From the IMG/VR virus record IMGVR_UViG_3300048561_000027, positions 146 through 64,145 of that record: a stretch of 64,000 bases of DNA. The stretch is one strand, 5' to 3'. The notes below the pieces were generated by a model. The model had not been told where the DNA came from. It did no database searches and saw only the letters and a list, made by a program, of their open reading frames with translations. This stretch comes from a virus. Lineage: Duplodnaviria; Caudoviricetes. How positions within the stretch are numbered: the first letter of the stretch is position 1; each line of letters starts with the position of its first letter. Shown here in pieces: positions 1 to 64,000 of the stretch. Made by a program: the position numbers and the translations under genes.

Positions 1-378
1 TATTTTACTATCTTCCATGTCTTTTAGTGTGTCAAAATATTCGTACACACCCTTGGCATTTTCACTAATAACGCCAGCACTTCTAGCGTAAATACGTACC
101 CGTCCATCATCATCTTTACGTACCGATACGGGGCGCGTGGGGTTGTTAGTTTTGTTAAACCGTTGCACATAGTAATTGGCTACACGATAGGCCAAATCAT
201 TACTGGTAAAATAGATGTCGTAATCGTTGACGGATTCACGTAACAACAGGGAAGCAATTGCGCCTCCGGTTATAATAGAGTTGTTTTTCACGTCATGACG
301 TAACACGTCGTCATCAATAGTGATGACGAATTCGTCGAATTTTTTTGTCAGTACGGCATTAATAGTTTTAATTTTCAT
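1..378 (-). CDS. Nucleotidyltransferase-like phage protein (5' part; runs off the window)
   Basis: Not in ORF track; manual translation MKIKTINAVLTKKF...IITGGAIASLLLRESVNDYDIYF; GG...DxD pattern of pol-beta-type NTases. Confidence 0.55.
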   Translation of the reverse strand, partial: MKIKTINAVLTKKFDEFVITIDDDVLRHDVKNNSIITGGAIASLLLRESVNDYDIYFTSNDLAYRVANYYVQRFNKTNNPTRPVSVRKDDDGRVRIYARSAGVISENAKGVYEYFDTLKDMEDSKI

Positions 379-514
379 TTAATTGTTCCGGTTATCTGTT
401 GTTTCAATACTATAAAATTGTAGATTTTTAACTTAGGCAAGTCAATTAAATATTGTTTAATCCAATTTAATATGATATGCTTTTTTAACTTTAATTTTAT
501 AATCAAAGACTTGA

Positions 515-1132
515 ATGAGAAAACGTTTGAATAAGTCCCAAGCTTTACGGGATAAGTTACAACAGTTTAAAACTAGAGCCGGACATTTACCAAGTAATTC
601 TAAACTTACTGAATTATTAACACAACCGGAAAATCAGGATTTAACTGTTATACCCGATTATGACCCTAACAATAAAGGCAGACCTCCCGTAATTGCCGAT
701 CCTAGAATCTATAATGAAATAGTTGATGCTGTTCAAAATGGTAATTTTTTAAGTGTGGCCGCGCAATTAGCCGGAGTAAGTTATGATGCCGTTGTGGATT
801 GTCTTGACCGTGGGAAGAAAGGCGAGAATCAGTTATATTATAAATTTTGGTTAGACGTTAGAAAAGCCGAAGCTTTGGCTGAGAGCAATTTAGTACAAGA
901 TATTCAAGCGCAGACAAGTCTGGATTGGCGAGCCGCATTAGAACTCTTACATCGGCGTTTCCCACAATGGGCGAAACATGATACCACTACGGTTAAACAC
1001 GAGCATTCCGGAGCCGTTACGGCAAAACGAGAATTTTCAATTTTACTTACCGAGAACCCCGTATTGCGACAACAAGCCCGAGACTTGTTAAAACATATGG
1101 GCGGCACCACTATTGAGGCCATTCCTGAATAG
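515..1132 (+). CDS. terS: Terminase small subunit (HTH type)
   Basis: Directly upstream of TerL; HTH-like LSVAAQLAGVSY and DWRAALELLHRRFP motif. Confidence 0.7.
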   Translation: MRKRLNKSQALRDKLQQFKTRAGHLPSNSKLTELLTQPENQDLTVIPDYDPNNKGRPPVIADPRIYNEIVDAVQNGNFLSVAAQLAGVSYDAVVDCLDRGKKGENQLYYKFWLDVRKAEALAESNLVQDIQAQTSLDWRAALELLHRRFPQWAKHDTTTVKHEHSGAVTAKREFSILLTENPVLRQQARDLLKHMGGTTIEAIPE

Positions 1133-1191
1133 TCAGATTTTACGACTTAGCACTAACTTTTTAATTTAACTCGTCTAATATAACGATATTT

Positions 1192-2616
1192 ATGACAGAC
1201 ACCGATTTGTTGGATAGTCAAATCCAAGATGTCCTGACTAGAGAGAATCTAGCCTACAGTTTGCCGGGCGCTTGGGCTAATTATTGCAGTCAGGGAGCGT
1301 GGAAATATTACAAACATCATGAGATAATGGAAGACGGGTTGATGAAAATTTTTAATCGTCAAATCAGATTCTTGATCGTTAACTGCCCAGCGCAGGTAGG
1401 AAAATCGGATTTGTGTTCTAAGGCTTTCCCTTCATGGTATGCAGGCCGCAGACCCAACGAACGTCTTGGATTGGTTAGTTATGAAGCCGATTTTGCTGAA
1501 AGTTGGGGGCGCAAATCATTGGATTGGTTAGAAACTTATGGACCGTCAATTTTTAACGTCACGATAAATCCAGACAAGCGTTCTGGTAAACATTGGGAAA
1601 CTTTAAATATAAAATCAAAAACATCGGCTGGGGGTGGGATGAAAACAGCCGGTATAGGTGGGCAAATAACCGGCAATGCCTATGAAGGTTTTATTATTGA
1701 AGACCCCGTAAAAAATCCTAAAGAGGCCCAATCTAAAACTAAAGTTAAAGAAATTATTGATTTTATGCAGGGGGCGGTATGGCCTAGAATACGTCCTAAT
1801 ACGTGGGTAATTCTTGTCATGACTCGCTGGGGCACGGATGATCTAACCGCGTGGGTTATACAACAACTTAATAAAATTAATGAACCTTATGAACACATTG
1901 TTATCCCAGGGATTGCGGATTTGGAAGACGACCCATTAGGTCGATCAATTGGTGATCCCTTATGGCCTGAAGAACGAAGTTTAAAATTTTGGGAAGACCA
2001 AAAACAAATCATGGGAACATATTGGTTCGCGTCTATTATCCAACAAAGACCAACTAAGAAAGGCGGTAATATAATCAAGACTTCGTGGTTCAGACGGTTC
2101 ACGGAGCGTCCGGCTAGAACTGAGGCAGAAATGATCGTTCTTAGCGTCGATGCCGCGCAAAAGGCTGAGGAAATTCATGACTACACCGTGATCGGTATTT
2201 GGTATGTCGTTGAGGGTACGAAATATTATCTAATAGACATGATTAGAGACCGCTTTGAACATCCGGATTTACTAAATATTGTCATGGATTTAGGCGATCT
2301 TTGGAAGCCTCATTTAATCCTCGTTGAGAATAAAGGTGCCGGTACGTCATTATTGCAGCATTTGGATAAAGAAACCAGCTATGGTACTTTAGCAATCGAC
2401 CCCAGATCAGATAAAGAAATGCGTATGATCACTGAATCAGCCGTGATTAAATCCGGACACGTCTATATCCCCTTAGAGGGTACACAACCTTGGGTGTTTG
2501 ATTTCGAGCAGGAAATGGCGGCTTTTCCAGCCGCTACGTATGACGATATTGTAGACATGGTGAGTCAATTCTTGTTTTGGGCCAGAGAAAAACGTGTCAC
2601 AATTGAGTTGTGGTAG
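1192..2616 (+). CDS. terL: Terminase large subunit
   Basis: Walker A-like PAQVGKS, Walker B FIIEDP, MTRW motif, C-terminal nuclease SVDAA...DYT and YDDIVD. Confidence 0.95.
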   Translation: MTDTDLLDSQIQDVLTRENLAYSLPGAWANYCSQGAWKYYKHHEIMEDGLMKIFNRQIRFLIVNCPAQVGKSDLCSKAFPSWYAGRRPNERLGLVSYEADFAESWGRKSLDWLETYGPSIFNVTINPDKRSGKHWETLNIKSKTSAGGGMKTAGIGGQITGNAYEGFIIEDPVKNPKEAQSKTKVKEIIDFMQGAVWPRIRPNTWVILVMTRWGTDDLTAWVIQQLNKINEPYEHIVIPGIADLEDDPLGRSIGDPLWPEERSLKFWEDQKQIMGTYWFASIIQQRPTKKGGNIIKTSWFRRFTERPARTEAEMIVLSVDAAQKAEEIHDYTVIGIWYVVEGTKYYLIDMIRDRFEHPDLLNIVMDLGDLWKPHLILVENKGAGTSLLQHLDKETSYGTLAIDPRSDKEMRMITESAVIKSGHVYIPLEGTQPWVFDFEQEMAAFPAATYDDIVDMVSQFLFWAREKRVTIELW

Positions 2617-2634
2617 GACCAAGACGTTTAGTTT

Positions 2635-3117
2635 TCATACTATGTCCCCCATAGCCTTCACACTTTTACAACGTGCAAATTCTTTGTTACATACCACTGC
2701 GGCACGATTAAATTGGGCGATTAAATGCACAAACCAAACCATACCAAATATATAAACTGCCAAGATGATGTAAAGTTTGGCATAAACCAGTACCGCCACA
2801 TTGACAATTCCAATGAAGTTGTAAAAAATACGTGAATATAGAATTGGTTGAATGTCTTTCGGAACCTCTATATTTTTTAAATCCTCGAAAGTGAGTTTGG
2901 TCATACTTTTCAACACGTCAATATGTTGACGGATTACCACAAATGATAAATACATATGCAACAAACCCAATACTGTCAGAATCAGATTTAAGCAATACCA
3001 AATCGTACCTAACGTAATTATAGCTGAATTAGTAGTGTAAAGGCCAAAACCGAGAATAATGGGTGGGGCAAAAATATCAAATATAACAAGTATGTTTCGC
3101 AACAATTTTATATACAT
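2635..3117 (-). CDS. Hypothetical multi-pass membrane protein
   Basis: 160-aa ORF with about 4 hydrophobic segments; antisense, between terL and portal. Confidence 0.6.
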   Translation of the reverse strand: MYIKLLRNILVIFDIFAPPIILGFGLYTTNSAIITLGTIWYCLNLILTVLGLLHMYLSFVVIRQHIDVLKSMTKLTFEDLKNIEVPKDIQPILYSRIFYNFIGIVNVAVLVYAKLYIILAVYIFGMVWFVHLIAQFNRAAVVCNKEFARCKSVKAMGDIV

Positions 3118-3200
3118 CGTGTATTCCTCATTGGCTTTCGGGGTAAAAATATGTATAATAACTGAATCAATATAAATTATTAACTTAATAGAGTCAATTA

Positions 3201-4634
3201 ATGTTTGAATCCATAAAGAATATCTTTAAAGCCAAGACTCCACAAGGACTTCCTACCCCATTAAGCGATGGGGTATCTTTTTTAAGTGGGAGCAAACCCC
3301 CGGTTATGGGCACTACTGAACTTTTGCGAGTGTATTCAAAGTCCCCACGGCTTAGATCAATACTTAACAAGATTGCCGTGGCTGTGGCCAAAACATCGTG
3401 GAGACTCTTCGTTGCAGTGGATTCTAAAGGCAAATACGTAGGGCTGTCAAAGCCTAAGAAGTTTTTAGATTTTCAGAGCCGTGAAAAATTACTTAACGAT
3501 CTCTTAATTAATGAGGCTTTAGTTGAAATTGACCAACACCCTCTTCTGGATGTTTTAAGTGACGGCAACTCTGACCTGTTGGGGTACACCAACTTACAGG
3601 TTACACAGACCCATATTGATTTGTGTGGAGAGGGTTTTTGGCTAAAAGAACGCAATGTGTTGGGAGTGCCAGTTGAGTTGTGGCCTTTACCCCCTGATTG
3701 GATTAAGGATCTGCCCACCAAGAGTTCTCCTTATTTCAAAATAATGCCTTTGAATGTGCGAAGTAATTACGTTGAAATACCCGCTACTGAAATTATTTTC
3801 TTCAAAGATCCCGATCCCGCCGATCCTTACGGTAGAGGTTCGGGGTTATCCAAAAGTTTAGGTGACGAGATTGAAATTGACGAATACAGCGCGGGTTATC
3901 TGAAAAGCTTCTTTTATAACAGAGCCCGTCCGGATATTATTATATCCGGTGATGGTCTGCGAAAAGAAGACACGCTTAGATTGGAGCAAAAATGGTTGGA
4001 GAAGCAACAGGGCTTTTGGAACCGCTTCAAACCGATGTTTTTGTCGCAAAAAGTCGATGTAAAAACGATTAGTCAAGACCTACAATCTATGCAGATCACG
4101 GCCTTACGCAAAGACGAGCGGGATGCCTTTATTAGCATTGTTGGTGCGCCCCCGGAATTGTTTGGCGTATTGTCTGCATCAAATCGCAGCACTATTGGCG
4201 CGGCTGAATACCTTTGGGCGAAAGGAATCATACAACCTAGAATGGAAATGTTGCGAGTCCACTTACAAAAACGTCTCGTACCTGATTTTGATGATCGCTT
4301 AATTCTGCATTATCACACGCCGATTCCAAGTGATGAGGAAGCCGAATTTAAAGTTATGGAGAAGTTTCCTTATGCGTTCAGTTTAGACGAACTCCGGAAT
4401 AAAGCCTTGTTTAAAAATAAAGCAGACGGTCAAGGTAAACTTCATCCAGTTCCAGCTAATATTGAACTTATGGATTTAAACAATCCCGTACATGTTAAGG
4501 GTGCTACTGGTCAGGACAACAGTGATCTAGATGAAAAAGACCTAGACAATATCAGAGAAAAACTTTACACTGAACTAAGTGAAAAATTACTACCTGTATT
4601 AATTAAAAAATTGCACAGACCGAGGATAGCTTGA
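3201..4634 (+). CDS. Portal protein (HK97 family)
   Basis: DLCGEGFW, ELWPLPP, IIFFKDPDP..YGRG.S, FFYNRARP, IVGAPPELFG motifs; follows terL. Confidence 0.93.
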   Translation: MFESIKNIFKAKTPQGLPTPLSDGVSFLSGSKPPVMGTTELLRVYSKSPRLRSILNKIAVAVAKTSWRLFVAVDSKGKYVGLSKPKKFLDFQSREKLLNDLLINEALVEIDQHPLLDVLSDGNSDLLGYTNLQVTQTHIDLCGEGFWLKERNVLGVPVELWPLPPDWIKDLPTKSSPYFKIMPLNVRSNYVEIPATEIIFFKDPDPADPYGRGSGLSKSLGDEIEIDEYSAGYLKSFFYNRARPDIIISGDGLRKEDTLRLEQKWLEKQQGFWNRFKPMFLSQKVDVKTISQDLQSMQITALRKDERDAFISIVGAPPELFGVLSASNRSTIGAAEYLWAKGIIQPRMEMLRVHLQKRLVPDFDDRLILHYHTPIPSDEEAEFKVMEKFPYAFSLDELRNKALFKNKADGQGKLHPVPANIELMDLNNPVHVKGATGQDNSDLDEKDLDNIREKLYTELSEKLLPVLIKKLHRPRIA

Positions 4635-4699
4635 ATTATTTCTTAACAAATAATATGTATTAAGTAATGTTTTGTTTAAACAAAATTAAGAGATGATCA

Positions 4700-4963
4700 G
4701 TGATGTTTGTAACTTCTTTAGCCATTACTGTTTATATTGCCTGCGCGAAGCCTCAATATGTACGTGTTGAAAAAGACAACAGGGAAGTGTGGTTGCGGGT
4801 TGTTAATTTGCAAGATTCCAATACACCCTACGCTCCACTTAAATTTAAGGTAGAGGGTAGTAAAGAGGATGTAGATTTTCACAATGCCGTATTGGAGGAA
4901 CTGGTTAAAAACAATCAAAACGTCAATATTTACATCAATAAAGACCAGTGCTATAAAATTTAG
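4700..4963 (+). CDS. Hypothetical protein, N-terminal hydrophobic segment
   Basis: ORF continuing the portal operon. Confidence 0.5.
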   Translation: MMFVTSLAITVYIACAKPQYVRVEKDNREVWLRVVNLQDSNTPYAPLKFKVEGSKEDVDFHNAVLEELVKNNQNVNIYINKDQCYKI

Positions 4964-5097
4964 TGTTGTGAAGTTAGTATTTACAATAGATACCGAGTGG
5001 GTTACGTTTATCGTAATTTATATCATACTTGGTTTGGGCAGTGCGGGGTTTTTACTGTATCAAATCTTTAAATTTCTTTTAAAAGGTGTGTTTTAAT

Positions 5098-5694
5098 ATG
5101 ACTACTAACGCATTTCATGACTTAGAACAAGTGTTAAAAAGATGTCGGGACAGTTTTGCCATAAAAATTGACGCCATTGGTAAAGATTTGTCCAATACAT
5201 TAAAGCGCGGCAACAAACTTTTAATTTGTGGGAACGGCGGTAGTGCTGCCCAAGCTCAACATTTTTCCGCTGAATTGCTTAATCAATATTGCCGCCCCAG
5301 ACATGGCTTGGCGGCAATTGCACTAACTACGGATACTTCAACAATTACCGCGATTGGCAATGACTATCACTTCGATAGTATCTTCAGTAAACCTTTTCTA
5401 GCTTTGGTTAGACCAGATGATGTATTGATCTGTATTACTACCAGTGGTAATAGTGGTAATATACTTAAAGTAATCAAGTGTGCCAACGATTATGGTAATA
5501 AGGTTATTTTGCTAACCGGAAATGGGGGCAATGCTGAAACTGAGGGTGGAGATGCAGCAGCTTTAGTTAGTCCATCGAGGGCATTCGTTGTTCCTAGTCA
5601 ATCCACACCACGAATTCAGGAAGTCCATAACGTCATTATTCACGGCCTTTGTGAAGCAATTGATCGCGACTATTTTGGTGTTGTAGACCCATAG
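5098..5694 (+). CDS. gmhA: Phosphoheptose (sedoheptulose-7-P) isomerase, SIS domain
   Basis: ICGNGGSAAQAQHFSAEL, TAIGND, TTSGNSGN, TPRIQEVH motifs. Confidence 0.93.
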   Translation: MTTNAFHDLEQVLKRCRDSFAIKIDAIGKDLSNTLKRGNKLLICGNGGSAAQAQHFSAELLNQYCRPRHGLAAIALTTDTSTITAIGNDYHFDSIFSKPFLALVRPDDVLICITTSGNSGNILKVIKCANDYGNKVILLTGNGGNAETEGGDAAALVSPSRAFVVPSQSTPRIQEVHNVIIHGLCEAIDRDYFGVVDP

Positions 5695-5765
5695 GGATCT
5701 CTGGCTCTATACCTTTGGATGGCAATCAAGTTTGTGTAGCACAAGTTAAATTGCACATGTAAATT

Positions 5766-5996
5766 TTACCTATAAAAATCTAGTAAATTACTACTTCCAA
5801 TTCTGAGCCTGATCTCTTCTAACATATCTTTACTTTGTAATTGTAAATGATCATTTTTTAACACGTCCCAACACAATTGATTGATGTCATATAACAGCCC
5901 AAAAGCGGTGTCGGCTTCAAGAATTCGTTGAGCCTTAAATTCGTCGTCGTCAGTATTTATTTCAAACGTTACTTTCATAATTAATTCCTCGCTCAT
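5766..5996 (-). CDS. Hypothetical protein
   Basis: ORF in operon with 6004-6756. Confidence 0.55.
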   Translation of the reverse strand: MSEELIMKVTFEINTDDDEFKAQRILEADTAFGLLYDINQLCWDVLKNDHLQLQSKDMLEEIRLRIGSSNLLDFYR

Positions 5997-6003
5997 GACC
6001 TGT

Positions 6004-6756
6004 TTATATTAAAAATCTCGGTACAAAATCACCCTGACTACAGCCCACTACTGGAATCATGTTATCACCTACTTGATCAATCTTGCCCTCATATAGATTA
6101 ATAATGGTTTTATACCAAATTTTAACCCAAAGTTTAGAATTACCTGACTTAATTTTCGCAGGATCAATTAAAATGTGATAACCCCCTTTGGTTTCCAACA
6201 CCTTACAGGCATCCTTAAAAATGTCGGAGATGACAAATCCAGAATTTATATCATCGATCCAATCTCTAATGTGTTGCAGTAATTTAGGCAATTTGTCGTC
6301 AAATACTGCCTTATCGTCAATATCAAAGTCTACCCAACACGTCCTTGATTTGGCCTTCTGAATTTGGCTCATCACTTCTTGATGTACGTTCCAACCTTGA
6401 TAGGGGTTACTAATTAAATCAGCAAGTTTTTTTAAAGAACCACGAGCAGCTAAAGTTTGACTTCTTGGATTCACTGTAATGTATAGCGCCAGAGATTCCT
6501 GCGGAGCCACGACATCTTTTAATTTATAACTTCCAACTGGACATTCAAGCTGTCTGATTTTATCCAATAATCTGGACTTATCAGACGTGAATCGTTTGAG
6601 TTGAGTTTTATCGGTTTTACTATGTTTCAATTCGGGGGAATATTTTTTTCTCGCGAATAATGCCAAATAGTAAATTTCATCGGGTTCAAGTTCGGGAAGC
6701 CAGTCGATGAAATCACGCAGGGCTTGTTCATTTTGGACAATTTTATAGGTGTTCAT
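6004..6756 (-). CDS. AEP (primase-polymerase) superfamily-like protein
   Basis: WVDFDID (motif A, DxD) and ETKGGYHIL (motif B, GxH). Confidence 0.55.
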   Translation of the reverse strand: MNTYKIVQNEQALRDFIDWLPELEPDEIYYLALFARKKYSPELKHSKTDKTQLKRFTSDKSRLLDKIRQLECPVGSYKLKDVVAPQESLALYITVNPRSQTLAARGSLKKLADLISNPYQGWNVHQEVMSQIQKAKSRTCWVDFDIDDKAVFDDKLPKLLQHIRDWIDDINSGFVISDIFKDACKVLETKGGYHILIDPAKIKSGNSKLWVKIWYKTIINLYEGKIDQVGDNMIPVVGCSQGDFVPRFLI

Positions 6757-6771
6757 TTACTTTCCTCAGTA

Positions 6772-6913
6772 AAAATCTTGGCCCGACAGGTTTGTATCCA
6801 AGCCAAAATCTTGGCCCGACAGGTTTGTATCCAAGCCAAAATCTTGGCCCGACAGGTTTGTAGCCAAGCCAAAATCTTGGCCCGACAGGTTTGTATCCAA
6901 GCCAAAATCTTGG
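6772..6913. repeat. 33-bp tandem repeat x4 plus a partial copy
   Basis: AAAATCTTGGCCCGACAGGTTTGTATCCAAGCC at 6772, 6805, 6838 (one substitution) and 6871, plus 10 bp at 6904. Confidence 0.98.
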
Positions 6914-7174
6914 GTAGTATTTTTACAACAGTTGTATTTAAACCACATTGTTTTATATCAAACTATTTACTATTAAATAGTTTTAGTTAAACCTTTTTAT
7001 TGTCAACCATTAAGACCCCATGTATGTAGTTTTTAACTTTGACCTGATTATAATCAGTTTCAGCCAATTCAATTCCTTTTTTAACTCTGGTGTATTTAAT
7101 CTTTAGCTGATCAAGTTTTTTACAGATCACGGACAGGCTTAATTTATTATCAATTTTTACAATCATTAGACCCC

Positions 7175-7585
7175 TTAGAAACTAAAATCATGATATTTTT
7201 CTCTATGTCCTAAATATAGGGCATATCCATGTTTGCACAAATTAAAACGATTTGTTTTTGTATTTTTTTCAATTTCTACCCAATAGTAAGAATATTTTTT
7301 AAAACAACTTTTAAAGATAAATATTTTACCCCTTGGATTGCGGGAAAAGGTATATTGTTGAATTTCACTTATCCCATTATTGTCTATCCGTGTCGCTACG
7401 TCCTCTTGAATTTCTACAATACAAACGTTGCCCTTAAAAAATTTATTAATCACTGTTCCTGGAATTCGATCAGTCCATGCTAAAATTGTCGCTGGAGTTC
7501 CTATTTGTACGGCATCAAAACAACACAATTGTGTGTTGTTCGTATATTGATTGATTATACTGCCAGTTTTTAAGGTTTGCATCAT
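7175..7585 (-). CDS. Hypothetical phage protein
   Basis: 136-aa ORF ending LGHREKYHDFSF. Confidence 0.65.
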   Translation of the reverse strand: MMQTLKTGSIINQYTNNTQLCCFDAVQIGTPATILAWTDRIPGTVINKFFKGNVCIVEIQEDVATRIDNNGISEIQQYTFSRNPRGKIFIFKSCFKKYSYYWVEIEKNTKTNRFNLCKHGYALYLGHREKYHDFSF

Positions 7586-7945
7586 TTAAGATATTCTCTA
7601 CTAATAGGCTGAATATTTACATTAAAAACTTTTTACTAGGTCAAGTCAATAAGAATCTAATCTTAACTTAATAAAGACATAACTCTTTGATTTTATAAGT
7701 TCAAAAAAATATTGTTGATTTTTACCTAGCCATAGCCTATAGTTCGAATTATCTTAACTGTATCAACTTAAAGGAGTTTACTTTGTTAAGTCTTTTTCGT
7801 AAAATGTCCAGTATTGGTTTCGGTATTGGCGGTCTGAATTGTTCTTGTTGTGCGCCTCAGCGATCCCCTTACCGCAAACAATTTAGACGGCAACACAATC
7901 GAAAAGCCCGCCATATTTTAAAACACGAATTGAGGAATTGCTGTT

Positions 7946-8257
7946 ATGACTACAAAACCCAGTATTAATTTTATCAATAACTCCTGGATTATCAAATATC
8001 AAGATCGGTTATATCCAGTTATCACGGACGGTCAGGGCCGATACTTTACTGATCTAAGCAAATGTGAACCCCCCATTGATCGCGATACAGTAGCCCCATT
8101 TCAGTATCTATCCTGTGATGCCGAACACAAGGCTATTAAAAAATTGATCGCGAATAAGAAAAAATCCCTAAAGGCGAAACTACGAGATAAAGCTATGCAA
8201 AGCCTTGGGCTGACGAAAGTTCGCGGTGCCGTATCGGGTCGAATTTATTGGGAATAA
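7946..8257 (+). CDS. Early-region hypothetical protein
   Basis: ORF with GAGG RBS; ends in TKVRGAVSGRIYWE. Confidence 0.65.
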   Translation: MTTKPSINFINNSWIIKYQDRLYPVITDGQGRYFTDLSKCEPPIDRDTVAPFQYLSCDAEHKAIKKLIANKKKSLKAKLRDKAMQSLGLTKVRGAVSGRIYWE

Positions 8258-8263
8258 TACGGC

Positions 8264-8292
8264 TTGACTTTATCAAGTTAAAAAGATAATCT
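8264..8292 (+). promoter_or_regulatory. Sigma70-like promoter overlapped by palindromic operator-like motif
   Basis: TTGACT-N17-TAATCT; ACTTTATCAAGT overlaps the -35 box. Confidence 0.5.
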
Positions 8293-8440
8293 TTTAATCA
8301 AGTTAGTCTTAATCGGAGTATGTTTAATATGAACACAGATATGAGGGAAGAAGTGCAAAAAATCGCACAAGCAACCTTTGATCATTACATTAATAAATCC
8401 GATTACAAATTAATCACGCCGAACTAAAGGTATTTATATC

Positions 8441-8901
8441 ATGAAAACTTTTTTATTTTTTGTTGATTATACGGATTGTGGAGATGGTTGGGCGTTAGTT
8501 GCTGAAGCGGACACCGTAGAAGAACTTTTACCTCTTTATAATAGTTCAGGTTATAATAATTCTAATAAATTAATTGTTACAGCAGTAGCATATACAATCA
8601 CGATCAAATCTATAATGGAGTATTCGCCTTTAGAATCCACAGGAAACAATTCAGGAGTATAAATAAAATGCCGCAACCCAATATTAGAGACACCTATAAT
8701 CAGGACATGATGGAAAAATTCCATATCTACCACAAATCCCGATCGAACTTGTACCCAATCGAATACGGCATTGTTCGTGCCAACGCGAACAGTACGCGCG
8801 ATCAAGTTTTGCGGATCTGGAATAACGGACACCCGGATATTTTTCATCTTAATCCAGCCGATCCTGGCGTTATCGTTACCAGTCTTGATTTGACGAATTA
8901 A
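8441..8901 (+). CDS. Two small early hypothetical proteins (8441-8662, 8668-8901)
   Basis: Consecutive same-strand ORFs. Confidence 0.55.
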
Positions 8902-8915
8902 CAGGAGACTAAATC

Positions 8916-9422
8916 ATGTCAACAATTAAACTTGAAATTTCCGCCGCTAATCAAAATAAAGTTATCTTAACTGGTGTTGATCTGGATTGTGACGACACCT
9001 TACAAGATGCCGTAGAACGGGAATTTTCATTTGAGGAGTTCACGGATGAACAACAAGCGGAAATTTTGGAAGCCCTTGAAGACGGCGATTATATTATTCT
9101 CGCAAGTGATGGTTTAGTCGGGTCATTTGTCAATGCGGGGATCTTAGATGACGCTTTTTTTGAATGTCGTGATCACGATCTAGATGAGGCTGTGAAACAG
9201 GCATGGTTAGATAACGGCATGGAATGGGATGCAGATCAAATCAACGAAGCCTATCAAGGCCGATTTAATTCAGACGCCGACTTTGCCCGTGATTTGTGCG
9301 ATCAAATAAGGGCCATCCCGGATGATTTTCCATCATGGATAAGTATTGACTGGTATCAAACGGCTAAAGATATTATGATGGATTACTTCGAAAGCAACGG
9401 GCATTATTTCCGAAACCTTTAA
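8916..9422 (+). CDS. ardA: ArdA-like antirestriction protein (acidic DNA mimic)
   Basis: Highly acidic; C-terminal AYQGRF.SDADFA...IP...IDW..TAKD.MMDYFESNGHYFR matches the ArdA pattern; AGGAG RBS. Confidence 0.75.
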   Translation: MSTIKLEISAANQNKVILTGVDLDCDDTLQDAVEREFSFEEFTDEQQAEILEALEDGDYIILASDGLVGSFVNAGILDDAFFECRDHDLDEAVKQAWLDNGMEWDADQINEAYQGRFNSDADFARDLCDQIRAIPDDFPSWISIDWYQTAKDIMMDYFESNGHYFRNL

Positions 9423-9497
9423 AGGAGTTTAAATTATGCGATCATTTACAGGTCACGTTGTCGGTAAAGAACGACAATACCAAATTAGGCGGACGCT

Positions 9498-9674
9498 ATG
9501 TGTCAATCCTGTGATGTATTAGTAATAAATGGCGTATTGTGTCATGAACTAGGTTGTCCCGATAAATGGCGGGACGAAATGCGCGAATGTAAATGGTGCG
9601 GACAAGATTTTAAACCAGAATCCAGAATTGATCAGTTTTGTTCCGACGATTGCCGTGAATTCTATAATACTTAA
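9498..9674 (+). CDS. Small Cys-rich (Zn-finger-like) protein, 58 aa
   Basis: Not in ORF track; MCQSCDVLVINGVLCHELGCPDKW...CKWCGQ...FCSDDC. Confidence 0.6.
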   Translation: MCQSCDVLVINGVLCHELGCPDKWRDEMRECKWCGQDFKPESRIDQFCSDDCREFYNT

Positions 9675-9691
9675 ATAAGGATCTGCTCAAA

Positions 9692-10244
9692 ATGACTAAC
9701 ATAGATGTAAGTGATCGATTCATAAGTGCTACCTACAATCCATTTCAACGTAAGATTTATATTACCCTGCAAGGCGACTCTAACGATTATGAATGGAGCT
9801 ATGATTGCACCCAAGTACCAAATAAAGATCACAAGATCGTGATCTGGCATTGTCGGAGTTCGAGTTCGCACTTGTTAGACGCGAATTTACTTAAAATGCA
9901 CGTAGTTAACCGCAAACATTGGAGGTAACGCCATGACTAGGGCACAGAAAAGACAGTTTCATAAAAATTTAATAACACCTGAATTTGAGACTTATCTGTT
10001 TCAACAAGCTAAGACGGCTAAAGTAACTCGGACTTTTTCCGCGGCTGTGGCTTTTCCGGTTTACGCCAAACAATACTATTTTTATAAGGCATTTTGGCGT
10101 TACGTGGCGTTTTGTCGTTTGTGTAAACAAGCATACGACAATAAACATTCTACCTTTAATTGTTTGGCTTCCCAGATCAAACAATTAAAAAATGACCTGA
10201 AAGGTTGTGCGGATGAATTGTATTTAGCAACAAGGGGCGTATAA
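9692..10244 (+). CDS. Two early hypothetical proteins (9692-9928, 9933-10244)
   Basis: Consecutive ORFs with AAGGA / GGAGG RBS. Confidence 0.55.
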
Positions 10245-10373
10245 ATATGGGGAAGAAAAAAATCATTGTTGATATCCCCTATACCGGCGGAACGAATCTA
10301 TTTATTTTAGAGTTGAAAGTCATGCTAGTATTGGCCGGGTGTTTGGGTCTGTTATGTCTGACTATGTGAAGTA

Positions 10374-10402
10374 TTGACTTAATCAAATTAAGATTTTATA
10401 TT
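10374..10402 (+). promoter_or_regulatory. Sigma70-like promoter with overlapping palindrome variant
   Basis: TTGACT-N17-TATATT; ACTTAATCAAAT at 10377-10388. Confidence 0.65.
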
Positions 10403-10429
10403 TAATTTAACAATTAGGAGATCACAGCA

Positions 10430-10693
10430 ATGAAAGTCGAATCTATGCGGTCCACACGTGGCAATGCCATACCCAATCAATTTATCATCCATGCCGATGA
10501 CGGCGTGACATATTTTCAGAGTTACAACACCGTTATTGCCAGGATTGAAAATAACAAAACTGCCCTAGACGTGAACAAATGGAATTGCAGCAAAACCACA
10601 GCAACCCATCGCAATCAATTTCTCGGCATGACAACTGCGGAAATTAAAGCTGGTATAAATGCCGGTACAATTGAATTAGTCGATCTTAATTAG
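10430..10693 (+). CDS. Early phage hypothetical protein
   Basis: FQSYNTVIA...SKTTATHRNQFLG; AGGAG RBS. Confidence 0.7.
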   Translation: MKVESMRSTRGNAIPNQFIIHADDGVTYFQSYNTVIARIENNKTALDVNKWNCSKTTATHRNQFLGMTTAEIKAGINAGTIELVDLN

Positions 10694-10895
10694 TAATTAT
10701 GAAAATCAACCCCGGCTGTGGTTATTGGGATATCACACAATATCCCATTGGTGGCTGTTTTCGACGAGTGCCTAAAAACAGCGAAGGTTTAATTATTACC
10801 GATATCGTACCCCTAGATCGTCCATATCGGGGCTGTACACACCAAGGGCTAACTGAAGATAGCAAAGTCGCGTTTAATTTGGAGCATACATCGCC

Positions 10896-11732
10896 ATGAT
10901 TACTAAGAAAGAACTTTCACAATTGATTAGGGAAATTCAATTACAAATTGAACCCGATTTTAGAGCTTATGAGGATGACTACATACCGGGCATCTTGCTT
11001 ACCATCGCGTGTTCAGAAGACGGCGAGGACTGGACCTATCAGACCGGCGATACTCAATTCATTGGATCGGCCTACATGTACCCTATTTGGGTAAGTCATG
11101 GCGTCTACAATGATAAGAATATGGATATTACGGTAAGAGAATTGGCAGATATTTTTTATGACGACTTGAAAGCTGAAATTGCCGAACGTCGGGATTATTC
11201 TGATTGGCAAGAATTGACGGAGTAAATCGCTATGAACGTTAAAACCGCCGTGATAACTCATCATCTTTGTAACTTCGCTTGTTGGGAAGCCCGCGAAGAT
11301 GTTTGTCGCTGCGAATGTGGGGGGAAAAACCACGGCATTTTGAAACGCGATCCAGGTATGGTTCTCCCAAAGCGCCGATCTAAAATTAACGATCACATTT
11401 ATAATTTATTGGCGGTAATGACAGATCAAGCCTATTATCTGGCCGAACAAATAAATCGACAAGACGGACCTTGGAAAATTGACGAGTTAACGGACTGGCA
11501 GGGTAAACCTATCACATACCGCCATTGGTGGCGGGATAACGATCCAGGCGCACCTTGTAGGGTAAAACGTGCCAGTAAAGATCAGCAAGCTAGATGGCCA
11601 GAATTGGAGCCCTATCGAAACCTGCCGCGTTATAAGGGCTTGTACTTGGTTTGGTTGCGTCAAGATGTCGTTTTAAACGAAATCAATCAAGAACTTGTAG
11701 AAAAAGTCGGACGTGGAGAAAAATTGTCTTGA
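10896..11732 (+). CDS. Two early hypothetical proteins (10896-11225 acidic; 11232-11732 with CxxA...CxCxCGGKNHG)
   Basis: Consecutive ORFs. Confidence 0.6.
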
Positions 11733-11793
11733 TCCGGTTATTAAAAACAGCTAGTATTTAACTTAATAAAGTTAAATATAGGATTTTTCATAC

Positions 11794-12279
11794 ATGACTT
11801 ACGATGAATTAAAATCAACAGTACAAAACCGCGAACCCCGCGATTGTGTGATAGTCGCACTCAGTTTATTGACTAATTTTCCCTATGCCGATATTCAAGC
11901 CGCCATTGACTTGATTCAGCCTAATCGAACTCCGGGGAAAGGAATTTATTTAAGGCGAGCCTTCGAAGCTCTCGATACGTGTTACAATATCCACGCTTGC
12001 AGTGTTTACGAGTACGGCATTAGTTCTAACAATCTTCTCGGACTGCCTAAAATTCCCACCACAAGACGAAGTAAGATCGGCTATTACAGAATCGCCAGCG
12101 TTAAACAGTACACGAATCGGTCAATCCTGCCTTATGTCCGGACGGGTAAATATTTAATCAGTTATCACGGCCACGTTGCGGCCTGCATAAATGGTAAGAT
12201 CGAAGATTGGTCAAATAATCGCTGCTTGAGAATTCAGGAAATTTTCGTCCTGCGTGACCAATGGAATGACAGGATATGA
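11794..12279 (+). CDS. Hypothetical protein, possible Cys-His (papain/C39-like) fold
   Basis: DCVIVAL ... GHVAACING. Confidence 0.45.
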   Translation: MTYDELKSTVQNREPRDCVIVALSLLTNFPYADIQAAIDLIQPNRTPGKGIYLRRAFEALDTCYNIHACSVYEYGISSNNLLGLPKIPTTRRSKIGYYRIASVKQYTNRSILPYVRTGKYLISYHGHVAACINGKIEDWSNNRCLRIQEIFVLRDQWNDRI

Positions 12280-12966
12280 AAACGATAAACGATATCGTTT
12301 TAACCGTGATTAACGACGGCGACGGCAAGCAATGTGGTCTGTCTTATCAGGACAGGTTAGCGGTAATGAAGCAAAAACGACGTAAGGCACCCGATACCGA
12401 GACAGCCTTAGTTTGGTATAAAGAACACATCAATAACGCCCTGCGAACTTTTGAAGGGGCTTGTAGAAAGTATTCCCCACAGGCTGATAGTGGCGACATT
12501 AAAATCGCCGCGAAACGGATATATTTTTACTATTGCCGACAAGAACTATAAAACGTATACTGCCTTAAACCAATTAAACGGAGCGATAACTATGAATGAC
12601 ATAACGAAATTGCCCAAATGGGCGCAAGAACATATCAAGACCTTGACGGCTGAACGCGATATTGCCGTTCGGACGTTACGACAGTTTTCCGATCAGCAAG
12701 CACTCTCCCCTATATCATATAGGGAGCATTATTTTTATAACGGCGAAAACGGAGAACGGAGTCCGAAAGTTGTTACTCGTTATGTCGCTACGGATTCACT
12801 GACTGTTAATTATGGCGGCGTCACTTTGGACATTATTTTAAGACCCGCCAATAGTGGGCATGTCACAAATTTAATCGATCTGCAATATAGGGATAACGAC
12901 GGCATGATGGTACCTGTTATGCTGCAACCCGTGGCGTTTCAAAAAATGTATTTATTCAAGCAATAA
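12276..12966 (+). CDS. Two early hypothetical proteins (12276-12551; 12592-12966)
   Basis: ORFs; second probably starts MNDITKLPKWAQ after a GGAG RBS. Confidence 0.55.
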
Positions 12967-13168
12967 ATGAAGTTGTCAAATTGCCGTAATTGATCTATAC
13001 TTTTACTTGCTTGAGTTGTACAATAGAAGATATTAAAACCAAACCTTAAGAGGTGATTATTATGAAGCGTTAATCATTTGAAATTATATATTTGAATTAA
13101 ATACTTTGAAGGATTGTGATAGTTGAGTAAGTTAAAATAAGGAATAGGCGGTTCTGTAGGGAAGTGCG

Positions 13169-13201
13169 CCCCGGTGAGAAGGTTCCTCACCGGGGTTTTT
13201 C
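13169..13201 (+). terminator. Rho-independent terminator ending the early block
   Basis: CCCCGGTGAG-AAGGTTC-CTCACCGGGG followed by a T run. Confidence 0.9.
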
Positions 13202-13384
13202 ATTTTACCCCTTAGCTTAATCAAGTTCGTTTAAATTAATTTTGATAAAATTGCAATTTTAGGACTTTATTAAGTAAAGTGCATTAGTGTAGTAATGCAC
13301 TGATACAGTTAAGTCGTTGTTTTTATGTGAATTGGTGCTAAACATGGATGCGGTCATACTTTGGAGTCCGGTATTGTTTTAATA

Positions 13385-13431
13385 CAACATTTAATCAAGA
13401 CAACATTTAATCAAGACAACATTTAATCAAG
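13385..13431. repeat. 16-bp tandem repeat x3
   Basis: CAACATTTAATCAAGA x3 (last copy 15 bp). Confidence 0.95.
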
Positions 13432-13722
13432 TTTGATTTTATGAACTCGGGCTATGAGATCAATCTTGTGTTTCCCGTCCCGGAGAGTCATAGTTGATTA
13501 AGTGAATGTCAAAAGGTCAAGACTTGATGAGTTCCTAGCAGATCCTGGCAACTTGATCAAGTTTGGCGATCACTTCATATCCAATTATCGACTCTCCCCT
13601 CATTGGAGTATAGATGATTGGAGCTAAAATTAATTATAAAGCCCTACACACCACGATTTGATCAGACCCCTCACTACCACACTACTTTATTTCAAAAATT
13701 GCCACAATCAATCCACGTTTCG

Positions 13723-13821
13723 AAAATCTTGGCCCGTTGCCCCTCTATCGACCTCTGAAAATCTTGGCCTGCTAGGTTTGTATTGGCCCCAAAATCTTGG
13801 CCCGATAGGTTTGTATTGACC
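13723..13821. repeat. Three degenerate copies of the 6.8-kb 33-bp repeat
   Basis: AAAATCTTGGCC at 13723, 13758 and 13791; third copy AAAATCTTGGCCCGATAGGTTTGTAT. Confidence 0.9.
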
Positions 13822-13889
13822 TCAAGCCTTTTTTCCAGGTCAAAATCTGTAGAAAATCAGATTGTTGCCCATCAAACAATTTTTCAAAG

Positions 13890-13990
13890 TTATCCACAGC
13901 TTTATCCACAAGTGGTATTTTCGCAACAGCAGTTGTTTATAAGTCACGACGTTGTAATTTCACAACTTAACTTTACACAGCTTATCCACA
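13890..13990 (+). promoter_or_regulatory. DnaA-box cluster (left)
   Basis: Perfect TTATCCACA at 13890, 13902 and 13982. Confidence 0.8.
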
Positions 13991-14052
13991 AGCTATGCAC
14001 TGCAGTTGTTTTTTGTTCTTGTGTTGTCTTAATTAAGCCAATACACGATGCT

Positions 14053-14186
14053 TTAATACAACACTTGCTCAAGCCTGGAGTGAAAGCAGCAAGCTGTATC
14101 AAGTGGTATTAATACAACACTTGATCAAGCCTGGAGTAAAGGCAGCAAGCTGTATCAAGTGGTATTAATACAACACTTGATCAAGC
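14053..14186. repeat. 56-bp tandem repeat x2.4
   Basis: TTAATACAACACTTG(C/A)TCAAGCCTGGAGT...GCAGCAAGCTGTATCAAGTGGTA at 14053, 14109 and 14165. Confidence 0.95.
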
Positions 14187-14227
14187 TGATGGATTGTCTT
14201 TGTCAAGTCTGGAATTGACGACAATTA

Positions 14228-14477
14228 TCTTGATCAAGTTATTGGCATGACCTTTGCTTATTAACTATATTAAGCTAGACAACTAACTTAATCAATTAAG
14301 GCATGGTATTTGCTTGATTAAGTTAATGTCACTTAATTAAGACAATTCAGATTTAATTAATTAAGTCAAGGGCTTTACAATTATATTAATCAAGTGATTA
14401 GAATTTAATCACTTGATACAGTTATTGGCATAAAATGTGCTTATTAACTTAATCAAGTAATTGGCATAGTCCTTGCT
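14228..14477 (+). promoter_or_regulatory. Four tandem sigma54-type -24/-12 elements, each preceded by a palindrome
   Basis: TGGCA-N6-TTGC at 14243 and 14462, AGGCA-N6-TTGC at 14299, TGGCA-N6-GTGC at 14426. Confidence 0.6.
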
Positions 14478-14565
14478 ACGTGCGCACGTGCGCGATATTT
14501 ATTTGCATCTTAGCTTGATACAGTTTAGAATTTAATCACTTGATCAACTAATGGGAGTATCGGAC

Positions 14566-14844
14566 ATGAACATCAGAATGCTTAAATCGACAAATCGCGC
14601 AGAATTAGCGCGAGTTCCTTTCCGCGACAAAATCGCGCTGTGTTTGGTCCCGATCATGGTATTGACGGGCTTTCGATTTTCCAAAGCGTTTCGGCAAGCG
14701 GAGAATGGCTGGAAAAAATTGATCTACACCCTGATCAATGTCGTATTGGCGAATGTGCGATCCGACATGATCGCATATAGGATTGCAGTAAAAAATTACA
14801 ATGATGCCAGCGAATTTTTGCTGGCGCTTAAATCCAAACAATAG
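14566..14844 (+). CDS. Hypothetical basic protein, first gene of the GATC-rich operon
   Basis: GGAG RBS; ATG at 14566. Confidence 0.6.
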   Translation: MNIRMLKSTNRAELARVPFRDKIALCLVPIMVLTGFRFSKAFRQAENGWKKLIYTLINVVLANVRSDMIAYRIAVKNYNDASEFLLALKSKQ

Positions 14845-14854
14845 GAGATCAACC

Positions 14855-16621
14855 ATGTACCAGACACAAAAAGCAAACGGCTTGCACAAACTCCAGAAGG
14901 CCGATTTACGGACCGGGAACTTTTGCATTTTAAAAAATGCCGATTTGCAAAGGATCATTCAGTTTTATAGTAGTTATGGCTTTATTGATTCTTTTTACAC
15001 GTCAATCCATTTTCCCAAATTTTTCCGTCCCTGTCCCCTGCGCCCCCGGCATGGATTTGTCAACTCACGAGTCTGCAATAATCGCGAGGAATTGATCGAA
15101 TTGATCCAAGAAACTCTTGCGCATGACGAAGAGGCTGAAATGATCGTTATGCCGTTGATTGATGCTGATCTGAGTGCAGTCATAACTAAATCTGGTATGA
15201 CTGTCGGATCTGGATCGGATGGCGCTACATCTGGATCAAATCAGACGTTGCAATGGTCACTGCATAGTGACCTGAATTGGTTAAGCGAGCATGTAGGCAT
15301 CACTAACGATCTGTTTTTGGAAACCCTCTTGTCTGATCGAATCTTGTATTATGTACAGGCTCGCGATGGTGTATTACCTGATGCCTTACGATCTGATGCT
15401 TGGATACCCGCTGATCTGACCGTGACCTGTCTGATCGATGTTGCGACATATGATGATGCAGGGCCAGCTTATGAGAGCGCGATCCAGAATGCGCCCCCTG
15501 GATCGGTTTTAATCCATCGCGGCGGAACAATGCTGTCACATTGGGCACAACATGCAATAGTCAAAAAAATCCCGATCATATTCGATGATCGGGATATAAA
15601 GATCGGTGATCAATTAGTCGCGAATGTCGCCTTAACTGATTATGTCGATCATCGCGATGCCCTGATGCAAGGTATTCAATACGGCATGACGTGTAATCTA
15701 TTTGATAACACATACGATGTTATGCAGATCGTTTTATTGACCTTGCACAATGCCATGACTCTGCGCCATACCGCACATGGGTCAACCATGATCGGATTCG
15801 CTGCGTCGGCTTTATTGCGGTATTCATATGCGGCGATCCTTGGCGAGATTAGACACCTTAAAAAAAGACATAAACAAGAGCGCCATGAAATTTTTTCCGA
15901 CACGTTGAGATCCTTTGATGATTTTCTCGATTGCCGAAAAAAGATTACCGATAGCCGGAACAAATTCTTTACTCGGAAATGGTCGTGCGGGTATGGCGGA
16001 CAATCTTGGGGCAATTGTAGTCAGGCGGCCAAACAACTCGAACATGCTTTACTGCAGGTGGTTAGAGAAAAAAGTTATAACCAGCAAGCCATCAATGACT
16101 TGATCTTAAAATCTCATACAGTGATCAATTGTGCGCATAACAATGGACCTTTTCTGGATAAATTCACATCATCGAATTTTTTCGATAGCGCCGCACACGG
16201 GTTATTCACATGGATGGTTGAGACAGGTTATAAACTGCATACGTTTTATCTATCGCAGTTTTTCGGCATTTCGCATCCCATCAATCTAGCTCCCTGGATA
16301 CACTGCAAGGTGCATTTAGCAGTCAATCCGGTACGGGGTAAACGTTTTAAATGGGGTACACTGATCTTGCAATTTAATCGGCGTGATTCTGTTTTTCATT
16401 TTCAATACGGTCAATTGCACCACTATAAATCCTGCACGATTGATCCAGCTAATTTTACCGATCAAGATCGGGAATTTTTGAATCAGGAATTGACATTATC
16501 GCTAGTAAATTCTCTCGCCAATACCGAACGACTCTATCGGAAACTGACTAAGACAACTTTTGAAATGCTATCAGCCGATTTGCAAAAGTATTTGATCCTC
16601 AATCTCGCAAATCTCGCATAA
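14855..16621 (+). CDS. PEP-utiliser/dikinase-like protein: ATP-grasp-like N-terminus, phosphohistidine swivel domain, unknown C-terminal domain
   Basis: GSGSDGATSG and YYVQARDG resemble the PPDK-type ATP-grasp; HRGGTMLSHWAQHAIVKKIP resembles GGxTSHAAIVAR; AGGAG RBS. Confidence 0.65.
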   Translation: MYQTQKANGLHKLQKADLRTGNFCILKNADLQRIIQFYSSYGFIDSFYTSIHFPKFFRPCPLRPRHGFVNSRVCNNREELIELIQETLAHDEEAEMIVMPLIDADLSAVITKSGMTVGSGSDGATSGSNQTLQWSLHSDLNWLSEHVGITNDLFLETLLSDRILYYVQARDGVLPDALRSDAWIPADLTVTCLIDVATYDDAGPAYESAIQNAPPGSVLIHRGGTMLSHWAQHAIVKKIPIIFDDRDIKIGDQLVANVALTDYVDHRDALMQGIQYGMTCNLFDNTYDVMQIVLLTLHNAMTLRHTAHGSTMIGFAASALLRYSYAAILGEIRHLKKRHKQERHEIFSDTLRSFDDFLDCRKKITDSRNKFFTRKWSCGYGGQSWGNCSQAAKQLEHALLQVVREKSYNQQAINDLILKSHTVINCAHNNGPFLDKFTSSNFFDSAAHGLFTWMVETGYKLHTFYLSQFFGISHPINLAPWIHCKVHLAVNPVRGKRFKWGTLILQFNRRDSVFHFQYGQLHHYKSCTIDPANFTDQDREFLNQELTLSLVNSLANTERLYRKLTKTTFEMLSADLQKYLILNLANLA

Positions 16622-16634
16622 AGGAGTGTATAAA

Positions 16635-17366
16635 ATGACTATCAAAAAAACTAAGGGTAATAAAAAATCGGCGAAGGCCGCGCCGATTGAAAAAGCGGCT
16701 CTTACCAGTCCTCCAGTAATTGTCAAAGGATCAAAAGATTTTGAATCCGCGTTTAAACAACGTGAATTTAAAATCTGCGTCCATTCGGGCAATGTTGCGG
16801 TTATGCAAATTCGCGGAATCACGATCTATGGCGCTAAACTGGATCAAATCAGTGATTCAGATTCACGACTACTGTTAAACTGCTCGGGCTCGGATCTGGC
16901 AAAAAATCTGATCACTGTCCCGGACAATTATTCCAATCTATTAACTCAAACGTATGCGCGCAGAGTGATCAATATGAACTGGCGAGATCAAGGCATTCCG
17001 GCAGTAAAGCCTGAATTCTGGATCGCCTTGATCGATGCGATGATCGCAAATAATGATCACGATCTAGTGATCTTCTGTATTGGCAGTCATGGCCGGACCG
17101 GAACAGCAATGGCGAGTTTGATTATTGCCAATCTAGGATTGTCCGCCAGCGATGCGGTAAATTTTGTCCGCAACAGGCATTGCGCGCAATGTATCGAGAG
17201 TGATGCACAGATCCGTTATCTGCAACGTCTCGCCAAGCATTTCAATTGTTCGAGCGATGCCGATAAAAATCTGACGGGGTCTTATTCCGCAAGATTCGAT
17301 AGCAAATATAACGATCTGGATCGTTATGCCGAGATATCCAAATATTACACACAAGGGGATCAATAA
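16635..17366 (+). CDS. CX5R protein-tyrosine/dual-specificity-type phosphatase
   Basis: VIFCIGSHGRTG P-loop, upstream WRDQGIP, downstream CIESDAQIRYL; AGGAG RBS. Confidence 0.85.
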   Translation: MTIKKTKGNKKSAKAAPIEKAALTSPPVIVKGSKDFESAFKQREFKICVHSGNVAVMQIRGITIYGAKLDQISDSDSRLLLNCSGSDLAKNLITVPDNYSNLLTQTYARRVINMNWRDQGIPAVKPEFWIALIDAMIANNDHDLVIFCIGSHGRTGTAMASLIIANLGLSASDAVNFVRNRHCAQCIESDAQIRYLQRLAKHFNCSSDADKNLTGSYSARFDSKYNDLDRYAEISKYYTQGDQ

Positions 17367-17489
17367 ATGTCATACAGACCCTGCAACTTCGATTTTTCCA
17401 GACGATTGGATCAAATGGATCATCAACGATCAGTTATGCGAGTGGTTCGCATGATCGGATTGATCACGATTGTGTTGCTACTGATCTGA
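17367..17489 (+). CDS. Small protein with hydrophobic C-terminus, 40 aa
   Basis: ATG adjoins the preceding stop codon; ends MIGLITIVLLLI. Confidence 0.45.
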   Translation: MSYRPCNFDFSRRLDQMDHQRSVMRVVRMIGLITIVLLLI

Positions 17490-17512
17490 TTTGAGTTAAT
17501 CAACTAAGGATC

Positions 17513-17539
17513 AAGGGCGGGGGTATCCCGCCCTTTTTA
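17513..17539 (+). terminator. Rho-independent terminator
   Basis: GGGCGGG-GGTAT-CCCGCCC-TTTTT. Confidence 0.9.
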
Positions 17540-17552
17540 TTTGGGTCTTCAA

Positions 17553-17816
17553 GCCCTACGCCCTACGCCCTACGTCCAGCCCTACGCCATACGTCCAGCC
17601 CTACGTCCAGCCCTACGTCCAGCCCTACGCCCTACGTCCAGCCCTACGCCCTACGTCCAGCCCTACGCCCTACGTCCAGCCCTACGCCCTACGTCCAGCC
17701 CTACGCCCTACGTCCAGCCCTACGTCCAGCCCTACGTCCAGCCCTACGCCCTACGTCCAGCCCTACGCCCTACGTCCAGCCCTACGCCCTACGTCCAGCC
17801 CTACGCCCTACGTCCA
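17553..17816. repeat. 264-bp array of 7-mer GCCCTAC (x12) and 12-mer GCCCTACGTCCA (x15)
   Basis: Parsed manually: 12x7 + 15x12 = 264; one 12-mer variant (GCCATAC...). Confidence 0.97.
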
Positions 17817-17902
17817 GCACTAGATTTAGTATGTAAAGCAAACCGACACTACACAAGGACAAAAAACCACAAGTAAGTTATAAACAACACGTGGGGATAT
17901 GC

Positions 17903-18087
17903 TGTGTATAACTATTCGTTTGAGTCCCAATAGTTGTTTTCAGCCCACAATGGTTAATTTTTGACCAGTTCGGTGTGGCTTTTATCCGACAGCGTTGTTT
18001 TTATCCCTAATCGCTGTGACTTATACCCAACTGCGGTGCATAACCTGTTGATATCGTGGGGATTTCCTGTGGATAAGCTGTGGGTAA
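17903..18087 (-). promoter_or_regulatory. DnaA-box cluster (right, opposite orientation)
   Basis: TGTGTATAA 17903, GGTGCATAA about 18035, TGTGGATAA 18068, TGTGGGTAA 18079. Confidence 0.7.
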
Positions 18088-18159
18088 TTGCCGATCCGCG
18101 CGTTTCGATTGGTCTTTGCCGTGACTAGGGCCGCGCCATATGCGAACCGCAAATTCGCA

Positions 18160-18268
18160 ACTTAATCAAGTCACTACAGGCTACCCCGGATACTGCCCTG
18201 ACTTAATCAAGTCTTGACAATACCGGCCATAAAATATATATATTTTGCCTTTTCCAACTTGATCAAGT
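18160..18268. promoter_or_regulatory. Three ACTTRATCAAGT palindromic sites
   Basis: ACTTAATCAAGT at 18160 and 18201; perfect ACTTGATCAAGT at 18257. Confidence 0.75.
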
Positions 18269-18285
18269 TAAAACAACCCCACTAA

Positions 18286-18823
18286 TTAATTCACGGGCCA
18301 CAACACGACACAACGGGGCTTGTCTTTTAAACCCTCCCATTCCTCATCAGTCATACAAGCTTCCTCCGCACTCCAGCTACAACAATACACCTGTCCTGAC
18401 CACGTACTATCAGGCTTATAGACTGCATCAGTATCGACCCCACAAAGCGGCGAAAACCCATTACCCTCGCTATCCCTTTGCAAAACAATCTCTGCCTCCA
18501 AATCTACATTTGCAAGAGCGTCTAACAATTCCCGAACTTTCATAGATTATACCTCTTTTAGTTTTCTATATCTTCCTCACCTGGGTAAACCAACAAAGTT
18601 ACCTTTCAACACAGTCTACACTACTGTCTGGCATGTAATCCCACGGTCTGTCTTCTTCAAGAATACACGACGGCACTAAACGAGGGTGTAAATTTTCCGC
18701 TCTGACATTACGTTCAACCCATTGCCACTCCTTCGACCTATAGGGTAAAGTTACTTTTAACTTGGTGTGTATTCGTATAGTTTTCGCGTTAATTTTAACA
18801 ATTTGTGCGGGTATGGATTGCAT
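18286..18823 (-). CDS. Two hypothetical proteins (18286-18543, 18599-18823)
   Basis: ORFs at the end of the minus-strand arm. Confidence 0.6.
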
Positions 18824-18897
18824 AAACCCCCAACCACCCGTGGGGATGTGCGTTCACGTAACTCGTTGCCCCGGATATAATTTAATTACCTTACCAG

Positions 18898-19353
18898 TCA
18901 CAATAATTTTCCACCATGACGATAACCTCGGTGATGATTTTTTTCTAACTTTTCCGCTACGGCTTCATCCATATTAATTTCCAGGCCACCAGCAACGTCT
19001 AATACCCGTATTAATATATCTGCCAATTCTTCTCTAAAATTATTTATGTCTTGTACCCTATGAGCTTCCAATGCTTCGGATACCTCGGAATGAATTAAAA
19101 CAAGCGCAGAAGGTATTAAATATGGGTCATTTGTATCTTTAGGTGTTAAAGCTATCCATCCATTTGCGCGATTTATTTTAAGTATTTTAGTTGATAATTG
19201 CATAAGTGGGCCATTACCTTTATCAGTTTTAGCTTTAGTCCACGCTTCCCAACCGCACCCTTCTTCATTCTCACAATACCAGTTTGACGGGTGAGCGGAT
19301 TCCCCGCCAAGACATCTTAATTCCCCACCACATTTTGGACATGTGTCTTTCAT
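18898..19353 (-). CDS. MazG-like NTP pyrophosphohydrolase with N-terminal Zn ribbon
   Basis: IHSEVSEALEA...EELADILIRVLD; CPKC...C..C. Confidence 0.8.
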   Translation of the reverse strand: MKDTCPKCGGELRCLGGESAHPSNWYCENEEGCGWEAWTKAKTDKGNGPLMQLSTKILKINRANGWIALTPKDTNDPYLIPSALVLIHSEVSEALEAHRVQDINNFREELADILIRVLDVAGGLEINMDEAVAEKLEKNHHRGYRHGGKLL

Positions 19354-19374
19354 ATATTAATTTCAACCCCTCAA

Positions 19375-19704
19375 TCAAACAGAATTAGACAACACGCCAA
19401 CAGTCGATGCGTAGTGCATAAACTCCAACACTTTTTCCTTTTTTCTCTTTTGCATTCCTGCGTCTACCCAATGCTCTCCGATAACCTCATACTCTATCAA
19501 CAAAGCAATGACCCCCATCAAATCATTAAGCTCATATACCATACGTTCTCTATTAGTAGGGCCGGTAGGGTCGAGTACGTTTAGATTAGATACTCCGAAC
19601 CGCAGTGATTTCATTGCGTCTTTAGCTACCTCGTTGCACTCTTCCGCCAAACAAGCCAACAGATGTTCTTTAATATTCATGTAATTTACTCCTTTACTTT
19701 GCAT
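19375..19704 (-). CDS. MazG-like protein
   Basis: LAEECNEVAK...RFG...ELNDL. Confidence 0.6.
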   Translation of the reverse strand: MQSKGVNYMNIKEHLLACLAEECNEVAKDAMKSLRFGVSNLNVLDPTGPTNRERMVYELNDLMGVIALLIEYEVIGEHWVDAGMQKRKKEKVLEFMHYASTVGVLSNSV

Positions 19705-19728
19705 TCATCAGGAATTAAGCGTTTTACT

Positions 19729-20013
19729 CTAAGGCTTTGGTAATAGGTGGTTGTACTGTGCGTGTAGCGCAACTGCCTCAGTAATTCCAGTTGCAGTAAT
19801 TTTGTAGGCGCGATGTCCGCCGTACCGTATGTTTCCCGCATACTCCACCAAACCCCGATGTCGAAGACTCTCCATAATCCTGACCGTAATAGAAACGGAG
19901 CCGCAACTCCAGTGCGAAAAGAATGAATTCCAAAATCCATTGGAGGTATTCCACATTTGCAGTAGCGCGTATATTTGTAGATTGGTGAGCGGGCGCTTCA
20001 ACCTATTCATCAA
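19729..20013 (-). CDS. Hypothetical protein, possible winged-helix
   Basis: SLRHRGLVEY...YKITATG. Confidence 0.45.
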   Translation of the reverse strand: MMNRLKRPLTNLQIYALLQMWNTSNGFWNSFFSHWSCGSVSITVRIMESLRHRGLVEYAGNIRYGGHRAYKITATGITEAVALHAQYNHLLPKP

Positions 20014-20161
20014 GGAATAACTCCTCCGTCAGCGCCCCGCCGCAGTACGGGCAGTATTCGAACCCGTTTTCTGTCGGGCCGCCATCATTAAACACAAAAC
20101 TATGGCCGCAGCTTGTATTAAAGGTTTCGTCACTATCTTCAATCCACATACATTTATCCAT
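20003..20161 (-). CDS. Small Zn-ribbon protein, 52 aa
   Basis: Manual translation MDKCMW...TSCGH...YCPYCGG. Confidence 0.6.
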   Translation of the reverse strand: MDKCMWIEDSDETFNTSCGHSFVFNDGGPTENGFEYCPYCGGALTEELFLDE

Positions 20162-20175
20162 ATCTATGCCCCCAG

Positions 20176-20439
20176 TTATTCGTCGTACTCCGCAAGCGTA
20201 TCTTCAATAATCTTTCTGATCTGCCCGTCCTCGCCAGTTAGTGCGAGCACGGCGCGTAACGTCTCACACAACGCGATCACTGCTCCGCACTTCTCTCTAT
20301 ACATGCCCTCGCATACAGTTCTTGCGTATTCGTCATTTGCACAATCGCCTTCATGTTTCATCTCCACGACAACGTTAGGTGCTGAAAAATCCAAATTAAT
20401 ACCTCGATTGCCGCCCACCCAATTAACGCGATCACGCAA
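20176..20439 (-). CDS. Hypothetical protein
   Basis: ORF in GC-richer patch. Confidence 0.5.
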   Translation of the reverse strand: MRDRVNWVGGNRGINLDFSAPNVVVEMKHEGDCANDEYARTVCEGMYREKCGAVIALCETLRAVLALTGEDGQIRKIIEDTLAEYDE

Positions 20440-20849
20440 ACCATAAATAAAAAATCTCTGTCACTAGACTCGAACATACGTCACCACTCTTTATACACAA
20501 TTAACTTAACTTCCGCCTTAGCTCTGCGATCTGCTCCAGAACTGGCCATAAATCACGCGGCAGCCTTGCGGCAATCCCGGACCTTGGCCCTCCCGGCACA
20601 CGAGACGCACAAGCGAACCACGATGGCGATATGTTGCCGCGCACATACCATTGTCCGTCGATCTGGAATTCTTCCGCTTCTCTGGACGGGTAATCCGTTT
20701 CGCCGCCCCAATCTTGCAATGACATGGATTGATGTTTGCCTTCACTGGCAGACAAGTACCGCTTCCCCGCCGCTGATTTGAGAAACGATCTCACCGTCAG
20801 CGCCCCGCCGCCATCGCACGTACTATCCACTCAGCTTTTGGTATATTCA

Positions 20850-21125
20850 TCATAGTCCCCTCCGGCTATCCGGCCATAGGGGACAAGTCGATAGCGGTAT
20901 CAACGTACCATACCCGGCTCTACGTCGCTCTAACGCCCTCCAGCGACTCCCGTTTTTCTCAGCGAACCAGCATGTTTCAGCGCACCCGAATTTCTGAGTC
21001 GCGTAGAATATGCAGACGCGCCCGTCAGGAAAATCGGTTGCGCACGTAGGATTTCCCTCGTGGTCGCGATAACGGACCAAGGGGACAAGATGTATTTCCA
21101 TACTTGCTAACTGGTCATTGCTCAT
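20850..21125 (-). CDS. Cys-rich hypothetical protein; paralogue of 41221-41487
   Basis: First 86 nt identical to the 41221 copy. Confidence 0.75.
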   Translation of the reverse strand: MSNDQLASMEIHLVPLVRYRDHEGNPTCATDFPDGRVCIFYATQKFGCAETCWFAEKNGSRWRALERRRAGYGTLIPLSTCPLWPDSRRGL

Positions 21126-21126
21126 C

Positions 21127-21264
21127 TCAGCCCTCCTTTAGATCTTCAATATTTGATATTAACTTTAATTCGGGTTTACTAGCTGACCTAGATTTATCTG
21201 GCTCAACTAAATTGTTCCAAATCAATTTTAAATCATGTTCGCTTTTATTAAGTAAAGTTTTCAT
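21127..21264 (-). pseudogene. Chimeric 45-aa remnant: N-terminus of 24745-24978 fused to the SspB C-terminal tail
   Basis: MKTLLNKSEH (cf. MKTLINKDEH) + DLKLIWNNLVEPD...KPELKLI (cf. NLKLIWNNPVEPD...KPELKLI). Confidence 0.75.
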
Positions 21265-21292
21265 TTTAGTAATCTATTGGGTTAATTCAATT

Positions 21293-21904
21293 TCACGCAC
21301 CAGGTCCATATGAATCCAAATCGTCCCAATCATTATTGGAAGTACGGGCGGGACTATCCAATAATAGCGCGTACTTGCCTGGACTCCACGACAACGGGGG
21401 ACTGGCTTCCATAGCAGCATTAAAGACGTTTATGGTGTTTACTAAATAATCCGGCGCGTCCTCGCCTTCAATTAAGACATCTTTAAAGTAATTAACGTCA
21501 ATACGGGCACGTTCGGGCTCACAAACACGCAAATTTAAGCTGCTCAATGTCTGGCCTTCTTCTAAATCATCCTCTGCCTCACCTGGACTGCTATAAAAAC
21601 GCTCCGTGGTCTCCGAATACAGCATAGCTACACCATCCCACTCTTTTTTAAGTCTGGAATCAAAACACTTTTGATCTAATAGTTCACAACAGTCATCACA
21701 AACCATATGAGATTTTACACAAGGCTTTCCACAGTTTTTACAACCCACATGAGTACAGCCGTCATATCTAGCCATGTCTTCTGCGGAACTGCCAGTACCA
21801 TAAAAATTGCCGTGTCTGGACACCCAACCACTAAGTCCGGTTTGGAATGTCGCGGCTTCCGGGTCATCTAGCATAACAATGGTATTTTTAATGTTCATAA
21901 TCAA
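21293..21904 (-). CDS. Hypothetical protein, paralogue of 22186-23070
   Basis: Shared TGLSGWVSRHG...ARYDGCTHVGCKNCGKPC...PPLSWSP. Confidence 0.8.
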   Translation of the reverse strand: MIMNIKNTIVMLDDPEAATFQTGLSGWVSRHGNFYGTGSSAEDMARYDGCTHVGCKNCGKPCVKSHMVCDDCCELLDQKCFDSRLKKEWDGVAMLYSETTERFYSSPGEAEDDLEEGQTLSSLNLRVCEPERARIDVNYFKDVLIEGEDAPDYLVNTINVFNAAMEASPPLSWSPGKYALLLDSPARTSNNDWDDLDSYGPGA

Positions 21905-21983
21905 TAATAGATTTTTTACCTTAATTAATCAAGTCATTAATAGCTGTGGCAATGCTTGTATAGGTAGGTTTAATGGTTATCAG

Positions 21984-22157
21984 ATTTGAATAATTTAGCT
22001 GGATCTAATGGATACAATAAATCAACACTGTCGGGTTCAAGTAATCCGGTTTGATCTGGGTGGGGATCGTAACACATTTTCCCGTAATTCCACAACGTAG
22101 CATGGTATAACCCACGATTAGACATACCGCACACAATGAAATAGCCCTCATAATTTT
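21984..22157. repeat. 174-bp exact direct duplication of 23801-23974
   Basis: Base-by-base identity; offset 1817 bp. Confidence 0.95.
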
Positions 22158-22185
22158 TCTTTGTTTCATCTCTGGTCCCCTCCGG

Positions 22186-23070
22186 TTATTTAAGACTCTT
22201 TAAACAATCAGGTGGCCACTTCCCTTCCGCTTTCAGTCTAGCAATTTTCCGTATATTGTAATTCTCAGTCTTCTGCTCAATTTCGTCCACAGTGTCGTGG
22301 TTAAAATCGATATGACAAGTATTGCAACACCGTTCGCCGTCGTCGCCGTACAAAAAATGCTCTTCATTGCCATGACCAATGAATAATAGATGACGCAATT
22401 TCTTTTCTTTTACTTCGCTCATATTCTCAGTCGTTTTGGCGGTTTTCTCTTCGGTTTCAGGTTTTAATGCACTGGGTCCGTATGAATCAAGATCATCCCA
22501 ATCATTATTGGGCATACGTGGGGAACTGTCCAATAACAGCGCATATTTACACGGACTCCACGATAACGGTGGATTAGCCTTCATAGTGGCGTTAAAGGCG
22601 TTTATAGCATTTAGTAAATAATCCGGCGCGTCCTCATCTTCAATTAGGATATCCTCAAAATCATCAACGTCAATACGGGCGCGTTCGGGCTCACAAATAC
22701 GTAAATTTAAACTATGCAATGTCTGGTCTTCCGCTAAATCATCTTCGGCCTCCTCCGGACTGGAATAAAAGATCTCTTTAGATTCCGAATACAACATCGA
22801 CACTCCATCCCATTCTTTTTTGGGTCTGGCATCAAAACGCTTTTGATCAAGCCTTTTACTACAGACATCACAAGCTGTGTAAGACTTCTGGCAGGGCTTT
22901 CCACAGTTTTTACAACCCACATGAGTACAGCCGTCATATCTAGCCATGTCTTCTGCGGAACTGTCGTCCCCATAAAAACGTCCGTGTCGGGACACCCACC
23001 CACTTAAATCGGTCCGGAATGTCGCGGCTTCCGGGGCATCTCGCATAACAATGATATTTTTAGTATCCAT
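22186..23070 (-). CDS. Hypothetical protein (longer paralogue with extra C-terminal domain)
   Basis: 294-aa ORF. Confidence 0.8.
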   Translation of the reverse strand: MDTKNIIVMRDAPEAATFRTDLSGWVSRHGRFYGDDSSAEDMARYDGCTHVGCKNCGKPCQKSYTACDVCSKRLDQKRFDARPKKEWDGVSMLYSESKEIFYSSPEEAEDDLAEDQTLHSLNLRICEPERARIDVDDFEDILIEDEDAPDYLLNAINAFNATMKANPPLSWSPCKYALLLDSSPRMPNNDWDDLDSYGPSALKPETEEKTAKTTENMSEVKEKKLRHLLFIGHGNEEHFLYGDDGERCCNTCHIDFNHDTVDEIEQKTENYNIRKIARLKAEGKWPPDCLKSLK

Positions 23071-23092
23071 AGTTAATAATAAATTTTTTACC

Positions 23093-23787
23093 TCATTTAA
23101 TCAAGTCATTAATAGCTGCCGCAATGCTAATATAGGTGGGTTTGATGTCATGTCTGACCTCTATTCCATCTGGAGTTTTTATCAAAAACGTTCCGTTGCG
23201 TTCTTGATCACTTAAATCCTTCGTCCAATTACGACCTATTGTAAACAACATTTCGTGCATGGCTGCTGTGTTTTTATTATGTAATTCCCGATGTGAAAAA
23301 AAGATCGGCAATACATTTGCAAACTGTTGCGTTGCCAATCCTGGGCTCGCCACAGCAAGGCATTAACCACGTCTTCTTTAGGTACGTTAAAAACTCTACT
23401 ATCAAACACTTGTAAAGCTCCAACATTACCTAACATCGAATAAAACCGATTAAACTCTACTGACATCGTGGCCGCGCTTATAGAAATTAACTTATTTAAA
23501 TCATAGCCAAACCAGCCTTGCGTTTCTAACGTGTCATAATCGGTAAGGACAAAACTGGCTTCATCACTTTGCACATACGCACATTTAAATCCCTGCATAT
23601 CAAACGCGGTTATTTTAGCCGCCACTACCATAGCTTGCATCAAAGACTTATCAAAAGGTTTTCCACACATTCTAGTAAACGTATGAAAATCCCGCCCGTC
23701 TACTCTAATCATTACAGGCATTCTAGGCATGGCTTGTCTGGCCATTACAGCTTCGTATTGTTTAATCCGATTGCCTAAATTTGACAT
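23093..23787 (-). CDS. thg1: tRNA(His) guanylyltransferase Thg1-like, split by a -1 frameshift at a T7 run (23296-23302)
   Basis: IRVDGRDFHTFT, YVQSDEASF, FDSRVF, WRAQDWQRNS in one frame; FFSHRELHNKN...GRNW...NGTF continues in the -1 frame. Confidence 0.9.
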
Positions 23788-24203
23788 TAGGGTTTCTCCA
23801 ATTTGAATAATTTAGCTGGATCTAATGGATACAATAAATCAACACTGTCGGGTTCAAGTAATCCGGTTTGATCTGGGTGGGGATCGTAACACATTTTCCC
23901 GTAATTCCACAACGTAGCATGGTATAACCCACGATTAGACATACCGCACACAATGAAATAGCCCTCATAATTTTCTAACCATTCATAACCATTTGGTAAG
24001 GATAACGATATCGATATAATACCAAACCCTTTTTCTGCGAGCCATTTTCGAACAGATCCCCACCATTGGCTAGTAGTGTCATATCCATCCACACCATCAA
24101 AAAAATTTGGCACCTCGTCTAATGTCAACTCAAATAAGGACGCCAAACACGCACTGTAACAATTACCTCTCGGACCTTTTTCTGTTTGCATAACTGGTTT
24201 CAT
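23787..24203 (-). CDS. Hypothetical protein, possible C39/papain-like
   Basis: GNCYSACLASL ... HATL ... YDP. Confidence 0.5.
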   Translation of the reverse strand: MKPVMQTEKGPRGNCYSACLASLFELTLDEVPNFFDGVDGYDTTSQWWGSVRKWLAEKGFGIISISLSLPNGYEWLENYEGYFIVCGMSNRGLYHATLWNYGKMCYDPHPDQTGLLEPDSVDLLYPLDPAKLFKLEKP

Positions 24204-24748
24204 TGTATTTCATCCTTATTTGTAATTAACTTTAATTCAGGTTTAATCCTTAGTTTGGGTCTATCTGGTTCAACGGGATTGTTCCAAATCAATTTTAAAT
24301 TTGGTTTGTTCGGAATTAAATTTTTTGGAAATGGCTGTTGCGCTGGCAAAAATTTTGGTTGCCCAACATCTTGCATGTAAAAGTTAATTGTTTCAGTGTG
24401 GAAAGTTTGACCTTTGCTGGCATCTTCGACTCGATTAAAATTAAAATATACCACGTCTTCTTCGTGGTTTAGAGGAAAGATAGCGCGTATAGCTGGATAT
24501 GGAATAAATACGGTAAAAGGAATTGTGTTAAAACGAGCCGTAAATGAAACTCCTTGTTCCAAGAATTGCAAATCCACAATTGCCTGTACACCTAAATTAA
24601 AAACAATCTCTTTAGAATCTTTTTTAGCCGTTGGCAACACCGGAAGCACCGCTCCAGGACTGGTTTTATCAACTACAACATAGGGATTTCCAATTTGTGT
24701 TTGAAAATACTCACACAATGCCTGGGCAACACAAGCTAATTTTTTCAT
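24200..24748 (-). CDS. sspB: SspB-like ClpXP adaptor
   Basis: NPYVVVD..PG...IVFNLGVQAI.DL....VSFTARF...V.IP..AIRAIF; unstructured tail with LKLI motifs. Confidence 0.8.
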   Translation of the reverse strand: MKKLACVAQALCEYFQTQIGNPYVVVDKTSPGAVLPVLPTAKKDSKEIVFNLGVQAIVDLQFLEQGVSFTARFNTIPFTVFIPYPAIRAIFPLNHEEDVVYFNFNRVEDASKGQTFHTETINFYMQDVGQPKFLPAQQPFPKNLIPNKPNLKLIWNNPVEPDRPKLRIKPELKLITNKDEIQ

Positions 24749-25408
24749 TTTACCAACTTCTTACACTCATTAACCATATCAATATTTACCGAAGCCGATA
24801 TATCAAACAACGTTCGCATGGTTTCGGTTTGATCTTCTGGCTGTAAACAAACCAATCGAAACGTGTTGTCCATTTTCCTCACCACTACCCATAAAGGCGT
24901 GTTTGACCAACCCGGACCACAAGCGTATTCGGCATATGCGGTAACAATATGTTCGTCTTTATTGATTAAAGTTTTCATTTTATCAATTCAACCAAATCCG
25001 AAAAATAATTCTCGACTTCATGATATCCACTGCTATGCCCGTACTCCCAAGCTAACGCAAAAGCTTTTTCAAATTTAGCGTCTCGTTCTAGCCCATGAGT
25101 TCGAGCCAATTTATCTTTGAATTCATCCAGTTCTCGTTGTCGTTTGATCTGGCGTTCCCTAAGCAGACATTCGTTTGGTGTTAAAGTTGTATTCACTATT
25201 CACACTCCTTAAATTTATAAAAATCAAACCCGGAATTATCCGAACATTTGGGCACATTTAACAATTTAGCCAATACCACTCTATCGTCCTCATGCTGTTC
25301 TCGATTAGAGCAACAACCACAGCCTTCTGAATACATATAGTTGGCAATTGCTGTACGTAACAGCTTTCTAAATGTTTTCAAATTCACAGCCTTTTTGGTT
25401 GCGTTCAT
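24745..25408 (-). CDS. Three small hypothetical proteins (24745-24978, 24975-25196, 25196-25408)
   Basis: Translationally coupled ORFs. Confidence 0.65.
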
Positions 25409-25437
25409 TTATATACCCTACTAATTTCCATTAAATT

Positions 25438-25514
25438 TGGTACGTCTGATCAGATTCGAACTGATACTTAACAGGGCTTAAACCTGTTGCCTCTACCAAT
25501 TGGGCCACAGACGC
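25438..25514 (-). tRNA. trnL: tRNA-Leu (anticodon UAA), short variable loop, encoded CCA
   Basis: GCGTCTG acceptor, ACAGG-TTTAAGC-CCTGT anticodon arm, ATCAG-TTCGAAT-CTGAT T arm, ACCA end; 77 nt. Confidence 0.9.
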
Positions 25515-25598
25515 AAAAACTATCTATACAAATCCACGTAATCCCCAAAATTTACATAAAAGACGGTAAGCAGGTGTTCATAATCCCCGGCCTTAAAA

Positions 25599-26587
25599 TT
25601 AAACAGTTGTTACCCCCAAATTCTTTTCCGCAGTGTTGAACAATTCAACGTAGCTTTTATATTGACAACACCACGCTTGATAATCAATCCTTACATCCGA
25701 ATCGGGAATTATAAGCATATTTTTGTGTATTTTAAAACGCAACTTCATCATTCGTCCCATGACGTAATCACAATCGATCTTAATTGGAACATCTGTTTCA
25801 TCGGTTTGTTTCCTTCCGTCTCTATAATCCAATTCATTATAGGCGTGATTCCAAACGGCTTCCCGATCTTGATGAGGGCCACGATCTTGAAAAATTCCCA
25901 GACCAAGCGGTCCTTTACAAGCCTGCCACGCCAACCATACGGCTTCTTTTGCTACGTCCAGGGCGTGTTGTTCTGACTTATAGGTACGAATCATGCTATA
26001 TTCTCCCGTTGTTTATCTATACAAATCAACGTAATTGCCGAAATTGGCTTCAAAAACTTCGAGCAAATGCTCGTAATCACCTGCCATCATATCATCCGTA
26101 ATAACTTTAGATTCCAGCCCCAACTGTTTACATAACGAAGTAGCTTGTGCAAGCAACCAAAATGCATTTCCTTGTGGTCCGGTTAAATCAATCTGAAGTT
26201 TCTTCGTTTTTAACTCAGCTACCGATTTAATGCCCATGCCTATATCTCCAATTACTTAGAAAAATAGATGTGTTTTTACTTACTTCTACACTTCAAATTT
26301 CCGTAAAAATTTTCTTTACACACAGCTACGGTTTTATTCTCGGCATCGACAACTTTCTGTCGCCGCAAGAAATCGGGCTTTTTAACCGTGAAAGTATCTT
26401 TGGATTTAATTCCATTGGATTTGTCTACCACAACGCATTCCATGTTGCCGTAATTGTTGGTAGTACAAGTTACCTCCCCGGCCTCCACAACATTAACGGC
26501 AATAATCAAGCTTGTAATTACACAAGCCATGCCCCAAATTAGGGCTTCAAAAAATTTAGTTCCTAGTGTTTTGTGTTCGCCGTACAT
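25599..26587 (-). CDS. Three hypothetical proteins (25599-25994, 26013-26237, 26276-26587)
   Basis: Consecutive ORFs; 26276-26587 has a signal-peptide-like N-terminus. Confidence 0.6.
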
Positions 26588-26665
26588 ATTATTTACTCCT
26601 AATGTTTCTGTAAAGTGTCGATGGTGACAAGAATAAAGTTTTTACTTCAATTAATCAAGTAATTT

Positions 26666-27076
26666 TTAACATCTGCTGTAAAAAACATGATCTTGCTCAA
26701 TCGCGACAATTTTATTTCCTCTGGCCCAATACGGAAAAATATTCAATTTGTGATAACACATGGCTGAAATTGGTTTTGACTCTCTCTCTTTATTGTTTAA
26801 TAGTCGCCACGCCACGTCTTTGCTTTCTACCCAAGCTTTGTCATATAGTCCTGGAATTGGTACAAATCTGTCTTGGAACTGATTTAAAAAAGAAAATTGA
26901 TAAACCAGTCTCTTTTTTACCCGACGATTTTGAAAAACGACTTTACAGACATCGTTGGGGTATTTTTCAGATAAAGTACGGGAGATAATAACGTCTCCAA
27001 CATATTCTTTACCTTTTATACTCTGATCAGAGGCTTCAAAATAAATCGCTAGTGCTAAACATAGTAAAGTTTCCAC
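26666..27076 (-). CDS. Cell wall hydrolase, SleB/Hydrolase_2 family
   Basis: CLALAIYFEA, VGDVIISR, VC.VVFQ, YQFSF, HVFY. Confidence 0.88.
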   Translation of the reverse strand: METLLCLALAIYFEASDQSIKGKEYVGDVIISRTLSEKYPNDVCKVVFQNRRVKKRLVYQFSFLNQFQDRFVPIPGLYDKAWVESKDVAWRLLNNKERESKPISAMCYHKLNIFPYWARGNKIVAIEQDHVFYSRC

Positions 27077-27154
27077 GATAACTTATACCTGCTAGACGTA
27101 AAATCAACTAACAGTATAAAAGTTTTTATAAGTTTAATCAAGTTATATTAAACT

Positions 27155-27290
27155 AACTGCCCGTCTTTCCGGGCTGTCACATAACCCACTGTTTCACCGG
27201 CATTTCTCTGATTTAGATGACTTTATGATGGCATCTAAATTCATGTTCCCTTATTACAAGGCCAGCCGTTAAGGGAGAGTTATGACTCAC
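27155..27290 (-). ncRNA. Candidate structured intergenic RNA
   Basis: Nested stems GTCATAACTC/GGGTTATGTGAC, CCCTTA/TAAGGG, ATTTAGATG/CATCTAAAT, terminal GCCCG-GAAAGA-CGGGC. Confidence 0.45.
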
Positions 27291-27508
27291 CCATCAATTT
27301 TGCTTTTAATAGGTTCTAACGTGTAACATTTTAATTTGTGTTCCAAACATTGTGGCATTTTAAGGTTTGGATCGCCTACATATTCGGCAACTATTGTCGG
27401 AAGTCTGCCACACTCTAATCGAATAGTAGCTGTACACAAACGTTTCGTTGAAACTCCAAACATTTCCAAAATCGCAATGTTTAAATCGTCAATTTTATCG
27501 GTAGTCAT
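27287..27508 (-). CDS. Hypothetical protein
   Basis: ORF directly after thyA. Confidence 0.5.
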   Translation of the reverse strand: MTTDKIDDLNIAILEMFGVSTKRLCTATIRLECGRLPTIVAEYVGDPNLKMPQCLEHKLKCYTLEPIKSKIDG

Positions 27509-27511
27509 AGT

Positions 27512-29131
27512 TTACACCGCAAAGGGGTAGTTTATTTTTTCATGATGGCGGTAACTGTATATCTCAAAGTCGTCTGTAGTTACCCAGGTTTCCAAATCTT
27601 TAAGAGTCCTTATGTCTGGATTAATGCAAAGTTTTGGAAGCTCATAGGGAATCCTACGCAGTTGCTCCTTCATCATCGCAATTTGATTTTCATAAATATG
27701 AATGTCGTGCATGAAGTGGGTGAAAATTCCCGGTTTTAAACCCGTTATATGAGAGATTACGGATAACAGCCACGCATAACCGGCAATATTGAAGGGAACT
27801 CCTAATGGTAGATCGCAAGAACGTTGATACATGGACAGGTTTAAATACTCACCCTCAATTCCGAACTGTAGAAGTACGTGACAACAAGGCAAAGCTTGTT
27901 GGTCTAATTCAGTGGGGTGCCACCCGGTTATAATTAATCTTCGATCATCCCTACGTAATAAAAGTTTTGCTACTACAAGTTTTAGTTGATCTTCTTCTGT
28001 ATAATAAAATTCTATTTGGGAAGGTTTAAAAGTCCAACCTTTGTGTGTTTTACAAGTACCATTAACACAATGTTTTACCATATCCGCAGACAAACCATGC
28101 TCCTGTGCAAAAACTTTACTTCCACGACCACAATATTCTTTACCATCGGGGGATATCCCAATAAAAGATTGACACTGTTTAGAATTTACCGCTTGTTCAA
28201 TTTTAGATGCCCATCTACAAGTAGTTACATCATAAACATTAGCCAGAGTAATATCTTTATCTAAACTGAATTCATGCGGAAAACACTCTTTTAGTTCCCA
28301 TCTGGGAATTTTTTTATAGTCATTAACAAAATTTTCAAACACTAACCATTTATCAGATACTTTAATTCCACAATCTTTATACCATTTATTATTATCTCTA
28401 TTTTTTCCATAACATCTATGGATCATGTCATGCCAAGTTTCATATAATTTATCTACATCCTTTTTCTCTACCATTCCACGGCAGGCAACATTACAAATGT
28501 TGGGAGCATAAGGATCTTTTATAAAACCATGACATAATTGACTTTTCTGAACACCCTCTTTAATGTATAATGTTTTAAGGAATTGAATATTAAATAAAAG
28601 ATGTTTTCCAATTTCCGGTCTATATTCTTTATAAACTACATAAGGTTCATCAGATTGGGTTTGAAAAATTTTACCCACGAATCCACTTTTATTTTGTGTT
28701 AAATCAATCTCTTGTTTTTTATATATTATAGGTAATTCTGGTATACCAGATATCGAAGGTAAAACATCTAAACTTTTTCGTTCCTGCCAATTTCTCCATT
28801 TTCTCCACCGAACTCCATAAATCCTTCCTAAATCATCCTCACCCTTCCGATTTGGATTTAAAAACCATTGCTGATTTTCATTGGCATTTTGGTCCCAGAT
28901 TTTACACCCCAATGATCTAAACTGACTAGCGTTATCATAGCCCCGCAAAAATCCCAGCATTTCAGCAAAGCAGGTCCGCCACGCCATTTGTTTAGTCGTA
29001 ACCAAAGGGAATCCATCGCGTAGGTCAAATTTCATCATATCGCCGTGATAACCTATATGATCAATCCCGGTACGATTGGATTTTTTTGTACCCACCAAAG
29101 CTTTCTTACAAATTTCCTGATATTGTTTCAT
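27512..29131 (-). CDS. thyA: Thymidylate synthase with in-frame HNH-endonuclease-like insertion
   Basis: FPLVTTK, LGRIYG.RWR, LPCCH, YQRSCDLPLGVPFN, DIHIY; about 268-aa segment (27992-28795) between WRKW and DQL. Confidence 0.95.
   Translation of the reverse strand: MKQYQEICKKALVGTKKSNRTGIDHIGYHGDMMKFDLRDGFPLVTTKQMAWRTCFAEMLGFLRGYDNASQFRSLGCKIWDQNANENQQWFLNPNRKGEDDLGRIYGVRWRKWRNWQERKSLDVLPSISGIPELPIIYKKQEIDLTQNKSGFVGKIFQTQSDEPYVVYKEYRPEIGKHLLFNIQFLKTLYIKEGVQKSQLCHGFIKDPYAPNICNVACRGMVEKKDVDKLYETWHDMIHRCYGKNRDNNKWYKDCGIKVSDKWLVFENFVNDYKKIPRWELKECFPHEFSLDKDITLANVYDVTTCRWASKIEQAVNSKQCQSFIGISPDGKEYCGRGSKVFAQEHGLSADMVKHCVNGTCKTHKGWTFKPSQIEFYYTEEDQLKLVVAKLLLRRDDRRLIITGWHPTELDQQALPCCHVLLQFGIEGEYLNLSMYQRSCDLPLGVPFNIAGYAWLLSVISHITGLKPGIFTHFMHDIHIYENQIAMMKEQLRRIPYELPKLCINPDIRTLKDLETWVTTDDFEIYSYRHHEKINYPFAV
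27992..28795 (-). mobile_element. In-frame HNH (AP2/NUMOD-associated type) endonuclease-like domain inside thyA; no intein termini
   Basis: TWHDMIHRCY, Y...GIKVSDKW..FENF, SLDKD, CRWAS..EQAVN, HKGWTF; boundaries approximate. Confidence 0.75.
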
Positions 29132-29645
29132 ATTCTATAGGGTTCTCCGTTAAAGACTTCGAACGTTGTAATAACAAATTAATTGTATATTTTAAATTCC
29201 AAATTCGCAATGCTCCGAGTCTGGCTAGTTGATATCTTTCTTGGTCAGTAACTTTATACTTACCAATAACTGTGGCTTCTCTAAATTTATTTACCTTACC
29301 TTTAGGATTTACTATTAAAATTCCCGCACGTTCTGGTATGTGATCAATTTCGGACTGTAAATAATCGGGTATGGCAAAATAAAGCCTGCTTATTTTTTCA
29401 TGTTTGTGTTGATGAGGTTTCTTTTCATCATTACGTAAATCGTATTTGTTAACTTTAATTTCGATTTCCCACAAGCGTCCAGCTTTTGTCACTACCAACA
29501 AATCACATTCATGAATTCCAAAGCCATGATGTACGTTTGGTACGATCAAATTCTGCCGTATGTTTAAATAATTCGCTAATGCAACTTCGGCTTCTTGTGT
29601 GCGCATTGTTTTACCCGAAAGCATCATTAGCAATAAATTGAACAC
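29106..29645 (-). CDS. PD-(D/E)XK nuclease, MmcB-like
   Basis: ECDLLVV...EIEIKV...D. Confidence 0.7.
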   Translation of the reverse strand: MFNLLLMMLSGKTMRTQEAEVALANYLNIRQNLIVPNVHHGFGIHECDLLVVTKAGRLWEIEIKVNKYDLRNDEKKPHQHKHEKISRLYFAIPDYLQSEIDHIPERAGILIVNPKGKVNKFREATVIGKYKVTDQERYQLARLGALRIWNLKYTINLLLQRSKSLTENPIEYETISGNL

Positions 29646-29845
29646 TTAGGACACGGACAGGAAATGTTGTGAACACAAATCGATCCATCACGTCTTACAC
29701 CTGTTCCAACACATTCTGAACATCCATCGTGTAAGCAAGGCCGCCAAGGGTGGTTTTGTATTCCATCCAGATGTTCGTTTTGTCTACGTTTTAAATCTTG
29801 CTCGTATTGCTTACGATTTAATTCATATTCGCGAGGATTTTCCAT
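29627..29845 (-). CDS. Small Cys-rich protein
   Basis: CLHDGCSEC...CVH..SCPCPKC. Confidence 0.65.
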   Translation of the reverse strand: MENPREYELNRKQYEQDLKRRQNEHLDGIQNHPWRPCLHDGCSECVGTGVRRDGSICVHNISCPCPKCSIYC

Positions 29846-29864
29846 TTTATTTTACCAATGTGTT

Positions 29865-30395
29865 TTATTTAAATTCGTTAATTAGTTTGTGATAGATTAC
29901 AAATGTATTATAGGCGTCATCCTCAGCATTATGCTTGGTTCCTTTAAAAGTCAAGCCAAGTTTAGTCATGGCTTTGGCAAGTCCGGCTTGTGTTGGTAAC
30001 TTTTTCATTATTTGTCTGGAAATAAATAAAGTCTTAGCATCAATCCAACGACGACCAAATATAAATTGATCTTCGTCCAAATGCAGCGCATGTCGTAAAT
30101 CTTCACTGTCTCCACCACCCCACGTTACGGGGTTTCTAAAACAAAAACATTCTTTATGTAGTATGCACAGGTTTTGATAGACCTCTTGTAGTGAAAGTCC
30201 GTGTTGATCAAGATCATAATTAGATATTCCTGTTAATTTCTCAATAAACGGTGTAATGGGCTCACAGGTATGAACAAGCCAACTGGATTTTTTAAACACT
30301 GCTCCACTATTAATATTGCCAATAACAACGCCAATTTGAATAATAGATTTACTTGGTTGATTATACTCCATGTCTAAAGCCATTAAATTTGTCAC
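29865..30395 (-). CDS. DEDDh 3'-5' exonuclease
   Basis: LDMEY, IIQIG, TWGGGD, WIDAK, HNAEDDA. Confidence 0.88.
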   Translation of the reverse strand: MTNLMALDMEYNQPSKSIIQIGVVIGNINSGAVFKKSSWLVHTCEPITPFIEKLTGISNYDLDQHGLSLQEVYQNLCILHKECFCFRNPVTWGGGDSEDLRHALHLDEDQFIFGRRWIDAKTLFISRQIMKKLPTQAGLAKAMTKLGLTFKGTKHNAEDDAYNTFVIYHKLINEFK

Positions 30396-30399
30396 GTCA

Positions 30400-31632
30400 T
30401 TATCCTTTTATGTTTATTATTTGATGTAAGGTATGTTTAATACTTACCAAATCAGACTGATTTTCCATTACTTCATCAATGTTTTTATATGCTCCGGGAA
30501 TTTCATCTAAAACATGATCTTCTTTACAACACTCTATTCCTTGAGTTTGTTGTTTAAGATCCTCTACCGAAAACATCTTTCTAGCCTTAGTACGACTCAT
30601 TTTACGCCCCGCTCCATGTGAACATGACATAAAAGAATCCGGATTCCCCTTACCTTGTACAATATAAGTACGAGCCCCCATAGAGCCTGGAATAATTCCC
30701 AAATCCCCTTCTCTGGCGCGTATTGCGCCCTTTCTAGTCACCCAAACATTTTGTTTAAAATGATTTTCTAAGGCCAAGTAATTATGTTGGCAATCAATAG
30801 TCTCTAAAGTTTTCACTCTGTAATTTAAACAATCCTCAAATGCTACTCTAACAGCCCATAACATTATATCCCTGTTTGCGCGAGCATACGTTTGCGCCCA
30901 CATTACGGCATTGATGTAATTTGTAAAGTGTGAGGATTTATCTGGCAAAAAGGCCAGATTTCGATCTGACAGTTTTATAAACCAATTGTCCATTTCTTGT
31001 TTTGCCAAATCAATGAAAAAAGCGCCGATTCTATTCCCAATTCCCCGACTACCAGAATGCACGACACACCAAACTTGGTTGTTTTCGTCAAGGCAGACTT
31101 CAATAAAATGATTTCCTGTCCCAAGAGTTCCCAAATGTTCCCAAGTAGCTTGTTTTGTCGAAAATAATTTTGAGTAAACATTTGTTAAATGATTAAAATT
31201 TGGAGTTTCTAACTCATGCCATGCCCTGCTAACGATTAAATCGAAGGATACCTTACTTAATTTTTCTTGCGTCCAGCGTCCACAATCACTTGCTCCGCCA
31301 TTATCGGATCGACCATGCGGTACATAGTATTCTATACTGGTACGTAATTGAGAAAGATTCGGCAATTGATCAGCGGTAAGATCGAGCTTAATTGCTTGCA
31401 TACCACAGCCCAAATCAACCCCAACCGCTGCTGGGATAACCGCGTGTTGTGTGGGAATTACCGATCCAATAGTAGCCCCGGCTCCCGCATGTACGTCGGG
31501 CATACACGCAATGTGTTTATAAACAAAAGGCAATTCCGCACAGTTTTTTAGTTGCTGAACGGCCTCTTCCTCAATGTCTTCTGTCCAAATTTTAATGGGA
31601 CATTTCGCATCTATTACTGTTTTAATCGACAT
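30400..31632 (-). CDS. rtcB: RNA-splicing/repair ligase RtcB
   Basis: MPDVHAG, VGVDLGCG, LGTGNHF, HSGSRG, HNY, RKGA, SHGAGR, DEIPGAYK. Confidence 0.97.
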   Translation of the reverse strand: MSIKTVIDAKCPIKIWTEDIEEEAVQQLKNCAELPFVYKHIACMPDVHAGAGATIGSVIPTQHAVIPAAVGVDLGCGMQAIKLDLTADQLPNLSQLRTSIEYYVPHGRSDNGGASDCGRWTQEKLSKVSFDLIVSRAWHELETPNFNHLTNVYSKLFSTKQATWEHLGTLGTGNHFIEVCLDENNQVWCVVHSGSRGIGNRIGAFFIDLAKQEMDNWFIKLSDRNLAFLPDKSSHFTNYINAVMWAQTYARANRDIMLWAVRVAFEDCLNYRVKTLETIDCQHNYLALENHFKQNVWVTRKGAIRAREGDLGIIPGSMGARTYIVQGKGNPDSFMSCSHGAGRKMSRTKARKMFSVEDLKQQTQGIECCKEDHVLDEIPGAYKNIDEVMENQSDLVSIKHTLHQIINIKG

Positions 31633-31836
31633 ACTGATGTCTCCTGTTCTTAATCTTTTTAATGCACGAAGTTAAAAGTGTGATCATCAAGGTTAAAAAT
31701 GTAACTGTAGTACAAGCTTCACACATTAGTTATTTTCTCCGGTTAGTAACTATGGCCCCATTAACCTAAATTAATGGGGACGGGGCTGTACAGATCACTT
31801 ACAGGACTCACATTAGTCCATCCCTTCGCATAGTAG

Positions 31837-32646
31837 TTACACGTTAAAACAAGCGTTCAAGTTAAATTTGACATCCTCACCACAACGGGCATACCCACGC
31901 GCATTGCAGTAAAGATTGGTTTCGCCAATTTTATAAGTATGGGTGTCATGGATGTGCCCGTAAACCCACGCTTTAATATTTGGGTGTCGCGTAATTACGG
32001 CATCATAATTGGACGCAAATCCAGCATTTAATTTGTCTCCACGAAACCCGGAATTATCATAAGCTCGCATACTTGGAGAATGGTGTGTGATCACCACCAC
32101 TTTTTTATCTTTATACTTGTCACAAGTGTCAAAAATATAATCTCGTGCTTGCTCATGCTGATGTAAAACAAACTCTGGAGTAATTTTAATTTGTTTGTCC
32201 GAGAGTCCGGGGATTGTTTTATACGTGATATAGTTATAATCGTTCAGTCCTAGCTGTACATTCAACATCGCGACTGGATTTTTTCCTTGGAAATCAGTCC
32301 AAAACGTAGACCCGATAAACACAACATCTTCGTGAATAAAAGATGAATTGTCTAATACAATTACATTAGTTTGATTGAAGAATTTTTTTACTTGTCTGAT
32401 GGTCTCATAATACTCATTACGATAAAACTCGTGATTGCCTAGCACATAAAATACATACGTGTACTTACAGGCTTGTTTTAGTAACCAGTCTAAACCCTCT
32501 GGGTATTCGGCAAGATCCCCTGCTAAAATTAACACATCGGCGTTTTCTGTGTTATCTAAATCCGACATGGCAGTAATGTCTACATGCAAATCCGATATAT
32601 AATTAATTTTCAACGTAGTTTCTCCAGTATCGATCACAATATTCAA
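31837..32646 (-). CDS. Calcineurin-like metallophosphoesterase
   Basis: SDLH, AGD, GNHEFY, THH, GHIH; start uncertain. Confidence 0.92.
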   Translation of the reverse strand: MNIVIDTGETTLKINYISDLHVDITAMSDLDNTENADVLILAGDLAEYPEGLDWLLKQACKYTYVFYVLGNHEFYRNEYYETIRQVKKFFNQTNVIVLDNSSFIHEDVVFIGSTFWTDFQGKNPVAMLNVQLGLNDYNYITYKTIPGLSDKQIKITPEFVLHQHEQARDYIFDTCDKYKDKKVVVITHHSPSMRAYDNSGFRGDKLNAGFASNYDAVITRHPNIKAWVYGHIHDTHTYKIGETNLYCNARGYARCGEDVKFNLNACFNV

Positions 32647-33148
32647 TTACGGCTTCTTCAATGTGATCTTGATATTTATCTATACACTTCTGTTTTGCTA
32701 AATAGGGGCGTTCAAAATCTACAATTGTGTTTTCTTTAAAAAAACCACACGACCCTAATATTAAAACTAAAAATAATAATATGGCACATACTCCGACCAG
32801 CAAAAAATAAAACAATTCATATAAACTTTTCATTTTATTTCCGTTAAATAGTTATATTGTATTCCCCATCACCATAGCTTTTATAAACTCCACGGCGGTT
32901 GGGTCTAAGAATTGAGGATTCAATTTAACCTTACGCATTATTTTACCATCCTCAATAACTACTAATTTATGTTCGCACATTTTCTCCAATATTTGCCGAG
33001 TTTCGGTTTCGCTAATATCCTTTCCCCCATTATTCATTATTCGCATCCTAACTTCAAGGATTATTCTATGAAGATTAGTTGGCAATTCCGGGATTATCGC
33101 TAACACATAACATAGTAAAAAAGACTTTTGTTGTTGATTTAATTGCAC
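32603..33148 (-). CDS. Two hypothetical proteins (32603-32833 membrane-anchored; 32852-33148)
   Basis: ORFs. Confidence 0.55.
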
Positions 33149-33151
33149 TAT

Positions 33152-34786
33152 TTACTCCTTAGCATTATACATTAATCGTGATCGTATCTTATAAAAACTA
33201 TCATCTACTAATAATTTTCCGTCTACAAACACTGATTTTAATTCCCCGAAAACCTCGGTACTTCGTGAAACTCGATCTATCATTACCAATTGATTTTTCA
33301 GTCCTTTTTCAACATATAACAACCCTCTCGCGGAAATTTTAGTTCCGTCATCTGTTATTGGAGCTTTAAAGATTTCCCGCTCTGCCCCCTTAACTACTCC
33401 ATAAGTTGACTTTATTGCCATACCATGTCCGTCCCTAGTTTGATATTGATACGTGTAACTGCCAATTCCAAACACCACATTGTTAGAAGCAAAGCCTTTT
33501 TCTTTCAGTCGTTTTAGGATTAACTCGGCACGTTCCAGAGTTATAGAATCCCCATAAATAAGCCCGACATGGCTGTCTAATACTTTGTATCTCTCTACAG
33601 AATTATCTTTATGTCTAACAGCGTAAGTTCCGCCAAAAATATTCCATAAACACTGTACCGCCCCCGACACTTCAGCGGTAGACAATTCTTTTCCTGTTTG
33701 TAAACAAAAATTTCTTCCATCCTCTGATGTATAAGCTTCATACCCTTTATTTAGCCACTCAGATTTAGTAAACAAAGGTAAAAATTGAGATGGAACCAAC
33801 TTATATCCGGTAATTATTTTAACCGGATCCCCACTATCCGGCCTGAACACAACTCGGTCTATTTTATTTGGGTCTCCGGAATTCCTGGCTAAAATGTCAT
33901 TTTTAAGTTCAGCCGCATATTCAGTAATGACTTTCCAAAAATCCCATGTGTCAGAAACAATGCTGATTATTCCAGTCGGATATAATTTTGTAATGAGACG
34001 TTTGAACGTCTCAATTTCAGCTTCTTTTGTCCCCATACACATAACGGAATGTTCGGTCGCTGGTACGGAACACCCAATCAATTCTTTTTCCGCGTTTCCG
34101 TTGTAGTACGTTTCTACATAATCAATCGCTGGAATAGTGTCAGTTCCAACAAATGAAGTTAAATGGGCGGCTCCCGATGTGGCGGCATCAAAAACTCCCG
34201 ACATTCCACGAAATGAAAAATCGTGCCCTTGAAATACCACGCCTTCTTGTGGAACTCCGGTTTCATCGGCATATTTAGACAATATCTTTTTATACTGATA
34301 TGCCATTGTTGCGTTGGTAATGGGTTTCCACAACTCCGAACTTAACACTGTTTCCAAATAATTCGTAACCCAAAAAAAATCCGGGTGTGTTGAGGCAATG
34401 GTTAGCATCGGGACTCCGTGTGGCACAAGGGAGCCCTCTGGTAACGCTTTTATTTGTATGGGTAAATACTGTAAATCATGAAGAGCTTCAATGTGGTCAA
34501 CTGAAACCACATTGGGTCCGAGAGAAGTATCCATTCTACGTTTATAGGCGGCTACAACAACGTCTTTTGGTTTATTAAAAAACTCGTTGTTCCAACAATC
34601 AATTAAAAACCACTTAATAAATCCCTGTAGTCCAAAAAATACCACACGATGATCGCTATCGGCAAATTTGGCATATTTATCAGACCTCGCAGTTAGGTTT
34701 GAATACACCATAGAAGTGCCTTCTGGATATTGAAAAATATGTCCAGTTTTGTAAAAATCTGTTGCCATCAAAGGATTGATTTTCAT
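33152..34786 (-). CDS. Nicotinamide phosphoribosyltransferase family (Nampt/Namat-like)
   Basis: TDFYKTGH, HDFSFRG, SVPATEHS, VSDTWD, RPDSGDP, IYGDSIT, FGIGS. Confidence 0.95.
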   Translation of the reverse strand: MKINPLMATDFYKTGHIFQYPEGTSMVYSNLTARSDKYAKFADSDHRVVFFGLQGFIKWFLIDCWNNEFFNKPKDVVVAAYKRRMDTSLGPNVVSVDHIEALHDLQYLPIQIKALPEGSLVPHGVPMLTIASTHPDFFWVTNYLETVLSSELWKPITNATMAYQYKKILSKYADETGVPQEGVVFQGHDFSFRGMSGVFDAATSGAAHLTSFVGTDTIPAIDYVETYYNGNAEKELIGCSVPATEHSVMCMGTKEAEIETFKRLITKLYPTGIISIVSDTWDFWKVITEYAAELKNDILARNSGDPNKIDRVVFRPDSGDPVKIITGYKLVPSQFLPLFTKSEWLNKGYEAYTSEDGRNFCLQTGKELSTAEVSGAVQCLWNIFGGTYAVRHKDNSVERYKVLDSHVGLIYGDSITLERAELILKRLKEKGFASNNVVFGIGSYTYQYQTRDGHGMAIKSTYGVVKGAEREIFKAPITDDGTKISARGLLYVEKGLKNQLVMIDRVSRSTEVFGELKSVFVDGKLLVDDSFYKIRSRLMYNAKE

Positions 34787-34799
34787 AATTGTATCTCTG

Positions 34800-35660
34800 T
34801 TATATCCAGGTTAATGTAGTTAATTTATGAATATACTTTTCATTGTACATTCCAAATTCTTTAGCAGTGTCAGTTTTGTCCCCGAGTGAATCAGTAGTGT
34901 AGATGTTTCCAAAATTAGAAAATACTTTCAAGCCTTTACTAAAGATTCCATGTGTTACATATAAATCGATTGTGACTGGCTTTAAAGTCCGCAATAGTTT
35001 TTCTAATTCAATAAAAGTTCTTCCACCATCACAAATATCATCAACGATTAAAAAAGACTTGTTTGGAGGTATCTCGGAATAATCAAAATCCAAACTGCTT
35101 GTTATTTTGCCAGTTTTTTGGTCTCGTGTTTTTGAAGCAAAAACTACGGGTTTTTTTAAGGTGTTTGCAACATCTATAGTTTTATTTCGGGCTCCGTGAT
35201 CTGGACAAACTATATAATCATAGTTAGTAAATAAATGTTCGTGTTTACCGATGACATTTACTTGGGGTATTTCACTTACATTGTTCAATAAATCTAACGT
35301 AGCTTTGCTATGTACATCACAAACTATGACTAAATCAAAATTTAATGAGTTAATCAAATCGGCGAACACTTTAATAGAACAAGCCTCACCTTCATGACAA
35401 ACTCGATCTTGTCTAGCATATGGTACGTAAGCTAGTTTTAACACACAATGTCTTGGTTTAATTAATAAATTCTCTAAGGCGTTTTTACTTAAAAGAAGAG
35501 CTAACAAATCATCGCTGTTGTTTATAATAGTGTTAAAAATAAATGTCCCAGTTGTGGTATTTTTTAAATACTTAACTGGAAGGGTTACATTTACTTCACC
35601 GCCTGGAAAGACAGTAACTTCTACCGGATGTTTGTTAATTGTTAACATAAACGCTCCCAA
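34800..35660 (-). CDS. Ribose-phosphate pyrophosphokinase family (Prs/Adps-like)
   Basis: FPGGE, YVPYARQDR, DVHS, PDHGA, IVDDICDGGRTF, LYVTHGIFS. Confidence 0.95.
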   Translation of the reverse strand: MGAFMLTINKHPVEVTVFPGGEVNVTLPVKYLKNTTTGTFIFNTIINNSDDLLALLLSKNALENLLIKPRHCVLKLAYVPYARQDRVCHEGEACSIKVFADLINSLNFDLVIVCDVHSKATLDLLNNVSEIPQVNVIGKHEHLFTNYDYIVCPDHGARNKTIDVANTLKKPVVFASKTRDQKTGKITSSLDFDYSEIPPNKSFLIVDDICDGGRTFIELEKLLRTLKPVTIDLYVTHGIFSKGLKVFSNFGNIYTTDSLGDKTDTAKEFGMYNEKYIHKLTTLTWI

Positions 35661-35667
35661 TAAACTA

Positions 35668-36270
35668 TTATAAAACAGTCAACCATTGATTAATGTTTAC
35701 AATTCCAGCCGTATCCCATACAAACCATGCGTATTCTGTAGCATCGGTTCCTGGACCTACTTTTCCTCCGCAAGAACACACTTTAGTTCCTACAGGATAT
35801 TTCTTTTTACATCCCTTAGTTTTACACTTCCAGACGAAGCATGGTCGTGTAGAAAGCACGAAAATATGATCGGGTGGGTAAGTACTCCAAAATTCACGAC
35901 GTTTCTGTGAAGCCAAGAAGTTAAGCCGGAGCAAATAAATCACCGTTTTGGCTTCTTTAAGACTTTTCTCCAAAAATTCCAAGGCTTTAGAAAACGGAGG
36001 ATTAGTTATAATCAAATCGACTTGTTTGAACTCGTGTGTAAAGTAATCCCGGCCTTCAGTAAGTTCGGCATATTCGGTCACACAAGTTTCCGGAAGTAAT
36101 GGCTTTATTAAGTCAATTATATTACCCTCTCCCTTACAAGGTTCGAGGAAAAACTTAATATCTGACAACTCCAAATAAGGCAACAAAGGTTCAAGGGTGG
36201 ACTTTGGAGTCTGATAGCTGTCATTTTCAACCCGCTTAATTTTATGACCGGTTCTACTCATTAATGTCAC
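35668..36270 (-). CDS. DNA amino-methyltransferase (N6-adenine type)
   Basis: FLEPCKGEG SAM motif and ITNPPF catalytic motif. Confidence 0.85.
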   Translation of the reverse strand: MTLMSRTGHKIKRVENDSYQTPKSTLEPLLPYLELSDIKFFLEPCKGEGNIIDLIKPLLPETCVTEYAELTEGRDYFTHEFKQVDLIITNPPFSKALEFLEKSLKEAKTVIYLLRLNFLASQKRREFWSTYPPDHIFVLSTRPCFVWKCKTKGCKKKYPVGTKVCSCGGKVGPGTDATEYAWFVWDTAGIVNINQWLTVL

Positions 36271-36288
36271 CTTAAATTATATAATTAA

Positions 36289-36498
36289 TTATTTACAATT
36301 GTTGGAACCGATACTATTCCAGCGTAGGAATCTGGCCCCCTCTAATAAAGCATCGTGTATTTGATCTATCCCATATGGGGGGTATATCTGAATTGCATAA
36401 TGTTGATTATTACTTAAGTCTATTCTTAATTCCAATCCTGTGTTTATACCGTCATAAAATTTAATTTTGTTCAACCAAATGTTATCTAGTGTGTTCAT
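36289..36498 (-). CDS. Hypothetical protein
   Basis: ORF with TAGG RBS. Confidence 0.5.
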   Translation of the reverse strand: MNTLDNIWLNKIKFYDGINTGLELRIDLSNNQHYAIQIYPPYGIDQIHDALLEGARFLRWNSIGSNNCK

Positions 36499-36516
36499 AA
36501 AATTATCCTATGTAAT

Positions 36517-36592
36517 TGGTGCCGGACCTTCGACTTGAACGAAGAACCCGGAGTTTACAAAACTCCCGCTCTGCCAATTGAGCTAATCCGGC
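36517..36592 (-). tRNA. trnT: tRNA-Thr (UGU)
   Basis: GCCGGAT acceptor, GGAGT-TTTGTAA-ACTCC anticodon arm, TTCAAGT T loop, ACCA end; 76 nt. Confidence 0.95.
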
Positions 36593-36650
36593 TGCTAAAA
36601 TCACTTAATAAAGTGATTTTGTAACTCCTTCCACTCATGGTGGATCAAGC

Positions 36651-36728
36651 TGGTCTGAGAGGTAGGATTTGAACCTACGACCTCTTCCTTCCAAGGGAAG
36701 TAATCTACCCTGACTGATATACTCTCAG
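36651..36728 (-). tRNA. trnP: tRNA-Pro (UGG)
   Basis: CTGAGAG/CTCTCAG acceptor, CTTCC-CTTGGAA-GGAAG anticodon arm, GTAGG-TTCAAAT-CCTAC T arm, ACCA end. Confidence 0.95.
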
Positions 36729-36946
36729 AATTGACCCCGTTTACCAGACTTCGGGGACGGTGCTACCCCACTGCCGTAGGATTTTCACACTAAATACGTG
36801 TGCCGTCGGATTAAGCCGTATATACATTTAGGCTCCCACTGGTTTGTTATCGTTGACTATGCCTAGTCTTAGGTTAAATACTAGCACTATTTAACCAATA
36901 ACGTTCCAGCGCCGTGATATCCTGGTCGTATATAAGAACCGAGCCC
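36729..36946 (-). ncRNA. tmRNA-like RNA (compact; 3' tRNA-like end apparently missing)
   Basis: 5' GGG..CGAC, long-range helices, H-type pseudoknot, then AUAGUC-AAC GAT AAC AAA CCA GTG GGA GCC TAA; sigma70-like promoter at 36979-36951. Confidence 0.45.
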
Positions 36947-36979
36947 ATACATTAAAACGTTTTTACCTGATAAAGTCAA

Positions 36980-37246
36980 CTACCAATCATACCAATCTTT
37001 ATTGTCGTAACTGTAAAGATCGGCATAAAACTTTTTCTTTAGATTCCTTACATAAGTAGTTTCAAAGCTTATGTAAAAATCCAATGTGGAAAAGAGCCCT
37101 ACAATTGTTACAACAAAAAGATCCAAATAAGTTATTGAGGATGGAATGTTTAAATATTCGGTAAAAACATAATTGCCAAACCATACAGATACTACACTTA
37201 ATACAGCAACACTACAACTATAAACAAATCTGAATAAAGCTATCAT
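36980..37246 (-). CDS. Small membrane protein
   Basis: Two hydrophobic segments; GAGGAG RBS. Confidence 0.6.
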   Translation of the reverse strand: MIALFRFVYSCSVAVLSVVSVWFGNYVFTEYLNIPSSITYLDLFVVTIVGLFSTLDFYISFETTYVRNLKKKFYADLYSYDNKDWYDW

Positions 37247-37756
37247 GCTTAAACTCCTCTATAGTTACTTGGTAAACTTACTATTAACTTTATAAACTAT
37301 TTACATCTCTATATCAAGTAAAATTATGCTCTGTGAATACCTAAGCCGTTAGTGATAATCCAGATGATTTAATTAATTTAATGTTTGATATTGTAGTATG
37401 ATTATTAAATAACTGCTATTTATAAATATATCTAAGAAAAGGTTTGAAATAGGAAAGAAATAAATATACCATTAACATAAGACCATTGGAGACTACAGCT
37501 ATGGTCTTAAATTTATATCCCCTACTGTGGCGGAGGCTTGGGAATCAGATCATCAAGGGGTGACGGCTAGAGTGCGTTGTGTGTAAGGCTTTATTTGGGA
37601 GTACCAGTAACTCCTCACTCATAACACCGGGACGGCCTAGAATCTGGCGTACACATGTACGATAAGCGTGACCGGGTGGCTCAACCTCTACAAGAGTCTA
37701 AAGGGGCAGTCAAATACTTCACTATTCTTCTTAATTGAGGAATAGTGGAGTTTTGG

Positions 37757-37822
37757 TCTTACATACAGAGTCTAAATAACTATATCAAGTTACTAAGCCC
37801 TAAATAACTAGATCAAGTTACT
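37757..37822. repeat. 23-bp direct repeat containing palindrome variants
   Basis: CTAAATAACTA(T/G)ATCAAGTTACT at 37772 and 37800. Confidence 0.8.
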
Positions 37823-37841
37823 ATATTTAAAAATAGAAATT

Positions 37842-38243
37842 ATGAAAAAAATCTGTTATGTTTATTTTATACAAAGAGGTTATGGAGCCATAAAAATTGG
37901 TGTTTCCTATAACCCCGAAGAAAGATGCCGACATCTACAAACCGCAGATTATAAAATACTCCATGTTATAGCCAAATTTCCCATGCCTTCCAGACAAACC
38001 GCTTTTGATATGGAAAAAGAATTACATGAAAAATTTTCAAATTATAGATTAACAAATGGAGAATGGTTTAAAAGAGGTATTATTAATGAATTTCAAAATA
38101 GGGCAGCCTTGTTACCCTATATGTTTGACAATGAAGGCAATAAAATACCCCGATATGGACCTGATAAATTAAATCAGGATTTAGAATACCATCGAAAAGA
38201 AAAACAAAGAATTCGACGCTGCGGGAAAGGTAAAATTACTTAA
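37842..38243 (+). CDS. GIY-YIG (T5orf172/MUG113-like) nuclease domain protein
   Basis: YVYFIQ, IKIGVS.NPEER, EKELHEKF, GEWF. Confidence 0.85.
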   Translation: MKKICYVYFIQRGYGAIKIGVSYNPEERCRHLQTADYKILHVIAKFPMPSRQTAFDMEKELHEKFSNYRLTNGEWFKRGIINEFQNRAALLPYMFDNEGNKIPRYGPDKLNQDLEYHRKEKQRIRRCGKGKIT

Positions 38244-38396
38244 TTAAGGTGACGTATTGGAACTTTGTTGACTCTGTTAAGTAAATTGTTTACACTTCTT
38301 TAAGTTAAGTTTTCAAACTTCAATCTTTCAAGAAGCGGTGGGCACTATAAAAGTTTTTACCCCCGTGTTGTCAAGTCTGGTACGTGGAGAAATTTA

Positions 38397-39440
38397 ATGA
38401 GTTATTGTCGGTTCAGTAGTGACAACTGGAATTGTGATGTATACGTTTATGAAAACTGTAGTGGAGGCTGGACTACTCACGTAGCGGATCGTCGTTTATG
38501 GGTTCGTCCAATTCCAGCTATGGACCATTTAAAAATTACAACAAAAGTTAACGTGTTTATTTTATGGATCAGAATTAAACTTTGGCGAATTCGTTATACA
38601 CTGAATGTGCTGTCGTTAAAACTGATTCCCTTACGTAGAAGTAACTTGCCCTATGCGGGGGAAACATTTAACGACCCCACACCGCAGCAATGTGCGGCAC
38701 GTTTGGTATCGCTGTTAAAATTGGGGTATAAGGTGCCTGACTTTGCTATCCAGGCTTTACTAAATGAGGCTCTTAATTCTTTATTAGAAGAAATTGACTT
38801 AATTCTTTCCAAAGGAGTAAAACGTGATGTCTAAAAAATTAAGCGTTAATGAAAAAGCGCGTCGTGAGTGTGTCCGGCATTGGGAACGCATGTTGGTACT
38901 TACTAAAAAAGACATTATTGCTGGAAAGGAATGTCCAAATCCCGCCAATTGTGCTTTTTGTAAGTTATATTGGTATTATCCAAAGAATTGTGAGGGGTGT
39001 CCCATTAAGTTTTTTACAGGTGAAGTAGAGTGTGTGGACACTCCCTATGAAGCAGCGGCAACGTTGTATAATAATATCCAGCACGGCAGCACCAACGTTT
39101 CTGTAATCACGTTTCGCAAACACGTCAGAGCCGAAATTGACTTTCTCAAATCTTTGGAGATCCCACAATGACAACCGCTATTTTTAATTTTTCCGGGAAC
39201 AATTACGCTATAAAGATTCGCCATTACACACCTAAGAATAGTTCAAAAAGTGAACGTAAAGGTAAACAATGGATGACCGTAGCTGAATTGTGGAGCCTTG
39301 ACGAGAACGGTAGGTATTTGGAGTGTATCAGACATGCCTGTAGTTATTGCTCCGATAAGGACCAGCCTAGTCGTGCCGTTGGTAGAGCCGTAGCGTTGGG
39401 TAGATTGAAAAAGCAAACGTTAAATTTCACGTTATTTTAA
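38397..39440 (+). CDS. Three hypothetical proteins (38397-38834, 38824-39171, 39168-39440)
   Basis: Overlapping start/stop coupling. Confidence 0.65.
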
Positions 39441-39442
39441 TA

Positions 39443-40066
39443 GTGAGGTCAGTCATGACTAAGCACGTCGGTTGTAGCAAGAATTATTTGAAAGCAATTA
39501 ATTTTATCCAACACGCTCATGGCAGACAACTTCGTAAATATAACAAAGAACCCTACTATCAGCATTGCATTAGAGTTGCCAATACGTTGTATTGTATCGG
39601 CTTGCACGACGATGTTGTTGTGGCCGCGCTTTTACATGACGTTTTGGAGGACTGCCCGGAGATTTCTGAAGCCAGGCTTAGACTAGAATTTGGGGGTTCC
39701 ATTACTGATCTGGTAGTTATGTGTACGCAACCAAAAATTACCGGGAATCGCATAGCGCGTAAATTGGCGTTTATAGAACAGTTGAAGCAAGCTTCGGCGG
39801 ATGCAATCAATATTAAACTGGCCGATTTGATTGACAACCTGCCGTCAATAGTCGAGAATGATCTTGGTTTTGCACAAATTTATGTGCGGGAGAAACGTAA
39901 TTTGTTTGATGAAGTTTTGAAGTTACACGGACATCCTTTACTGGTTTCATGGGCGGAAAATATTCTGATTTTGAGCGAGAATATCCTTGATTTGGCCAAT
40001 GAGTTAAGAGCGGATATAGAGTTAAGAACAAGTATGGGTTGGACGGACAGATCAAATCTGATATAA
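39443..40066 (+). CDS. HD-domain hydrolase of the RelA/SpoT (Mesh1/SAH) type
   Basis: AHGRQLRK..EPY..H..RVA, ALLHDVLED, IKLADLIDN. Confidence 0.88.
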   Translation: MRSVMTKHVGCSKNYLKAINFIQHAHGRQLRKYNKEPYYQHCIRVANTLYCIGLHDDVVVAALLHDVLEDCPEISEARLRLEFGGSITDLVVMCTQPKITGNRIARKLAFIEQLKQASADAINIKLADLIDNLPSIVENDLGFAQIYVREKRNLFDEVLKLHGHPLLVSWAENILILSENILDLANELRADIELRTSMGWTDRSNLI

Positions 40067-40098
40067 ATTAATCTCAACGTTAAATTGAGGTAAACTAA

Positions 40099-41169
40099 AT
40101 GAGTTCCAAGAACGTTAAAAATATCGGCAAAAACAAACCTTACAATTTAGGCAAATTCCGTATTTCACGGAACCTGTTTGATCGTGATTTTAACACCATT
40201 ACGGAAATTTTTAATCACTTTAAGTTTGTCCCCGTGAAAGTATGGTTTGACGTACAATCGGGTAATTATGAATATACCGCGTTTTCTCCTTTTTTTGAGG
40301 ACGAGAAAAGTTTACATCTGATTCCAGAATATACAATACTCGTCACTACTTATAAAATGAAAACTACGTCATCCGAGGGGTGGAAGGCTATTATTAAATA
40401 TGAATTGCAGAGGGTATAATTATGGATAAACAAATTCTAATTGACCCGACTTTACAAATTGTCTGATTCCCGAATATGAAATTTTAATTGATCGAATGTC
40501 GTGTGAGGTCGTGAAATACAAATCTAACAAAACCAAATTGAAACATTATTTTACATTTAGATTAAAACGAGTATAAGTTAATGCAAATCAAACACGGTTT
40601 CCCTCCCAATTATCATGATATTTTAGCCGTGTTCCCACGGGCTAAATCACATACGGTAATTTTTACCTATGGTGATACAATTTATACTCCTTACAATATT
40701 GAACTTCCACAACCAATTTTAGCTCATGAGGTCGTGCATTCTTTACAGCAAGACAAGTCCCCGGACCAGTGGTGGAAACAATATTTAACGGATAAACAGT
40801 TCCGTTTGGAACAAGAGTTAGAAGCTCATCGTGCCGAATATGTGGCTTATAGTAAATATGGACGTAAGATCAGACAAGCCCAATTAAATATTATCGCGGC
40901 TAAATTGGCGTCTTCACTTTATAATAATATGATTAGGAAAGACTTGGCGAAACAGTTAATTTCTGGTAAGGTGGAATTGTGTTATGAAAAAACCCAGGCA
41001 TTGTAATGGTTGTACAAGTTATTCTAAAGCCGGACATCCAAAAGGTAGTAATAAACGCGGGGGTAAATATGACCACTGGTGCTGTCATTATAGCACTGCC
41101 GCTCCAAAAGCGGTGTCAATTTGTAAATTACAAGATGGAAAATGTATAAGTGTTGAATTTATTTTCTAA
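40099..41169 (+). CDS. Hypothetical proteins (40099-40419; 40581-41006 with HEVVH zincin-like motif; 40984-41169 Cys-rich)
   Basis: ORFs. Confidence 0.6.
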
Positions 41170-41220
41170 ATATTTCGGCGTACAAGTGCCGCCGTGGCCG
41201 GATAACCGGAGGAGACCAAT

Positions 41221-41487
41221 ATGAGCAATGACCAGTTAGCAAGTATGGAAATACATCTTGTCCCCTTGGTCCGTTATCGCGACCACGAGGGAAATCCTAC
41301 GTGCGCCAAGGACTTCGCTACAGGTCACGTCTGTGTATTTTATGCCACTCAAAGATTTGGGTGTTCTGAAACGTGCTGGTTTGCTGAGAAGGATGGGCGT
41401 AGATGGGGGCCGCTGGAGCGGCGAAAAAACGGGCATGGCACGCTTATACCGCTATCGATCTGTCCCTTATGGGATGAAGCGTTCTGA
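41221..41487 (+). CDS. Cys-rich hypothetical protein; inverted paralogue of 20850-21125
   Basis: 86-nt identical 5' end; GGAGGAG RBS. Confidence 0.75.
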   Translation: MSNDQLASMEIHLVPLVRYRDHEGNPTCAKDFATGHVCVFYATQRFGCSETCWFAEKDGRRWGPLERRKNGHGTLIPLSICPLWDEAF

Positions 41488-41690
41488 ATGGTGGGCTATA
41501 TACGCAGGTTTATGGGTGAAATACCGCATCAGTTTGTGGCGGCTGATGGGTATGCAAACGCCTTTGATATCGGCAGCGAATTGCTGCATATGGCGAAAGA
41601 ATAACCGAGGGGGTATTCCTTGGCGCAGAGGACTAAACCAATTTTTTGCCAAGTGTTGAATTTATTTTCTAATCAAAACAGGTATTTTTA

Positions 41691-42272
41691 ATGTTTAAAC
41701 CAGTAAATAGACTTGTAGTTGATATTGAGACATTAGGGGTTAACCCACATGCGCCGGTATTGAGTATTGGCCTTGCTCTTTTACGGGATGATTACACGAT
41801 AAGGTCAAATGAAGTTGTTGAGTTTGGAATTGACCTTCAGGCATATGAGCGTAGTGATAGTGTATTTATTGCTGATCAATCCACACTTGATTGGTGGGAG
41901 AAACAAGAAGGCAGTAAGGCATACAAACAAGCTTTTTCCGGACAGATGGGTATTGGGGTAGCATGTCAGTCAGTACGGGATTTTTACATCAAACACAAAT
42001 GTCGGGAGGTGTGGGCTAATCATCCTCATTTTGATGTAGTAATTTTAGAACACTTGTTTCAGCAATGTGAGGTAGAAACTCCGTGGCGTTATTTTGAAGT
42101 TTATGATGTCGCCACTGTAGGCAAACCCTTTTTAACCGATCAGAAAAAGAAAGAATTTAGGACCGGATTAGTTGAACATATCGGTTATCACGATGCTTGG
42201 TATGAAGCCAAATGTTTACAATGGATTTTACCACAATTACAACTTTCCGATCCAGTAGAGATACTCTATTGA
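41691..42272 (+). CDS. 3'-5' exonuclease (Rv2179c/RNase AS-like DEDD)
   Basis: VVDIETLG, VLSIG, FDVVIL, PWRYFEVYDVAT, H..YHDA. Confidence 0.8.
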   Translation: MFKPVNRLVVDIETLGVNPHAPVLSIGLALLRDDYTIRSNEVVEFGIDLQAYERSDSVFIADQSTLDWWEKQEGSKAYKQAFSGQMGIGVACQSVRDFYIKHKCREVWANHPHFDVVILEHLFQQCEVETPWRYFEVYDVATVGKPFLTDQKKKEFRTGLVEHIGYHDAWYEAKCLQWILPQLQLSDPVEILY

Positions 42273-42278
42273 TAAGTT

Positions 42279-42822
42279 ATGGTAAAATCGTATAGAGAAA
42301 GTGTTAATGAGTACAAATCTGAAAAGGCTCAATTAGTTGAGGAAGAAATTCACTTTAAGGGCAAAAAAGACCGTAATATAAAAGTAGAGTTTGCATGGTT
42401 AAAAGACTGGAGTGGCAATTTTAAATCTGAACCTGATCTTATTTGGCACACATGGAAACATTATTTAAAAGTTGAAGATGCCAAGATTGCTATTAAACAA
42501 CATTTATGCAAACATCCGGGTTTGTTTATTTTTAAATTAAATGATCACGTTTATCAGGAGTGAAGAAATGTTAAATTGGTTATTGCAAAAAGTTGGGCTT
42601 GTGACCATTCAGAGGGCAAAACGGTTGACTAGACGGGCGCATAAATTTTACGTGGCGTCAGTCGTTGATGGTGTATATAGGGATTTTGGGGCAAATGGGA
42701 AGCCCGGAGCAATCGAGGAAAGTTGTAAATGGTGGGATCAGACCTTTGATAAAATTATGGCCGAAAATAGTGCTGACATTAGCATTGCTTCAGAGCCGGT
42801 TTTTTCAGATTATTTGAATTAA
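42279..42822 (+). CDS. Two hypothetical proteins
   Basis: ORFs 42279-42563 and about 42568-42822. Confidence 0.55.
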
Positions 42823-42840
42823 ATTGGAGGATTTATAAAA

Positions 42841-43239
42841 GTGGGTAGTCCAATTTTTTATATAGCCGTTCCATACACCCATGAAAATGACAACATTAGA
42901 GACCTTCGGTTTCGTATGGTAACGGAATTTTGTGCCCGACAATCCAATCAAGGAGTAGTGGTGTTTTCTCCCATTACTCATAGTCATGAGTTGGCTAAGT
43001 TCGGAACACCTACTAAGTGGGAATTTTGGCGGCAAATTGATATCGAGTTTATTAGGCGAAGTGGATTCTTAGTTGTCTTGATGTTAGAGGGGTGGAAAAA
43101 TTCTGTTGGGGTTCAGGCAGAAATTAAATTAGCGAAAGAATTCGACATTCCCATTATGTATTTAAAATATGAGGACAACATTACACAGCAATTTTCACCG
43201 GATGAACAGAAGGAATTGTTTTTTAATTCTACTTTATAG
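42841..43239 (+). CDS. DUF1937 / nucleoside-deoxyribosyltransferase-like fold
   Basis: YIAVPYTH, VFSPITHSH, W..S.GVQAEI..A. Confidence 0.7.
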   Translation: MGSPIFYIAVPYTHENDNIRDLRFRMVTEFCARQSNQGVVVFSPITHSHELAKFGTPTKWEFWRQIDIEFIRRSGFLVVLMLEGWKNSVGVQAEIKLAKEFDIPIMYLKYEDNITQQFSPDEQKELFFNSTL

Positions 43240-43250
43240 GAGTAAAATTT

Positions 43251-43514
43251 ATGCCTTATATTAAACAAGAAGATCGGAGTAAATTTAAGGAAGTTTTAAA
43301 AAAACTCCCTTATTTTGAAAATCCAGGGGAAGTCAATTATTTTATAACTAAAATTCTTTTAAAGTATGAAAATCAGTTTCCAACCAGTTATAAAGTATAT
43401 AATGAAATAATTGGGGTTTTGGAATGCTGCAAACACGAGTTCTATAGTAAAAATATACGCCCTTATGAAGAGTACAAATGTGAGGTGAATGGAGAGGTGT
43501 ATGCAAAAAATTAA
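43251..43514 (+). CDS. Phage hypothetical protein (conserved-looking motifs)
   Basis: MPYIK, NPGEVNY.IT, GVLECCK.EFY. Confidence 0.7.
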   Translation: MPYIKQEDRSKFKEVLKKLPYFENPGEVNYFITKILLKYENQFPTSYKVYNEIIGVLECCKHEFYSKNIRPYEEYKCEVNGEVYAKN

Positions 43515-44115
43515 AGTGATCTTGTTGTCTGGTTACGCTAGAAGCGGTAAAGATACCATTTCTGACTACATTTATAATACCGTTCGTTTAAACTATTTTC
43601 TTTACAAAAAGGAAAACTTGTTATATCGGGATAAGTTTGCCAAACCTTTATATGACATGTTGAGTGTTATATATAAAGATTGTAAAGATGAAATAAATTA
43701 TGACTATATCAACGAGTGTAAATCTGATTTGATGCCATTAACTTCAGTTTCGTGGCGAACGGCTTTACAAAAACTAGGGACCGAGTTTGGTAGGGATTGT
43801 CTTGGGCAGCACATTTGGGCGGATTTAGCCGTTCAACGTAGTATAGCTTTGTGTCAAAACAAAAATTACAACGGCGTTATTTTTAGTGATTGCCGGTTTT
43901 TAAATGAGGTTGACAGATTTAAATTAAATTCTTTAATGGACGTGGTTTTAATTTACGTTGAACGAAAAGAATCCGAGCCTCAATTACAACATCGAAGTGA
44001 ACAAGAGATTTTAAAACTTAAAAACAATGCGGATTACATTGTTACAAATAATAAGTCTCTTAAATGTTTGTATAAACAAATTGATGTTATCTTAAATGAT
44101 TTGGAATTGATTTGA
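43501..44115 (+). CDS. Deoxynucleoside monophosphate kinase
   Basis: P-loop SGYARSGKDT, RTALQKLGTEFGR, SDCRFLNE. Confidence 0.88.
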   Translation: MQKIKVILLSGYARSGKDTISDYIYNTVRLNYFLYKKENLLYRDKFAKPLYDMLSVIYKDCKDEINYDYINECKSDLMPLTSVSWRTALQKLGTEFGRDCLGQHIWADLAVQRSIALCQNKNYNGVIFSDCRFLNEVDRFKLNSLMDVVLIYVERKESEPQLQHRSEQEILKLKNNADYIVTNNKSLKCLYKQIDVILNDLELI

Positions 44116-44157
44116 ATGGGGAATTTATTAAGGTAAAAATTTTTACCTTAATATAGG

Positions 44158-44186
44158 TTGACAGGGTGTTGTAAAAAATTTATAGT
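44158..44186 (+). promoter_or_regulatory. Strong sigma70-like promoter
   Basis: TTGACA-N17-TATAGT. Confidence 0.75.
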
Positions 44187-44271
44187 AAAACTTGCAAAAG
44201 TGAAAGGTCGTTGAGAAAATAGTTGTAAATAATAAGTAGTTAATGATGGCGCTAGAGTTTGACTAGCCCTG

Positions 44272-44309
44272 AACGCCCTAAGGTTTCCCACCTTAGGGCG
44301 TTTTTTTTT
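44272..44309 (+). terminator. Rho-independent terminator at the convergence with nrdJ
   Basis: AACGCCCTAAGG-TTTCCCA-CCTTAGGGCGTT plus T run. Confidence 0.92.
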
Positions 44310-47300
44310 ATATCTCACAAGCTCCATTTAAACAAGCCGTTACTGGTTGCTTTTCAGTCTTGTTTAAGATTCCCATACGTTTACCACTGGCACGGAAAGT
44401 TGTAACACCTTTAGCTCCATTTTGCCAAGCCTTTTTATAAATCTCTTTAAAGTCTTCCCAACTCACGTTGTCACCTACATTTATGGTTTTACTACAGGCT
44501 TGATCAACGTAATATTGTACCGTAGTTAAAACATTTAGGTGTTCTAGGGCGGAAATGTCATCTGTAGTACGACCCTTAACTCCGAATACGTTTACCCCAT
44601 AATCTTTAACAGGCTCAACCACAGGACCGTCTTCAGTTATTATCGTGCGGCTGTATTCATGCGCAAAGACTGGTTCAATACCGGAGGACACATTGTCAGC
44701 GGACAAACTTATCGTCCCCGTGGGGGCAACACTTAACAAATGACTATTACGAATACCGTGTTCATAAATGGCTTCTTGAATTTGTTTTGGCAAACGTTTA
44801 ATAAATTTACTTTCCACAAATTTGTCTTTATCAAAAAGTGGGAAAGATCCTTTTTCCTTAGCCAAGTCAATTGAAGCAAGATAACACTCATTACGTAGAG
44901 TCTTCATGACTCTTTTAGTGAATTCAAGAAATTTGTCCGTCGCATACGGATACCCAAGGGCTTCACCAGCGTTGGCTAATCCGGTTATTCCAATGCCCAT
45001 ACGGCGTTTGTTTTTTTGTTCCCGCTCGTATTCTTTTAGAGGGTATATGGTACGGTCTATAACATTATCTAAAGCTCTTACTATGGCCGGTATATCAGCT
45101 ATGAAAGTGTCCCAATCAAAGACTTTATTAGGCGTGATGTATTTAACCAAATTGACAGAACCTAGTAGACACGTTCCAAAAGGCGGCAAAGGGACTTCTC
45201 CACATGGATTAGTCGCGTGAATGTCCTCACAGTACCAAAGATTGTTGTATTCATTAATTTTATCTAAAAATAAAACCCCCGGTTCCGCCCAGTCCCATGT
45301 GGAACGCATTATTTCCTCCCATAGAGCTTTAGCATCTATGGTTTTATAAATTTGATCATTAAAAATTAAATCATAAGTTTTGTTTTCAAACACGGCTTTC
45401 ATAAAGTCATCGTAGACGCCAATAGAGATATTGAAATTAGTTAGTTGATCCGTGTTTTGTTTGGCCCGAACAAATTCTTCGATATCTGGATGATTACAAT
45501 TTAAAATTCCCATTTGGGCTCCGCGACGAGAGCCCGCACTTTTAACCGTCGCACATACGGCGTCATAAATTTTCATAAAGGAGATTGGACCAGATGCCGG
45601 GCTTTCTAAAGTGACAATATTGGCTCCTTTAGGTCTAAGATTAGAATTGTGCCCTAAAAATCCATCTGCAATTAATGTTTTTGTAGATGTTTTTACAGCA
45701 AACACTTTTCCGGCTCCTAAAGATTTAGTAGTTATAACGGTAGCTGAGGGATTGGATCGGGTACTTAATTTGGCCCCTTCCCATATTTTTTTAGGATTAA
45801 ATCGGATGGGTTTACAAATTCCAATTAGTCTGGCGGCTGCCCATGTCCCACGAAATCTATGGCTTTCGAAAATCGCATTTGGATTGGTATATCTATAACT
45901 TTTGTTGGGAATTTCATATTTGGTAAGCAGTTCTAAGATTTTATCATTTACTTTTCCAACATTTTGTGCAAGCCCTGAATGGGTTTTTGATCCCCCAGTT
46001 TTTGTTGTTTGGCTTACACACCAACCTTCTCCATCCATCATTCCGGCAAACCACCCCGCGTCGTAGGTTTTCCACTCATCTATATCCCAAGGTTTTGATA
46101 TAAAGGCAATTTTATCCCCTTCCTTTAAATCCCTGGCTTTAACCCATTTATAACCCTTCCCTTTCTTTTTATGTGGGAAATCTTTTTTTCGGAGTACGAC
46201 AAATAAATGATCCGCACTTACTTTAGTAGAATTTTTATCTGTTAAAACATCAATGATTTCAGCAATAAGAGATTTGTTGGATTCAACAAAGGCTGGTTTA
46301 AATTTATTTTTTTGTAAATTTAAGTTTTCCGAGAATCCTACAAGCTCCTGCCCTATTGTTAAATCCTCAGCCTTTACCCAATCTAAGTTTGAGGTTAATA
46401 TTTTAGTGTCTGGGGATACACAAAAATCATATCCAATCCCTCCACCCATACGCATGGTTAATGCAGCTTTGGTAGCCATATCCATAATGGATAACATCGA
46501 ATCGTCAATTTTTCCCGAAACGAAACAATTTCCACTGTGAATCCCGTTTGCTAGGGCAAAAGAATGGGTTGTTGGAACAATTGGACAATATACAGTTTCC
46601 ATTTGTTTATTTTTAGGGGGTCCATAAATTCTCCAACGAAGGGGTTTTTCTATTCGAGTTTTCCATCTATCTTTATGTTTTGTAGACAGAAAGTCCTCCT
46701 GTGTAAGAGTGTTTAGTTTAAAATGTAGATTTCCAACTTTCTTTTTCCTGACCCCAAAATTGGTTTGATCTGCTAACATTGTTTGTGACATAGAATGCCA
46801 TCCAACCAGGGGTCCCCACTGTTTGATCCAATTTTTTTCTTCTGCCCCACAACAAAGAGTAGCACATGGTTGTAAACTTACACACCCATCTGCTAAAAAC
46901 CATCCACGGAAGAAACCTAATAGATAATCTGAGGATATGTTGGCAGTAATAGGCAACTCTTTCAAGTTTGTCCATGCCTTTGTAAATGATATATAATATG
47001 TTGGATCTCCATTATTGGAAGGTGAGTTTGTGTGTGGATACTCTTTTAACCATTTTTCAGTATCTTCGTGTTTAGAGCAAATTCTTATTGCATAAACTCC
47101 ATTTGCAATGGTGCCGTCTCCATAAAATATTCCATGAATAATTCCTTTTTTATATTGGTCTTCATTTTTTATTGTTTTCGTGGGCCTTAGATCATTGATT
47201 TCTACTCGTTTTAGTTTAAATAAAGCTTTAGTTTTTATTTTTGTATTAGTGTTGTTGTGTACCCAATCATGGTTTAATGTTGATCTTTGAGTTGTTGTCT

Positions 47301-47715
47301 GAAATCCTCCTTTAAAAGTAAGTTCATATGTTTCTTGTATTCCATGATCTAAAATAGGACATGGAATCCAATTATTATTTCCATCTAATAATGTGACAAC
47401 CTGTTTAGCCACATCTTTAATTTTTATAGCCCCATATTCCTTAGTTAATATTTCAGTCTCCCCGCTTAAACAATTATTCGCGGTAGTTTTTTTTGGACTG
47501 CCAATACTGGCTTGTATTCTGCCTCCAGGTAGAAACTTTTGTTGCAAAAGTAAATTTTTTATATGTTTTCTATGATCTTCATCATCCGCTAGAGCAGCGG
47601 AAATTCTACACATGGCGTCATAGAAACTTTCCCCAACCCCGCGATACTTGGTGGCATGAATTTCTTGACTAAGTTTTGTCTGAGGTCCAAAAGATTCTAG
47701 TACAGTTTCAGTCAT
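44308..47715 (-). CDS. nrdJ: Class II (B12-dependent) ribonucleotide reductase with two inteins
   Basis: FLPGGRI, N|CFV, GGGIGYDF|S, RRGAQM, TNPCGE, APTGTIS, SSGIEP; no small subunit nearby. Confidence 0.93.
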   Translation of the reverse strand: MTETVLESFGPQTKLSQEIHATKYRGVGESFYDAMCRISAALADDEDHRKHIKNLLLQQKFLPGGRIQASIGSPKKTTANNCLSGETEILTKEYGAIKIKDVAKQVVTLLDGNNNWIPCPILDHGIQETYELTFKGGFQTTTQRSTLNHDWVHNNTNTKIKTKALFKLKRVEINDLRPTKTIKNEDQYKKGIIHGIFYGDGTIANGVYAIRICSKHEDTEKWLKEYPHTNSPSNNGDPTYYISFTKAWTNLKELPITANISSDYLLGFFRGWFLADGCVSLQPCATLCCGAEEKNWIKQWGPLVGWHSMSQTMLADQTNFGVRKKKVGNLHFKLNTLTQEDFLSTKHKDRWKTRIEKPLRWRIYGPPKNKQMETVYCPIVPTTHSFALANGIHSGNCFVSGKIDDSMLSIMDMATKAALTMRMGGGIGYDFCVSPDTKILTSNLDWVKAEDLTIGQELVGFSENLNLQKNKFKPAFVESNKSLIAEIIDVLTDKNSTKVSADHLFVVLRKKDFPHKKKGKGYKWVKARDLKEGDKIAFISKPWDIDEWKTYDAGWFAGMMDGEGWCVSQTTKTGGSKTHSGLAQNVGKVNDKILELLTKYEIPNKSYRYTNPNAIFESHRFRGTWAAARLIGICKPIRFNPKKIWEGAKLSTRSNPSATVITTKSLGAGKVFAVKTSTKTLIADGFLGHNSNLRPKGANIVTLESPASGPISFMKIYDAVCATVKSAGSRRGAQMGILNCNHPDIEEFVRAKQNTDQLTNFNISIGVYDDFMKAVFENKTYDLIFNDQIYKTIDAKALWEEIMRSTWDWAEPGVLFLDKINEYNNLWYCEDIHATNPCGEVPLPPFGTCLLGSVNLVKYITPNKVFDWDTFIADIPAIVRALDNVIDRTIYPLKEYEREQKNKRRMGIGITGLANAGEALGYPYATDKFLEFTKRVMKTLRNECYLASIDLAKEKGSFPLFDKDKFVESKFIKRLPKQIQEAIYEHGIRNSHLLSVAPTGTISLSADNVSSGIEPVFAHEYSRTIITEDGPVVEPVKDYGVNVFGVKGRTTDDISALEHLNVLTTVQYYVDQACSKTINVGDNVSWEDFKEIYKKAWQNGAKGVTTFRASGKRMGILNKTEKQPVTACLNGACEI
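45646..46422 (-). mobile_element. Intein 2 in nrdJ (259 aa)
   Basis: Begins CVSPDT, ends GHN, +1 Ser; WFAGMMDGEG motif. Confidence 0.93.
46528..47472 (-). mobile_element. Intein 1 in nrdJ (315 aa, LAGLIDADG endonuclease)
   Basis: Begins CLSGET, ends HSGN, +1 Cys (CFV); GIFYGDG and GWFLADG motifs. Confidence 0.93.
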
Positions 47716-47829
47716 TGGCTTTATTAAGTTTAGTTAGTAAAAAGACTTGTCTTGGCGTGTAAAAATTAATGTTATATGATATACAAAATTAACTTGTTTT
47801 CCAAGTTAAACTTTGATGAGGGCTTAATT

Positions 47830-48324
47830 ATGACAACGATTGTTTATAAAAATGGTGTTTTGGCTTCGGATTCAAAAATTTCCGATCCTGATTCCATGAG
47901 TTCAAATTACATGAAAAAAATTTTTAAACTTTCCGTTGCCATTCCAAACCCAGAATATGATGGTGCAAGTCTTTTAAAGACTAAAGAGTATTTAATTGGT
48001 ATTGTAGGGGATATGTATGCGGGACTGCTTTTTATTAAATGGTTTCAAACAGGCGATGATTCCACTAAAGATTTCTTGCGTAATTTAGGGGAGGATTATT
48101 TTTTCGAAGCTATCGTAGTAACTAAAGATCAAAATTTGTGTATATATAATAATTTTTTAGAGCCTCTGGAGTTGGGCAAATTAAATTTTTATGCGTTGGG
48201 ATCGGGGTCTAAAATTGCAATGGCCATGTTGGATTATGGAGCCAGTATTGAAGACACCCTTACTTATGCTAAAAAGTATGATATGAATACTGGGGGTGAC
48301 ACTCACATATTAAGTTTTACTTAG
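47830..48324 (+). CDS. HslV/proteasome-beta-like Ntn peptidase
   Basis: M-TTIV start exposing Thr1, LASDSK, ALGSG, D..TGG. Confidence 0.75.
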   Translation: MTTIVYKNGVLASDSKISDPDSMSSNYMKKIFKLSVAIPNPEYDGASLLKTKEYLIGIVGDMYAGLLFIKWFQTGDDSTKDFLRNLGEDYFFEAIVVTKDQNLCIYNNFLEPLELGKLNFYALGSGSKIAMAMLDYGASIEDTLTYAKKYDMNTGGDTHILSFT

Positions 48325-48328
48325 GGTC

Positions 48329-48394
48329 TTGTATTATATTGAATTTTCAGATAGAATTATATTTAATTTGATCAAATCAATCAGTTGATTAACT
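48329..48394 (+). promoter_or_regulatory. Sigma70-like promoter of head genes followed by two palindromes
   Basis: TTGTAT-N17-TAGAAT; ATTTGATCAAAT at 48366; AGTTGATTAACT at 48383. Confidence 0.55.
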
Positions 48395-48402
48395 GAAGGA
48401 AG

Positions 48403-49923
48403 GTGAAACAAACGATGACAGCGGCAACTTTTGTATCTGATAAACAGTTTAAATCAGTAGTAAAAGAAAACCCCAATACTCCAATTGTAGGGGTTCACAA
48501 AGGTTTTCCGTGTCAAGTTAAAATAGTCGATGAAAAACGTCGATTGATTGATTTTACGATCAGCACTGAAAGTGTGGATCGGATGTGGGATAAGATTTAT
48601 ATTAAAGGATGGGAGTTAGAAAATTATCTACAAAATCCCGTAGTGCTGTTTGGCCACGATCATTATTCCCCACCTATAGCAAAAACGGTATCTCTTACCA
48701 AACATCCTACTAAAAAAACGCTAGAGGCTCGGGCTGAGTTTGCTACCAGGGATGTATATCCGTTTGCGGACATGATATTTAATTTGTATCTACAGGGATT
48801 CATGAAAGCAACTTCAGTTGGTTTTAGACCATTAGAGTATAAATTTTGTGATGACGACGATGAGCGTAAATCCCATTATGGAATAGATTTTATCAGACAA
48901 GAATTATTAGAGTATTCAGCCGTTTCTGTACCAGCTAATCCGGAAGCATTAATTGATGCCAAATCAAAGGGTATTGATTTGTCACCATTAAAGAGTTGGG
49001 CATCTGAAACTTTAGATACGTATGATGAACACAGTAAAAACGGACTTATCATTCCTAAGAAAACTTTGGAACAGATGTATAAACATTCCGGAACTTTTGG
49101 AAAGCGTTTATCATTGAATACACAACGAATTAAAGATTTGGCAAAGGAAAATTTGGCTAAGATTAAAGAACAAGAGGCATTGCTTGAGGGCTCAATTAAT
49201 ATGACATCCATTAAAGAAGACGATGTTTTGGATTTAGAAAACAAAGACAGTCTTGTTATTGAATCTCCAGAGATTGTTGAGTCCGGTGTAATCGAGGACC
49301 AAACAGAAAATTTGGAAAGTAAAAAACTAGACGATGTTTCTGAGGGTTTGCCTAATGTTGTGGACGAGCCCAATGACGTTGTTTCAAATGAAGAGTCGTT
49401 AGAACCTTCTAAAAAAGACAGTAAGGAGTTGCCAGTTGAGATGGAGCCTAAAATTGATGATGTGGAGGAACTTACATTAGAGGAAGTTTTAATTTATTTA
49501 AAAACAGACTCGTCAATTGAAAACATGTTGGATTTCTTAGTTGAGGTAAATAAAAATCCCGATGTTGTGGTGGACGCAAAATATGTACGGGCAGTAAATT
49601 ATTTACGCAATTTAACTTTAGAGTTGGTTAAAGAAACGGATCGTGTATTAAACACGTTTGACAATGCAGAGAAACAACTTGTTGCACCTGAAGTTATAAA
49701 ACAAGTTGACAAAAATACAACACTGTGTCAAGATGATCAAGAATTTGATTTGGACAATTTTGTAACTGAATTAGAAAAGGAAGAAGTGAATGATTATTCT
49801 AATTTAGATGATTTTGATTTAGACGAAGATTTTATTAAAGAAGTCTTACAGGATGTTATAAAAAGTGTGGTTGATGTAGAAATAAAACGGGCAATTAAAG
49901 AATTGTCTGGAAAACTTGATTAA
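48403..49923 (+). CDS. HK97-type prohead protease with long acidic C-terminal (scaffold-like) region
   Basis: STESVDR, NPVVLFGHD, ATSVGFRP, LLEYSAVSVPANPEAL. Confidence 0.93.
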   Translation: MKQTMTAATFVSDKQFKSVVKENPNTPIVGVHKGFPCQVKIVDEKRRLIDFTISTESVDRMWDKIYIKGWELENYLQNPVVLFGHDHYSPPIAKTVSLTKHPTKKTLEARAEFATRDVYPFADMIFNLYLQGFMKATSVGFRPLEYKFCDDDDERKSHYGIDFIRQELLEYSAVSVPANPEALIDAKSKGIDLSPLKSWASETLDTYDEHSKNGLIIPKKTLEQMYKHSGTFGKRLSLNTQRIKDLAKENLAKIKEQEALLEGSINMTSIKEDDVLDLENKDSLVIESPEIVESGVIEDQTENLESKKLDDVSEGLPNVVDEPNDVVSNEESLEPSKKDSKELPVEMEPKIDDVEELTLEEVLIYLKTDSSIENMLDFLVEVNKNPDVVVDAKYVRAVNYLRNLTLELVKETDRVLNTFDNAEKQLVAPEVIKQVDKNTTLCQDDQEFDLDNFVTELEKEEVNDYSNLDDFDLDEDFIKEVLQDVIKSVVDVEIKRAIKELSGKLD

Positions 49924-49972
49924 ATTTCTGTTCCTTGAAAGGCTCAGAGAAGGAGTAAGAGGTATATGAATA

Positions 49973-51202
49973 ATGACCGAAGCAAAAACCAAGAAGGAGG
50001 TTTTAGTTGATCTGATTAATGATGCAGTTTCTAAGGCCGTGCCTGAAATTGTTTCCGCTTCAATTAAATCCGCTATTGAGCCAATGCAGGCACAGCAAAC
50101 TGCTTGGATGGATAAATTAAACCGTGGTCGTAGTGAATCTCCGGAATCCGACGTTACCAAGAAGGGTCTTGGCGCGGCTCGTATTGTTCGCGCTTTAGCT
50201 GCGGGTAAAGGGGATCCTAGTCGTGCCAATCGTTGGGCTGTTAAAGCCTTAGACTCAGTTTGGCGTGATGATCTTGGTGATGCCGTAGTTAAGGCGTTAG
50301 CCGCTGGGGATCTCGATGCGGGCGGGTTCATGATTAAGCCTGAGTTTGCGACTGGTATCATTGAATTCCTGTATAATAAGACTGTTGTTCGCCGGGCCGG
50401 TCCTCAGATCCTGCCGATGAATGCGGGTACTCTTACTCTGCCAAAGCAGACAGGTAGTGCGACTGCATATTATGTTGGCGAGAATCAGACCATTACCAAG
50501 TCTCAGCCAGCGGGTGGGCAGATCGTCATGACCAGCAAGAAGCTGGCGGCTCTTGTTCCGATTAGCAATGACTTGCTCAGGTTTGATGCGGGCGAGCAGG
50601 CGGACAGGTTTGTGCGCAACGACCTCGTGCGTCGAATTGCGGTTCGGGAAGACCTGGCTTTCTTACGTGGTGATGGCACTCAGAATACGCCACGTGGTTT
50701 GCGGTATTGGGCGGCTGCGGGCAATATTACTGCATCTGCTGGGACATCTTCGGCTAATATTGAAACCGACGTTAAGGTTGCCATTAATAGTTTGGAGAGT
50801 AACAACGTAGACATTCTTGACGCCGTGTGGTTTATGGCTCCGCGCAGCAAGAATCATTTGATCAATTTACGCGATACTAACGGTAACTTGATTTACCCCT
50901 CAATGCGGTCGTCTAATCCTACTCTGTTTGATCGTCCCGTGTATACCACGAATAGTATTCCTACCAATCTTGGCGGAACAGGTTCGGAGTTGTATCTGGT
51001 TAACATGTTGGATGTAATAATCGGGGAAAGCGGGGGCTTGCAGATCGAGGTTGATTCTGGCGCGTCTTATACCGACGGTAATTCGCTGGTTTCGGCTTTC
51101 GAGAAGGATCAGACTGTGGTGCGAGCCATTGAGTTACACGACTTAGCCGTAACTCATGAACAGTCTGTGGCGGTGATCAACAACATTACGTGGGGTGCTT
51201 AA
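49973..51202 (+). CDS. Major capsid protein (HK97 fold)
   Basis: GGFMIKPE, YVGE, KKLAALVPISNDLL, EDLAFLRGDG..P.GL, L.DTNGN.I. Confidence 0.95.
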   Translation: MTEAKTKKEVLVDLINDAVSKAVPEIVSASIKSAIEPMQAQQTAWMDKLNRGRSESPESDVTKKGLGAARIVRALAAGKGDPSRANRWAVKALDSVWRDDLGDAVVKALAAGDLDAGGFMIKPEFATGIIEFLYNKTVVRRAGPQILPMNAGTLTLPKQTGSATAYYVGENQTITKSQPAGGQIVMTSKKLAALVPISNDLLRFDAGEQADRFVRNDLVRRIAVREDLAFLRGDGTQNTPRGLRYWAAAGNITASAGTSSANIETDVKVAINSLESNNVDILDAVWFMAPRSKNHLINLRDTNGNLIYPSMRSSNPTLFDRPVYTTNSIPTNLGGTGSELYLVNMLDVIIGESGGLQIEVDSGASYTDGNSLVSAFEKDQTVVRAIELHDLAVTHEQSVAVINNITWGA

Positions 51203-51285
51203 TAGCATAATTTAGAGACTTGTGAAGACTTGCGGGGCCTAAAAAGCCCCGCCTGCCTCAAGAAAGATAAAGAGGAAAATAGAAA

Positions 51286-51789
51286 ATGACAGCAATGCAA
51301 AAAGATATTGGGTCTCGAATTCTGACAGTTGGTTGTATTAACCCCATTGTATTAAATTCGAGTGTTGGGTCTGAGGATAACACGGAACAGAACGGGTTTG
51401 CCGTTGATCGGGAATTACTTAATCCGGGTCAGCCGTTAGCCTTGTCTGGTCAGGCGGCTTTGGTTTACAGCTATTCGTTAGCTGCGGCTAAAACTGTTGC
51501 TTTAACGTGGAATTTACAACATAGTTCTGCGGCTTCGGTGTGGGCTGATTTTAATGACATCAATGGTTCTACTGGACAGTCCAAAACTATTGGCACCACA
51601 TCGTCTACAGCGTCTCAAACAGGCAATGGAACCAGCCGTGCCAACTTTGATTTTAGTGGGGCCAAGCGGTATTTGCGGATGCAGTATAAGATGAATTTCT
51701 CCGCTACTGCTACGGACGATGCTGATGTTGGTGGAGTCATCGTGTTCGGCGGTTACGATACTGTACCAGCTTCCACGGCTGGGGTGTAA
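51286..51789 (+). CDS. Probable capsid-associated/decoration protein
   Basis: Immediately after MCP; GAKRYLR motif; GAGG RBS. Confidence 0.55.
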   Translation: MTAMQKDIGSRILTVGCINPIVLNSSVGSEDNTEQNGFAVDRELLNPGQPLALSGQAALVYSYSLAAAKTVALTWNLQHSSAASVWADFNDINGSTGQSKTIGTTSSTASQTGNGTSRANFDFSGAKRYLRMQYKMNFSATATDDADVGGVIVFGGYDTVPASTAGV

Positions 51790-51823
51790 AGATAGTTAAG
51801 TAGGATAGTGTGTTGTAGAGCCT

Positions 51824-51861
51824 ACCCTACATAGTGATTTATTTCGCTATGTAGGGTTTTT
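51824..51861 (+). terminator. Rho-independent terminator
   Basis: ACCCTACATAGTGA-TTTATT-TCGCTATGTAGGGT-TTTT. Confidence 0.88.
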
Positions 51862-51945
51862 GTTTTGTGTTAGAATAAAAATCAAATAGTTTATAGAGGT
51901 TTTTATGTCACAGCTTTTTTTAATCTCTGAATCCATAGTCTAGGC

Positions 51946-53112
51946 GTGTTAAACGTGGATAAGCTGTCGGGGATTCTAGGCGGGGCGGTGGTGCTTTCCG
52001 GGGGGAAGTCAGGGGGTCTGCCCAACGTCAATGCGGGTCGCTGGGATGACGAGTGCTGGCTGAATCTGAACTATACGGACATGCTCAACCCGGATTTGAA
52101 GGCCGGGGACAAGTTGATCCTGGAGAAGGGTTCGGAGCGGTGGGAGTCTTGGCCGTTGAATTCTGAAGTGTTGGAGTCCGCGATTACCTTTGCCTCGAAA
52201 CCCGCAAAGACTCAGATAAGGCTGCGCATGGCGCACAGTTCCGGGCTGAGTCTTTACCCGCAACCGTTGATTCTCCCGGAAGGGCACTCGGCTCCGGAGA
52301 ATGTGCTGGGTAGTCTCGCCGTGTATCACAATAAGGCACATCATCGTATCGGCGGGCATAACTACGGTGTTGGGAAGCACAGTCAAATCTACCGCTGGGA
52401 GTGTATCGACGCCAAAGGATTAAAAGCGTGGTGTGATCCGTGGGTGGTCGACGGCGAGGATATTGTGACCGGGCTGCCGGTGGATTTCATGAAAAAAGCC
52501 ACCTATCCGGTCATTGCGATGGGGGCTAAATCCGGGGTGGGGAGCACTTTCGGCTACACTACCGGCGGGGCGTCCAGGATTGCTTTGACTGAATCCGTAC
52601 AAGCACACGGTAGTTTGTTTGATACTCTTGTGGCGGCCTCCGGGAATACCGTGACAACCCTGCATTTGTATACAAACTGGGCGTTTTTTACCGGCACCTG
52701 CGGGGTGGCCCTATACTCAGGGGCCACACAAGGCGCTACGATGAATAGCGCCTCACTGGCCTTTGGTCCGGCCACGATTACCCCGACGGTGGAATATCCG
52801 GCGCTGGCCTGGGATACGGCTAGTGTCAATTATGCCTTATCCGCCAGCACGGAATACGCCCTCGCGGTGGGGGATACCTCGACGATATCCTATGGCGAAT
52901 TGAGTCTAATGTATGACGTCGGTGGTGCGTATGACGGCTCCCGGCAGACCTCGCAAACCCTTGGGGCAACGTGGAGTGAAAACGATCTGACTATTCAAAA
53001 GTATTCCATGTACGCCACGGTGACGGCCGGGGGTGGGGGTGGAAATGTTTTGCCCTTGCCCTTACTGAATGTTTTTAGACGTTTACAACATAATACTTTA
53101 GTTCGAATGTAA
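51946..53112 (+). CDS. Hypothetical virion-associated protein (GC-rich; start uncertain)
   Basis: 388-aa ORF in the structural operon; poly-Gly linker near C-terminus. Confidence 0.7.
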   Translation: MLNVDKLSGILGGAVVLSGGKSGGLPNVNAGRWDDECWLNLNYTDMLNPDLKAGDKLILEKGSERWESWPLNSEVLESAITFASKPAKTQIRLRMAHSSGLSLYPQPLILPEGHSAPENVLGSLAVYHNKAHHRIGGHNYGVGKHSQIYRWECIDAKGLKAWCDPWVVDGEDIVTGLPVDFMKKATYPVIAMGAKSGVGSTFGYTTGGASRIALTESVQAHGSLFDTLVAASGNTVTTLHLYTNWAFFTGTCGVALYSGATQGATMNSASLAFGPATITPTVEYPALAWDTASVNYALSASTEYALAVGDTSTISYGELSLMYDVGGAYDGSRQTSQTLGATWSENDLTIQKYSMYATVTAGGGGGNVLPLPLLNVFRRLQHNTLVRM

Positions 53113-53178
53113 ATTGTTTATATTGTAAACAATTTGTGGTAAAATAAATTCACTTAGAATCCATTAGGTATATGATTA

Positions 53179-53640
53179 ATGAGTAGAGGAGTTTATTCAG
53201 TTCATGCAAGCATTGCTGCGGTTACTACAGCTAAGACTTTATTGCAAATTAAGGCTGGAGCTAGCACCCCATTGGAAATTTTACGAGCTTGGTGTACCAA
53301 TGGAGATGTAACTGCGGATGATCAAATGGAAATACAGTTGATTAGAAAGTCCGCAGCAGCGACCGTCACAAGTTTTACCCCAATACTTTTTGATCCAAGC
53401 GATCAAGCCGCTAAAGCTGTTGGCGGGACATCCGCTACTGGGTATAATGCTAGTGCGGAGGGAACTGATGGAGATATAGTTTGGCGTGAAGCCGCTAGTG
53501 TTTTGGCCGGTTGGATTTATTTACCCACACCCGATGAACGTGCTATGGTAGCCCCTGGGGGAATTATTGCTATGAAATCTAATATTACCGTAGCAAGTAT
53601 GACAATGATTTGTGGAATAATTTTCCGAGAATTGGCTTAA
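53179..53640 (+). CDS. Hypothetical structural protein
   Basis: Ala/Thr-rich ORF in the structural operon. Confidence 0.7.
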   Translation: MSRGVYSVHASIAAVTTAKTLLQIKAGASTPLEILRAWCTNGDVTADDQMEIQLIRKSAAATVTSFTPILFDPSDQAAKAVGGTSATGYNASAEGTDGDIVWREAASVLAGWIYLPTPDERAMVAPGGIIAMKSNITVASMTMICGIIFRELA

Positions 53641-53641
53641 T

Positions 53642-54673
53642 GTGGTAGGCGTTTACAGAAAAAGACACGTTTATAGGATAAAAAAACGTCCTGTTTCATT
53701 ATTATTTCCAGGATTAACCTTTGTTAGTGTTGCCGATACCAGCAGTGGAGCCGACACACCTTCGTTATTAACTAATAGTTTTACTTTAGCCGATTCCAGC
53801 ACAGCCGTTGATTTAATTGCGGCGATTATTAATTCTTTTTCTGTAGGCGATTCTGGCAGTGGAGGGGACGTTTTATCGGCCTTAACAAATTCGTTTGTTT
53901 TAGCTGAAGCTGGTCAGGGCTCAGATAATTTATCTTCACTACTCAATTCTTTTATATTAGCGGATTCTGGAAGTGGTGTTGATTCTCCAATCAATTTCGT
54001 AATCACGTGCAATTTATCAGACTCAGGTAATGGCTCAGAAAGTCCGACATTATCAGCTAGTTTTGGAGTTCAAGATTCGTCGGCTACAGCGGAGAGTCCG
54101 GGCATTACCAATATTTTCACGTTAACAGATATCGGCAGTATTGCGGAATTAATTGATGTCATAACATCTACGTTAATTCAAATCGTCGATTCCGGCACAA
54201 CGGCTGAAACTGTAGGTTTAACCGTGCAGTTTACCCTCACTGATTTAAGTAGTGTGGTAGAGATTCTTAGTGGGGCAGTTACCGTTACCACTACTGATTT
54301 AGGAGTTGCCACCGAAGCTACGGGAATCCAGACTTCCCTACAAGTAGGCGATGCCGGATTTGAAGCGTGTAGCCCTACCGTGGCTGGTTTGATTCAAGTC
54401 TTAGAGACTAATGCCGGGATTGTTGAAACCTTCGCTTTAGCGGCATCGGTTTCTGTTGTAGACCAAAGATCAACTCAAGAAGACGTGACTTTATTAAGTG
54501 TTTTACTTAATGTTATTGACTCCGTTGGTGGTTCTGATATCATATACAAGTATGATGCCAGCGTTGATTTGGAATCAATTACGTTTGTGTTTAGTAAGCG
54601 CAAAATAACGTTTGACGTGTCGCGACGGAATTTAGATTTTACCGTGAAGAAACGAACACTAGAATTTGAATAA
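53642..54673 (+). CDS. Ser/Thr-rich repetitive virion protein (about 18-19-aa LxDSGSGxD/E repeats)
   Basis: e.g. FTLADSSTAVD, FSVGDSGSGGD, FILADSGSGVD, NLSDSGNGSE. Confidence 0.75.
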   Translation: MVGVYRKRHVYRIKKRPVSLLFPGLTFVSVADTSSGADTPSLLTNSFTLADSSTAVDLIAAIINSFSVGDSGSGGDVLSALTNSFVLAEAGQGSDNLSSLLNSFILADSGSGVDSPINFVITCNLSDSGNGSESPTLSASFGVQDSSATAESPGITNIFTLTDIGSIAELIDVITSTLIQIVDSGTTAETVGLTVQFTLTDLSSVVEILSGAVTVTTTDLGVATEATGIQTSLQVGDAGFEACSPTVAGLIQVLETNAGIVETFALAASVSVVDQRSTQEDVTLLSVLLNVIDSVGGSDIIYKYDASVDLESITFVFSKRKITFDVSRRNLDFTVKKRTLEFE

Positions 54674-54688
54674 AGAGGGTTAAAAATT

Positions 54689-55964
54689 ATGCGTGACGCA
54701 GTGAGTGGTAATGAAAGCATGAGAGCGTGTGTGACCGCCAACGATCAGGACGTGATTCGGTATAAGCCGGTTTGGACGATCTATAGGCATAACATTCACG
54801 ACGGCGTTGTGGCCAGCACTCCTTATGATGTAAGTAGCTTCGAAGGTAATTTGCTTCTGAATGAAGGCATTACTACTTTGATGAATTTGCTTACTGGGTC
54901 AACGTCTACCATTGAGACCCCATTTAATAATGCCAATGCTAGACTAGCTGTTGGTAACAGTTCGGCTGCGGCCTCTGCTGCTCAGACTGATTTGCAGGGA
55001 ACTAATAAATATAAGGCAATGTCCGCCACGTATCCACAAATCTCCGGGCAAACCGTGACGTTTAGAGCGGTATTTGGCAGCACTGAGGCTAACTTTGATT
55101 GGCGCGAATTCAGCGTTGCCAATGGGGCCAGTGGATCAGCGAAGAATCTTAATCGTAAGGTAAGCAACCAGGGGACGAAAGTTTTATCACAGTCTTGGAC
55201 CTGTGACTTGGCAATAACTTTCAGCTAGAAATTATTGTTTTAATTAGATTTCTTATGTGTAAAGTTGTTTCAAAAGAAACCTTCGGATAGTTTTGGATGG
55301 GCTTTTACTTATACGATGGCCATTAACTTAATCAACGAACGTAGTACATTTTACTTAACGGTTTCATTTAAAGATCAAAATGGAACTGCTGAAAATCCCG
55401 CTGCTGCGCGTTATCGAATTGACAATCCCAAGACTGGACAGCAAATACGGGGTTGGACGGCACTGTCCCCCATAGCCGGAGTAGTTACCATTACGGTTAA
55501 TGCAGTAGATAACACGCTTACTCAAACCAAAGTTTTACAAGAAAAACGGATTTTGACTGTGGATTCAGATTACGGCAGTACCCCATATGTTGATGGGGTT
55601 AAGGATACCTATAGTTGGGAAATAAAGTCTTTACAATACCTATCAAGTACGGAATAATAACGACATGACTAAAACTTTACATCTAAAAAAACCCGCGAAG
55701 ATCCAAGTTGAATTTTTGATTTCCAGCCCGCCTTATAGTTGTGGTGAGCAAGCTCTCCTAGACATTGTTGTAGCGAGGAATCTAATCCAATCCGGACATG
55801 CTAAAGCAGTTAATGAAAAAGACGGCGAAGCCGTGGCTAGTAATTTCATACCAAGACGGAACGTGGATTGGGTGCAGGTGCAGCGTATAACTAAAGAATT
55901 GTGTGGACAAGAACCGCGTACCCCAAAGGACGCCATTAAATTTTTGAATTTAGCCTCCGAATAA
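54689..55964 (+). CDS. Three hypothetical structural proteins (54689-55228, 55265-55657, 55665-55964)
   Basis: Consecutive ORFs in the structural operon. Confidence 0.7.
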
Positions 55965-55968
55965 TTAC

Positions 55969-56646
55969 ATGACGTTTGTAATTAACAATTCCACGGCAAA
56001 TCCTTATGTAGAGGATAACCGCTTAACCACGGTAGATGCTGTCGTTCAAGAACTCAATATTAGCAGTACGGGAAGTTCAGATTTTATCAATAATCTAATT
56101 AAACGCGCAAGTTTTGCGATTGAAAAGTATGTTGATCGTAAATTCCAATTAGTTGATTGTACGGAAACCCTGCAATCCGTTGGTAAACACACATTGCTGG
56201 TTACTAGACGCCCCTTGCGTTCCGTTTCCCAAATTTTATTTAATGGGTCAACTATAGCTTCTACGTCTTATGAGATCGACAATAAAGAAGCCGGTATTTT
56301 ATTTAGACCCGGAGGGTGGACTTCAACTCTGTATAAGCGGCACAACATTGAGCCCGTAACTAGCCATGTTGGTGAACGTGATTGGAGTGTGCGTTATATC
56401 GCCGGGTATGTGCTGCCAAATTCTACCGGGTATGATTCCAGCACGGCACAATTGCCCGACGATCTGGAAGCCGCGTGCATCACTACGGTCAAATCGTGGT
56501 ATCTGGATCGTAGTCATAATCCACGAATTAAAACTGAAGAGATTGGAGACGCTTCCGAAACAAGTTTTGATCTTGACGCGCAAGACTCTTTACCTCCGAT
56601 TGCAATTAGTTTATTATCACCTTGGCGTTCATTTGATCCTTTGTAA
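55969..56646 (+). CDS. Head-tail connector (gp6-like adaptor)
   Basis: IKRASFAIEKYVDR, Y.AGYV, LPDDLEAAC, LL.PWR. Confidence 0.85.
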   Translation: MTFVINNSTANPYVEDNRLTTVDAVVQELNISSTGSSDFINNLIKRASFAIEKYVDRKFQLVDCTETLQSVGKHTLLVTRRPLRSVSQILFNGSTIASTSYEIDNKEAGILFRPGGWTSTLYKRHNIEPVTSHVGERDWSVRYIAGYVLPNSTGYDSSTAQLPDDLEAACITTVKSWYLDRSHNPRIKTEEIGDASETSFDLDAQDSLPPIAISLLSPWRSFDPL

Positions 56647-56668
56647 TCAATAACTTAATAAAGTTAAA

Positions 56669-56866
56669 ATGTTAAATTTAATAAGTGATGCTTTAGTTTT
56701 TTTAATTTCCTATCTTTTCCCCTTAGTTCAGAATTGGAAACTTACGTTAGGACTGGCCGTGGTTTGTTTGTGGCTAGTTTTTGCTCATAGCCAATGGTGG
56801 TGGGTAGGCGTGGGGTTTTTTTGCTTCACGGCTTGGTTACACTGTCTTTTTCCAAAATCTTACTAA
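56669..56866 (+). CDS. Small membrane protein
   Basis: Hydrophobic, Trp-rich; first gene of the sugar cluster. Confidence 0.55.
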   Translation: MLNLISDALVFLISYLFPLVQNWKLTLGLAVVCLWLVFAHSQWWWVGVGFFCFTAWLHCLFPKSY

Positions 56867-56889
56867 AATAACTTCTTTGTAGGTAATTT

Positions 56890-57747
56890 ATGGTTAAACT
56901 TGACAATCACGTACATTTTTGTGCGGAGATAGGTATTAATGCTTTGGGTTCCGTTGAAATCGCGAAAAGTCTTATAGATTTTTGTGTAGACGCCGGAGTT
57001 GACGTAGTGAAGTTCCAAAAGCGCACGGTTAATATTGTATACCCTAAAGAAGAGTTGGATGTAAGTCGTGACAGTCCTTATGGTGTAACCAATGGGGATT
57101 TGAAGCGACAACTTGAATTTTCGTATGAAGATTATAAAGAGATAGATCGATATTGTAATAAGAAGGGGATACAGTGGACCGCTTCCCCCTGGGATACACA
57201 AGCGGTATCTTTTTTAAATCAGTTTGATTTACCCTATATTAAAATTGCCAGTGCTACCATTACTAATAAAGAACTCCTACAGGCTTGTTGTGAGACTGGA
57301 AAACCCTTATTTGTGTCAACTGGTATGTGTGATCTTAAGTTGATAAATAAAGTTGTTAAGACTATTAATAATTTTGGTGGGGACATCCATTATATTTATC
57401 ACTGTACGTCTACTTACCCGACTGCGGATGATGAATTTAACTTATTATCTATTCCCACTCTTATTAAGACGTTTCCGAATATTAGGATCGGCTATAGTGG
57501 ACACGAACTCGGACATCTGCCTACTTTGTTAGCAGTAGCATTGGGGGCACAAGCTGTTGAACGTCACATTACCTTAAATGAAGACATGTATGGATCGGAT
57601 CAAAAGGCTAGTTATAACGTGAGTAAGCTGAAAGAATTGGTGGAAAATATTGCCAGAGTTAAGACCATGCTTGGTAATGGGGAATTGAAAATTTATGATA
57701 GTGAGATTCCTATCATGGCTAAACTTAGACGAATAAATACAATTTAA
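56890..57747 (+). CDS. neuB: NeuB-family nonulosonic acid synthase (short form, no SAF domain)
   Basis: AEIGIN, VKFQKR, ASPWD, KIASA, STGM, HCTSTYP, GYSGHE, ERHIT, SDQKAS. Confidence 0.93.
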   Translation: MVKLDNHVHFCAEIGINALGSVEIAKSLIDFCVDAGVDVVKFQKRTVNIVYPKEELDVSRDSPYGVTNGDLKRQLEFSYEDYKEIDRYCNKKGIQWTASPWDTQAVSFLNQFDLPYIKIASATITNKELLQACCETGKPLFVSTGMCDLKLINKVVKTINNFGGDIHYIYHCTSTYPTADDEFNLLSIPTLIKTFPNIRIGYSGHELGHLPTLLAVALGAQAVERHITLNEDMYGSDQKASYNVSKLKELVENIARVKTMLGNGELKIYDSEIPIMAKLRRINTI

Positions 57748-57764
57748 ATTTATGGTGTTTTATA

Positions 57765-59417
57765 ATGGCAAAATTAAAAAGTAATGAATTAAAAAGTAAT
57801 GAATTAAAAAGTGTTTCTAATCCTTCTTTTGAGGCATTTGTTGAGGGGTTAAATCAAGAACGTCGCCCCACAGTTATTAAAAATCCGACTTCTTATGTGC
57901 GGAAAAAGAAAGTGGCTATTGTTGGTTCTGCCAGCCGTACCGTTAATCAGGCTCCTTATAAAGACCCCGATTGGGAAATTTGGCAATTGGCGTGGCGTAC
58001 CGATGAGGAATGTAAATATGCCTCGCGTTTATTTGACATGCACCCAATTAATGAACAACGCTTAAAGGTGCCAAAGGATTACATTTCTGTGTTAAACAGA
58101 CGTAGTAAGACAATGCCTATAATCGGCCCAGTTGAGGATAGTAGAATTCCAGACCTGACTGTTTATCCTCTAGCTGAAGTTACGGCCTTTTTAGGTGGTG
58201 TCAGTGAATATCACAATGGGGATTATTTCATGTCCAGCATTGCCTATATGTTTGCGTTGGCAATGTATGAGGGCTATGAAGAGATTGGAATATTTGGCGT
58301 AGATTTGCTGGACAACGATGAATATTGTGTAGCCCCAGAAACTAAGGTATTACGTGCCAGCCTGATTTGGGACGAAATAAAAAATATTGAAGTTGGGGAT
58401 GACTTACTTGCGTTTGATGAAAATCCTGGACATAAAACTGGAGCCGATCATTATTATAGAAAATGGCGAGTTTCTACAGTTGACTCTGTACAGAACATAA
58501 TTCGACCCTGCTATGAAATTTTGTTAGAAAATGGTGAGAAGCTGATCTCATCAGCGGAACACAAATGGTTGACGTGGAATAATGCTGGCAATTTTAAGTG
58601 GCAACGTACTGATTTTCTACACAATCATCAAACATGTAGAGCTTCTAAATTTGTTAAAGCCATTAATGTTTGGGAAGAAGACAAGTCGTGGGAAGCCGGG
58701 TATTTAGCGGCTGCTTTTGATGGGGAGGGTTGGCTTTGTCAGGCCACTAAAAAAGATCCTTGTGATACTTATAGTTTTGATTTAGGGTTTTCTCAAAAAG
58801 ACAATCCTATGAGTGTTGAAGTGTCTAGGATTATGTCTGAAAAAGGTTTTGCGTTTAGAAAACGTCAGAAAACTGTGTCAGACGATTGTTATCAGTATCG
58901 CTTGGAGGGTTTACTGGCTACACGGTTGGAATGTCTGGGTAAAATTCGTCCCAGACGGTTGTTGGGAAAATTGGATATGGAAAAATTAGGAGTTTTTAGA
59001 AAAAAAGAAGTTGTTCCGATTAAACAAATAACTTTTCTTGGGAACCAAGAAGTTATTGCAATTAAAACAACAACAGGAACCTTTTTGGCAGAAGGGTATG
59101 CTTCTCACAATTGTCATCAAAAGCCTAATCAAGAGTATTTGATTGGTTTAGCACGTGGTATGGGGATTAAAGTATTTATACCACACGCTTCAGCTTTGGT
59201 GCGTGGAACTCACCGTTATGGATACATGAATCCTCCCGGAGATGGAGCTATTACATTAGAAGCACTGGAAAAAAAATTAATTGACTATCGCGACAAGCAT
59301 CAGCAAGCCTATACTGCTGTCTGTACTTTGGACGGAGCAATTCAAGAATTAACGGAACAAGTTAATTTTCTAAAACGTAAACGAAACGGGATTAATGTGG
59401 GAGGTTATCATGGCTGA
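57765..59417 (+). CDS. Putative glycosyltransferase-like (sialyltransferase/MptE-like Rossmann) protein containing an intein
   Basis: Extein motifs VAIVGSA, SSIAYM.ALA, IGIFGVDL; the product call is inferred from motif resemblance and context. Confidence 0.55.
   Translation: MAKLKSNELKSNELKSVSNPSFEAFVEGLNQERRPTVIKNPTSYVRKKKVAIVGSASRTVNQAPYKDPDWEIWQLAWRTDEECKYASRLFDMHPINEQRLKVPKDYISVLNRRSKTMPIIGPVEDSRIPDLTVYPLAEVTAFLGGVSEYHNGDYFMSSIAYMFALAMYEGYEEIGIFGVDLLDNDEYCVAPETKVLRASLIWDEIKNIEVGDDLLAFDENPGHKTGADHYYRKWRVSTVDSVQNIIRPCYEILLENGEKLISSAEHKWLTWNNAGNFKWQRTDFLHNHQTCRASKFVKAINVWEEDKSWEAGYLAAAFDGEGWLCQATKKDPCDTYSFDLGFSQKDNPMSVEVSRIMSEKGFAFRKRQKTVSDDCYQYRLEGLLATRLECLGKIRPRRLLGKLDMEKLGVFRKKEVVPIKQITFLGNQEVIAIKTTTGTFLAEGYASHNCHQKPNQEYLIGLARGMGIKVFIPHASALVRGTHRYGYMNPPGDGAITLEALEKKLIDYRDKHQQAYTAVCTLDGAIQELTEQVNFLKRKRNGINVGGYHG
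58326..59111 (+). mobile_element. Intein 3 (262 aa, LAGLIDADG-type)
   Basis: Begins CVAPET, ends SHN, +1 Cys; YLAAAFDGEG motif. Confidence 0.93.
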
Positions 59418-60060
59418 TTCTACATATGTGGTTGGACACAGCAAATTTGTACCTTATAAAGCTGTTGGGCAAAAGACTTGGCTTAGCGGTGACGGTTTTA
59501 AATTTGAATCTAAGATTGAAATACCCAAAGTAGCTGATAAAGGATTGAGTGAAAAATATCCAATTAAGGCTATTCTCTTTGATTTTGACGGCGTAATATC
59601 TACAGGGGATGTTTGGACAGATCAGAATGGTATTGAGTCCGTGCGTTGCTCACGCCGGGATAGTCTTGGTTTGGCGATGTTGAGAGATAAATTCCCAGAT
59701 TTAATTTTAGGAGTTATTACGTCCGAGCAAAATCCAGTAGTTAAGGTCAGGTGCGCTAAATTAAAAATACCAGTCTATATTACAGATCACACAGCAAAAT
59801 CTAAGTTTGATATTTTACAAAAACAGATCGAACAGATTGTTGGGGCTCCGGTAATTTATATTGGCGACGATCTAAATGATTTGGAGTGTATGGCTAGAAT
59901 GGACGTTATTTCTGTTTGCCCTAAAGATGCCCACCCAAAGGTTAAACAAGAAGCCGATGTAATTTTAAAACATAAAGGGGGTAAGGGAGCCATAAGAGAG
60001 CTTTGTGAACTCTTTATGGAAGGATACTTTGATAAGTATTGTTATAAATTTAAAAATTAA
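59410..60060 (+). CDS. KdsC/YrbI-family HAD phosphatase
   Basis: FDFDGV, RRDSLG, YIGDDLND, GGKGAIRE. Confidence 0.92.
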   Translation: MADSTYVVGHSKFVPYKAVGQKTWLSGDGFKFESKIEIPKVADKGLSEKYPIKAILFDFDGVISTGDVWTDQNGIESVRCSRRDSLGLAMLRDKFPDLILGVITSEQNPVVKVRCAKLKIPVYITDHTAKSKFDILQKQIEQIVGAPVIYIGDDLNDLECMARMDVISVCPKDAHPKVKQEADVILKHKGGKGAIRELCELFMEGYFDKYCYKFKN

Positions 60061-60071
60061 GAGTTATTAAA

Positions 60072-60752
60072 ATGAAAACTGTAGCAGTAGTACCAGCACG
60101 TAAGAACAGTAAAGAAATTCCAAATAAGAATTTAGTCAATCTTTGTGGAAAACCTTTAATTCAACACACCTTGGAATGTGCAATAGATAGCGGGGTAATT
60201 GATGAAATTATCGTAACGTCGGATTCCGAAGAAATTCTTCATTTTTCCAAACGGTTCGGAGCTAAATTAGTTGCCGAACCAGAAAAACCCGTGGAATGGA
60301 AGGAACATTGTATTGGAGCAGTAATGAATGCTTTAGATACTTGTCAAGTAGAGGAGGACGATAATGTTTTTCTCTTACTTCCCACAAGTCCGTTACGACA
60401 ACCAATCCACTGTATTGATGCGAGTTTTTTACTTACCTCGCCAGATCAAGCAGTTGTGGGGGTTACTAAGACGTCTCCATTTCATAGTTTACGCTATATA
60501 AATGACGACAATACGATGTTACCATTATTGGAGGTTAGAACTGCCAATGCTTTAAACATGACCAGACAGTCCGTTAGAGATTTATATCGAGTGAATGGGG
60601 CTATTTTTCTAACTCGATATAGTACACTTTTAAAATATGGAACATTTCATGTTCCCAATTCAGTACCTTTGGTTATGTTGTCTGAGCATAGTGTAGACAT
60701 AAATACACGCGATGATTTGAAATTTGCGGAAACATCTATGAGAACCAGATAA
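60072..60752 (+). CDS. neuA: CMP-N-acylneuraminate synthetase (cytidylyltransferase)
   Basis: PARKNSKEIPNKN, L.PTSPLR, NGAI, SVDINT..D. Confidence 0.92.
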   Translation: MKTVAVVPARKNSKEIPNKNLVNLCGKPLIQHTLECAIDSGVIDEIIVTSDSEEILHFSKRFGAKLVAEPEKPVEWKEHCIGAVMNALDTCQVEEDDNVFLLLPTSPLRQPIHCIDASFLLTSPDQAVVGVTKTSPFHSLRYINDDNTMLPLLEVRTANALNMTRQSVRDLYRVNGAIFLTRYSTLLKYGTFHVPNSVPLVMLSEHSVDINTRDDLKFAETSMRTR

Positions 60753-61847
60753 ATGAAAAAAGTATTTGTATGGGCAGGTTGGGGACGAAATTTTGGGGAT
60801 CTACTACTATTAGATCAGCAAGTTAAATTATTAAAACAACAGTGCCCGGAGGAACTTTTGGTCATTCCATTAAGCAGCCATAGCATTAATGGGAAAGCTC
60901 CTGTACTTACGTCTGAAATTGTCGATTACATAAATTCTGGTGATATGTTGATTATAGGGTCTGGTGGACAATTGTTACCAGATAAATCAAGGTTTGGGTT
61001 TTGGCAATTTAACATTCCCATTCAGATGATCGATGATATTAAAGTGCCCATAGTCGTATACGGAATTGGCAGTAACACGTTTGCCTATCCTGGGGATGGT
61101 GGGGGGTTAGATAGGAATGAAACAGACGTGTTTGAAACCCATTTAGCACGTGTTTGTAATCGTTCTGAATTATGTTCCGTTAGGGATTCTATAGCTTTAG
61201 ATTTGATAAAAACTAAATTGGGGGTATCCAAAACTACATTAATTGGTGATCCGGCTTTATTACTACAGCCATCTTCTTTGACCAAACCCGTTGGAATTGT
61301 TGGATTGGTTTTAGGTGGGGATCGTATTGTGGAACGGTACAGGTCTAAATCAGACTACTTAAATTTACTTGTTGATTTTGCCAAGCAGATAAAATCCTTT
61401 GTTGATGAATCTGGATTTATAAGTCAGATAAAATTAATTCCGCATAGTAGTTTATATGACGTTGAGTATTCATATATTATAGAACAATTATTACAATCAA
61501 ATGATTTTTCATTTGTTTTTGAACACGGACTTTTACCCGAAAGTGAGAATAAACTTTTACATTTACGACGATCTTATTCGGAGTGTGACTACATTATTTC
61601 AAGTAGGTGGCATGGAAATATAATCGCATCCGCGTTGGGTATACCTAATATAACTATTGGATCGATGTTAAAACAACAAGCGTTGTTCCAAGATTTAGGA
61701 ATCTTAAATTGGAATAAAGGGGAGGATTTGAATAAGATTTTAAAACAAAGCGATGTGAATCTTTGTGATGTAACTAAGAGGGTTCGGCAATTACAAACTC
61801 GTACACGTGAGTTTTCACAAGCCGTGGTGGACTTATTATGCCATTAG
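60753..61847 (+). CDS. Polysaccharide pyruvyl transferase family protein
   Basis: NFGD, IGSGG, SVRD, DPA, SSRWHG...ALGIP. Confidence 0.8.
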   Translation: MKKVFVWAGWGRNFGDLLLLDQQVKLLKQQCPEELLVIPLSSHSINGKAPVLTSEIVDYINSGDMLIIGSGGQLLPDKSRFGFWQFNIPIQMIDDIKVPIVVYGIGSNTFAYPGDGGGLDRNETDVFETHLARVCNRSELCSVRDSIALDLIKTKLGVSKTTLIGDPALLLQPSSLTKPVGIVGLVLGGDRIVERYRSKSDYLNLLVDFAKQIKSFVDESGFISQIKLIPHSSLYDVEYSYIIEQLLQSNDFSFVFEHGLLPESENKLLHLRRSYSECDYIISSRWHGNIIASALGIPNITIGSMLKQQALFQDLGILNWNKGEDLNKILKQSDVNLCDVTKRVRQLQTRTREFSQAVVDLLCH

Positions 61848-62512
61848 ACTTGATTGATGGCGTAGCAAGGTCATCTCTAGGAACTTTAAGTAGTAGAGCC
61901 ATACTTGGGGACAGCTACGCTAAAAAATTCATTGATTATTTAAATGGATTAAAAATTGTTCGCGACATGAATGGGTTTTCATTTGCTCCGGCTATCTTAC
62001 GTGGTTATATATATGATCGTTGGATTGGGGACGTAATTAGGGACAAACCAGATTTTAAAGTGTTGAATTTAGGGTGTGGTTTTTGTACGAGATATTTTTA
62101 TATTCGATCAGATACATTACAGTGGACTGAATCGGATTTACCAGACGTAATTGCTTTACGTGAAAATAGTGGGGTTTATGTAAAAGACAACCCTAATTAT
62201 AAAACTCTGGCTTTAGATTTAAACAATTTTGACTTAACTATCTTAAATAATTATGATTTGGTGGTAGCTGAAGGGTGTTTGTGTTATCTGGAAAAAGCTA
62301 GAGTTTTGGAGATAGTTGGTCATTGTAAGCATTTGATTTGTGATGTAATTGGAGATGAGCGTAAATTAGAACTGTCTAATGTTCAAAAATGGAAATATAA
62401 CTATGAGGATTTCAAACATCTTCCAATAACTAGAGAATTCAGATATACTTATTATAGTCGTGACGACAGAGTGTTAGAATTTAAACAGGTACGGGATGAA
62501 CATATCGGGTAA
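61838..62512 (+). CDS. SAM-dependent methyltransferase (LCM/TcmP-like)
   Basis: VLNLGCGFCTR, DLPDVIALR, AEGCLCYL. Confidence 0.85.
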   Translation: MPLDLIDGVARSSLGTLSSRAILGDSYAKKFIDYLNGLKIVRDMNGFSFAPAILRGYIYDRWIGDVIRDKPDFKVLNLGCGFCTRYFYIRSDTLQWTESDLPDVIALRENSGVYVKDNPNYKTLALDLNNFDLTILNNYDLVVAEGCLCYLEKARVLEIVGHCKHLICDVIGDERKLELSNVQKWKYNYEDFKHLPITREFRYTYYSRDDRVLEFKQVRDEHIG

Positions 62513-62825
62513 GCTTAACCAGCAATGCGTGTATTGGGCTCCAAGTGGTATTGATTTAGCCGGAAATCAAGGATTTGCCGCGCCGGTAAGTTTTAAGTGT
62601 AGGCATGAGGCTAAGACGGAAAAGTTCCTGAATGATAGCGGTGACGAACAGATTTCCAATAGTATTTTTTATCTAAATTCCGCAGTTGTTGCCGATGGGT
62701 TCATCATGGAGGGCAATTCTACAGCGGCCAGTCCAGTATTGATTGGGGCAGCCAATGAGATTAGGAAGGTTTTTTCCGTTCCGTCAGTAAACGCCAATCA
62801 AATTTTATATAAGGTATTGGTGTAA
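62496..62825 (+). CDS. Head closure/neck protein
   Basis: Position after the connector; typical size; W...G.D..G...F..P. Confidence 0.65.
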   Translation: MNISGKLNQQCVYWAPSGIDLAGNQGFAAPVSFKCRHEAKTEKFLNDSGDEQISNSIFYLNSAVVADGFIMEGNSTAASPVLIGAANEIRKVFSVPSVNANQILYKVLV

Positions 62826-63310
62826 TGCAGCAACGCTTTGTAATTAAAGATTCCGCGTCAGCCAGTCAAGCCGCTATCGGCTTGGGTTTAATTGCTAATT
62901 CCATTGTTAAAGATGTTGATTTAGCCATGAAACCCGCCTTGGATCAATTTGGAAAGGATGTATTAAATGTCACCACTCCTTATGTGCCGATGAAAACGGG
63001 CGCATTGCGTAATTCAGCTAAATTTTTTACTACTAAAGCGGGCTCATATTTGTGGCAACTTTTGGTAAGTTACGGCGGTGTTGCTCCGTCGTTCCCGCAG
63101 ATTATAGACGATATGGAAGTTATGGGGACCGAGCCTAAAGGGGAAGTTACCTATGCTGTCGAACGTCATGAAGTACCAGCTAAGGTTTATTCTACTCCAG
63201 GCACGGGCATTAAGTATTTAGAATTTGGCGGTTTTAAGTCAATTCCACTAGCTTTGATTCAATTTAGAAGTTTTATTACGGCTAGGATGTCTAAATTTCG
63301 GATTAATTAA
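62825..63310 (+). CDS. Neck/minor capsid protein (HK97 gp10-like)
   Basis: YVP.KTG.LR.S, YA...HE, G.KYLE. Confidence 0.75.
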   Translation: MQQRFVIKDSASASQAAIGLGLIANSIVKDVDLAMKPALDQFGKDVLNVTTPYVPMKTGALRNSAKFFTTKAGSYLWQLLVSYGGVAPSFPQIIDDMEVMGTEPKGEVTYAVERHEVPAKVYSTPGTGIKYLEFGGFKSIPLALIQFRSFITARMSKFRIN

Positions 63311-63754
63311 ATGGCCTTACCTACGATTCCATCTATTGATTTACGTAGCATTTTAATGACTGCCGATGTTGGCAGCACTACGTTAACCGGGGCGGATTGG
63401 GAAGTCTATTCTGGCAATACTCCGGCTAGTCCGAACAGATGTATCGCGCTATATGACTTTGGGGGCATTCCGAATCCAAAATGGTTACTTGATGAAGTCT
63501 TTGTGGCAATTAGAGTGCGGGGCAATAAATTAGATTACGTTAATACCGCAACTAAGATACAGGCCGTTAAGGATGTATTATCTGGACTAGCCGAAACTAC
63601 GGTTAATAATTCTAAATATAAGGGGTGTATCATCACCAGAGACATATTTTTTGAGGGTTACGATGATAACAATCGTCCTGTATTTACTCTGGATTGTAAA
63701 TTTTGGAGGGAACCCACTAATTCCAGCACGGAAGGAAATCGTACTGCATTGTAA
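63311..63754 (+). CDS. Tail terminator/minor capsid protein
   Basis: D.NNRP.F motif; position before tail tube. Confidence 0.75.
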   Translation: MALPTIPSIDLRSILMTADVGSTTLTGADWEVYSGNTPASPNRCIALYDFGGIPNPKWLLDEVFVAIRVRGNKLDYVNTATKIQAVKDVLSGLAETTVNNSKYKGCIITRDIFFEGYDDNNRPVFTLDCKFWREPTNSSTEGNRTAL

Positions 63755-63757
63755 CTC

Positions 63758-63913
63758 ATGGAAAACGTAGATGATGTTAAATGGTTATTTGAACATCTTA
63801 AGTCTTTACGTGACCAACAGTTTTATGGTAAGATCATTATTGATATCCGTAAAGGTGAGATATTCTTAATGCGCAAAGAGGAAACAATCAAACCCCCGGA
63901 GGTGAAAACTTAA
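63758..63913 (+). CDS. Small DUF2292/YezD-like protein, 51 aa
   Basis: Not in ORF track; FYGKIIIDIRKGEIFLMRKEETIK. Confidence 0.55.
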   Translation: MENVDDVKWLFEHLKSLRDQQFYGKIIIDIRKGEIFLMRKEETIKPPEVKT

Positions 63914-63935
63914 TTAAGTTATGAGGTGCTAATAC

Positions 63936-64000
63936 ATGTCACAAGCTGCATATAACAAGGTTGTACAGATTAAAACCACAGGTGGGTCTTACGCGACACT
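63936..64000 (+). CDS. Start of probable tail tube protein (truncated by window)
   Basis: GAGGT RBS, MSQAAYNKVVQIKTTGG...; position after the terminator protein. Confidence 0.5.
   Translation, partial: MSQAAYNKVVQIKTTGGSYAT

Follow-up and report, generated by a model that had tools for sequence, protein, structure and literature searches.

A protein-coding operon saturated with GATC in the genome of an uncultured phage

The operon and its surroundings

The window, meaning the whole stretch of DNA analyzed here, is a 64-kb (64,000-nucleotide) contig from an uncultured phage of ~98 kb and is about 66% complete. The locus under study is a four-gene operon preceded by promoter-like hexamers and closed by an intrinsic terminator (Table 1). 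The genes encode two small proteins and, between them, the larger products of orf588 and orf246. Searches of Pfam, NCBIfam, and the PDB with the orf588 sequence returned no matches. A model of its fold (pLDDT 82.5) matched the ATP-grasp domains of D-Ala-D-Ala ligases with an E value of about 7e-5. The model also matched rifampin phosphotransferase and PEP synthase, with a poor global fit. The GGxxSH motif is conserved across the orf588 family. Based on the fold model and this motif, orf588 is dikinase-like, a candidate PEP-utilising/rifampin-phosphotransferase-like enzyme. Bacterial genomes contained only four distant homologues of orf588, from Chloroflexi, Salinarimonas, and Acidobacteria.

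The surroundings of the operon are origin-like, with iteron-like repeats upstream and DnaA boxes on both sides. Perfect DnaA boxes (TTATCCACA) occur four times in the 64 kb, and all four flank the operon. An earlier sequence-only reading of this DNA had linked the locus to DnaA boxes, and their distribution bears this out.

Table 1. Coordinates of the operon, its flanking elements, and other features of the window
Feature	Position	Strand	Description
GATC island	14521..17520	no strand	62 sites, coextensive with one transcription unit
orf97	14551..14844	+	small hydrophobic protein, no family match; GATC in 5/7 capable positions
orf588 (P0001)	14855..16621	+	dikinase-like: ATP-grasp, GGxxSH swivel-histidine motif, helical domain; GATC in 31/55 capable positions
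orf246	16626..17366	+	CX5R dual-specificity/tyrosine-phosphatase-like, motif CIGSHGR; GATC in 17/30 capable positions
orf40	17367..17489	+	small protein, hydrophobic C-terminus; GATC in 6/7 capable positions
Intrinsic terminator	17513..17535	+	end of operon and island
Promoter-like hexamers	14242-14271, 14502-14531 (within 14200..14548)	+	interleaved with CTT(G/A)ATCAAG palindromes, upstream of operon
CTT(G/A)ATCAAG array, about 16 palindromes	13216..14548	no strand	probably operators; none within island coding DNA
Three further CTT(G/A)ATCAAG palindromes	18161..18267	no strand	beside promoter-like TTGACA-N17-TATATA
33-bp direct repeats, iteron-like	13720-13825		origin-like surroundings
Three perfect DnaA boxes (TTATCCACA)	13890..13990 (13890, 13902, 13982)	+	upstream of operon
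DnaA boxes, one perfect (18068) and two with one mismatch	17903..18087	-	downstream of operon, opposite orientation
TerS and TerL	515-2616		12 kb from island
Methyltransferase P0026	35668..36270	-	phrog_799, E 4e-50, NPPF motif; candidate writer of the mark

Density and extent of the GATC island

The operon coincides with a sharply bounded island of GATC. The island contains 62 sites (20.7/kb), about five times the rate of the remaining 61 kb, which contain 245 (4.0/kb). At the outside rate, 3 kb would be predicted to hold 12 sites (Poisson P 2e-24), and dinucleotide shuffles of the island yielded 21.5 ± 4.2 and never more than 40. The second-densest 3-kb window elsewhere in the 64 kb held 28. 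Among tetramers, GATC was the most enriched in the island relative to the rest of the genome, at 5.15-fold. Outside the island, the observed 4.0/kb compares with an expectation of about 3.6/kb, and no other gene exceeded a z score of 2.2 in the synonymous permutation described below. The sequence-only reading had counted about 60 sites in about 3.0 kb (about 20/kb), 14 in the 3.4-kb nrdJ gene, and about 38 in a 5.2-kb early block. Our values for the island and for nrdJ (14 in 3.4 kb) agree with these counts, as does that for the early block (41 in 5.2 kb at 7801-13000).

The enrichment extends over all four ORFs and stops at the terminator, as had been noted earlier. Thus, the GATC rate was 17/kb in orf97, 17.6/kb in orf588, and 22.9/kb in orf246, and orf40 contained 6 sites in 126 nt. 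The run of sites begins with orf97, the first gene, and its last member, at 17509, lies 4 nt 5' of the terminator stem; the following GATC is 584 nt beyond. The same sequence and junctions were present on three independent metagenome contigs at 99.8-100% identity. The island contained no internal duplications and no Rfam matches. Elsewhere in the window, a milder rise in GATC at 7946-9928 includes an ArdA-like anti-restriction gene; there, 18 of 43 capable sites were filled.

Encoding of GATC in codons and amino-acid order

The contribution of coding sequence to this density was evaluated by synonymous permutation, in which codons were swapped within each gene while the protein and the codon set were left unchanged. 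For the codons of the island, 38 GATC were expected and 59 were seen (z 5.9). This z score was the highest of all 256 tetramers, followed by 3.5 for CGAT, which overlaps GATC. In orf588, 32 sites were observed versus 18.3 expected (z 4.9), a count matched in 0 of 2000 permutations; in orf246, 17 were observed versus 11.4 expected (z 3.0). When codons were instead resampled from the codon usage of the genome, the expectations were 9.6 for orf588 (z 9.3) and 5.6 for orf246 (z 6.5). Shuffles preserving codons and protein, the check proposed with the sequence-only reading, thus do not reproduce the density, and its claim that the enrichment is written into synonymous positions holds.

These data bear directly on whether there is a signal at all. 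Were the density a by-product of repeats, of codon usage, or of the amino acids encoded, preferences such as ATC for Ile (63% vs 17%) and GAT for Asp (85% vs 68%) would have to suffice. They do supply part of the excess, as seen in the increase of the orf588 expectation from 9.6 to 18.3. Nevertheless, the orf588 count lay above those of all 2000 permutations, GATC alone was conspicuous among the tetramers, and the island lacks the internal duplications that repeats would leave. An origin of the density without any signal is next to impossible on this evidence.

At the level of individual positions, 59 of the 99 at which the protein permits GATC held the word, versus 169 of 1045 (16%) elsewhere (Fisher P 5e-20). 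This fill, ~60% of codon-compatible positions, was 68% after excluding those barred by the purge of 6-bp palindromes described below. Of the 40 unfilled capable sites, 12 were blocked by purged 6-mers, and 30 were one substitution short of GATC. The sites occurred in all three reading frames.

The large number of near-GATC words could reflect a mutational or repair drive in which a GATC-directed repair bias converts such words to GATC with no selected function. Very-short-patch repair and the spread of HIP1 in cyanobacteria are analogies for such a process. The enrichment in all frames, its uniform spread, and the elevation of ATC and GAT codons even outside GATC are also as such a drive would predict. 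However, it would be expected to act genome-wide, yet the rest of the phage lies at the expectation from composition, about 4/kb, and the drive would need to halt precisely where one transcription unit begins and ends. It would also have to coexist with a fine avoidance of CGATCG, GGATCC, and AGATCT, and the HIP1 word, GCGATCGC, is absent. We consider such a drive very unlikely.

The enrichment extends beyond codon choice to the order of amino acids. Dipeptides capable of encoding GATC numbered 55 in orf588 versus 40.6 expected (z 3.2) and 30 in orf246 versus 20 expected (z 3.3). The only intermediate relative found, P0002, shares 64% identity and the same four-gene order, with a gene for 46 amino acids at the place of orf40. 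P0002 was compared at the protein level using the dipeptide test as a substitute for its DNA. It contained 58 GATC-capable dipeptides versus 38.4 expected (z 4.6); in other members of the homologue family, the z scores ranged from -1.1 to 2.2. The excess in both orf588/orf246 and P0002 points to long-term upkeep in the lineage of the cassette. As GATC has been forced in through both codon choice and amino-acid order, the DNA of the island bears a selected signal.

Restriction pressure and inferred methylation

The phage genome is strongly depleted of potential restriction sites: 33 of the 64 6-bp palindromes occur at less than 0.3 of expectation. Inside the island, the purged palindromes numbered 3 versus 18 expected (P < 0.0005). 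In particular, CGATCG, GGATCC, and AGATCT were together represented 0 times versus 4.9 expected (P 0.001), and CGATCG occurs once elsewhere in the window. The island therefore shares the palindrome purge of the phage and evolved under the same restriction pressure.

The palindromes that survive have a distinctive relationship to GATC. In a genome in which T-first palindromes are broadly tolerated, TGATCA was retained (41 vs 21 expected), whereas its three NGATCN siblings were purged (1, 2, and 2 vs 9, 9, and 21). Similarly, GATC overlaps 12 of 15 ATCGAT sites, or 10 of 13 when the island is left out (P 0.015), and TCTAGA occurs twice, each time as GATCTAGA. BclI, ClaI, and XbaI are Dam-sensitive, and BamHI, BglII, and PvuI are Dam-insensitive. 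The spectrum of kept and purged sites fits both sets of enzymes and, from small counts with P values of about 0.001 to 0.02 each, suggests Dam-type G-m6A-TC methylation of the phage DNA. An effect of GATC overlap is likewise documented for NruI (PMC2890505).

The restriction spectrum thus suggests N6-adenine methylation of the phage DNA at GATC in the natural host, with a Dam-type enzyme of the host or the NPPF methyltransferase of the phage, P0026, as the writer. A classical Dam (PF02086) was not matched in the contig, which covers about 66% of the phage. The P0026 ORF scored 12 bits against PF05869 (E 0.004), below the cut-off, and a search for PDB relatives of P0026 found nothing similar. 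In phi92-like coliphages with a 41% homologue of P0026, GATC occurs at 1.5x, a value uninformative on specificity.

Dense m6A could in principle act without a reader by shielding DNA that has to survive, or to be transcribed early, from host nucleases or other DNA-targeting defences. The extreme restriction pressure on this genome is consistent with such protective hypermethylation, as are the remaining ClaI and XbaI sites, which are those with GATC overlap, and the inclusion of the ArdA-like gene in the milder rise noted above. On the other hand, GATC methylation guards only the sites that it overlaps, few of which occur in the island, and we know of no defence that a high density of m6A would block by itself. 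The choice of these four genes would also be left unexplained. Protection by hypermethylation is thus an unlikely basis for the island.

Arrangement of the sites

The spacing of GATC in the island is Poisson-like, including when evaluated as counts per 100 bp. Rayleigh tests at 10, 10.5, and 11 bp revealed no helical phasing of the sites (P 0.45 to 0.95). For 48 of the 62, a neighbouring GATC lies within 31 bp. The flanks are heterogeneous and roughly reverse-complement symmetric: of the 62 sites, 28 have T at -1, 23 have A at +1, and 18 read TGATCA or TGATCG. A search of the flanks for an extended motif found none, and the GATC sites of the island do not overlap the probable CTT(G/A)ATCAAG operator.

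A check proposed with the sequence-only reading was whether homologues keep GATC at synonymous positions. In P0002, the capacity for GATC was retained equally at realised (21 of 31) and unrealised (16 of 24) sites of orf588. The sites thus show neither phasing, nor a longer motif, nor conservation of position, which leaves density as the property that is kept. The GATC array is selected and maintained for density instead of particular positions, and single sites turn over.

The limits of the island are those of a transcription unit, and the enrichment does not depend on reading frame, as would also be expected if a factor bound or cut GAUC in the operon mRNA. Nevertheless, the word is palindromic and has near-symmetric flanks, features typical of double-stranded-DNA recognition, and to our knowledge there is no GAUC-specific RNA reader. 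Moreover, GATC-based 6-bp DNA palindromes are avoided at the same sites, which places selection on the DNA. An RNA-level signal is accordingly highly improbable.

Relatives and compositional signature

Scans of viral and metagenome contigs, together with a search using shorter protein fragments, found no close relatives of the cassette other than P0002. Low-share sequencing runs from groundwater, aquatic, and sediment samples yielded a few near-identical fragments, with too few differences for a test of site conservation. Contigs of RNA sequencing runs contained 50-71% of sampled island words. Among cultured phages, relatives of the structural proteins (terminase, capsid, and portal) were at most 30-40% identical, and their hosts were unrelated, across phyla. 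Inference of the host from these relatives was dropped on account of this low identity (≤ 40%) and the scatter of phyla.

In L010, a phage of 65% GC, the homologous module is GATC-rich (p 7e-7). L010 was rejected as a second operon-specific case: control genes of the same loci were just as heterogeneous, its sister L034 is without GATC, the GATC sites are not common to the window, and DnaA boxes are lacking. Among 40 other phages with distant homologues of the operon, GATC enrichment of these homologues was not general.

The island is the strongest compositional outlier of the window: even with GATC masked, its windows rank 1-2 of 62 for deviation in oligonucleotide signature. This keeps mosaic import a live alternative, in which a four-gene cassette came from a GATC-rich, palindrome-stripped phage lineage, probably infecting the same hosts, and the island marks a recombination boundary and carries no signal specific to the operon. 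In the donor, methylated GATC may have served as a restriction-safe word or shield. The GC content (0.44-0.46 vs 0.39) and GC3 (0.45 vs 0.35) of the cassette point the same way, as does its differing use of GTC, GGC, TGC, and CGC; this outlying composition and codon usage fit import as well as selection in place. Phages enriched in GATC genome-wide exist, such as subcluster B3 mycobacteriophages, at 4x expected (PMC4841201). Heterogeneity in GATC between genes is common in phage loci, with 2 of 28 control genes at p < 0.001, and the homologue-family sisters L010 (0.61) and L034 (0.00) differ. Finally, one flanking protein has no recorded homologue, and the cassette has its 64% relative.

Several observations argue against import. 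The excess of GATC-capable dipeptides has been kept over 36% protein divergence, where a passive relic should decay. Two-fold-degenerate codon families are used as in the rest of the phage, and with GATC masked, orf588 is no codon-usage outlier; the lower use of two codons read by the phage's own tRNAs, TTA and CCA, could mean early expression and not foreign origin. The exact palindrome purge of the recipient is present in the island, and no donor was found, with zero nucleotide matches in 50,697 phage records. Overall, import is the main rival to the function proposed below and about as probable.

Proposed function

We propose, with a probability of roughly 0.3, that the GATC operon is a methylation-state patch that is read by its density. 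The 3-kb patch would be able to bear about 124 methyl groups. A SeqA-type protein with affinity for clustered GATC could read full, hemi-, or no methylation from the density of sites. As the patch lies directly downstream of iteron-like repeats and DnaA boxes, its hemimethylated copy would be coated just after replication. Until re-methylation, the coated operon would then be shut off or sequestered, perhaps together with the origin-like region beside it.

The sequence-only reading had described the operon as a sensor of methylation state, a sink for SeqA/MutH, or a switch coupled to replication. The synonymous encoding, the DnaA boxes, and the indirect evidence for Dam-type methylation support parts of that description; the lack of phasing and of an unwinding element does not, and the three roles themselves are conjectural. 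Specifically, a SeqA filament would favour a 10-11 bp phasing, and the island consists of coding sequence at a GC content of 0.41-0.50, compared to 0.39 for the genome, unlike the AT-rich clusters of oriC and P1 oriR. An AT-rich, oriC-like unwinding element was not found in the island.

More broadly, and only tentatively, the cassette may be a coding-embedded, density-coded methylation patch that has long been kept at a cost to its proteins and is read by a factor for timing or protection, one of a recurrent, undescribed class of phage cis-signals. If the methylation state is read, the patch would be a new means by which phages tag genes with replication- or host-dependent information using no non-coding DNA. 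If the cassette was instead imported, it shows sharp differences in word-level selection between phage lineages that exchange genes. In addition, Dam methylation of an uncultured phage can be predicted from its spectrum of restriction sites, which narrows the possible hosts.

Comparison with known GATC-rich elements

The known control elements built from clustered Dam sites are short and non-coding, and they occur at origins, packaging sites, and phase-variable promoters. In this phage, GATC has been driven near its ceiling over a whole operon, altering codons and amino-acid order, in a genome stripped of half its 6-bp palindromes. The GATC clusters of the E. coli oriC and dnaA promoter are read by SeqA after replication. 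The island resembles oriC in that many GATC (Dam) sites adjoin DnaA boxes and in that the 31-bp neighbour distance of most of its sites (48/62) is within the range that SeqA can bridge. It differs in being 3 kb of coding DNA with 20 sites per kb, versus about 250 bp of AT-rich non-coding DNA with about 45 per kb, and in having neither an unwinding element nor helical phasing.

Phage P1 carries Dam-dependent clusters of GATC hexamers and heptamers in pac and oriR, some of them intragenic, and its oriR is bracketed by DnaA boxes. These are likewise clustered-GATC cis-elements of a phage, and the T that precedes GATC in 45% of the island sites recalls their TGATCA/G hexamers. However, the P1 elements are 160-250 bp long with a defined count and order of sites, whereas the 62 sites of the island are distributed evenly over four genes. 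Nor does the island correspond to a P1 pac-type site, as it is not compact and lies 12 kb from TerS/TerL.

Intragenic clusters of GATC in E. coli were reportedly described, with a regulatory reading proposed, by Henaut et al. 1996 and Riva et al. 2004. In these as in the island, GATC is over-represented within certain coding sequences, but the E. coli clusters are reported to comprise a few sites over tens of bases, and the island is operon-wide, with 60% fill and bending of the protein.

HIP1 (GCGATCGC) is similarly a GATC-centred palindrome spread in coding DNA by codon choice, and the island is also enriched in its sub-words GCGA, CGAT, ATCG, and TCGC. Nevertheless, CGATCG is avoided, and a HIP1 or cyanobacterial origin was rejected because the octamer occurs nowhere in the window. 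Finally, a four- to five-fold excess of GATC over composition in phage coding DNA is a trait that the island shares with genome-wide enriched phages such as the B3 mycobacteriophages (PMC4841201). Theirs is genome-wide, whereas the excess here covers only 3 kb of the 64-kb contig, the remainder of which is at expectation, and GGATCC is enriched in those phages but purged in this one.

GATC density across the operon

GATC is selected at the DNA level across the whole transcription unit of the island, for density and not for position. The island contains 62 GATC (20.7 per kb), compared with 245 (4.0 per kb) in the remaining 61 kb (Poisson P = 2 × 10−24), and dinucleotide shuffles of the island yielded 21.5 ± 4.2. 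The comparison counts of the sequence-only reading were correct on recount. Its statement that the enrichment spans all four ORFs and ends at the terminator was borne out by the mapped extent of the run. Specifically, the run opens 9 nt upstream of the first start codon, encloses orf97, orf588, orf246 and a 40-codon ORF, and stops 4 nt short of a strong terminator. It is bordered by GATC-free gaps of 310 and 584 nt. Within the island, the counts per 100 bp were Poisson-like, and we found no helical periodicity of the sites, no consensus beyond the four bases around them and no internal duplications.

The earlier reading had named, as one outcome that would refute it, codon- or amino-acid-preserving shuffles that reproduce the density. 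They did not: using synonymous permutation within each gene, orf588 had 32 GATC versus 18.3 expected (z = 4.9) and orf246 had 17 versus 11.4 (z = 3.0), with z ≤2.2 in all 54 other genes. Redrawing codons from genome usage gave expectations of 9.6 and 5.6, respectively. Among the 256 tetramers evaluated under the same synonymous null, GATC was the sole outlier (z = 5.9), followed by the overlapping CGAT (3.5). A composition artefact is excluded as the cause of the density.

Capable positions are those at which a codon choice for the encoded dipeptide can yield GATC. In the island, GATC was realized at 59 of 99 such positions versus 169 of 1045 elsewhere (P = 5 × 10−20), and all three frames contributed. 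Thirty of the 40 unrealized positions are a single substitution from GATC; at 12 of the 40, GATC is blocked because it would create one of the avoided 6-bp palindromes. The island proteins are themselves bent towards capable dipeptides: orf588 has 55 versus 40.6 in residue shuffles (z = 3.2), and orf246 has 30 versus 20 (z = 3.3). A second, milder GATC rise (~12 per kb) occurs in two segments elsewhere in the window, and an ArdA-like anti-restriction gene lies within the first of these (Table).

Coordinates of features in and around the island
Feature	Position	Strand	Remarks
GATC-dense island	14521-17520
orf246	16626-17366		best PHROG match, phrog_17568
Terminator	17513-17535
Milder GATC rise, first segment	7946-9928		18/43 capable sites
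ArdA-like gene	8916-9422
Milder GATC rise, second segment	11232-11732		6/13 capable sites
33-bp direct repeat, first set	6772-6913		4.3 copies
33-bp direct repeat, second set	13720-13825		about 2-3 copies
CTT(G/A)ATCAAG, upstream array	13216-14548		about 16; further copies scattered
CTT(G/A)ATCAAG, downstream array	18161-18267		three
C-rich tandem array	17560-17822		7-mer + 12-mer units; 19-nt compound unit, 13 copies
Phage tRNAs	25438-25514, 36517-36592, 36651-36728	-	read TTA (Leu), ACA (Thr), CCA (Pro)
P0026 methyltransferase	35668-36270	-	200 aa, phrog_799, NPPF motif, C-terminal Cys cluster
Paralogous segments	21291-21975, 22463-23147		685 nt, 81% identity
Exact repeat	21984-22157, 23801-23974		174 nt
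Inverted copy	about 20893-21144, 41221-41472		253 nt, 83%

The orf588 family and the lineage of the cassette

The orf588 family is phage-borne, with 45 IMG/VR loci versus only four bacterial ones. The structure model of orf588 contains an ATP-grasp domain and is similar to rifampin phosphotransferase and PEP synthase, and a GGxxSH motif is conserved across the family. The gene following the orf588 homologue usually encodes a CX5R phosphatase, an arrangement also present in the window. The 'thymidylate synthase' label of the PHROG matched by orf246 looks mis-annotated because orf246 carries a CIGSHGR motif and weakly matches DSP/PTP phosphatase families in Pfam.

The only close relative of orf588, P0002, is 64% identical and lies among four genes in the same order. 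At the protein level, P0002 has 10.1 capable dipeptides per 100 residues, the family maximum (versus a family range of 3.6-7.9), and its excess over its own shuffled sequence is z = 4.6. Capable dipeptides were retained in P0002 at 21 of the 31 sites with GATC in the window and at 16 of the 24 unused sites, and GATC sites were thus no better conserved. Together, the dipeptide excess and the equal retention suggest that the cassette lineage has long maintained its GATC density, with individual sites turning over, across 36% protein divergence. No general GATC enrichment was found in loci of the orf588 family. One distant homologue locus, L010, is enriched. We rejected it as evidence of a link specific to the operon: the same heterogeneity was seen in control genes of those loci, a sister locus has zero GATC, and the L010 sites are not common to the window.

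The dipeptide imprint common to the island and its 64% relative argues against the main rival explanation, that the cassette was imported from a phage lineage rich in GATC and likewise purged of palindromes. Such GATC-rich lineages exist (PMC4841201), and the island is the top oligonucleotide-signature outlier of the genome, even with GATC masked. The codon usage of the island also differs from that of the rest of the genome, but its two-fold-degenerate codon families agree with the rest of the phage. Further, TTA and CCA, both served by phage tRNAs, are used about half as often in the island as elsewhere in the genome. This shortage hints at a host of higher GC and at early expression of the island; it could mean early expression and not foreign origin. 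We rate import as about as likely as the methylation-state patch proposed below.

Palindrome purge and restriction-site footprint

Thirty-three of the 64 6-bp palindromes occurred in the window at below 0.3 of the composition expectation, and 16 were absent from the 64 kb. T-first palindromes, TGATCA, TCGCGA, TCCGGA and TCATGA among them, were mostly tolerated or enriched. The purge implies that the hosts carry many Type II restriction systems. Despite its 59 coding GATC, the island contains none of CGATCG, GGATCC and AGATCT (4.9 expected, P = 0.001), and only 3 purged palindromes versus 18 expected (synonymous permutation, P < 0.0005). Obeying the same purge, the island evolved under restriction pressure common to the rest of the phage. 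TGATCA was retained (41 versus 21 expected) and its three siblings purged.

Dam methylation blocks BclI and, when overlapping, ClaI and XbaI; BamHI, BglII and PvuI are unaffected. GATC overlaps 12 of the 15 ATCGAT (ClaI) sites, including those at 6253, 9714 and 12874; outside the island, the overlap was 10 of 13 versus 43% expected (P = 0.015). At the two surviving XbaI sites (TCTAGA; 4526 and 9179), the sequence is in each case GATCTAGA. The effect of overlapping Dam methylation is documented for NruI (PMC2890505). This pattern of tolerated sites, the retained TGATCA included, is suggestive of Dam-type methylation of the phage DNA, and only suggestive because few sites could be counted and the window tolerates T-first palindromes in general. 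No classical Dam gene was found in the phage, the contig of which is about 66% complete (CheckV). Homologues of its DNA methyltransferase, P0026, occur at 41% in phi92-like coliphages. An HslV-like peptidase gene is present in phi92-like coliphages and in the window alike.

Flanking elements and candidate function

The window contains four perfect DnaA boxes, all flanking the operon. A 33-bp direct repeat (AAAATCTTGGCCCGNNAGGTTTGTAT...) occurs in two sets, the second of which is just upstream of three of these boxes; such iteron-like repeats make this area a candidate replication origin. The 10-bp palindrome CTT(G/A)ATCAAG had 75 matches with up to 1 mismatch versus 9 expected, and no copies inside the island. 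Its arrays often adjoin promoter-like hexamers, and a phage regulator probably uses it as its operator; of the two variants, only the one with G can be methylated. The C-rich tandem array sits beyond the terminator and ahead of the DnaA boxes on that side. In two other metagenome copies, the region is longer by 19 nt, probably through one extra array unit.

Our best guess, at a probability of roughly 0.3, is that the island is a methylation-state patch. A putative protein recognizing clustered GATC would bind the island according to its methylation state, and binding would couple the operon and the neighbouring DnaA-box region to replication. Two points argue against such a patch: the sites lack helical phasing, and the DNA is coding and richer in GC. 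Other explanations are less likely than either the patch or import: a generic protective coat is improbable, a repair drive creating GATC more improbable still, and an RNA-level signal very unlikely.

Source genome and occurrence

The source is a linear IMG/VR viral contig of 64,145 bp (GC 39%), nearly all of which is covered by the window; a second, 98-kb contig carries the same proteins. The window encodes small and large terminases and the portal, prohead protease and major capsid proteins, along with three tRNAs and many genes of nucleotide metabolism. No nucleotide match to any cultured phage was found for the window, and its structural proteins share no more than 30-40% identity with those of phages that infect unrelated hosts. 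The island sequence is present in the runs of many bioreactor metagenome studies and on contigs of RNA sequencing runs; a few near-identical fragments were also present in runs on groundwater, aquatic and sediment material. The region was recovered on three independent metagenome contigs at 99.8-100% identity, which rules out an assembly chimera. Finally, the window contains internal paralogous segments, an exact repeat and an inverted copy (Table).

Follow-up and report, generated by a model that had tools for sequence, protein, structure and literature searches.

Two adjacent genes of a tailed phage, here called A and B, on balance appear to encode a phosphoryl-transfer module in which A would pass phosphate through His229 and a second site in its helical domain, and B would remove it; we draw this reading from sequence and predicted structure. 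Both ORFs were found where a first-pass annotation of the window (the whole stretch of 64 000 nucleotides that was analysed) had placed them, and the motifs it quoted for A are present: LSHW (S228-H229-W230), WSCGYGGQSW (376–385) and HNNGPF (428–433). No functional study of the pair was found in the literature.

Organization of the A–B locus

We think it reasonably probable that a small ORF, A and B make up a three-gene operon of early type between terminators, a self-contained phosphoryl-transfer module, laid out as follows:

13168–13196, + strand: strong intrinsic-terminator-like hairpin that ends the upstream unit (11-bp stem, 8 GC pairs, T-run)
13200–14550, no strand assigned: non-coding, repeat-rich leader of 1.35 kb (read from the sequence; repeat families D3–D14)
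14243–14477, + strand: cluster of four sigma-54-like repeats (−24 GG/−12 GC; pattern search)
14551–14844, + strand: small ORF of 97 aa upstream of A in the A–B unit (ORF list; RBS-like GGGAG)
14855–16621, + strand: gene A, 588 aa, with AGGAG before its ATG start and a TAA stop
16635–17366, + strand: gene B, a Cys phosphatase of the PTP superfamily, 243 aa from the ATG at 16635
17368–17490, + strand: candidate 40-aa ORF with a hydrophobic tail, its start overlapping the stop of B (read from the sequence; coding uncertain)
17513–17535, + strand: strong terminator-like hairpin that ends the A–B operon (10-bp stem, 7 GC pairs, T-run)

RNA-library contigs from three metatranscriptomes span 14428–17600 and lie over the 97-aa ORF, which has no match in Pfam or PHROGs. 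No such contig lies over 13452–14371 in the leader, whereas a DNA run covers this segment. The leader contains direct repeats of 16 nt and 56 nt, TTGATCAAG palindromes and, at about 13890–13990 upstream of gene A, three DnaA-box-like TTATCCACA words. Dedicated unusual promoters had been proposed for the pair. Repeats of the form TGGCAT-N5-KTGCT do occur at 14243, 14299 (one mismatch), 14426 and 14462 (three exact copies and one near copy), within a 235-bp stretch upstream, and a pattern search of the whole 64 kb window gave no exact copy outside 14243–14477; the proposal is thereby partly borne out, and the repeats are putative promoters. Seven GATC sites lie between 17409 and 17512, six of them within the possible 40-aa ORF. 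GATC enrichment was rejected as a property of the module, being seen in the window and in locus L010 only. The window phage also encodes a tRNA-repair set (RtcB, a Thg1-like enzyme and three tRNAs), and the region holds counter-defence-type genes, namely an ArdA-like gene and a NAMPT/PRPP-synthetase-like pair.

Domain structure of A

Neither A nor B is a chance ORF: for A, a search of 50%-identity representatives gave 943 relatives at E ≤ 1e-3, and its predicted fold has a pLDDT of 92.3. One relative, P0004, is 64% identical. A and many of its homologues match no model in Pfam, PHROGs, NCBIfam or PADLOC, Pfam finds no domain in window A or in 80 homologues, and the sequence profile of A has zero matches in the PDB at E ≤ 10. 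The predicted structure divides into four parts:

14855–15388, + strand: A residues 1–178, compact ATP-grasp nucleotide-binding domain (structure match, conservation)
15389–15640, + strand: A residues 179–262, putative swivelling phospho-histidine domain, HRGGTMLSH(229)WAQHA
15641–16270, + strand: A residues 263–472, all-helical ‘ERH/GYGGxxW/HNNG..NK’ domain, presumed acceptor site
16271–16618, + strand: A residues 473–588, variable, beta-rich and mildly basic C-terminal domain

The proposal of an ATP-grasp domain is borne out by structure prediction combined with Foldseek and VIA. The domain superposes on rifampin phosphotransferase (RPH, 5hv1) with a VIA Z of 12.9 (rmsd 3.2, 169 residues aligned) and on maize PPDK (1vbg) with a Z of 7.6; Foldseek matches comprise PEPS (2ols), RPH and PPDK, and a BFVD search gave ATP-grasp matches only. 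R58, H66, G118, T125, E156, Q168 and R170 are invariant and K6 nearly so. The Pfam model PF01326 (PPDK_N) does not match window A. The best structural match, RPH-Lm (PDB 5HV1/5FBS; PMC4844700), resembles A in being built from three parts, an ATP-grasp domain, a small domain that carries the phospho-His (putative in A) and a mostly helical domain for the acceptor (presumed in A) that has no homologues, and in the Glu/Arg pair at the second site, which in A is predicted. It differs in that its His domain is C-terminal rather than central, its grasp domain has about 310 residues versus about 178 in A, the presumed acceptor domain of A has no structural match to it, and it has no phosphatase partner, whereas A has B.

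H229 and H233 are invariant in 81/81 A sequences. In line with the phospho-His (SHW) domain proposed in the first-pass annotation, H229 falls on the catalytic His of PpsA/PPDK in hhalign comparisons with two independent template sets (P 0.007–0.0085, about 0.008, at a marginal probability of ∼5%), and residues 1–261 match a PPDK_N + PEP-utilizers cluster in the Atlas with a TM of 0.52. PF00391 (PEP-utilizers) gives nothing in A at E ≤ 10. With these assignments, A shares with PPDK and PEP synthase the order grasp, putative His, presumed acceptor, and their GGxxSH catalytic motif and VQxR motif align collinearly. The Pfam models of both shared domains nevertheless fail on window A, and an unrelated helical domain takes the place of the PEP/pyruvate TIM barrel. 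In our reading, A is an ATP-driven enzyme in which a swinging histidine probably delivers phosphate to the helical domain.

This third domain had been left unassigned, and it still has no assignable relative. Residues 263–472 are predicted as helices only (pLDDT > 90), with PF02896, the TIM barrel, absent. E331, G381, G382, W385 and H428 are invariant, and H298, R333, H334, R343, N429 and K436 nearly so. Foldseek and VIA searches of the PDB with residues 176–588 gave only generic bundles (Z ≤ 6.8), and barely sampled the C-terminal beta domain; the HEPN-like and hemerythrin-like matches of the helical region are of this generic kind (Z ≤ 6.8) and were distrusted. RPH was absent from the matches of the helical domain in three PDB searches. 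Its protein-language-model neighbours carry PF27448 (Rph_4th) at scores of 0.86–0.88, which we treat as a lead only. The C-terminal domain has DSSP strands at 503–529 and a median net charge of +5, and the helical and C-terminal domains are both basic.

B is a PTP-type phosphatase

The ORF of B opens at a GTG at 16626, from which its residues are numbered here; the likelier start is the ATG at 16635, with an AGGAG that abuts the TAA stop of A 8 nt before it. The assignment of a PTP/DSP-type phosphatase directly after A holds up in profile searches: a profile of 50 B homologues matched 277 PDB PTP/DSP sequences with all three loops aligned (best E 1.5e-12). The top matches are the small archaeal/atypical PTPs SsoPTP, TkPTP and DUSP23/VHZ together with classical receptor PTP domains, which share with B the WPD-type Asp loop, the CX5R P-loop and the Q-loop. 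Within the motif CIGSHGRTG (C151-X5-R157), 50/50 homologues keep C151, G156, R157 and G159, which align with the P-loop of solved PTPs. D121 (the predicted general acid, in a WPD-like loop of consensus DWPD) and E191/Q195 (Q-loop) are also invariant among the 50 and align with the WPD and Q loops of RPTP epsilon and sigma. Judged by its sequence, B lacks none of the catalytic elements that an active Cys-based PTP needs. It differs from the solved enzymes in having its own variable N-terminal extension, often Cys-rich or basic (the tail of window B is Lys-rich, and many homologues bear Cys-rich extensions), and in that window B falls below the Pfam threshold (22.5 versus 27 bits); larger homologues exceed the PF22784 cut-off.

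Linkage and distribution of the pair

Across phages of great diversity, A and B stay together. The first-pass annotation took them for a possible writer/eraser pair, a reading to be refuted if the genes did not co-occur elsewhere; wherever a related locus allowed a judgement, they do co-occur. In 56/56 viral loci of this kind (GC 31–72%) the distance between A and B is at most about 1.2 kb; B follows A directly on the same strand in 52 of them, with a median gap of −4 nt, and lies upstream of it in four. This linkage is also seen in 4/4 bacterial genomes, where the neighbours carry no clear prophage signal; these copies were found by a restrictive degenerate DNA pattern, so that there are at least four. 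Clustering at 50% identity divides the A family into about 940 groups, and hundreds of phage lineages carry A and B together. No third neighbour is conserved among the 56 viral loci. Searches for fused A+B or other long architectures (> 1205 aa) found none, nor is there an A+B fusion among the best 150 representatives. A word-index search for short stand-alone helical-domain proteins found none, and tblastn with two fused-type A proteins against cultured phages returned only four uncultured ‘Manatee Spring’ records.

A split form in cultured phages

In 41 records of cultured phages (Vibrio, Stenotrophomonas, Rhizobium, Rhodobacter) the helical domain of A forms a protein by itself, a finding that is new here, and these stand-alone homologues retain all three motifs. 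The helical protein lies beside a canonical PPDK_N + PEP-utilizers protein without the pyruvate barrel, and beside B-type phosphatases, in 3/3 records examined (J26, RcZahn and DLP5); two of the phosphatases flank it in each of RcZahn and DLP5, and J26 has one. The ‘PPDK’ of Vibrio phage vB_VneS_J26 consists of PPDK_N and PEP-utilizers without PEP-utilizers_C (PF02896), and its 337-aa neighbour aligns with the helical domain of A (hhalign 92.7%, E 4e-7), all motifs being kept. For SIO-2, VHS1 and others, the match is in the stand-alone helical protein alone. GenBank and published papers name the partner gene ‘pyruvate phosphate dikinase’ in the Vibrio, Stenotrophomonas and Rhodobacter phages, labels that stand on annotation and docking only.

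The block in J26, RcZahn and DLP5 has the elements of A–B, a homologous helical domain, B-type phosphatases and a dikinase engine, but carries them all on separate proteins, whereas window A joins engine and helical domain in one protein. Its engine is a bona fide, Pfam-detectable PPDK_N + PEP-utilizers protein, whereas window A is not detected by Pfam. In phages of Vibrio, Stenotrophomonas and Rhodobacter the split module has a fixed place immediately upstream of DNA polymerase A; the fused-form loci, in contrast, have no consistent replication neighbour.

Proposed mechanism and candidate acceptors

We propose that the ATP-grasp domain of A would take up ATP and that His229 would attack the beta-phosphate, forming His∼P with release of AMP and Pi. 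The small His domain would then swivel to the helical domain, where a second active site, formed by E331/R333/H334, the GYGGxxW loop and H428-N-N-G..K436, would hand the phosphate to a hydroxyl acceptor. B would strip the acceptor phosphate, or one elsewhere on that molecule, by way of a thiophosphate intermediate on Cys151, D121 serving as general acid.

As to the acceptor, we can offer a tentative guess: a polymer or a molecule tied to replication (DNA, RNA or a protein associated with them) that is cycled transiently, rather than a central metabolite. We lean this way because the split module adjoins DNA polymerase A in three phage groups, because the helical and C-terminal domains of A are basic and many B homologues have Cys-rich extensions, and because Stenotrophomonas phage DLP3, which carries the split module, has DNA that withstands 15 restriction enzymes (PMC7326821). 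However, DLP3 has further candidate modification genes, and the link to DNA is circumstantial, as the synteny in the three cultured groups may be common by descent. (A paper on glycosylated 5-hydroxycytosine that names ‘DLP3’ deals with an identically named Acinetobacter phage and is irrelevant.) A more specific version, in which the swivelling phospho-His phosphorylates phage or host DNA, or a hydroxyl (possibly tyrosine) of a replication-associated protein, and the PTP removes or trims the product as a step in a so far undescribed route of DNA hypermodification or replication control with an anti-restriction role, which would make the module a new type of dikinase system directed at macromolecules, we consider unlikely. 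Since a writer and an eraser acting on the same site would amount to a futile ATPase, other couplings have to be considered: action at separate sites of one polymer, a phosphorylation that is transient, or a relay.

Acting at two sites is the logic of end-healing by T4 polynucleotide kinase-phosphatase. Here A would phosphorylate, for example, a 5′-OH and B clear, for example, a 3′-P on the same broken nucleic acid, which would account for the constant need of both activities. Kinase-type and phosphatase-type enzymes do obligately co-occur in our loci, PTP-fold enzymes acting on RNA ends exist, the window phage encodes its tRNA-repair set, and Chloroflexi locus L075 has a gene of the RNA-ligase family at about 1 kb from the pair. 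We nevertheless rate end-healing as rather improbable: a recurrent ligase neighbour is absent in 56 viral loci, RtcB works without end-healing, and Pfam recognized no nucleic-acid-binding domain in A or B.

Alternatively, A could be a small-molecule dikinase of the rifampin phosphotransferase or phenylphosphate synthase type that inactivates or activates a host or competitor compound, B recycling or proof-reading the product; an antibiotic-like compound or a signalling nucleotide are example targets. RPH is the closest structural relative of the ATP-grasp domain, the Rph_4th lead points the same way, and the invariant E331 with the near-invariant R333 echo the Glu/Arg pair on a helical sub-domain that forms the second site of RPH (PMC4844700). 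The counter-defence-type genes in the window region also fit. Against this, the helical domain found no structural match to RPH in the three PDB searches, the His domain is central in A and C-terminal in RPH, and a resistance-type enzyme has no need of an obligate phosphatase; we give this explanation little chance.

Two further explanations address the pairing itself, and both strike us as very doubtful. To our knowledge, glucan-water dikinase with a CX5R phosphatase is the sole established productive cycle of a swivel-His dikinase and a phosphatase. Reversible phosphorylation of polysaccharide in the style of glucan-water dikinase and SEX4/LSF2 or laforin, where both enzymes act on one substrate, could loosen host glycogen, capsule or wall for degradation and would explain the obligate A–B pairing without futility. 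Pfam, however, finds no carbohydrate-binding module in A, in 90 of its homologues or in 10 long homologues of B, there is no glycoside hydrolase in A, B or recurrent neighbours, the plant genes are unlinked whereas A and B are linked, and the module keeps company with phage replication and early genes. The other explanation is a relay or self-regulation, with phosphate passing from His∼P of A to the Cys of B as in the PTS, which contains His-to-Cys relays, or with B resetting or regulating phospho-A and the helical domain as acceptor. It is consistent with translational coupling (the RBS of B adjoins the stop of A) and with the conserved histidines of the helical domain (H428 strictly, H298 and H334 nearly so), but B retains the general-acid Asp and Q-loop of hydrolytic PTPs, and two B-type phosphatases in the split forms of RcZahn and DLP5 would be odd for a simple relay.

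That A is an auxiliary metabolic gene of the usual kind, by which the phage would convert pyruvate and PEP into one another as a PPDK or PEP synthase does, is hardly credible despite the published ‘pyruvate phosphate dikinase’ labels on the split-form partner gene, since these rest on annotation and docking, window A lacks the TIM-barrel PEP/pyruvate domain, the J26 ‘PPDK’ lacks PF02896, and PEP synthesis offers no role for an obligate PTP partner.

Significance

A phosphoryl-transfer module built from A and B, the reading we favour, would concern the about 940 phage protein clusters that carry the pair, in hosts of 31% to 72% GC, and that have been without a family model or assigned function. 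The analysis corrects two recurring mis-annotations, ‘PPDK AMG’ and, for B-type phosphatases, ‘thymidylate synthase’. It also connects fused A with the split forms, which occur in Vibrio, Stenotrophomonas and Rhodobacter phages that can be cultured, and so opens the question to bench experiments. Few swivel-histidine dikinases exist, and the chemistry of each known one is distinctive (pyruvate, starch, rifampin, phenols); a branch specific to phages, with an acceptor domain of a new kind and a phosphatase as obligate partner, therefore points to an unrecognized transaction between phage and host.

Domain architecture of A

Among 1.84 billion representatives searched, 943 are relatives of A (588 aa) at E ≤ 1e-3, 391 of them below 1e-30, with a conserved core at residues about 50–460. 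No match to A was found in PHROGs, NCBIfam, PADLOC or a PDB sequence search, nor any Pfam domain in 81 aligned members, one zinc ribbon excepted. The AlphaFold2 model (alignment of relatives as input) has a pLDDT of 92.3 and a pTM of 0.85. The ATP-grasp domain proposed in the first-pass annotation is borne out by this model: the predicted domain (residues 1–178) is best matched by the ATP domain of rifampin phosphotransferase (RPH; Z 12.9, rmsd 3.2, 169 aligned), far better than by generic ATP-grasp ligases, and its Foldseek matches also include pyruvate phosphate dikinase (PPDK), PEP synthase (PEPS, PpsA) and RPH.

Residues 179–262 form a small β/α unit with HRGGTMLSH(229)WAQHA, in which H229 and H233 are invariant across the family alignment. 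The phospho-His domain also claimed there is not detected by Pfam PEP-utilizers; what stands is the alignment by hhalign of H229 to the catalytic histidine of two independently gathered PpsA/PPDK alignments (P 0.007 and 0.0085), collinear with that of VQxR(168–170) to the LQxR motif of their grasp domain. The nearest named ESM Atlas clusters are PPDK_N plus PEP-utilizers proteins (feature score 0.91), with a structural match of TM 0.52 across residues 1–261. Residues 179–262 are thus a probable phospho-His unit.

Residues 263–472 are purely helical and hold the most distinctive invariant residues of the family (G-E331-x-R-H, W-x-x-G-Y-G-G-x-x-W and H428-N-N-G...K436). Residues 176–588, modelled separately (pLDDT 92.3), gave nothing specific against the PDB in three structure searches (Foldseek, exhaustive VIA and a second look by VIA; best Z 6.8), so the third domain stays as unassigned as at first reading. 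Its language-model neighbours lead to the new Pfam family 'Rph_4th' (0.86–0.88), which is a lead only. Because this domain sits where PPDK has its PEP/pyruvate barrel, we reject A as a PPDK or PEPS.

B and its linkage to A

A profile of 50 B homologues matches 277 solved PTP/DSP sequences (best E 1.5e-12), as expected of the PTP/DSP-type phosphatase first proposed. The WPD-type loop (consensus DWPD, D121), the P-loop C151-x-G-G-H-G-R157-T-G and the Q-loop V-E191-T-x-x-Q195 (numbered from GTG 16626) align to solved PTPs and are invariant. Since all catalytic loops are kept, B is, as judged from its sequence, an intact Cys phosphatase. Window B lies below Pfam cut-offs and longer homologues pass PF22784; the N-terminal extension varies and is often basic or Cys-rich. 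Window B matches PHROG 17568 (1.9e-16), named 'thymidylate synthase'. This name appears to mirror a mis-annotation, since two CX5R phosphatases of Stenotrophomonas phage DLP5 (5468–5938 and 6993–7781 of that locus, L125) were deposited as 'thymidylate synthase'/'thyX'.

Among 57 related IMG/VR loci, one stops inside A; in all 56 that could be judged, at most about 1.2 kb separates a B homologue from A. The homologue is directly 3′ on the same strand in 52 (median ORF gap −4 nt, window pair included) and upstream in four, three of them near-identical. The loci span 31 to 72% GC. The pair is also adjacent in 4/4 bacterial genomes found by a restrictive pattern (two Acidobacteriota, a Chloroflexota and Salinarimonas). 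It thus withstands the check set in the first-pass annotation, co-occurrence of the two genes elsewhere. All-against-all clustering gave no third conserved gene in more than six loci; occasional neighbours are a RapZ-C-like protein, SNF2 helicase, PD-(D/E)XK nuclease, AAA_25 ATPase and TerS. The RapZ C-terminal-domain-like protein (PF22740, 2.3e-16) lies directly 5′ of the dikinase in three loci (L008, 5553–6008; L011, 5409–5828; L020, 5427–5813) and at another position in two further loci. It could be an accessory partner that binds RNA or sugar phosphates.

A split form in cultured phages

Fused-type A has only four matches among 50,697 phage genomes, all uncultured records. Vibrio phage vB_VneS_J26, published as 'PPDK-encoding' (PMC12038007), carries in order a 'PPDK' (691 aa), a small protein, a 'PTP' (182 aa), a 'membrane protein' (337 aa), a 'pyruvate decarboxylase' and DNA polymerase A. 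The 337-aa protein aligns to the helical domain of the A profile (HMMER 1.4e-7; hhalign 92.7%, E 4e-7) and keeps ERH, GGxxWA and HNNG..NK; the 'PTP' is matched by the B profile (1e-16). Rhodobacter phage RcZahn and DLP5 share this arrangement and have two B-type phosphatases; the longer has the CIGGHGRT loop and resembles window B over its full length (E 1e-26 to 1e-28). As a stand-alone protein, the helical domain is found in 41 records of cultured phages. The three functional parts therefore exist both fused, as in this window, and split. The J26 'PPDK' has PPDK_N and PEP-utilizers, without PEP-utilizers_C; by domain content, the split engine reads unmistakably as a swivel-His dikinase. The split form gives independent support for reading the N-terminal half of A as a dikinase, and singles out the helical domain as partner of the engine.

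Operon layout and expression

The source record is a 64,145 bp IMG/VR phage contig, 66% complete by CheckV. It encodes terminase, portal and capsid proteins, along with many genes for nucleotide metabolism and counter-defence; its TerL shares at most 34% identity with that of any cultured phage. A and B, in which all motifs first quoted were found, lie in one transcription-unit-like block between two terminators:

13168–13196, strong terminator upstream of the leader
13200–14550, repeat-rich non-coding leader (1.35 kb)
14551–14844, 97-aa ORF upstream of A
14855–16621, gene A
16626 (GTG, ORF opening) or 16635 (ATG, likely start), gene B
17513–17535, second strong terminator, 3′ of the operon

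Since AGGAG directly follows A's TAA stop, with ATG 16635 another 8 nt on, B most likely starts there and not at GTG 16626. The leader holds iteron-like 16-nt and 56-nt repeats, TTGATCAAG palindromes, AAAATCTTGGCC repeats and three DnaA-box-like words TTATCCACA (about 13890–13990), a make-up suggestive of an origin or regulatory hub. About 15 tandem copies of a 19-nt unit (CAGCCCTACGCCCTACGTC, with 12-nt variants) directly follow the operon terminator (17541–17835); the 111-aa 'ORF' across them is probably spurious.

The stretch is present in bioreactor metagenomes. Contigs from three metatranscriptome runs span the operon from about 14428–14538 to about 17600, although they cannot fix transcript ends. 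The same runs gave no contig over 13452–14371, although a DNA run reaches similar depth there; this silent stretch serves as an internal control in favour of transcription of the operon in situ.

GATC island and other genes

GATC is concentrated at 14100–17510 (65 in 14001–18000, about 16/kb, versus about 3.5–5/kb elsewhere), with seven sites in 17409–17512. Gene A has 31 versus 18.4 ± 2.8 in synonymous-codon shuffles (maximum 29 of 2000) and gene B 17 versus 11.5 ± 1.9. Codons favour GATC formation (GAT 52 : GAC 5; ATC 35 : ATT 17), which differs from the structural genes. This pattern points to selection at the DNA level, perhaps for Dam/SeqA-type regulation or as a restriction decoy. As a module property the enrichment is rejected: among other phages' loci only one (L010) has it. 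A second enriched stretch (23 GATC in 8001–10000) contains a weak ArdA-like anti-restriction gene (8916–9422; phrog_14321 4.9e-8; Pfam ArdA 0.005, below cut-off).

Elsewhere, adjoining NAMPT-like (544 aa, phrog_448) and ribose-phosphate pyrophosphokinase-like (286 aa, phrog_619) genes (33152–35660, minus strand), which correspond to the two-gene phage pathway for NAD+ reconstitution, likely serve counter-defence. A 539-aa ORF (27512–29131, minus) is a thymidylate synthase homologue (Pfam 2.6e-77) split by an HNH/I-HmuI-like endonuclease segment, an insertion that is probably intein-like or an in-frame homing endonuclease. A tRNA maintenance kit (23236–23787, 30400–31632, 25438–25514, 36517–36728) comprises a Thg1-like tRNA-His guanylyltransferase, RtcB ligase and three tRNAs (Leu-TAA, Thr-TGT, Pro-TGG). 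Two same-strand paralogues of phrog_11053, a family of unknown function (21293–21904 and 22186–23070, minus), are separated by about 280 bp.

Proposed reaction and target

The RPH mechanism, with PPDK, is our model for the reaction of A (PMC4844700). By this analogy, ATP would bind in the grasp domain, a pyrophosphoryl or β-phosphoryl group would move to His229, and the His domain would swivel and hand the phosphate over at the ERH/HNNG site; B would hydrolyse afterwards through Cys151. A cycle confined to a single site would spend ATP for nothing, so we favour a polymer target on which the action is transient or falls on two sites. Such activities are paired to productive effect in two precedents, GWD (glucan-water dikinase) with SEX4 and T4 Pnkp.

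Three weak pointers, none decisive, indicate nucleic acid or replication: the constant placement of the split module 5′ of DNA polymerase A, which shared ancestry could also cause; the basic helical and C-terminal domains of A; and the DNA of Stenotrophomonas phage DLP3, which is reported to withstand 15 restriction enzymes although no modification was identified in it (PMC7326821).

The literature searches turned up annotation-level mentions only, and the published view of the split engine, on homology and docking alone, is an auxiliary metabolic PPDK. We class A as a probable swivel-His dikinase whose presumed acceptor domain is new and whose PTP partner is obligate; the residue-level link between its fused and split forms is new here.

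Follow-up and report, generated by a model that had tools for sequence, protein, structure and literature searches.

The window, a 64-kb stretch of the record of an uncultured tailed phage, holds a six-gene sugar cluster surrounded by head and neck genes. The six co-oriented genes are packed tightly, with the head-tail adaptor gene upstream and neck and tail-terminator genes downstream, and the locus reads as follows:

55969-56646, + strand: head-tail adaptor (phrog_442, E 6e-23; weak PF05135), the upstream boundary of the cluster
56669-56866, + strand: putative 65-aa Trp-rich hydrophobic protein, from the ORF list
56890-57747, + strand: NeuB-family nonulosonate (possibly 9-phosphate) synthase, 285 aa, without SAF domain (PF03102, E 3e-70)
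57765-58325, + strand: N-extein (aa 1-187) of a transferase with a predicted sialyltransferase/Maf fold
58326-59111, + strand: intein, 262 aa (Cys1, Ser-x-x-His block B, LAGLIDADG motif, terminal His-Asn, +1 Cys)
59112-59417, + strand: C-extein (aa 450-550), ending in a long C-terminal helix
59395-60060, + strand: C0-type HAD phosphatase, KdsC/Kdn-9-P phosphatase-like (both models E about 1e-24)
60072-60752, + strand: CMP-nonulosonate synthetase, a NeuA/PseF-like cytidylyltransferase (PF02348; PseF model E 2e-28)
60753-61847, + strand: polysaccharide pyruvyl transferase family protein, PS_pyruv_trans (PF04230, E 3e-27)
61838-62512, + strand: class I SAM methyltransferase, LCM-like, of the carboxyl/O-methyltransferase family (weak PF04072, TehB)
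62496-63754, + strand: neck genes, comprising phrog_797 (function unknown), a minor-capsid-like gene and a tail terminator, the downstream boundary

Layout of the cluster

All six genes listed in the preliminary description were confirmed at their coordinates on the plus strand, together with their overlapping or abutting junctions: by the coordinates, three junctions leave 17, 11 and 0 nt between genes and three overlap by 23, 10 and 17 nt. A terminator scan inside the cluster found no convincing one. The span described also takes in the unannotated 65-aa ORF, which has no family matches and lacks a counterpart in the relative phage L002. The adaptor gene stands as the upstream neighbour, while the 'head-closure gene' proposed downstream owes that name to its position only. 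In L002, an adaptor, NeuB, cytidylyltransferase, pyruvyltransferase and methyltransferase follow each other in the same order, with proteins 33-52% identical to those studied here. Since this relative keeps the order at the same place after the adaptor gene, the arrangement is old, and the earlier notion that the cluster had been inserted is doubtful.

Enzymes of the sugar pathway

The NeuB protein belongs to its family by a wide score (PF03102, 236.7 bits; cut-off 22.1) and falls below the equivalog cut-offs for both the N-acetylneuraminate synthase NeuB (TIGR03569, 226.9 bits against 399.65) and the pseudaminate synthase PseI (TIGR03586, 171 bits against 340.25); no PHROG family matched it. 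It stops at 285 aa and has no SAF domain, as is true of the entire 284-aa NeuB subfamily, the Streptomyces and Motiliproteus genes included. Counterparts of NmNeuB residues E25, K53, Q55, K129, S154, S213, H215, E234, H236 and D247 are retained, and among these are the metal and PEP ligands (counterparts of H215, H236, E25, K53 and K129). The unusual motif AEIGINALG, pointed out earlier, is real: the counterpart of NmNeuB H30 is Ala, at a position where about 110 of the 120 closest homologues have His and only 5 lack it. The earlier hint that this change marks an atypical substrate gains no support here.

The HAD phosphatase has intact DxD (DFDG) and GDDxND (GDDLND) motifs and matches the Kdn-9-P phosphatase model (E 4.5e-24) and the BT1713 structures (E 5e-15); the KdsC and Kdn-9-P phosphatase models score it equally, and against TIGR01670 and NF058599 it reaches 78.9-88.5 bits, under cut-offs of 107-208. 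The cytidylyltransferase passes PF02348 (CTP_transf_3, 67 bits; cut-off 22.6) and falls short of the PseF equivalog cut-off; its best solved match is the N. meningitidis CMP-NeuAc synthetase (1eyr, E 7e-25), over residues 3-222, that is, full length. The pyruvyl transferase covers positions 1-277 of the 280 in PF04230 (96.6 bits; cut-off 25.3), and no solved structure related to it by sequence was found. Enzymes of this kind normally use polysaccharide or lipid-linked acceptors. The last gene, kept in L002, had been called an O-methyltransferase; a methyltransferase gene is indeed there, but the finer label comes from weak LCM family similarity (PF04072, 17.8 bits, below the cut-off of 22.3; in Atlas, feature score 0.95 with LCM accounting for 28 of 30 feature matches, structure TM 0.80). 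All four sugar enzymes score under curated equivalog cut-offs, and their substrates are therefore uncertain.

In 75-78 of 80 bacterial loci of the closest NeuB homologues, mostly from Streptomyces, the NeuB, HAD and cytidylyltransferase genes lie side by side, and the set matches the published Kdn-9-P route (PMC6200933), in agreement with the earlier proposal that this triad leads to a CMP-activated Kdn/Neu-type sugar. Streptomyces walls bear Kdn polymers, some of them methylated (PMC11481543). No PseB/LegB-type, PseC-type or NeuC-type gene was found in the record, which is ~66% complete, so that further sugar genes may exist. A phage-borne short pathway to an activated sialic-acid-like sugar is thus well supported, and it is accompanied by an intein-interrupted, sialyltransferase-shaped enzyme.

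A bacterial counterpart beside flagellin genes

The closest cellular NeuB, 57% identical, comes from Motiliproteus sediminis, where the gene order is FleQ/FleS/FleR, methyltransferase, NeuB, pyruvyl transferase, HAD, CMP synthetase, Maf, flagellin, FliD and flagellin. This locus reads as a flagellin glycosylation island, and Maf holds in it the slot equivalent to that of the phage transferase. In Stappia, flagellin genes adjoin a NeuB, pyruvyl transferase, methyltransferase and cytidylyltransferase set, and the pyruvyl transferase has homologues whose genes directly adjoin NeuB in Motiliproteus, Pelagibius and Stappia.

An intein-split transferase with a sialyltransferase-like fold

The second gene, a 550-aa ORF (57765-59417) previously described as GT-like, encodes a 288-aa enzyme interrupted by a 262-aa LAGLIDADG intein. 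The intein had been overlooked before. It cleanly divides the family profile match and has all canonical splice residues, which identifies it as an intein; the intein part of NF038136 matches it at E 1.7e-14, and it is related to the phage's own RNR intein (E 2e-19). A single LAGLIDADG motif was seen, so its endonuclease activity is uncertain. None of the 23 conserved positions is lost in the spliced extein, which fits the family profile as a single piece (E 1e-90). A homologue without the intein, P0002, is 91% identical in the N-extein and 85% identical across the full extein.

The intein interrupts the transferase at its most conserved motif. This location, together with the otherwise common His of NeuB, could speak for a decaying or inactive system, in which a selfish intein breaks the transferase while the His-to-Ala change and the missing SAF domain cripple NeuB. 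We find this very improbable, given six open, tightly packed frames, an intein with every canonical splice residue, conserved extein positions all retained, metal and PEP ligands of NeuB in place, and a SAF domain that is missing throughout the subfamily.

The structure model of the intein-less homologue (pLDDT 91) found only sialyltransferases, CstII and CstI, as its top Foldseek matches (E 7e-6 to 1e-4, probability 1.00). Structure comparison gave Z scores of 10.0 for Maf (5mu5), 9.9 for CstI, 9.7 for an MptE-type pyrophosphokinase (HPPK), 8.9 for SteA and 6-7 for thiamine pyrophosphokinases. The model indicates a modified GT-A sialyltransferase fold; a fold unrelated to glycosyltransferases, which would have undermined the earlier assignment, is not what was found, as the modelled extein resembles Maf, CstI and CstII. 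By sequence, neither the transferase nor P0002 matches PF06002 (CST-I), and the transferase has no significant match to PF01973 (Maf/MptE-like) and no detectable PF20157 (Maf N-terminal domain) in its 288 aa; hhalign against the Motiliproteus Maf gave a probability of 0.9%, so that sequence homology is not demonstrable. CST-I and MptE-like are nonetheless the commonest weak Pfam matches among 147 family members (6 for PF06002, best E 0.0057, and 4 for PF01973).

A large family linked to capsid genes

When clustered at 50% identity, the transferase family forms about 4,900 clusters, and it has no Pfam model; deposited phage genomes gave one match, a Microcystis phage gene annotated as a methyltransferase. 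Relatives were located in 49 viral loci, where the two genes upstream are usually a capsid-sized ORF and then one of roughly 150 aa, and major head protein predominates among the PHROG annotations of the neighbours. The family gene adjoins the major capsid gene in dozens of viral contigs, and in three loci (L001-L003) the order is major capsid protein (MCP), cement protein, transferase. In the window, 6.5 kb separate the transferase gene from that of the MCP, and the two are not adjacent. NeuB or a cytidylyltransferase flanks the transferase gene in about 10 of the 49 loci; NeuB lay elsewhere in the record in two of five further records examined and is absent from some transferase-bearing records, including the complete Microcystis phage genome.

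These data bear on whether the 288-aa extein is a glycosyltransferase at all. It might instead be an MptE/thiamine-pyrophosphokinase-like, nucleotide-dependent enzyme of head assembly, with the CMP-sugar going to a host transferase or never onto protein. The fold is common to MptE HPPK, SteA and thiamine pyrophosphokinases, with the MptE-type score tied with those of Maf and CstI; all sequence family assignments are below significance, and some phages have the transferase gene without NeuB. Yet the top Foldseek matches are exclusively sialyltransferases, viral contigs repeatedly pair the gene with NeuB and CMP-synthetase genes, it lies here between NeuB and the phosphatase, and Maf fills the equivalent slot in Motiliproteus, all of which makes such an enzyme quite improbable.

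It is extremely improbable that the CMP-sugar modifies the phage DNA or another non-protein molecule, as the family is linked to capsid genes and not to replication genes. We know of no nonulosonate modification of DNA. The phage does carry thymidylate-synthase-like and other nucleotide-metabolism genes, and phage DNA is known to carry diverse sugar modifications (PMC13326640).

Upstream of the cluster, three proteins come into question as acceptors of the sugar:

49973-51202, + strand: major capsid protein, HK97 type, a possible acceptor (PF05065, E 8e-53; phrog_617, phrog_10)
51286-51789, + strand: Bbp16-like capsid cement/decoration protein with a Ser/Thr-rich patch, a candidate acceptor (Atlas)
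53642-54673, + strand: Ser/Thr-rich (25%) protein with a 19-residue repeat, a second candidate acceptor (composition, repeat spacing)

The Bbp16-like protein compares with Bbp16 (PF21190) clusters in Atlas at a feature score of 0.96 and a structure TM of 0.78, and its homologues sit between the MCP and transferase genes in L001-L003. A strong terminator lies at 51824-51857. The repeat protein has no Pfam or PHROG match. The cement protein would be the favoured acceptor, with the MCP and the repeat protein as alternatives.

Virion or host as the target

During infection, the cluster might act not on the virion but on a host structure (flagellin, pili, LPS or capsule); this could block superinfection by other phages or keep progeny off debris. 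The closest cellular cassettes do belong to flagellin or polysaccharide loci, and polysaccharides are the usual acceptors of pyruvyl transferases. Published work on Acinetobacter describes prophage genes by which the nonulosonic acids of the host capsule are remodelled (PMC12053666, PMC6586298). However, no flippase, polymerase, lipid-carrier transferase or any further membrane enzyme is encoded in the cluster, which lies within the late head-neck gene string and itself shows no internal terminator, and the transferase family adjoins capsid genes in many unrelated phages. Lysogenic conversion is unlikely, too, as no integrase was found in the ~66% complete record. We therefore regard a host target as unlikely, though not far-fetched. 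Decoration of the virion, as suggested in the preliminary description, has strong circumstantial support from the capsid-gene linkage in many phages and from the flagellin-island counterpart, and we infer it on these grounds. The roles put forward along with it, namely shielding, receptor mimicry or exclusion of co-infecting phages, are speculative.

Discussion

A matching enzyme set presumably decorates flagellin in a marine bacterium, and by analogy the phage probably coats one of its capsid proteins with sugar. Our main reading, to which we give a probability of about 0.6, is that a flagellin (Maf)-type protein glycosylation system has been redirected to the virion. The gene identities, intact motifs, fold, intein anatomy and synteny described above are observations; judging from enzyme families and gene context, the steps may run as follows. 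NeuB would join PEP to a hexose phosphate supplied by the host, with mannose-6-phosphate as the likeliest one, and so form a Kdn-9-P-type nonulosonate 9-phosphate, from which the KdsC-like HAD enzyme would take off the phosphate to give a Kdn-like sugar, and the NeuA-like enzyme would convert this to a CMP-sugar. The pyruvyl transferase and the LCM-like methyltransferase would tailor either the sugar or the attached glycan. The 550-aa precursor would splice out its intein to yield a soluble 288-aa enzyme of the sialyltransferase/Maf fold, which may then, while the late genes are expressed, move the acidic sugar onto Ser/Thr residues of a protein on the capsid surface. The identity of the sugar, the order of tailoring, the acceptor and the biological benefit are likewise proposed from this context. 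A fuller picture, which we offer tentatively, is that of a lytic marine-type phage that turns mannose-6-phosphate into a pyruvylated and/or methyl-esterified Kdn-class sugar on its cement protein, using a splicing-activated minimal Maf-like enzyme from a captured flagellin system and a large, unnamed capsid-linked family.

We found no description of this kind of phage system in the literature. New here are the intein-split transferase, its fold match, the capsid-linked family, the flagellin-island counterpart in Motiliproteus and the triad conserved in Streptomyces. If the main reading is true, tailed phages join giant viruses as makers of their own sialic-acid-like sugars, and phage virion glycosylation, shown so far in mycobacteriophages with ordinary sugars, extends to phage-made acidic nine-carbon sugars. 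Naming the transferase family would lead to the re-annotation of thousands of phage genes, because the family is very large, has no Pfam model and includes a Microcystis member labelled as a methyltransferase. A negative, protease- and lectin-relevant capsid coat would bear on phage stability and stickiness in seawater or mucus, as well as on immune recognition of therapeutic phages and the chemistry of phage display. M. sediminis offers a tractable cellular model for the short pathway, which, like the pyruvyl transferase, is uncharacterised there.

Among known systems, the closest are the Maf flagellin O-glycosylation islands of Campylobacter, Helicobacter, Aeromonas and Magnetospirillum (PDB 5MU5), which likewise place a soluble, cytoplasmic CMP-nonulosonate pathway beside a Maf-fold transferase and a structural-protein acceptor; the island of M. 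sediminis HS6 shares the methyltransferase, NeuB, pyruvyl transferase, HAD and cytidylyltransferase. Unlike Maf, the phage enzyme consists of one minimal domain of 288 aa without the N-terminal PF20157 or the C-terminal acceptor-binding domain, its gene bears an intein, and its presumed acceptor is a capsid protein rather than flagellin. CstI and CstII of Campylobacter jejuni (GT42) resemble it in fold and in the Gly/Ser-rich loop after the first strand, and use a CMP-nonulosonate donor, the donor type proposed for the phage transferase; yet identity is 12-16%, there is no Pfam-level membership, and these enzymes sialylate lipooligosaccharide, not protein. The nearest pathway is the Kdn-9-phosphate route of Bacteroides thetaiotaomicron (BT1713-1715) and Prymnesium parvum (PMC6200933), with its NeuB-family synthase, C0 HAD phosphatase and CMP synthetase and without amino-sugar steps; the phage cluster differs in its two extra tailoring enzymes and in a HAD protein below the Kdn-9-P model cut-off. 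In mycobacteriophages (Che8, Corndog and others), phage-encoded transferases in or near the structural genes glycosylate capsid and tail proteins. These are reportedly ordinary nucleotide-sugar glycosyltransferases that draw on host sugar donors, whereas the phage described here brings its own acidic nine-carbon sugar pathway and an enzyme with a predicted sialyltransferase fold.

Genomic setting of the cluster

Nearly the entire 64,145-bp linear virus record is covered by the window, and a 98,483-bp contig also records an identical NeuB protein. The record starts with genes for the small terminase, the large terminase and the portal. At the right-hand end, all on the + strand, the gene for an HslV-like peptidase is followed by those for the prohead protease/scaffold, the HK97-type major capsid protein (MCP) and a 167-aa protein, then by six ORFs without assignment, the head-tail adaptor and the six-gene cluster, beyond which lie phrog_797, a minor-capsid-like protein and the tail terminator. 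All six cluster genes of the preliminary description were recovered at their places by the ORF list and family searches, and their junctions are as tight as claimed, with gaps of 0-17 nt or overlaps of 10-23 nt calculated from the ORF coordinates. Deposited phage genomes gave no nucleotide match to the cluster, and no tyrosine integrase was found in the record, which is ~66% complete according to CheckV.

Features of the head and neck region
49973-51202, + strand, HK97-type major capsid protein
53642-54673, + strand, Ser/Thr-rich repeat protein of 343 aa (25% Ser+Thr, at least four repeats of 19 residues, no family match)
55969-56646, + strand, head-tail adaptor

The cluster had also been described as inserted into the neck operon. 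A recent insertion, however, is contradicted by the viral locus L002, which encodes proteins 33-52% identical to those of the window and holds the adaptor, NeuB, cytidylyltransferase, pyruvyl transferase and methyltransferase genes in the same order and at the same place. No HAD homologue was detected in L002 by tblastn.

Several other properties of this region were recorded. The HslV-family peptidase gene (phrog_1040; 47776-48324) lies immediately 5' of the prohead protease/scaffold gene. The G+C content is 0.475-0.485 at 50001-54000, against 0.35-0.39 on both sides, and this stretch comprises the genes for the MCP and the 167-aa protein together with three unassigned ORFs (51946-53112, 53179-53640 and 53642-54673). 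A scan of 47.5-64 kb returned one strong intrinsic terminator, with a 14-bp stem, at 51824-51857, directly 3' of the gene for the 167-aa protein, and none inside the cluster; the position of this terminator suggests that the MCP and the 167-aa protein are expressed more than the downstream genes. Between the adaptor and NeuB, the ORF at 56669-56866 encodes 65 very hydrophobic, Trp-rich residues with no family match and no counterpart in the syntenic L002, and it may either code for a small membrane protein or be a spacer without coding function.

Enzymes and proposed pathway

NeuB scores 236.7 bits against PF03102, has no PHROG family match and, by alignment, keeps the counterparts of N. meningitidis E25, K53, Q55, K129, S154, S213, H215, E234, H236 and D247. 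Its AEIGINALG motif, singled out earlier against the usual AEIGINHNG, is real: the His replaced here by Ala is present in about 110 of the 120 closest homologues and absent in five. The HAD protein, which carries DxD and GDDxND motifs, is matched equally by the KdsC and Kdn-9-P phosphatase models (E about 1e-24), and the N. meningitidis CMP-NeuAc synthetase can be aligned to the whole length of the cytidylyltransferase (E 7e-25). The pyruvyl transferase is above the Pfam cut-off (96.6 bits), and a sequence search among solved structures found nothing for it. The last gene encodes a class I methyltransferase with a weak Pfam match to LCM; 28 of its 30 feature neighbours in the protein atlas are LCM proteins (structure TM 0.80), and sequence comparison with solved structures gave only weak TehB-type matches.

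Genes for a PseB/LegB-type dehydratase, a PseC-type aminotransferase or a NeuC-type epimerase were not found in the record, which points to a host metabolite as the precursor. The presence of a KdsC/Kdn-9-P-type phosphatase, in turn, makes sense only if the product of the synthase is phosphorylated. By analogy, the most economical fit for the cluster would be the published three-enzyme route from Man-6-P and PEP through Kdn-9-P and Kdn to CMP-Kdn (PMC6200933), in which NeuB would convert host Man-6-P and PEP to Kdn-9-P, the HAD phosphatase would yield Kdn and the cytidylyltransferase would produce CMP-Kdn. The pyruvyl transferase gene travels with NeuB in L002 and in three marine bacteria, and it therefore appears to be part of the chemistry of the sugar, not a stray polysaccharide gene. 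This enzyme and the LCM-type methyltransferase would modify the sugar or the glycan once attached; as LCM-type enzymes typically methylate carboxyl groups, a methyl ester may be formed. Finally, the spliced transferase would place the sugar on a virion protein; use of the CMP-sugar for DNA modification is considered less likely.

An intein in the transferase gene

A radical SAM model that includes an intein matches the 550-aa product with its intein portion (E 1.7e-14). Read through, the sequence of this product consists of residues 1-187 as the N-extein, an intein of 262 residues and a C-extein that starts with Cys.

58326-59111, + strand, intein (Cys start, Ser-x-x-His block B, one LAGLIDADG-type motif, His-Asn end)

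The metagenomic homologue P0002 (285 aa) lacks exactly this insert and is 91% identical in the N-extein. The transferase-family profile matches the window ORF as two abutting pieces, and the two exteins, joined in silico, give a 288-aa product that retains all 23 positions at which the family shows little or no variation; that the cluster is an inactive relic is regarded as one of the less likely explanations. The intein is located in the most conserved motif of the family, G-V-D-x(4-6)-E-Y-x-x-Q-K/R-P. Homologous inteins (~40% identical) are present in the distant family members L035, L043, L044, L047 and P0124, where they lie three residues upstream, before S/T-E-Y and with Ser/Thr at +1, whereas the window intein sits after D-E-Y with Cys at +1. 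This difference in sites indicates that the same motif has been invaded at two neighbouring points.

Homology also links the transferase intein to the second of the inteins in the ribonucleotide reductase of this phage, at an identity of only 26% (E 2e-19). The large subunit of that enzyme (1135 aa; 44308-47715, - strand) carries inteins: the matching one spans residues 432-690, with a Cys start and a His-Asn end, and a further insert, again with Cys first, starts at about residue 82 and is accompanied by a LAGLIDADG_3 match at 263-282.

Fold of the spliced transferase

Neither the extein nor its homologues were assigned to any family by Pfam, PHROG or NCBIfam scans, although the family itself is very large, with 4,906 clusters at 50% identity for E up to 0.001 and 1,205 for E up to 1e-30. 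A metagenome scan with P0002 returned only two loci, distant or fragmentary. An AlphaFold model of P0002 built from five sequences was poor (pLDDT 66), and the model from 147 sequences (pLDDT 91.4, pTM 0.81) was used instead. With Foldseek, its best solved matches were all sialyltransferases (probability 1.00, E 7e-6 to 1e-3), in the order CstII, CstI, an enzyme of Pasteurella and, from human, ST6GalNAc2 and ST8SiaIII. An independent all-against-all aligner put the Maf flagellin glycosyltransferase 5MU5 at the top (Z 10.0), followed by CstI (9.9), an MptE-type pyrophosphokinase (9.7) and SteA (8.9), and the two Pfam families to which the largest numbers of members showed weak matches were CST-I (6 of 147) and MptE-like (4 of 147). 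From these three lines of evidence, the fold is therefore that of the sialyltransferase/Maf/MptE superfamily. This is compatible with the former label of a GT-like protein, but by fold alone a pyrophosphokinase would look the same as a transferase. For the extein, a role other than that of a transferase is judged less likely.

Association with capsid genes and candidate acceptors

Relatives of the transferase are encoded on 49 IMG/VR contigs, and in most of these loci the two genes 5' of it are a capsid-sized ORF and an ORF of ~120-170 aa. PHROG families assigned to 122 neighbour ORFs are mostly those of major head proteins, with large terminase, head protease and adaptor families next. L001-L003, which are the three closest loci, encode the protease, the MCP, a homologue of the 167-aa protein of the window and the transferase, in that order. 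Local iterative searches recognized this small protein only in L001-L003, and the window MCP only in L001-L003 and L015; the small ORFs preceding the transferase gene in the other loci may belong to different families.

A NeuB or CMP-synthetase homologue was found within the fetched flanks of ~10 of the 49 loci, which are often short, and NeuB is present elsewhere in the record in two of five further cases. Some transferase-carrying records have no NeuB, such as that of the complete Microcystis phage Mvi-Yong1342-1 (L132; PP496355.1), in which a family member (8905-9708, 35% identical) lies just 5' of terS, terL and portal and is annotated, probably wrongly, as a 'type 11 methyltransferase'. 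The same record contains a 'sugar O-methyltransferase'.

The main rival explanation is that the cluster modifies a structure of the host surface and not the virion, and prophage enzymes remodelling capsular nonulosonic acids have indeed been published (PMC12053666, PMC6586298). However, no membrane or lipid-carrier enzyme is part of the cluster, its transferase family is linked to capsid genes, and it lies in a late operon of a phage for which no integrase was detected. For modification of the virion, the favoured candidate acceptor is the 167-aa protein, because of the conserved adjacency of its gene to the transferase gene, also seen in L002. This protein resembles Bbp16, the capsid cement protein of Bordetella phage BPP-1 (atlas score 0.96, TM 0.78), and has a Ser/Thr-rich patch. 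The MCP and the 343-aa Ser/Thr-rich protein are alternative candidates; the 19-residue repeat of the latter is visible in the protein only, with no tandem repeats in the DNA of 51.9-56.0 kb.

Bacterial counterparts and comparison with known systems

The window NeuB belongs to a SAF-less subfamily of ~284 aa. Among the best 80 bacterial NeuB loci, mostly from Streptomyces (NeuB 49-50% identical), a cytidylyltransferase is encoded in 78 and a HAD protein in 75, usually adjacent. Streptomyces walls carry Kdn-containing teichulosonic acid, sometimes methylated (PMC11481543), and the NeuB/HAD/cytidylyltransferase operon of these bacteria is a candidate Kdn operon.

Among cellular NeuB proteins, the nearest (57% identical) is that of Motiliproteus sediminis HS6. 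Its locus (L052, 8859-20784) encodes a FleQ-like regulator, a histidine kinase, a second sigma-54 regulator, a methyltransferase, NeuB, a pyruvyl transferase, a HAD protein, a cytidylyltransferase, Maf (PF20157 and PF01973), flagellin, FliD and another flagellin. Judged by its gene content, this is a flagellin O-glycosylation island with the enzyme set of the phage cluster, and it suggests that some flagella carry Kdn-type or pyruvylated nonulosonates; no description of it was found in the literature. The Stappia locus groups NeuB with genes for a pyruvyl transferase, a methyltransferase and a cytidylyltransferase, with flagellin genes and a TPR protein on the flanks, and the Pelagibius NeuB has a polysaccharide-type context. 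The phage transferase family was found in none of these bacterial loci. Neither the Maf nor the flagellin of Motiliproteus had a BLAST counterpart in the phage loci or in the remaining bacterial ones, and the profile of the phage transferase family did not match this Maf significantly, the sole alignment being on a G-x-D-L motif.

When the literature was searched for nonulosonates on phage virions, the papers retrieved dealt with prophage enzymes that act on the host or were unrelated. No paper was found that describes a nonulosonate pathway encoded by a phage and coupled to a capsid-linked sialyltransferase-like enzyme. Glycosylated phage virions have their published precedent in mycobacteriophages. 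The known kinds to which the cluster would belong are flagellin-type nonulosonate O-glycosylation and phage virion glycosylation; particular to it are a short route that depends on a phosphatase, genes for pyruvyl and methyl tailoring, an intein in the core motif of the transferase, three residues away from the site used in its relatives, and a direct correspondence to a flagellin glycosylation island of a bacterium.
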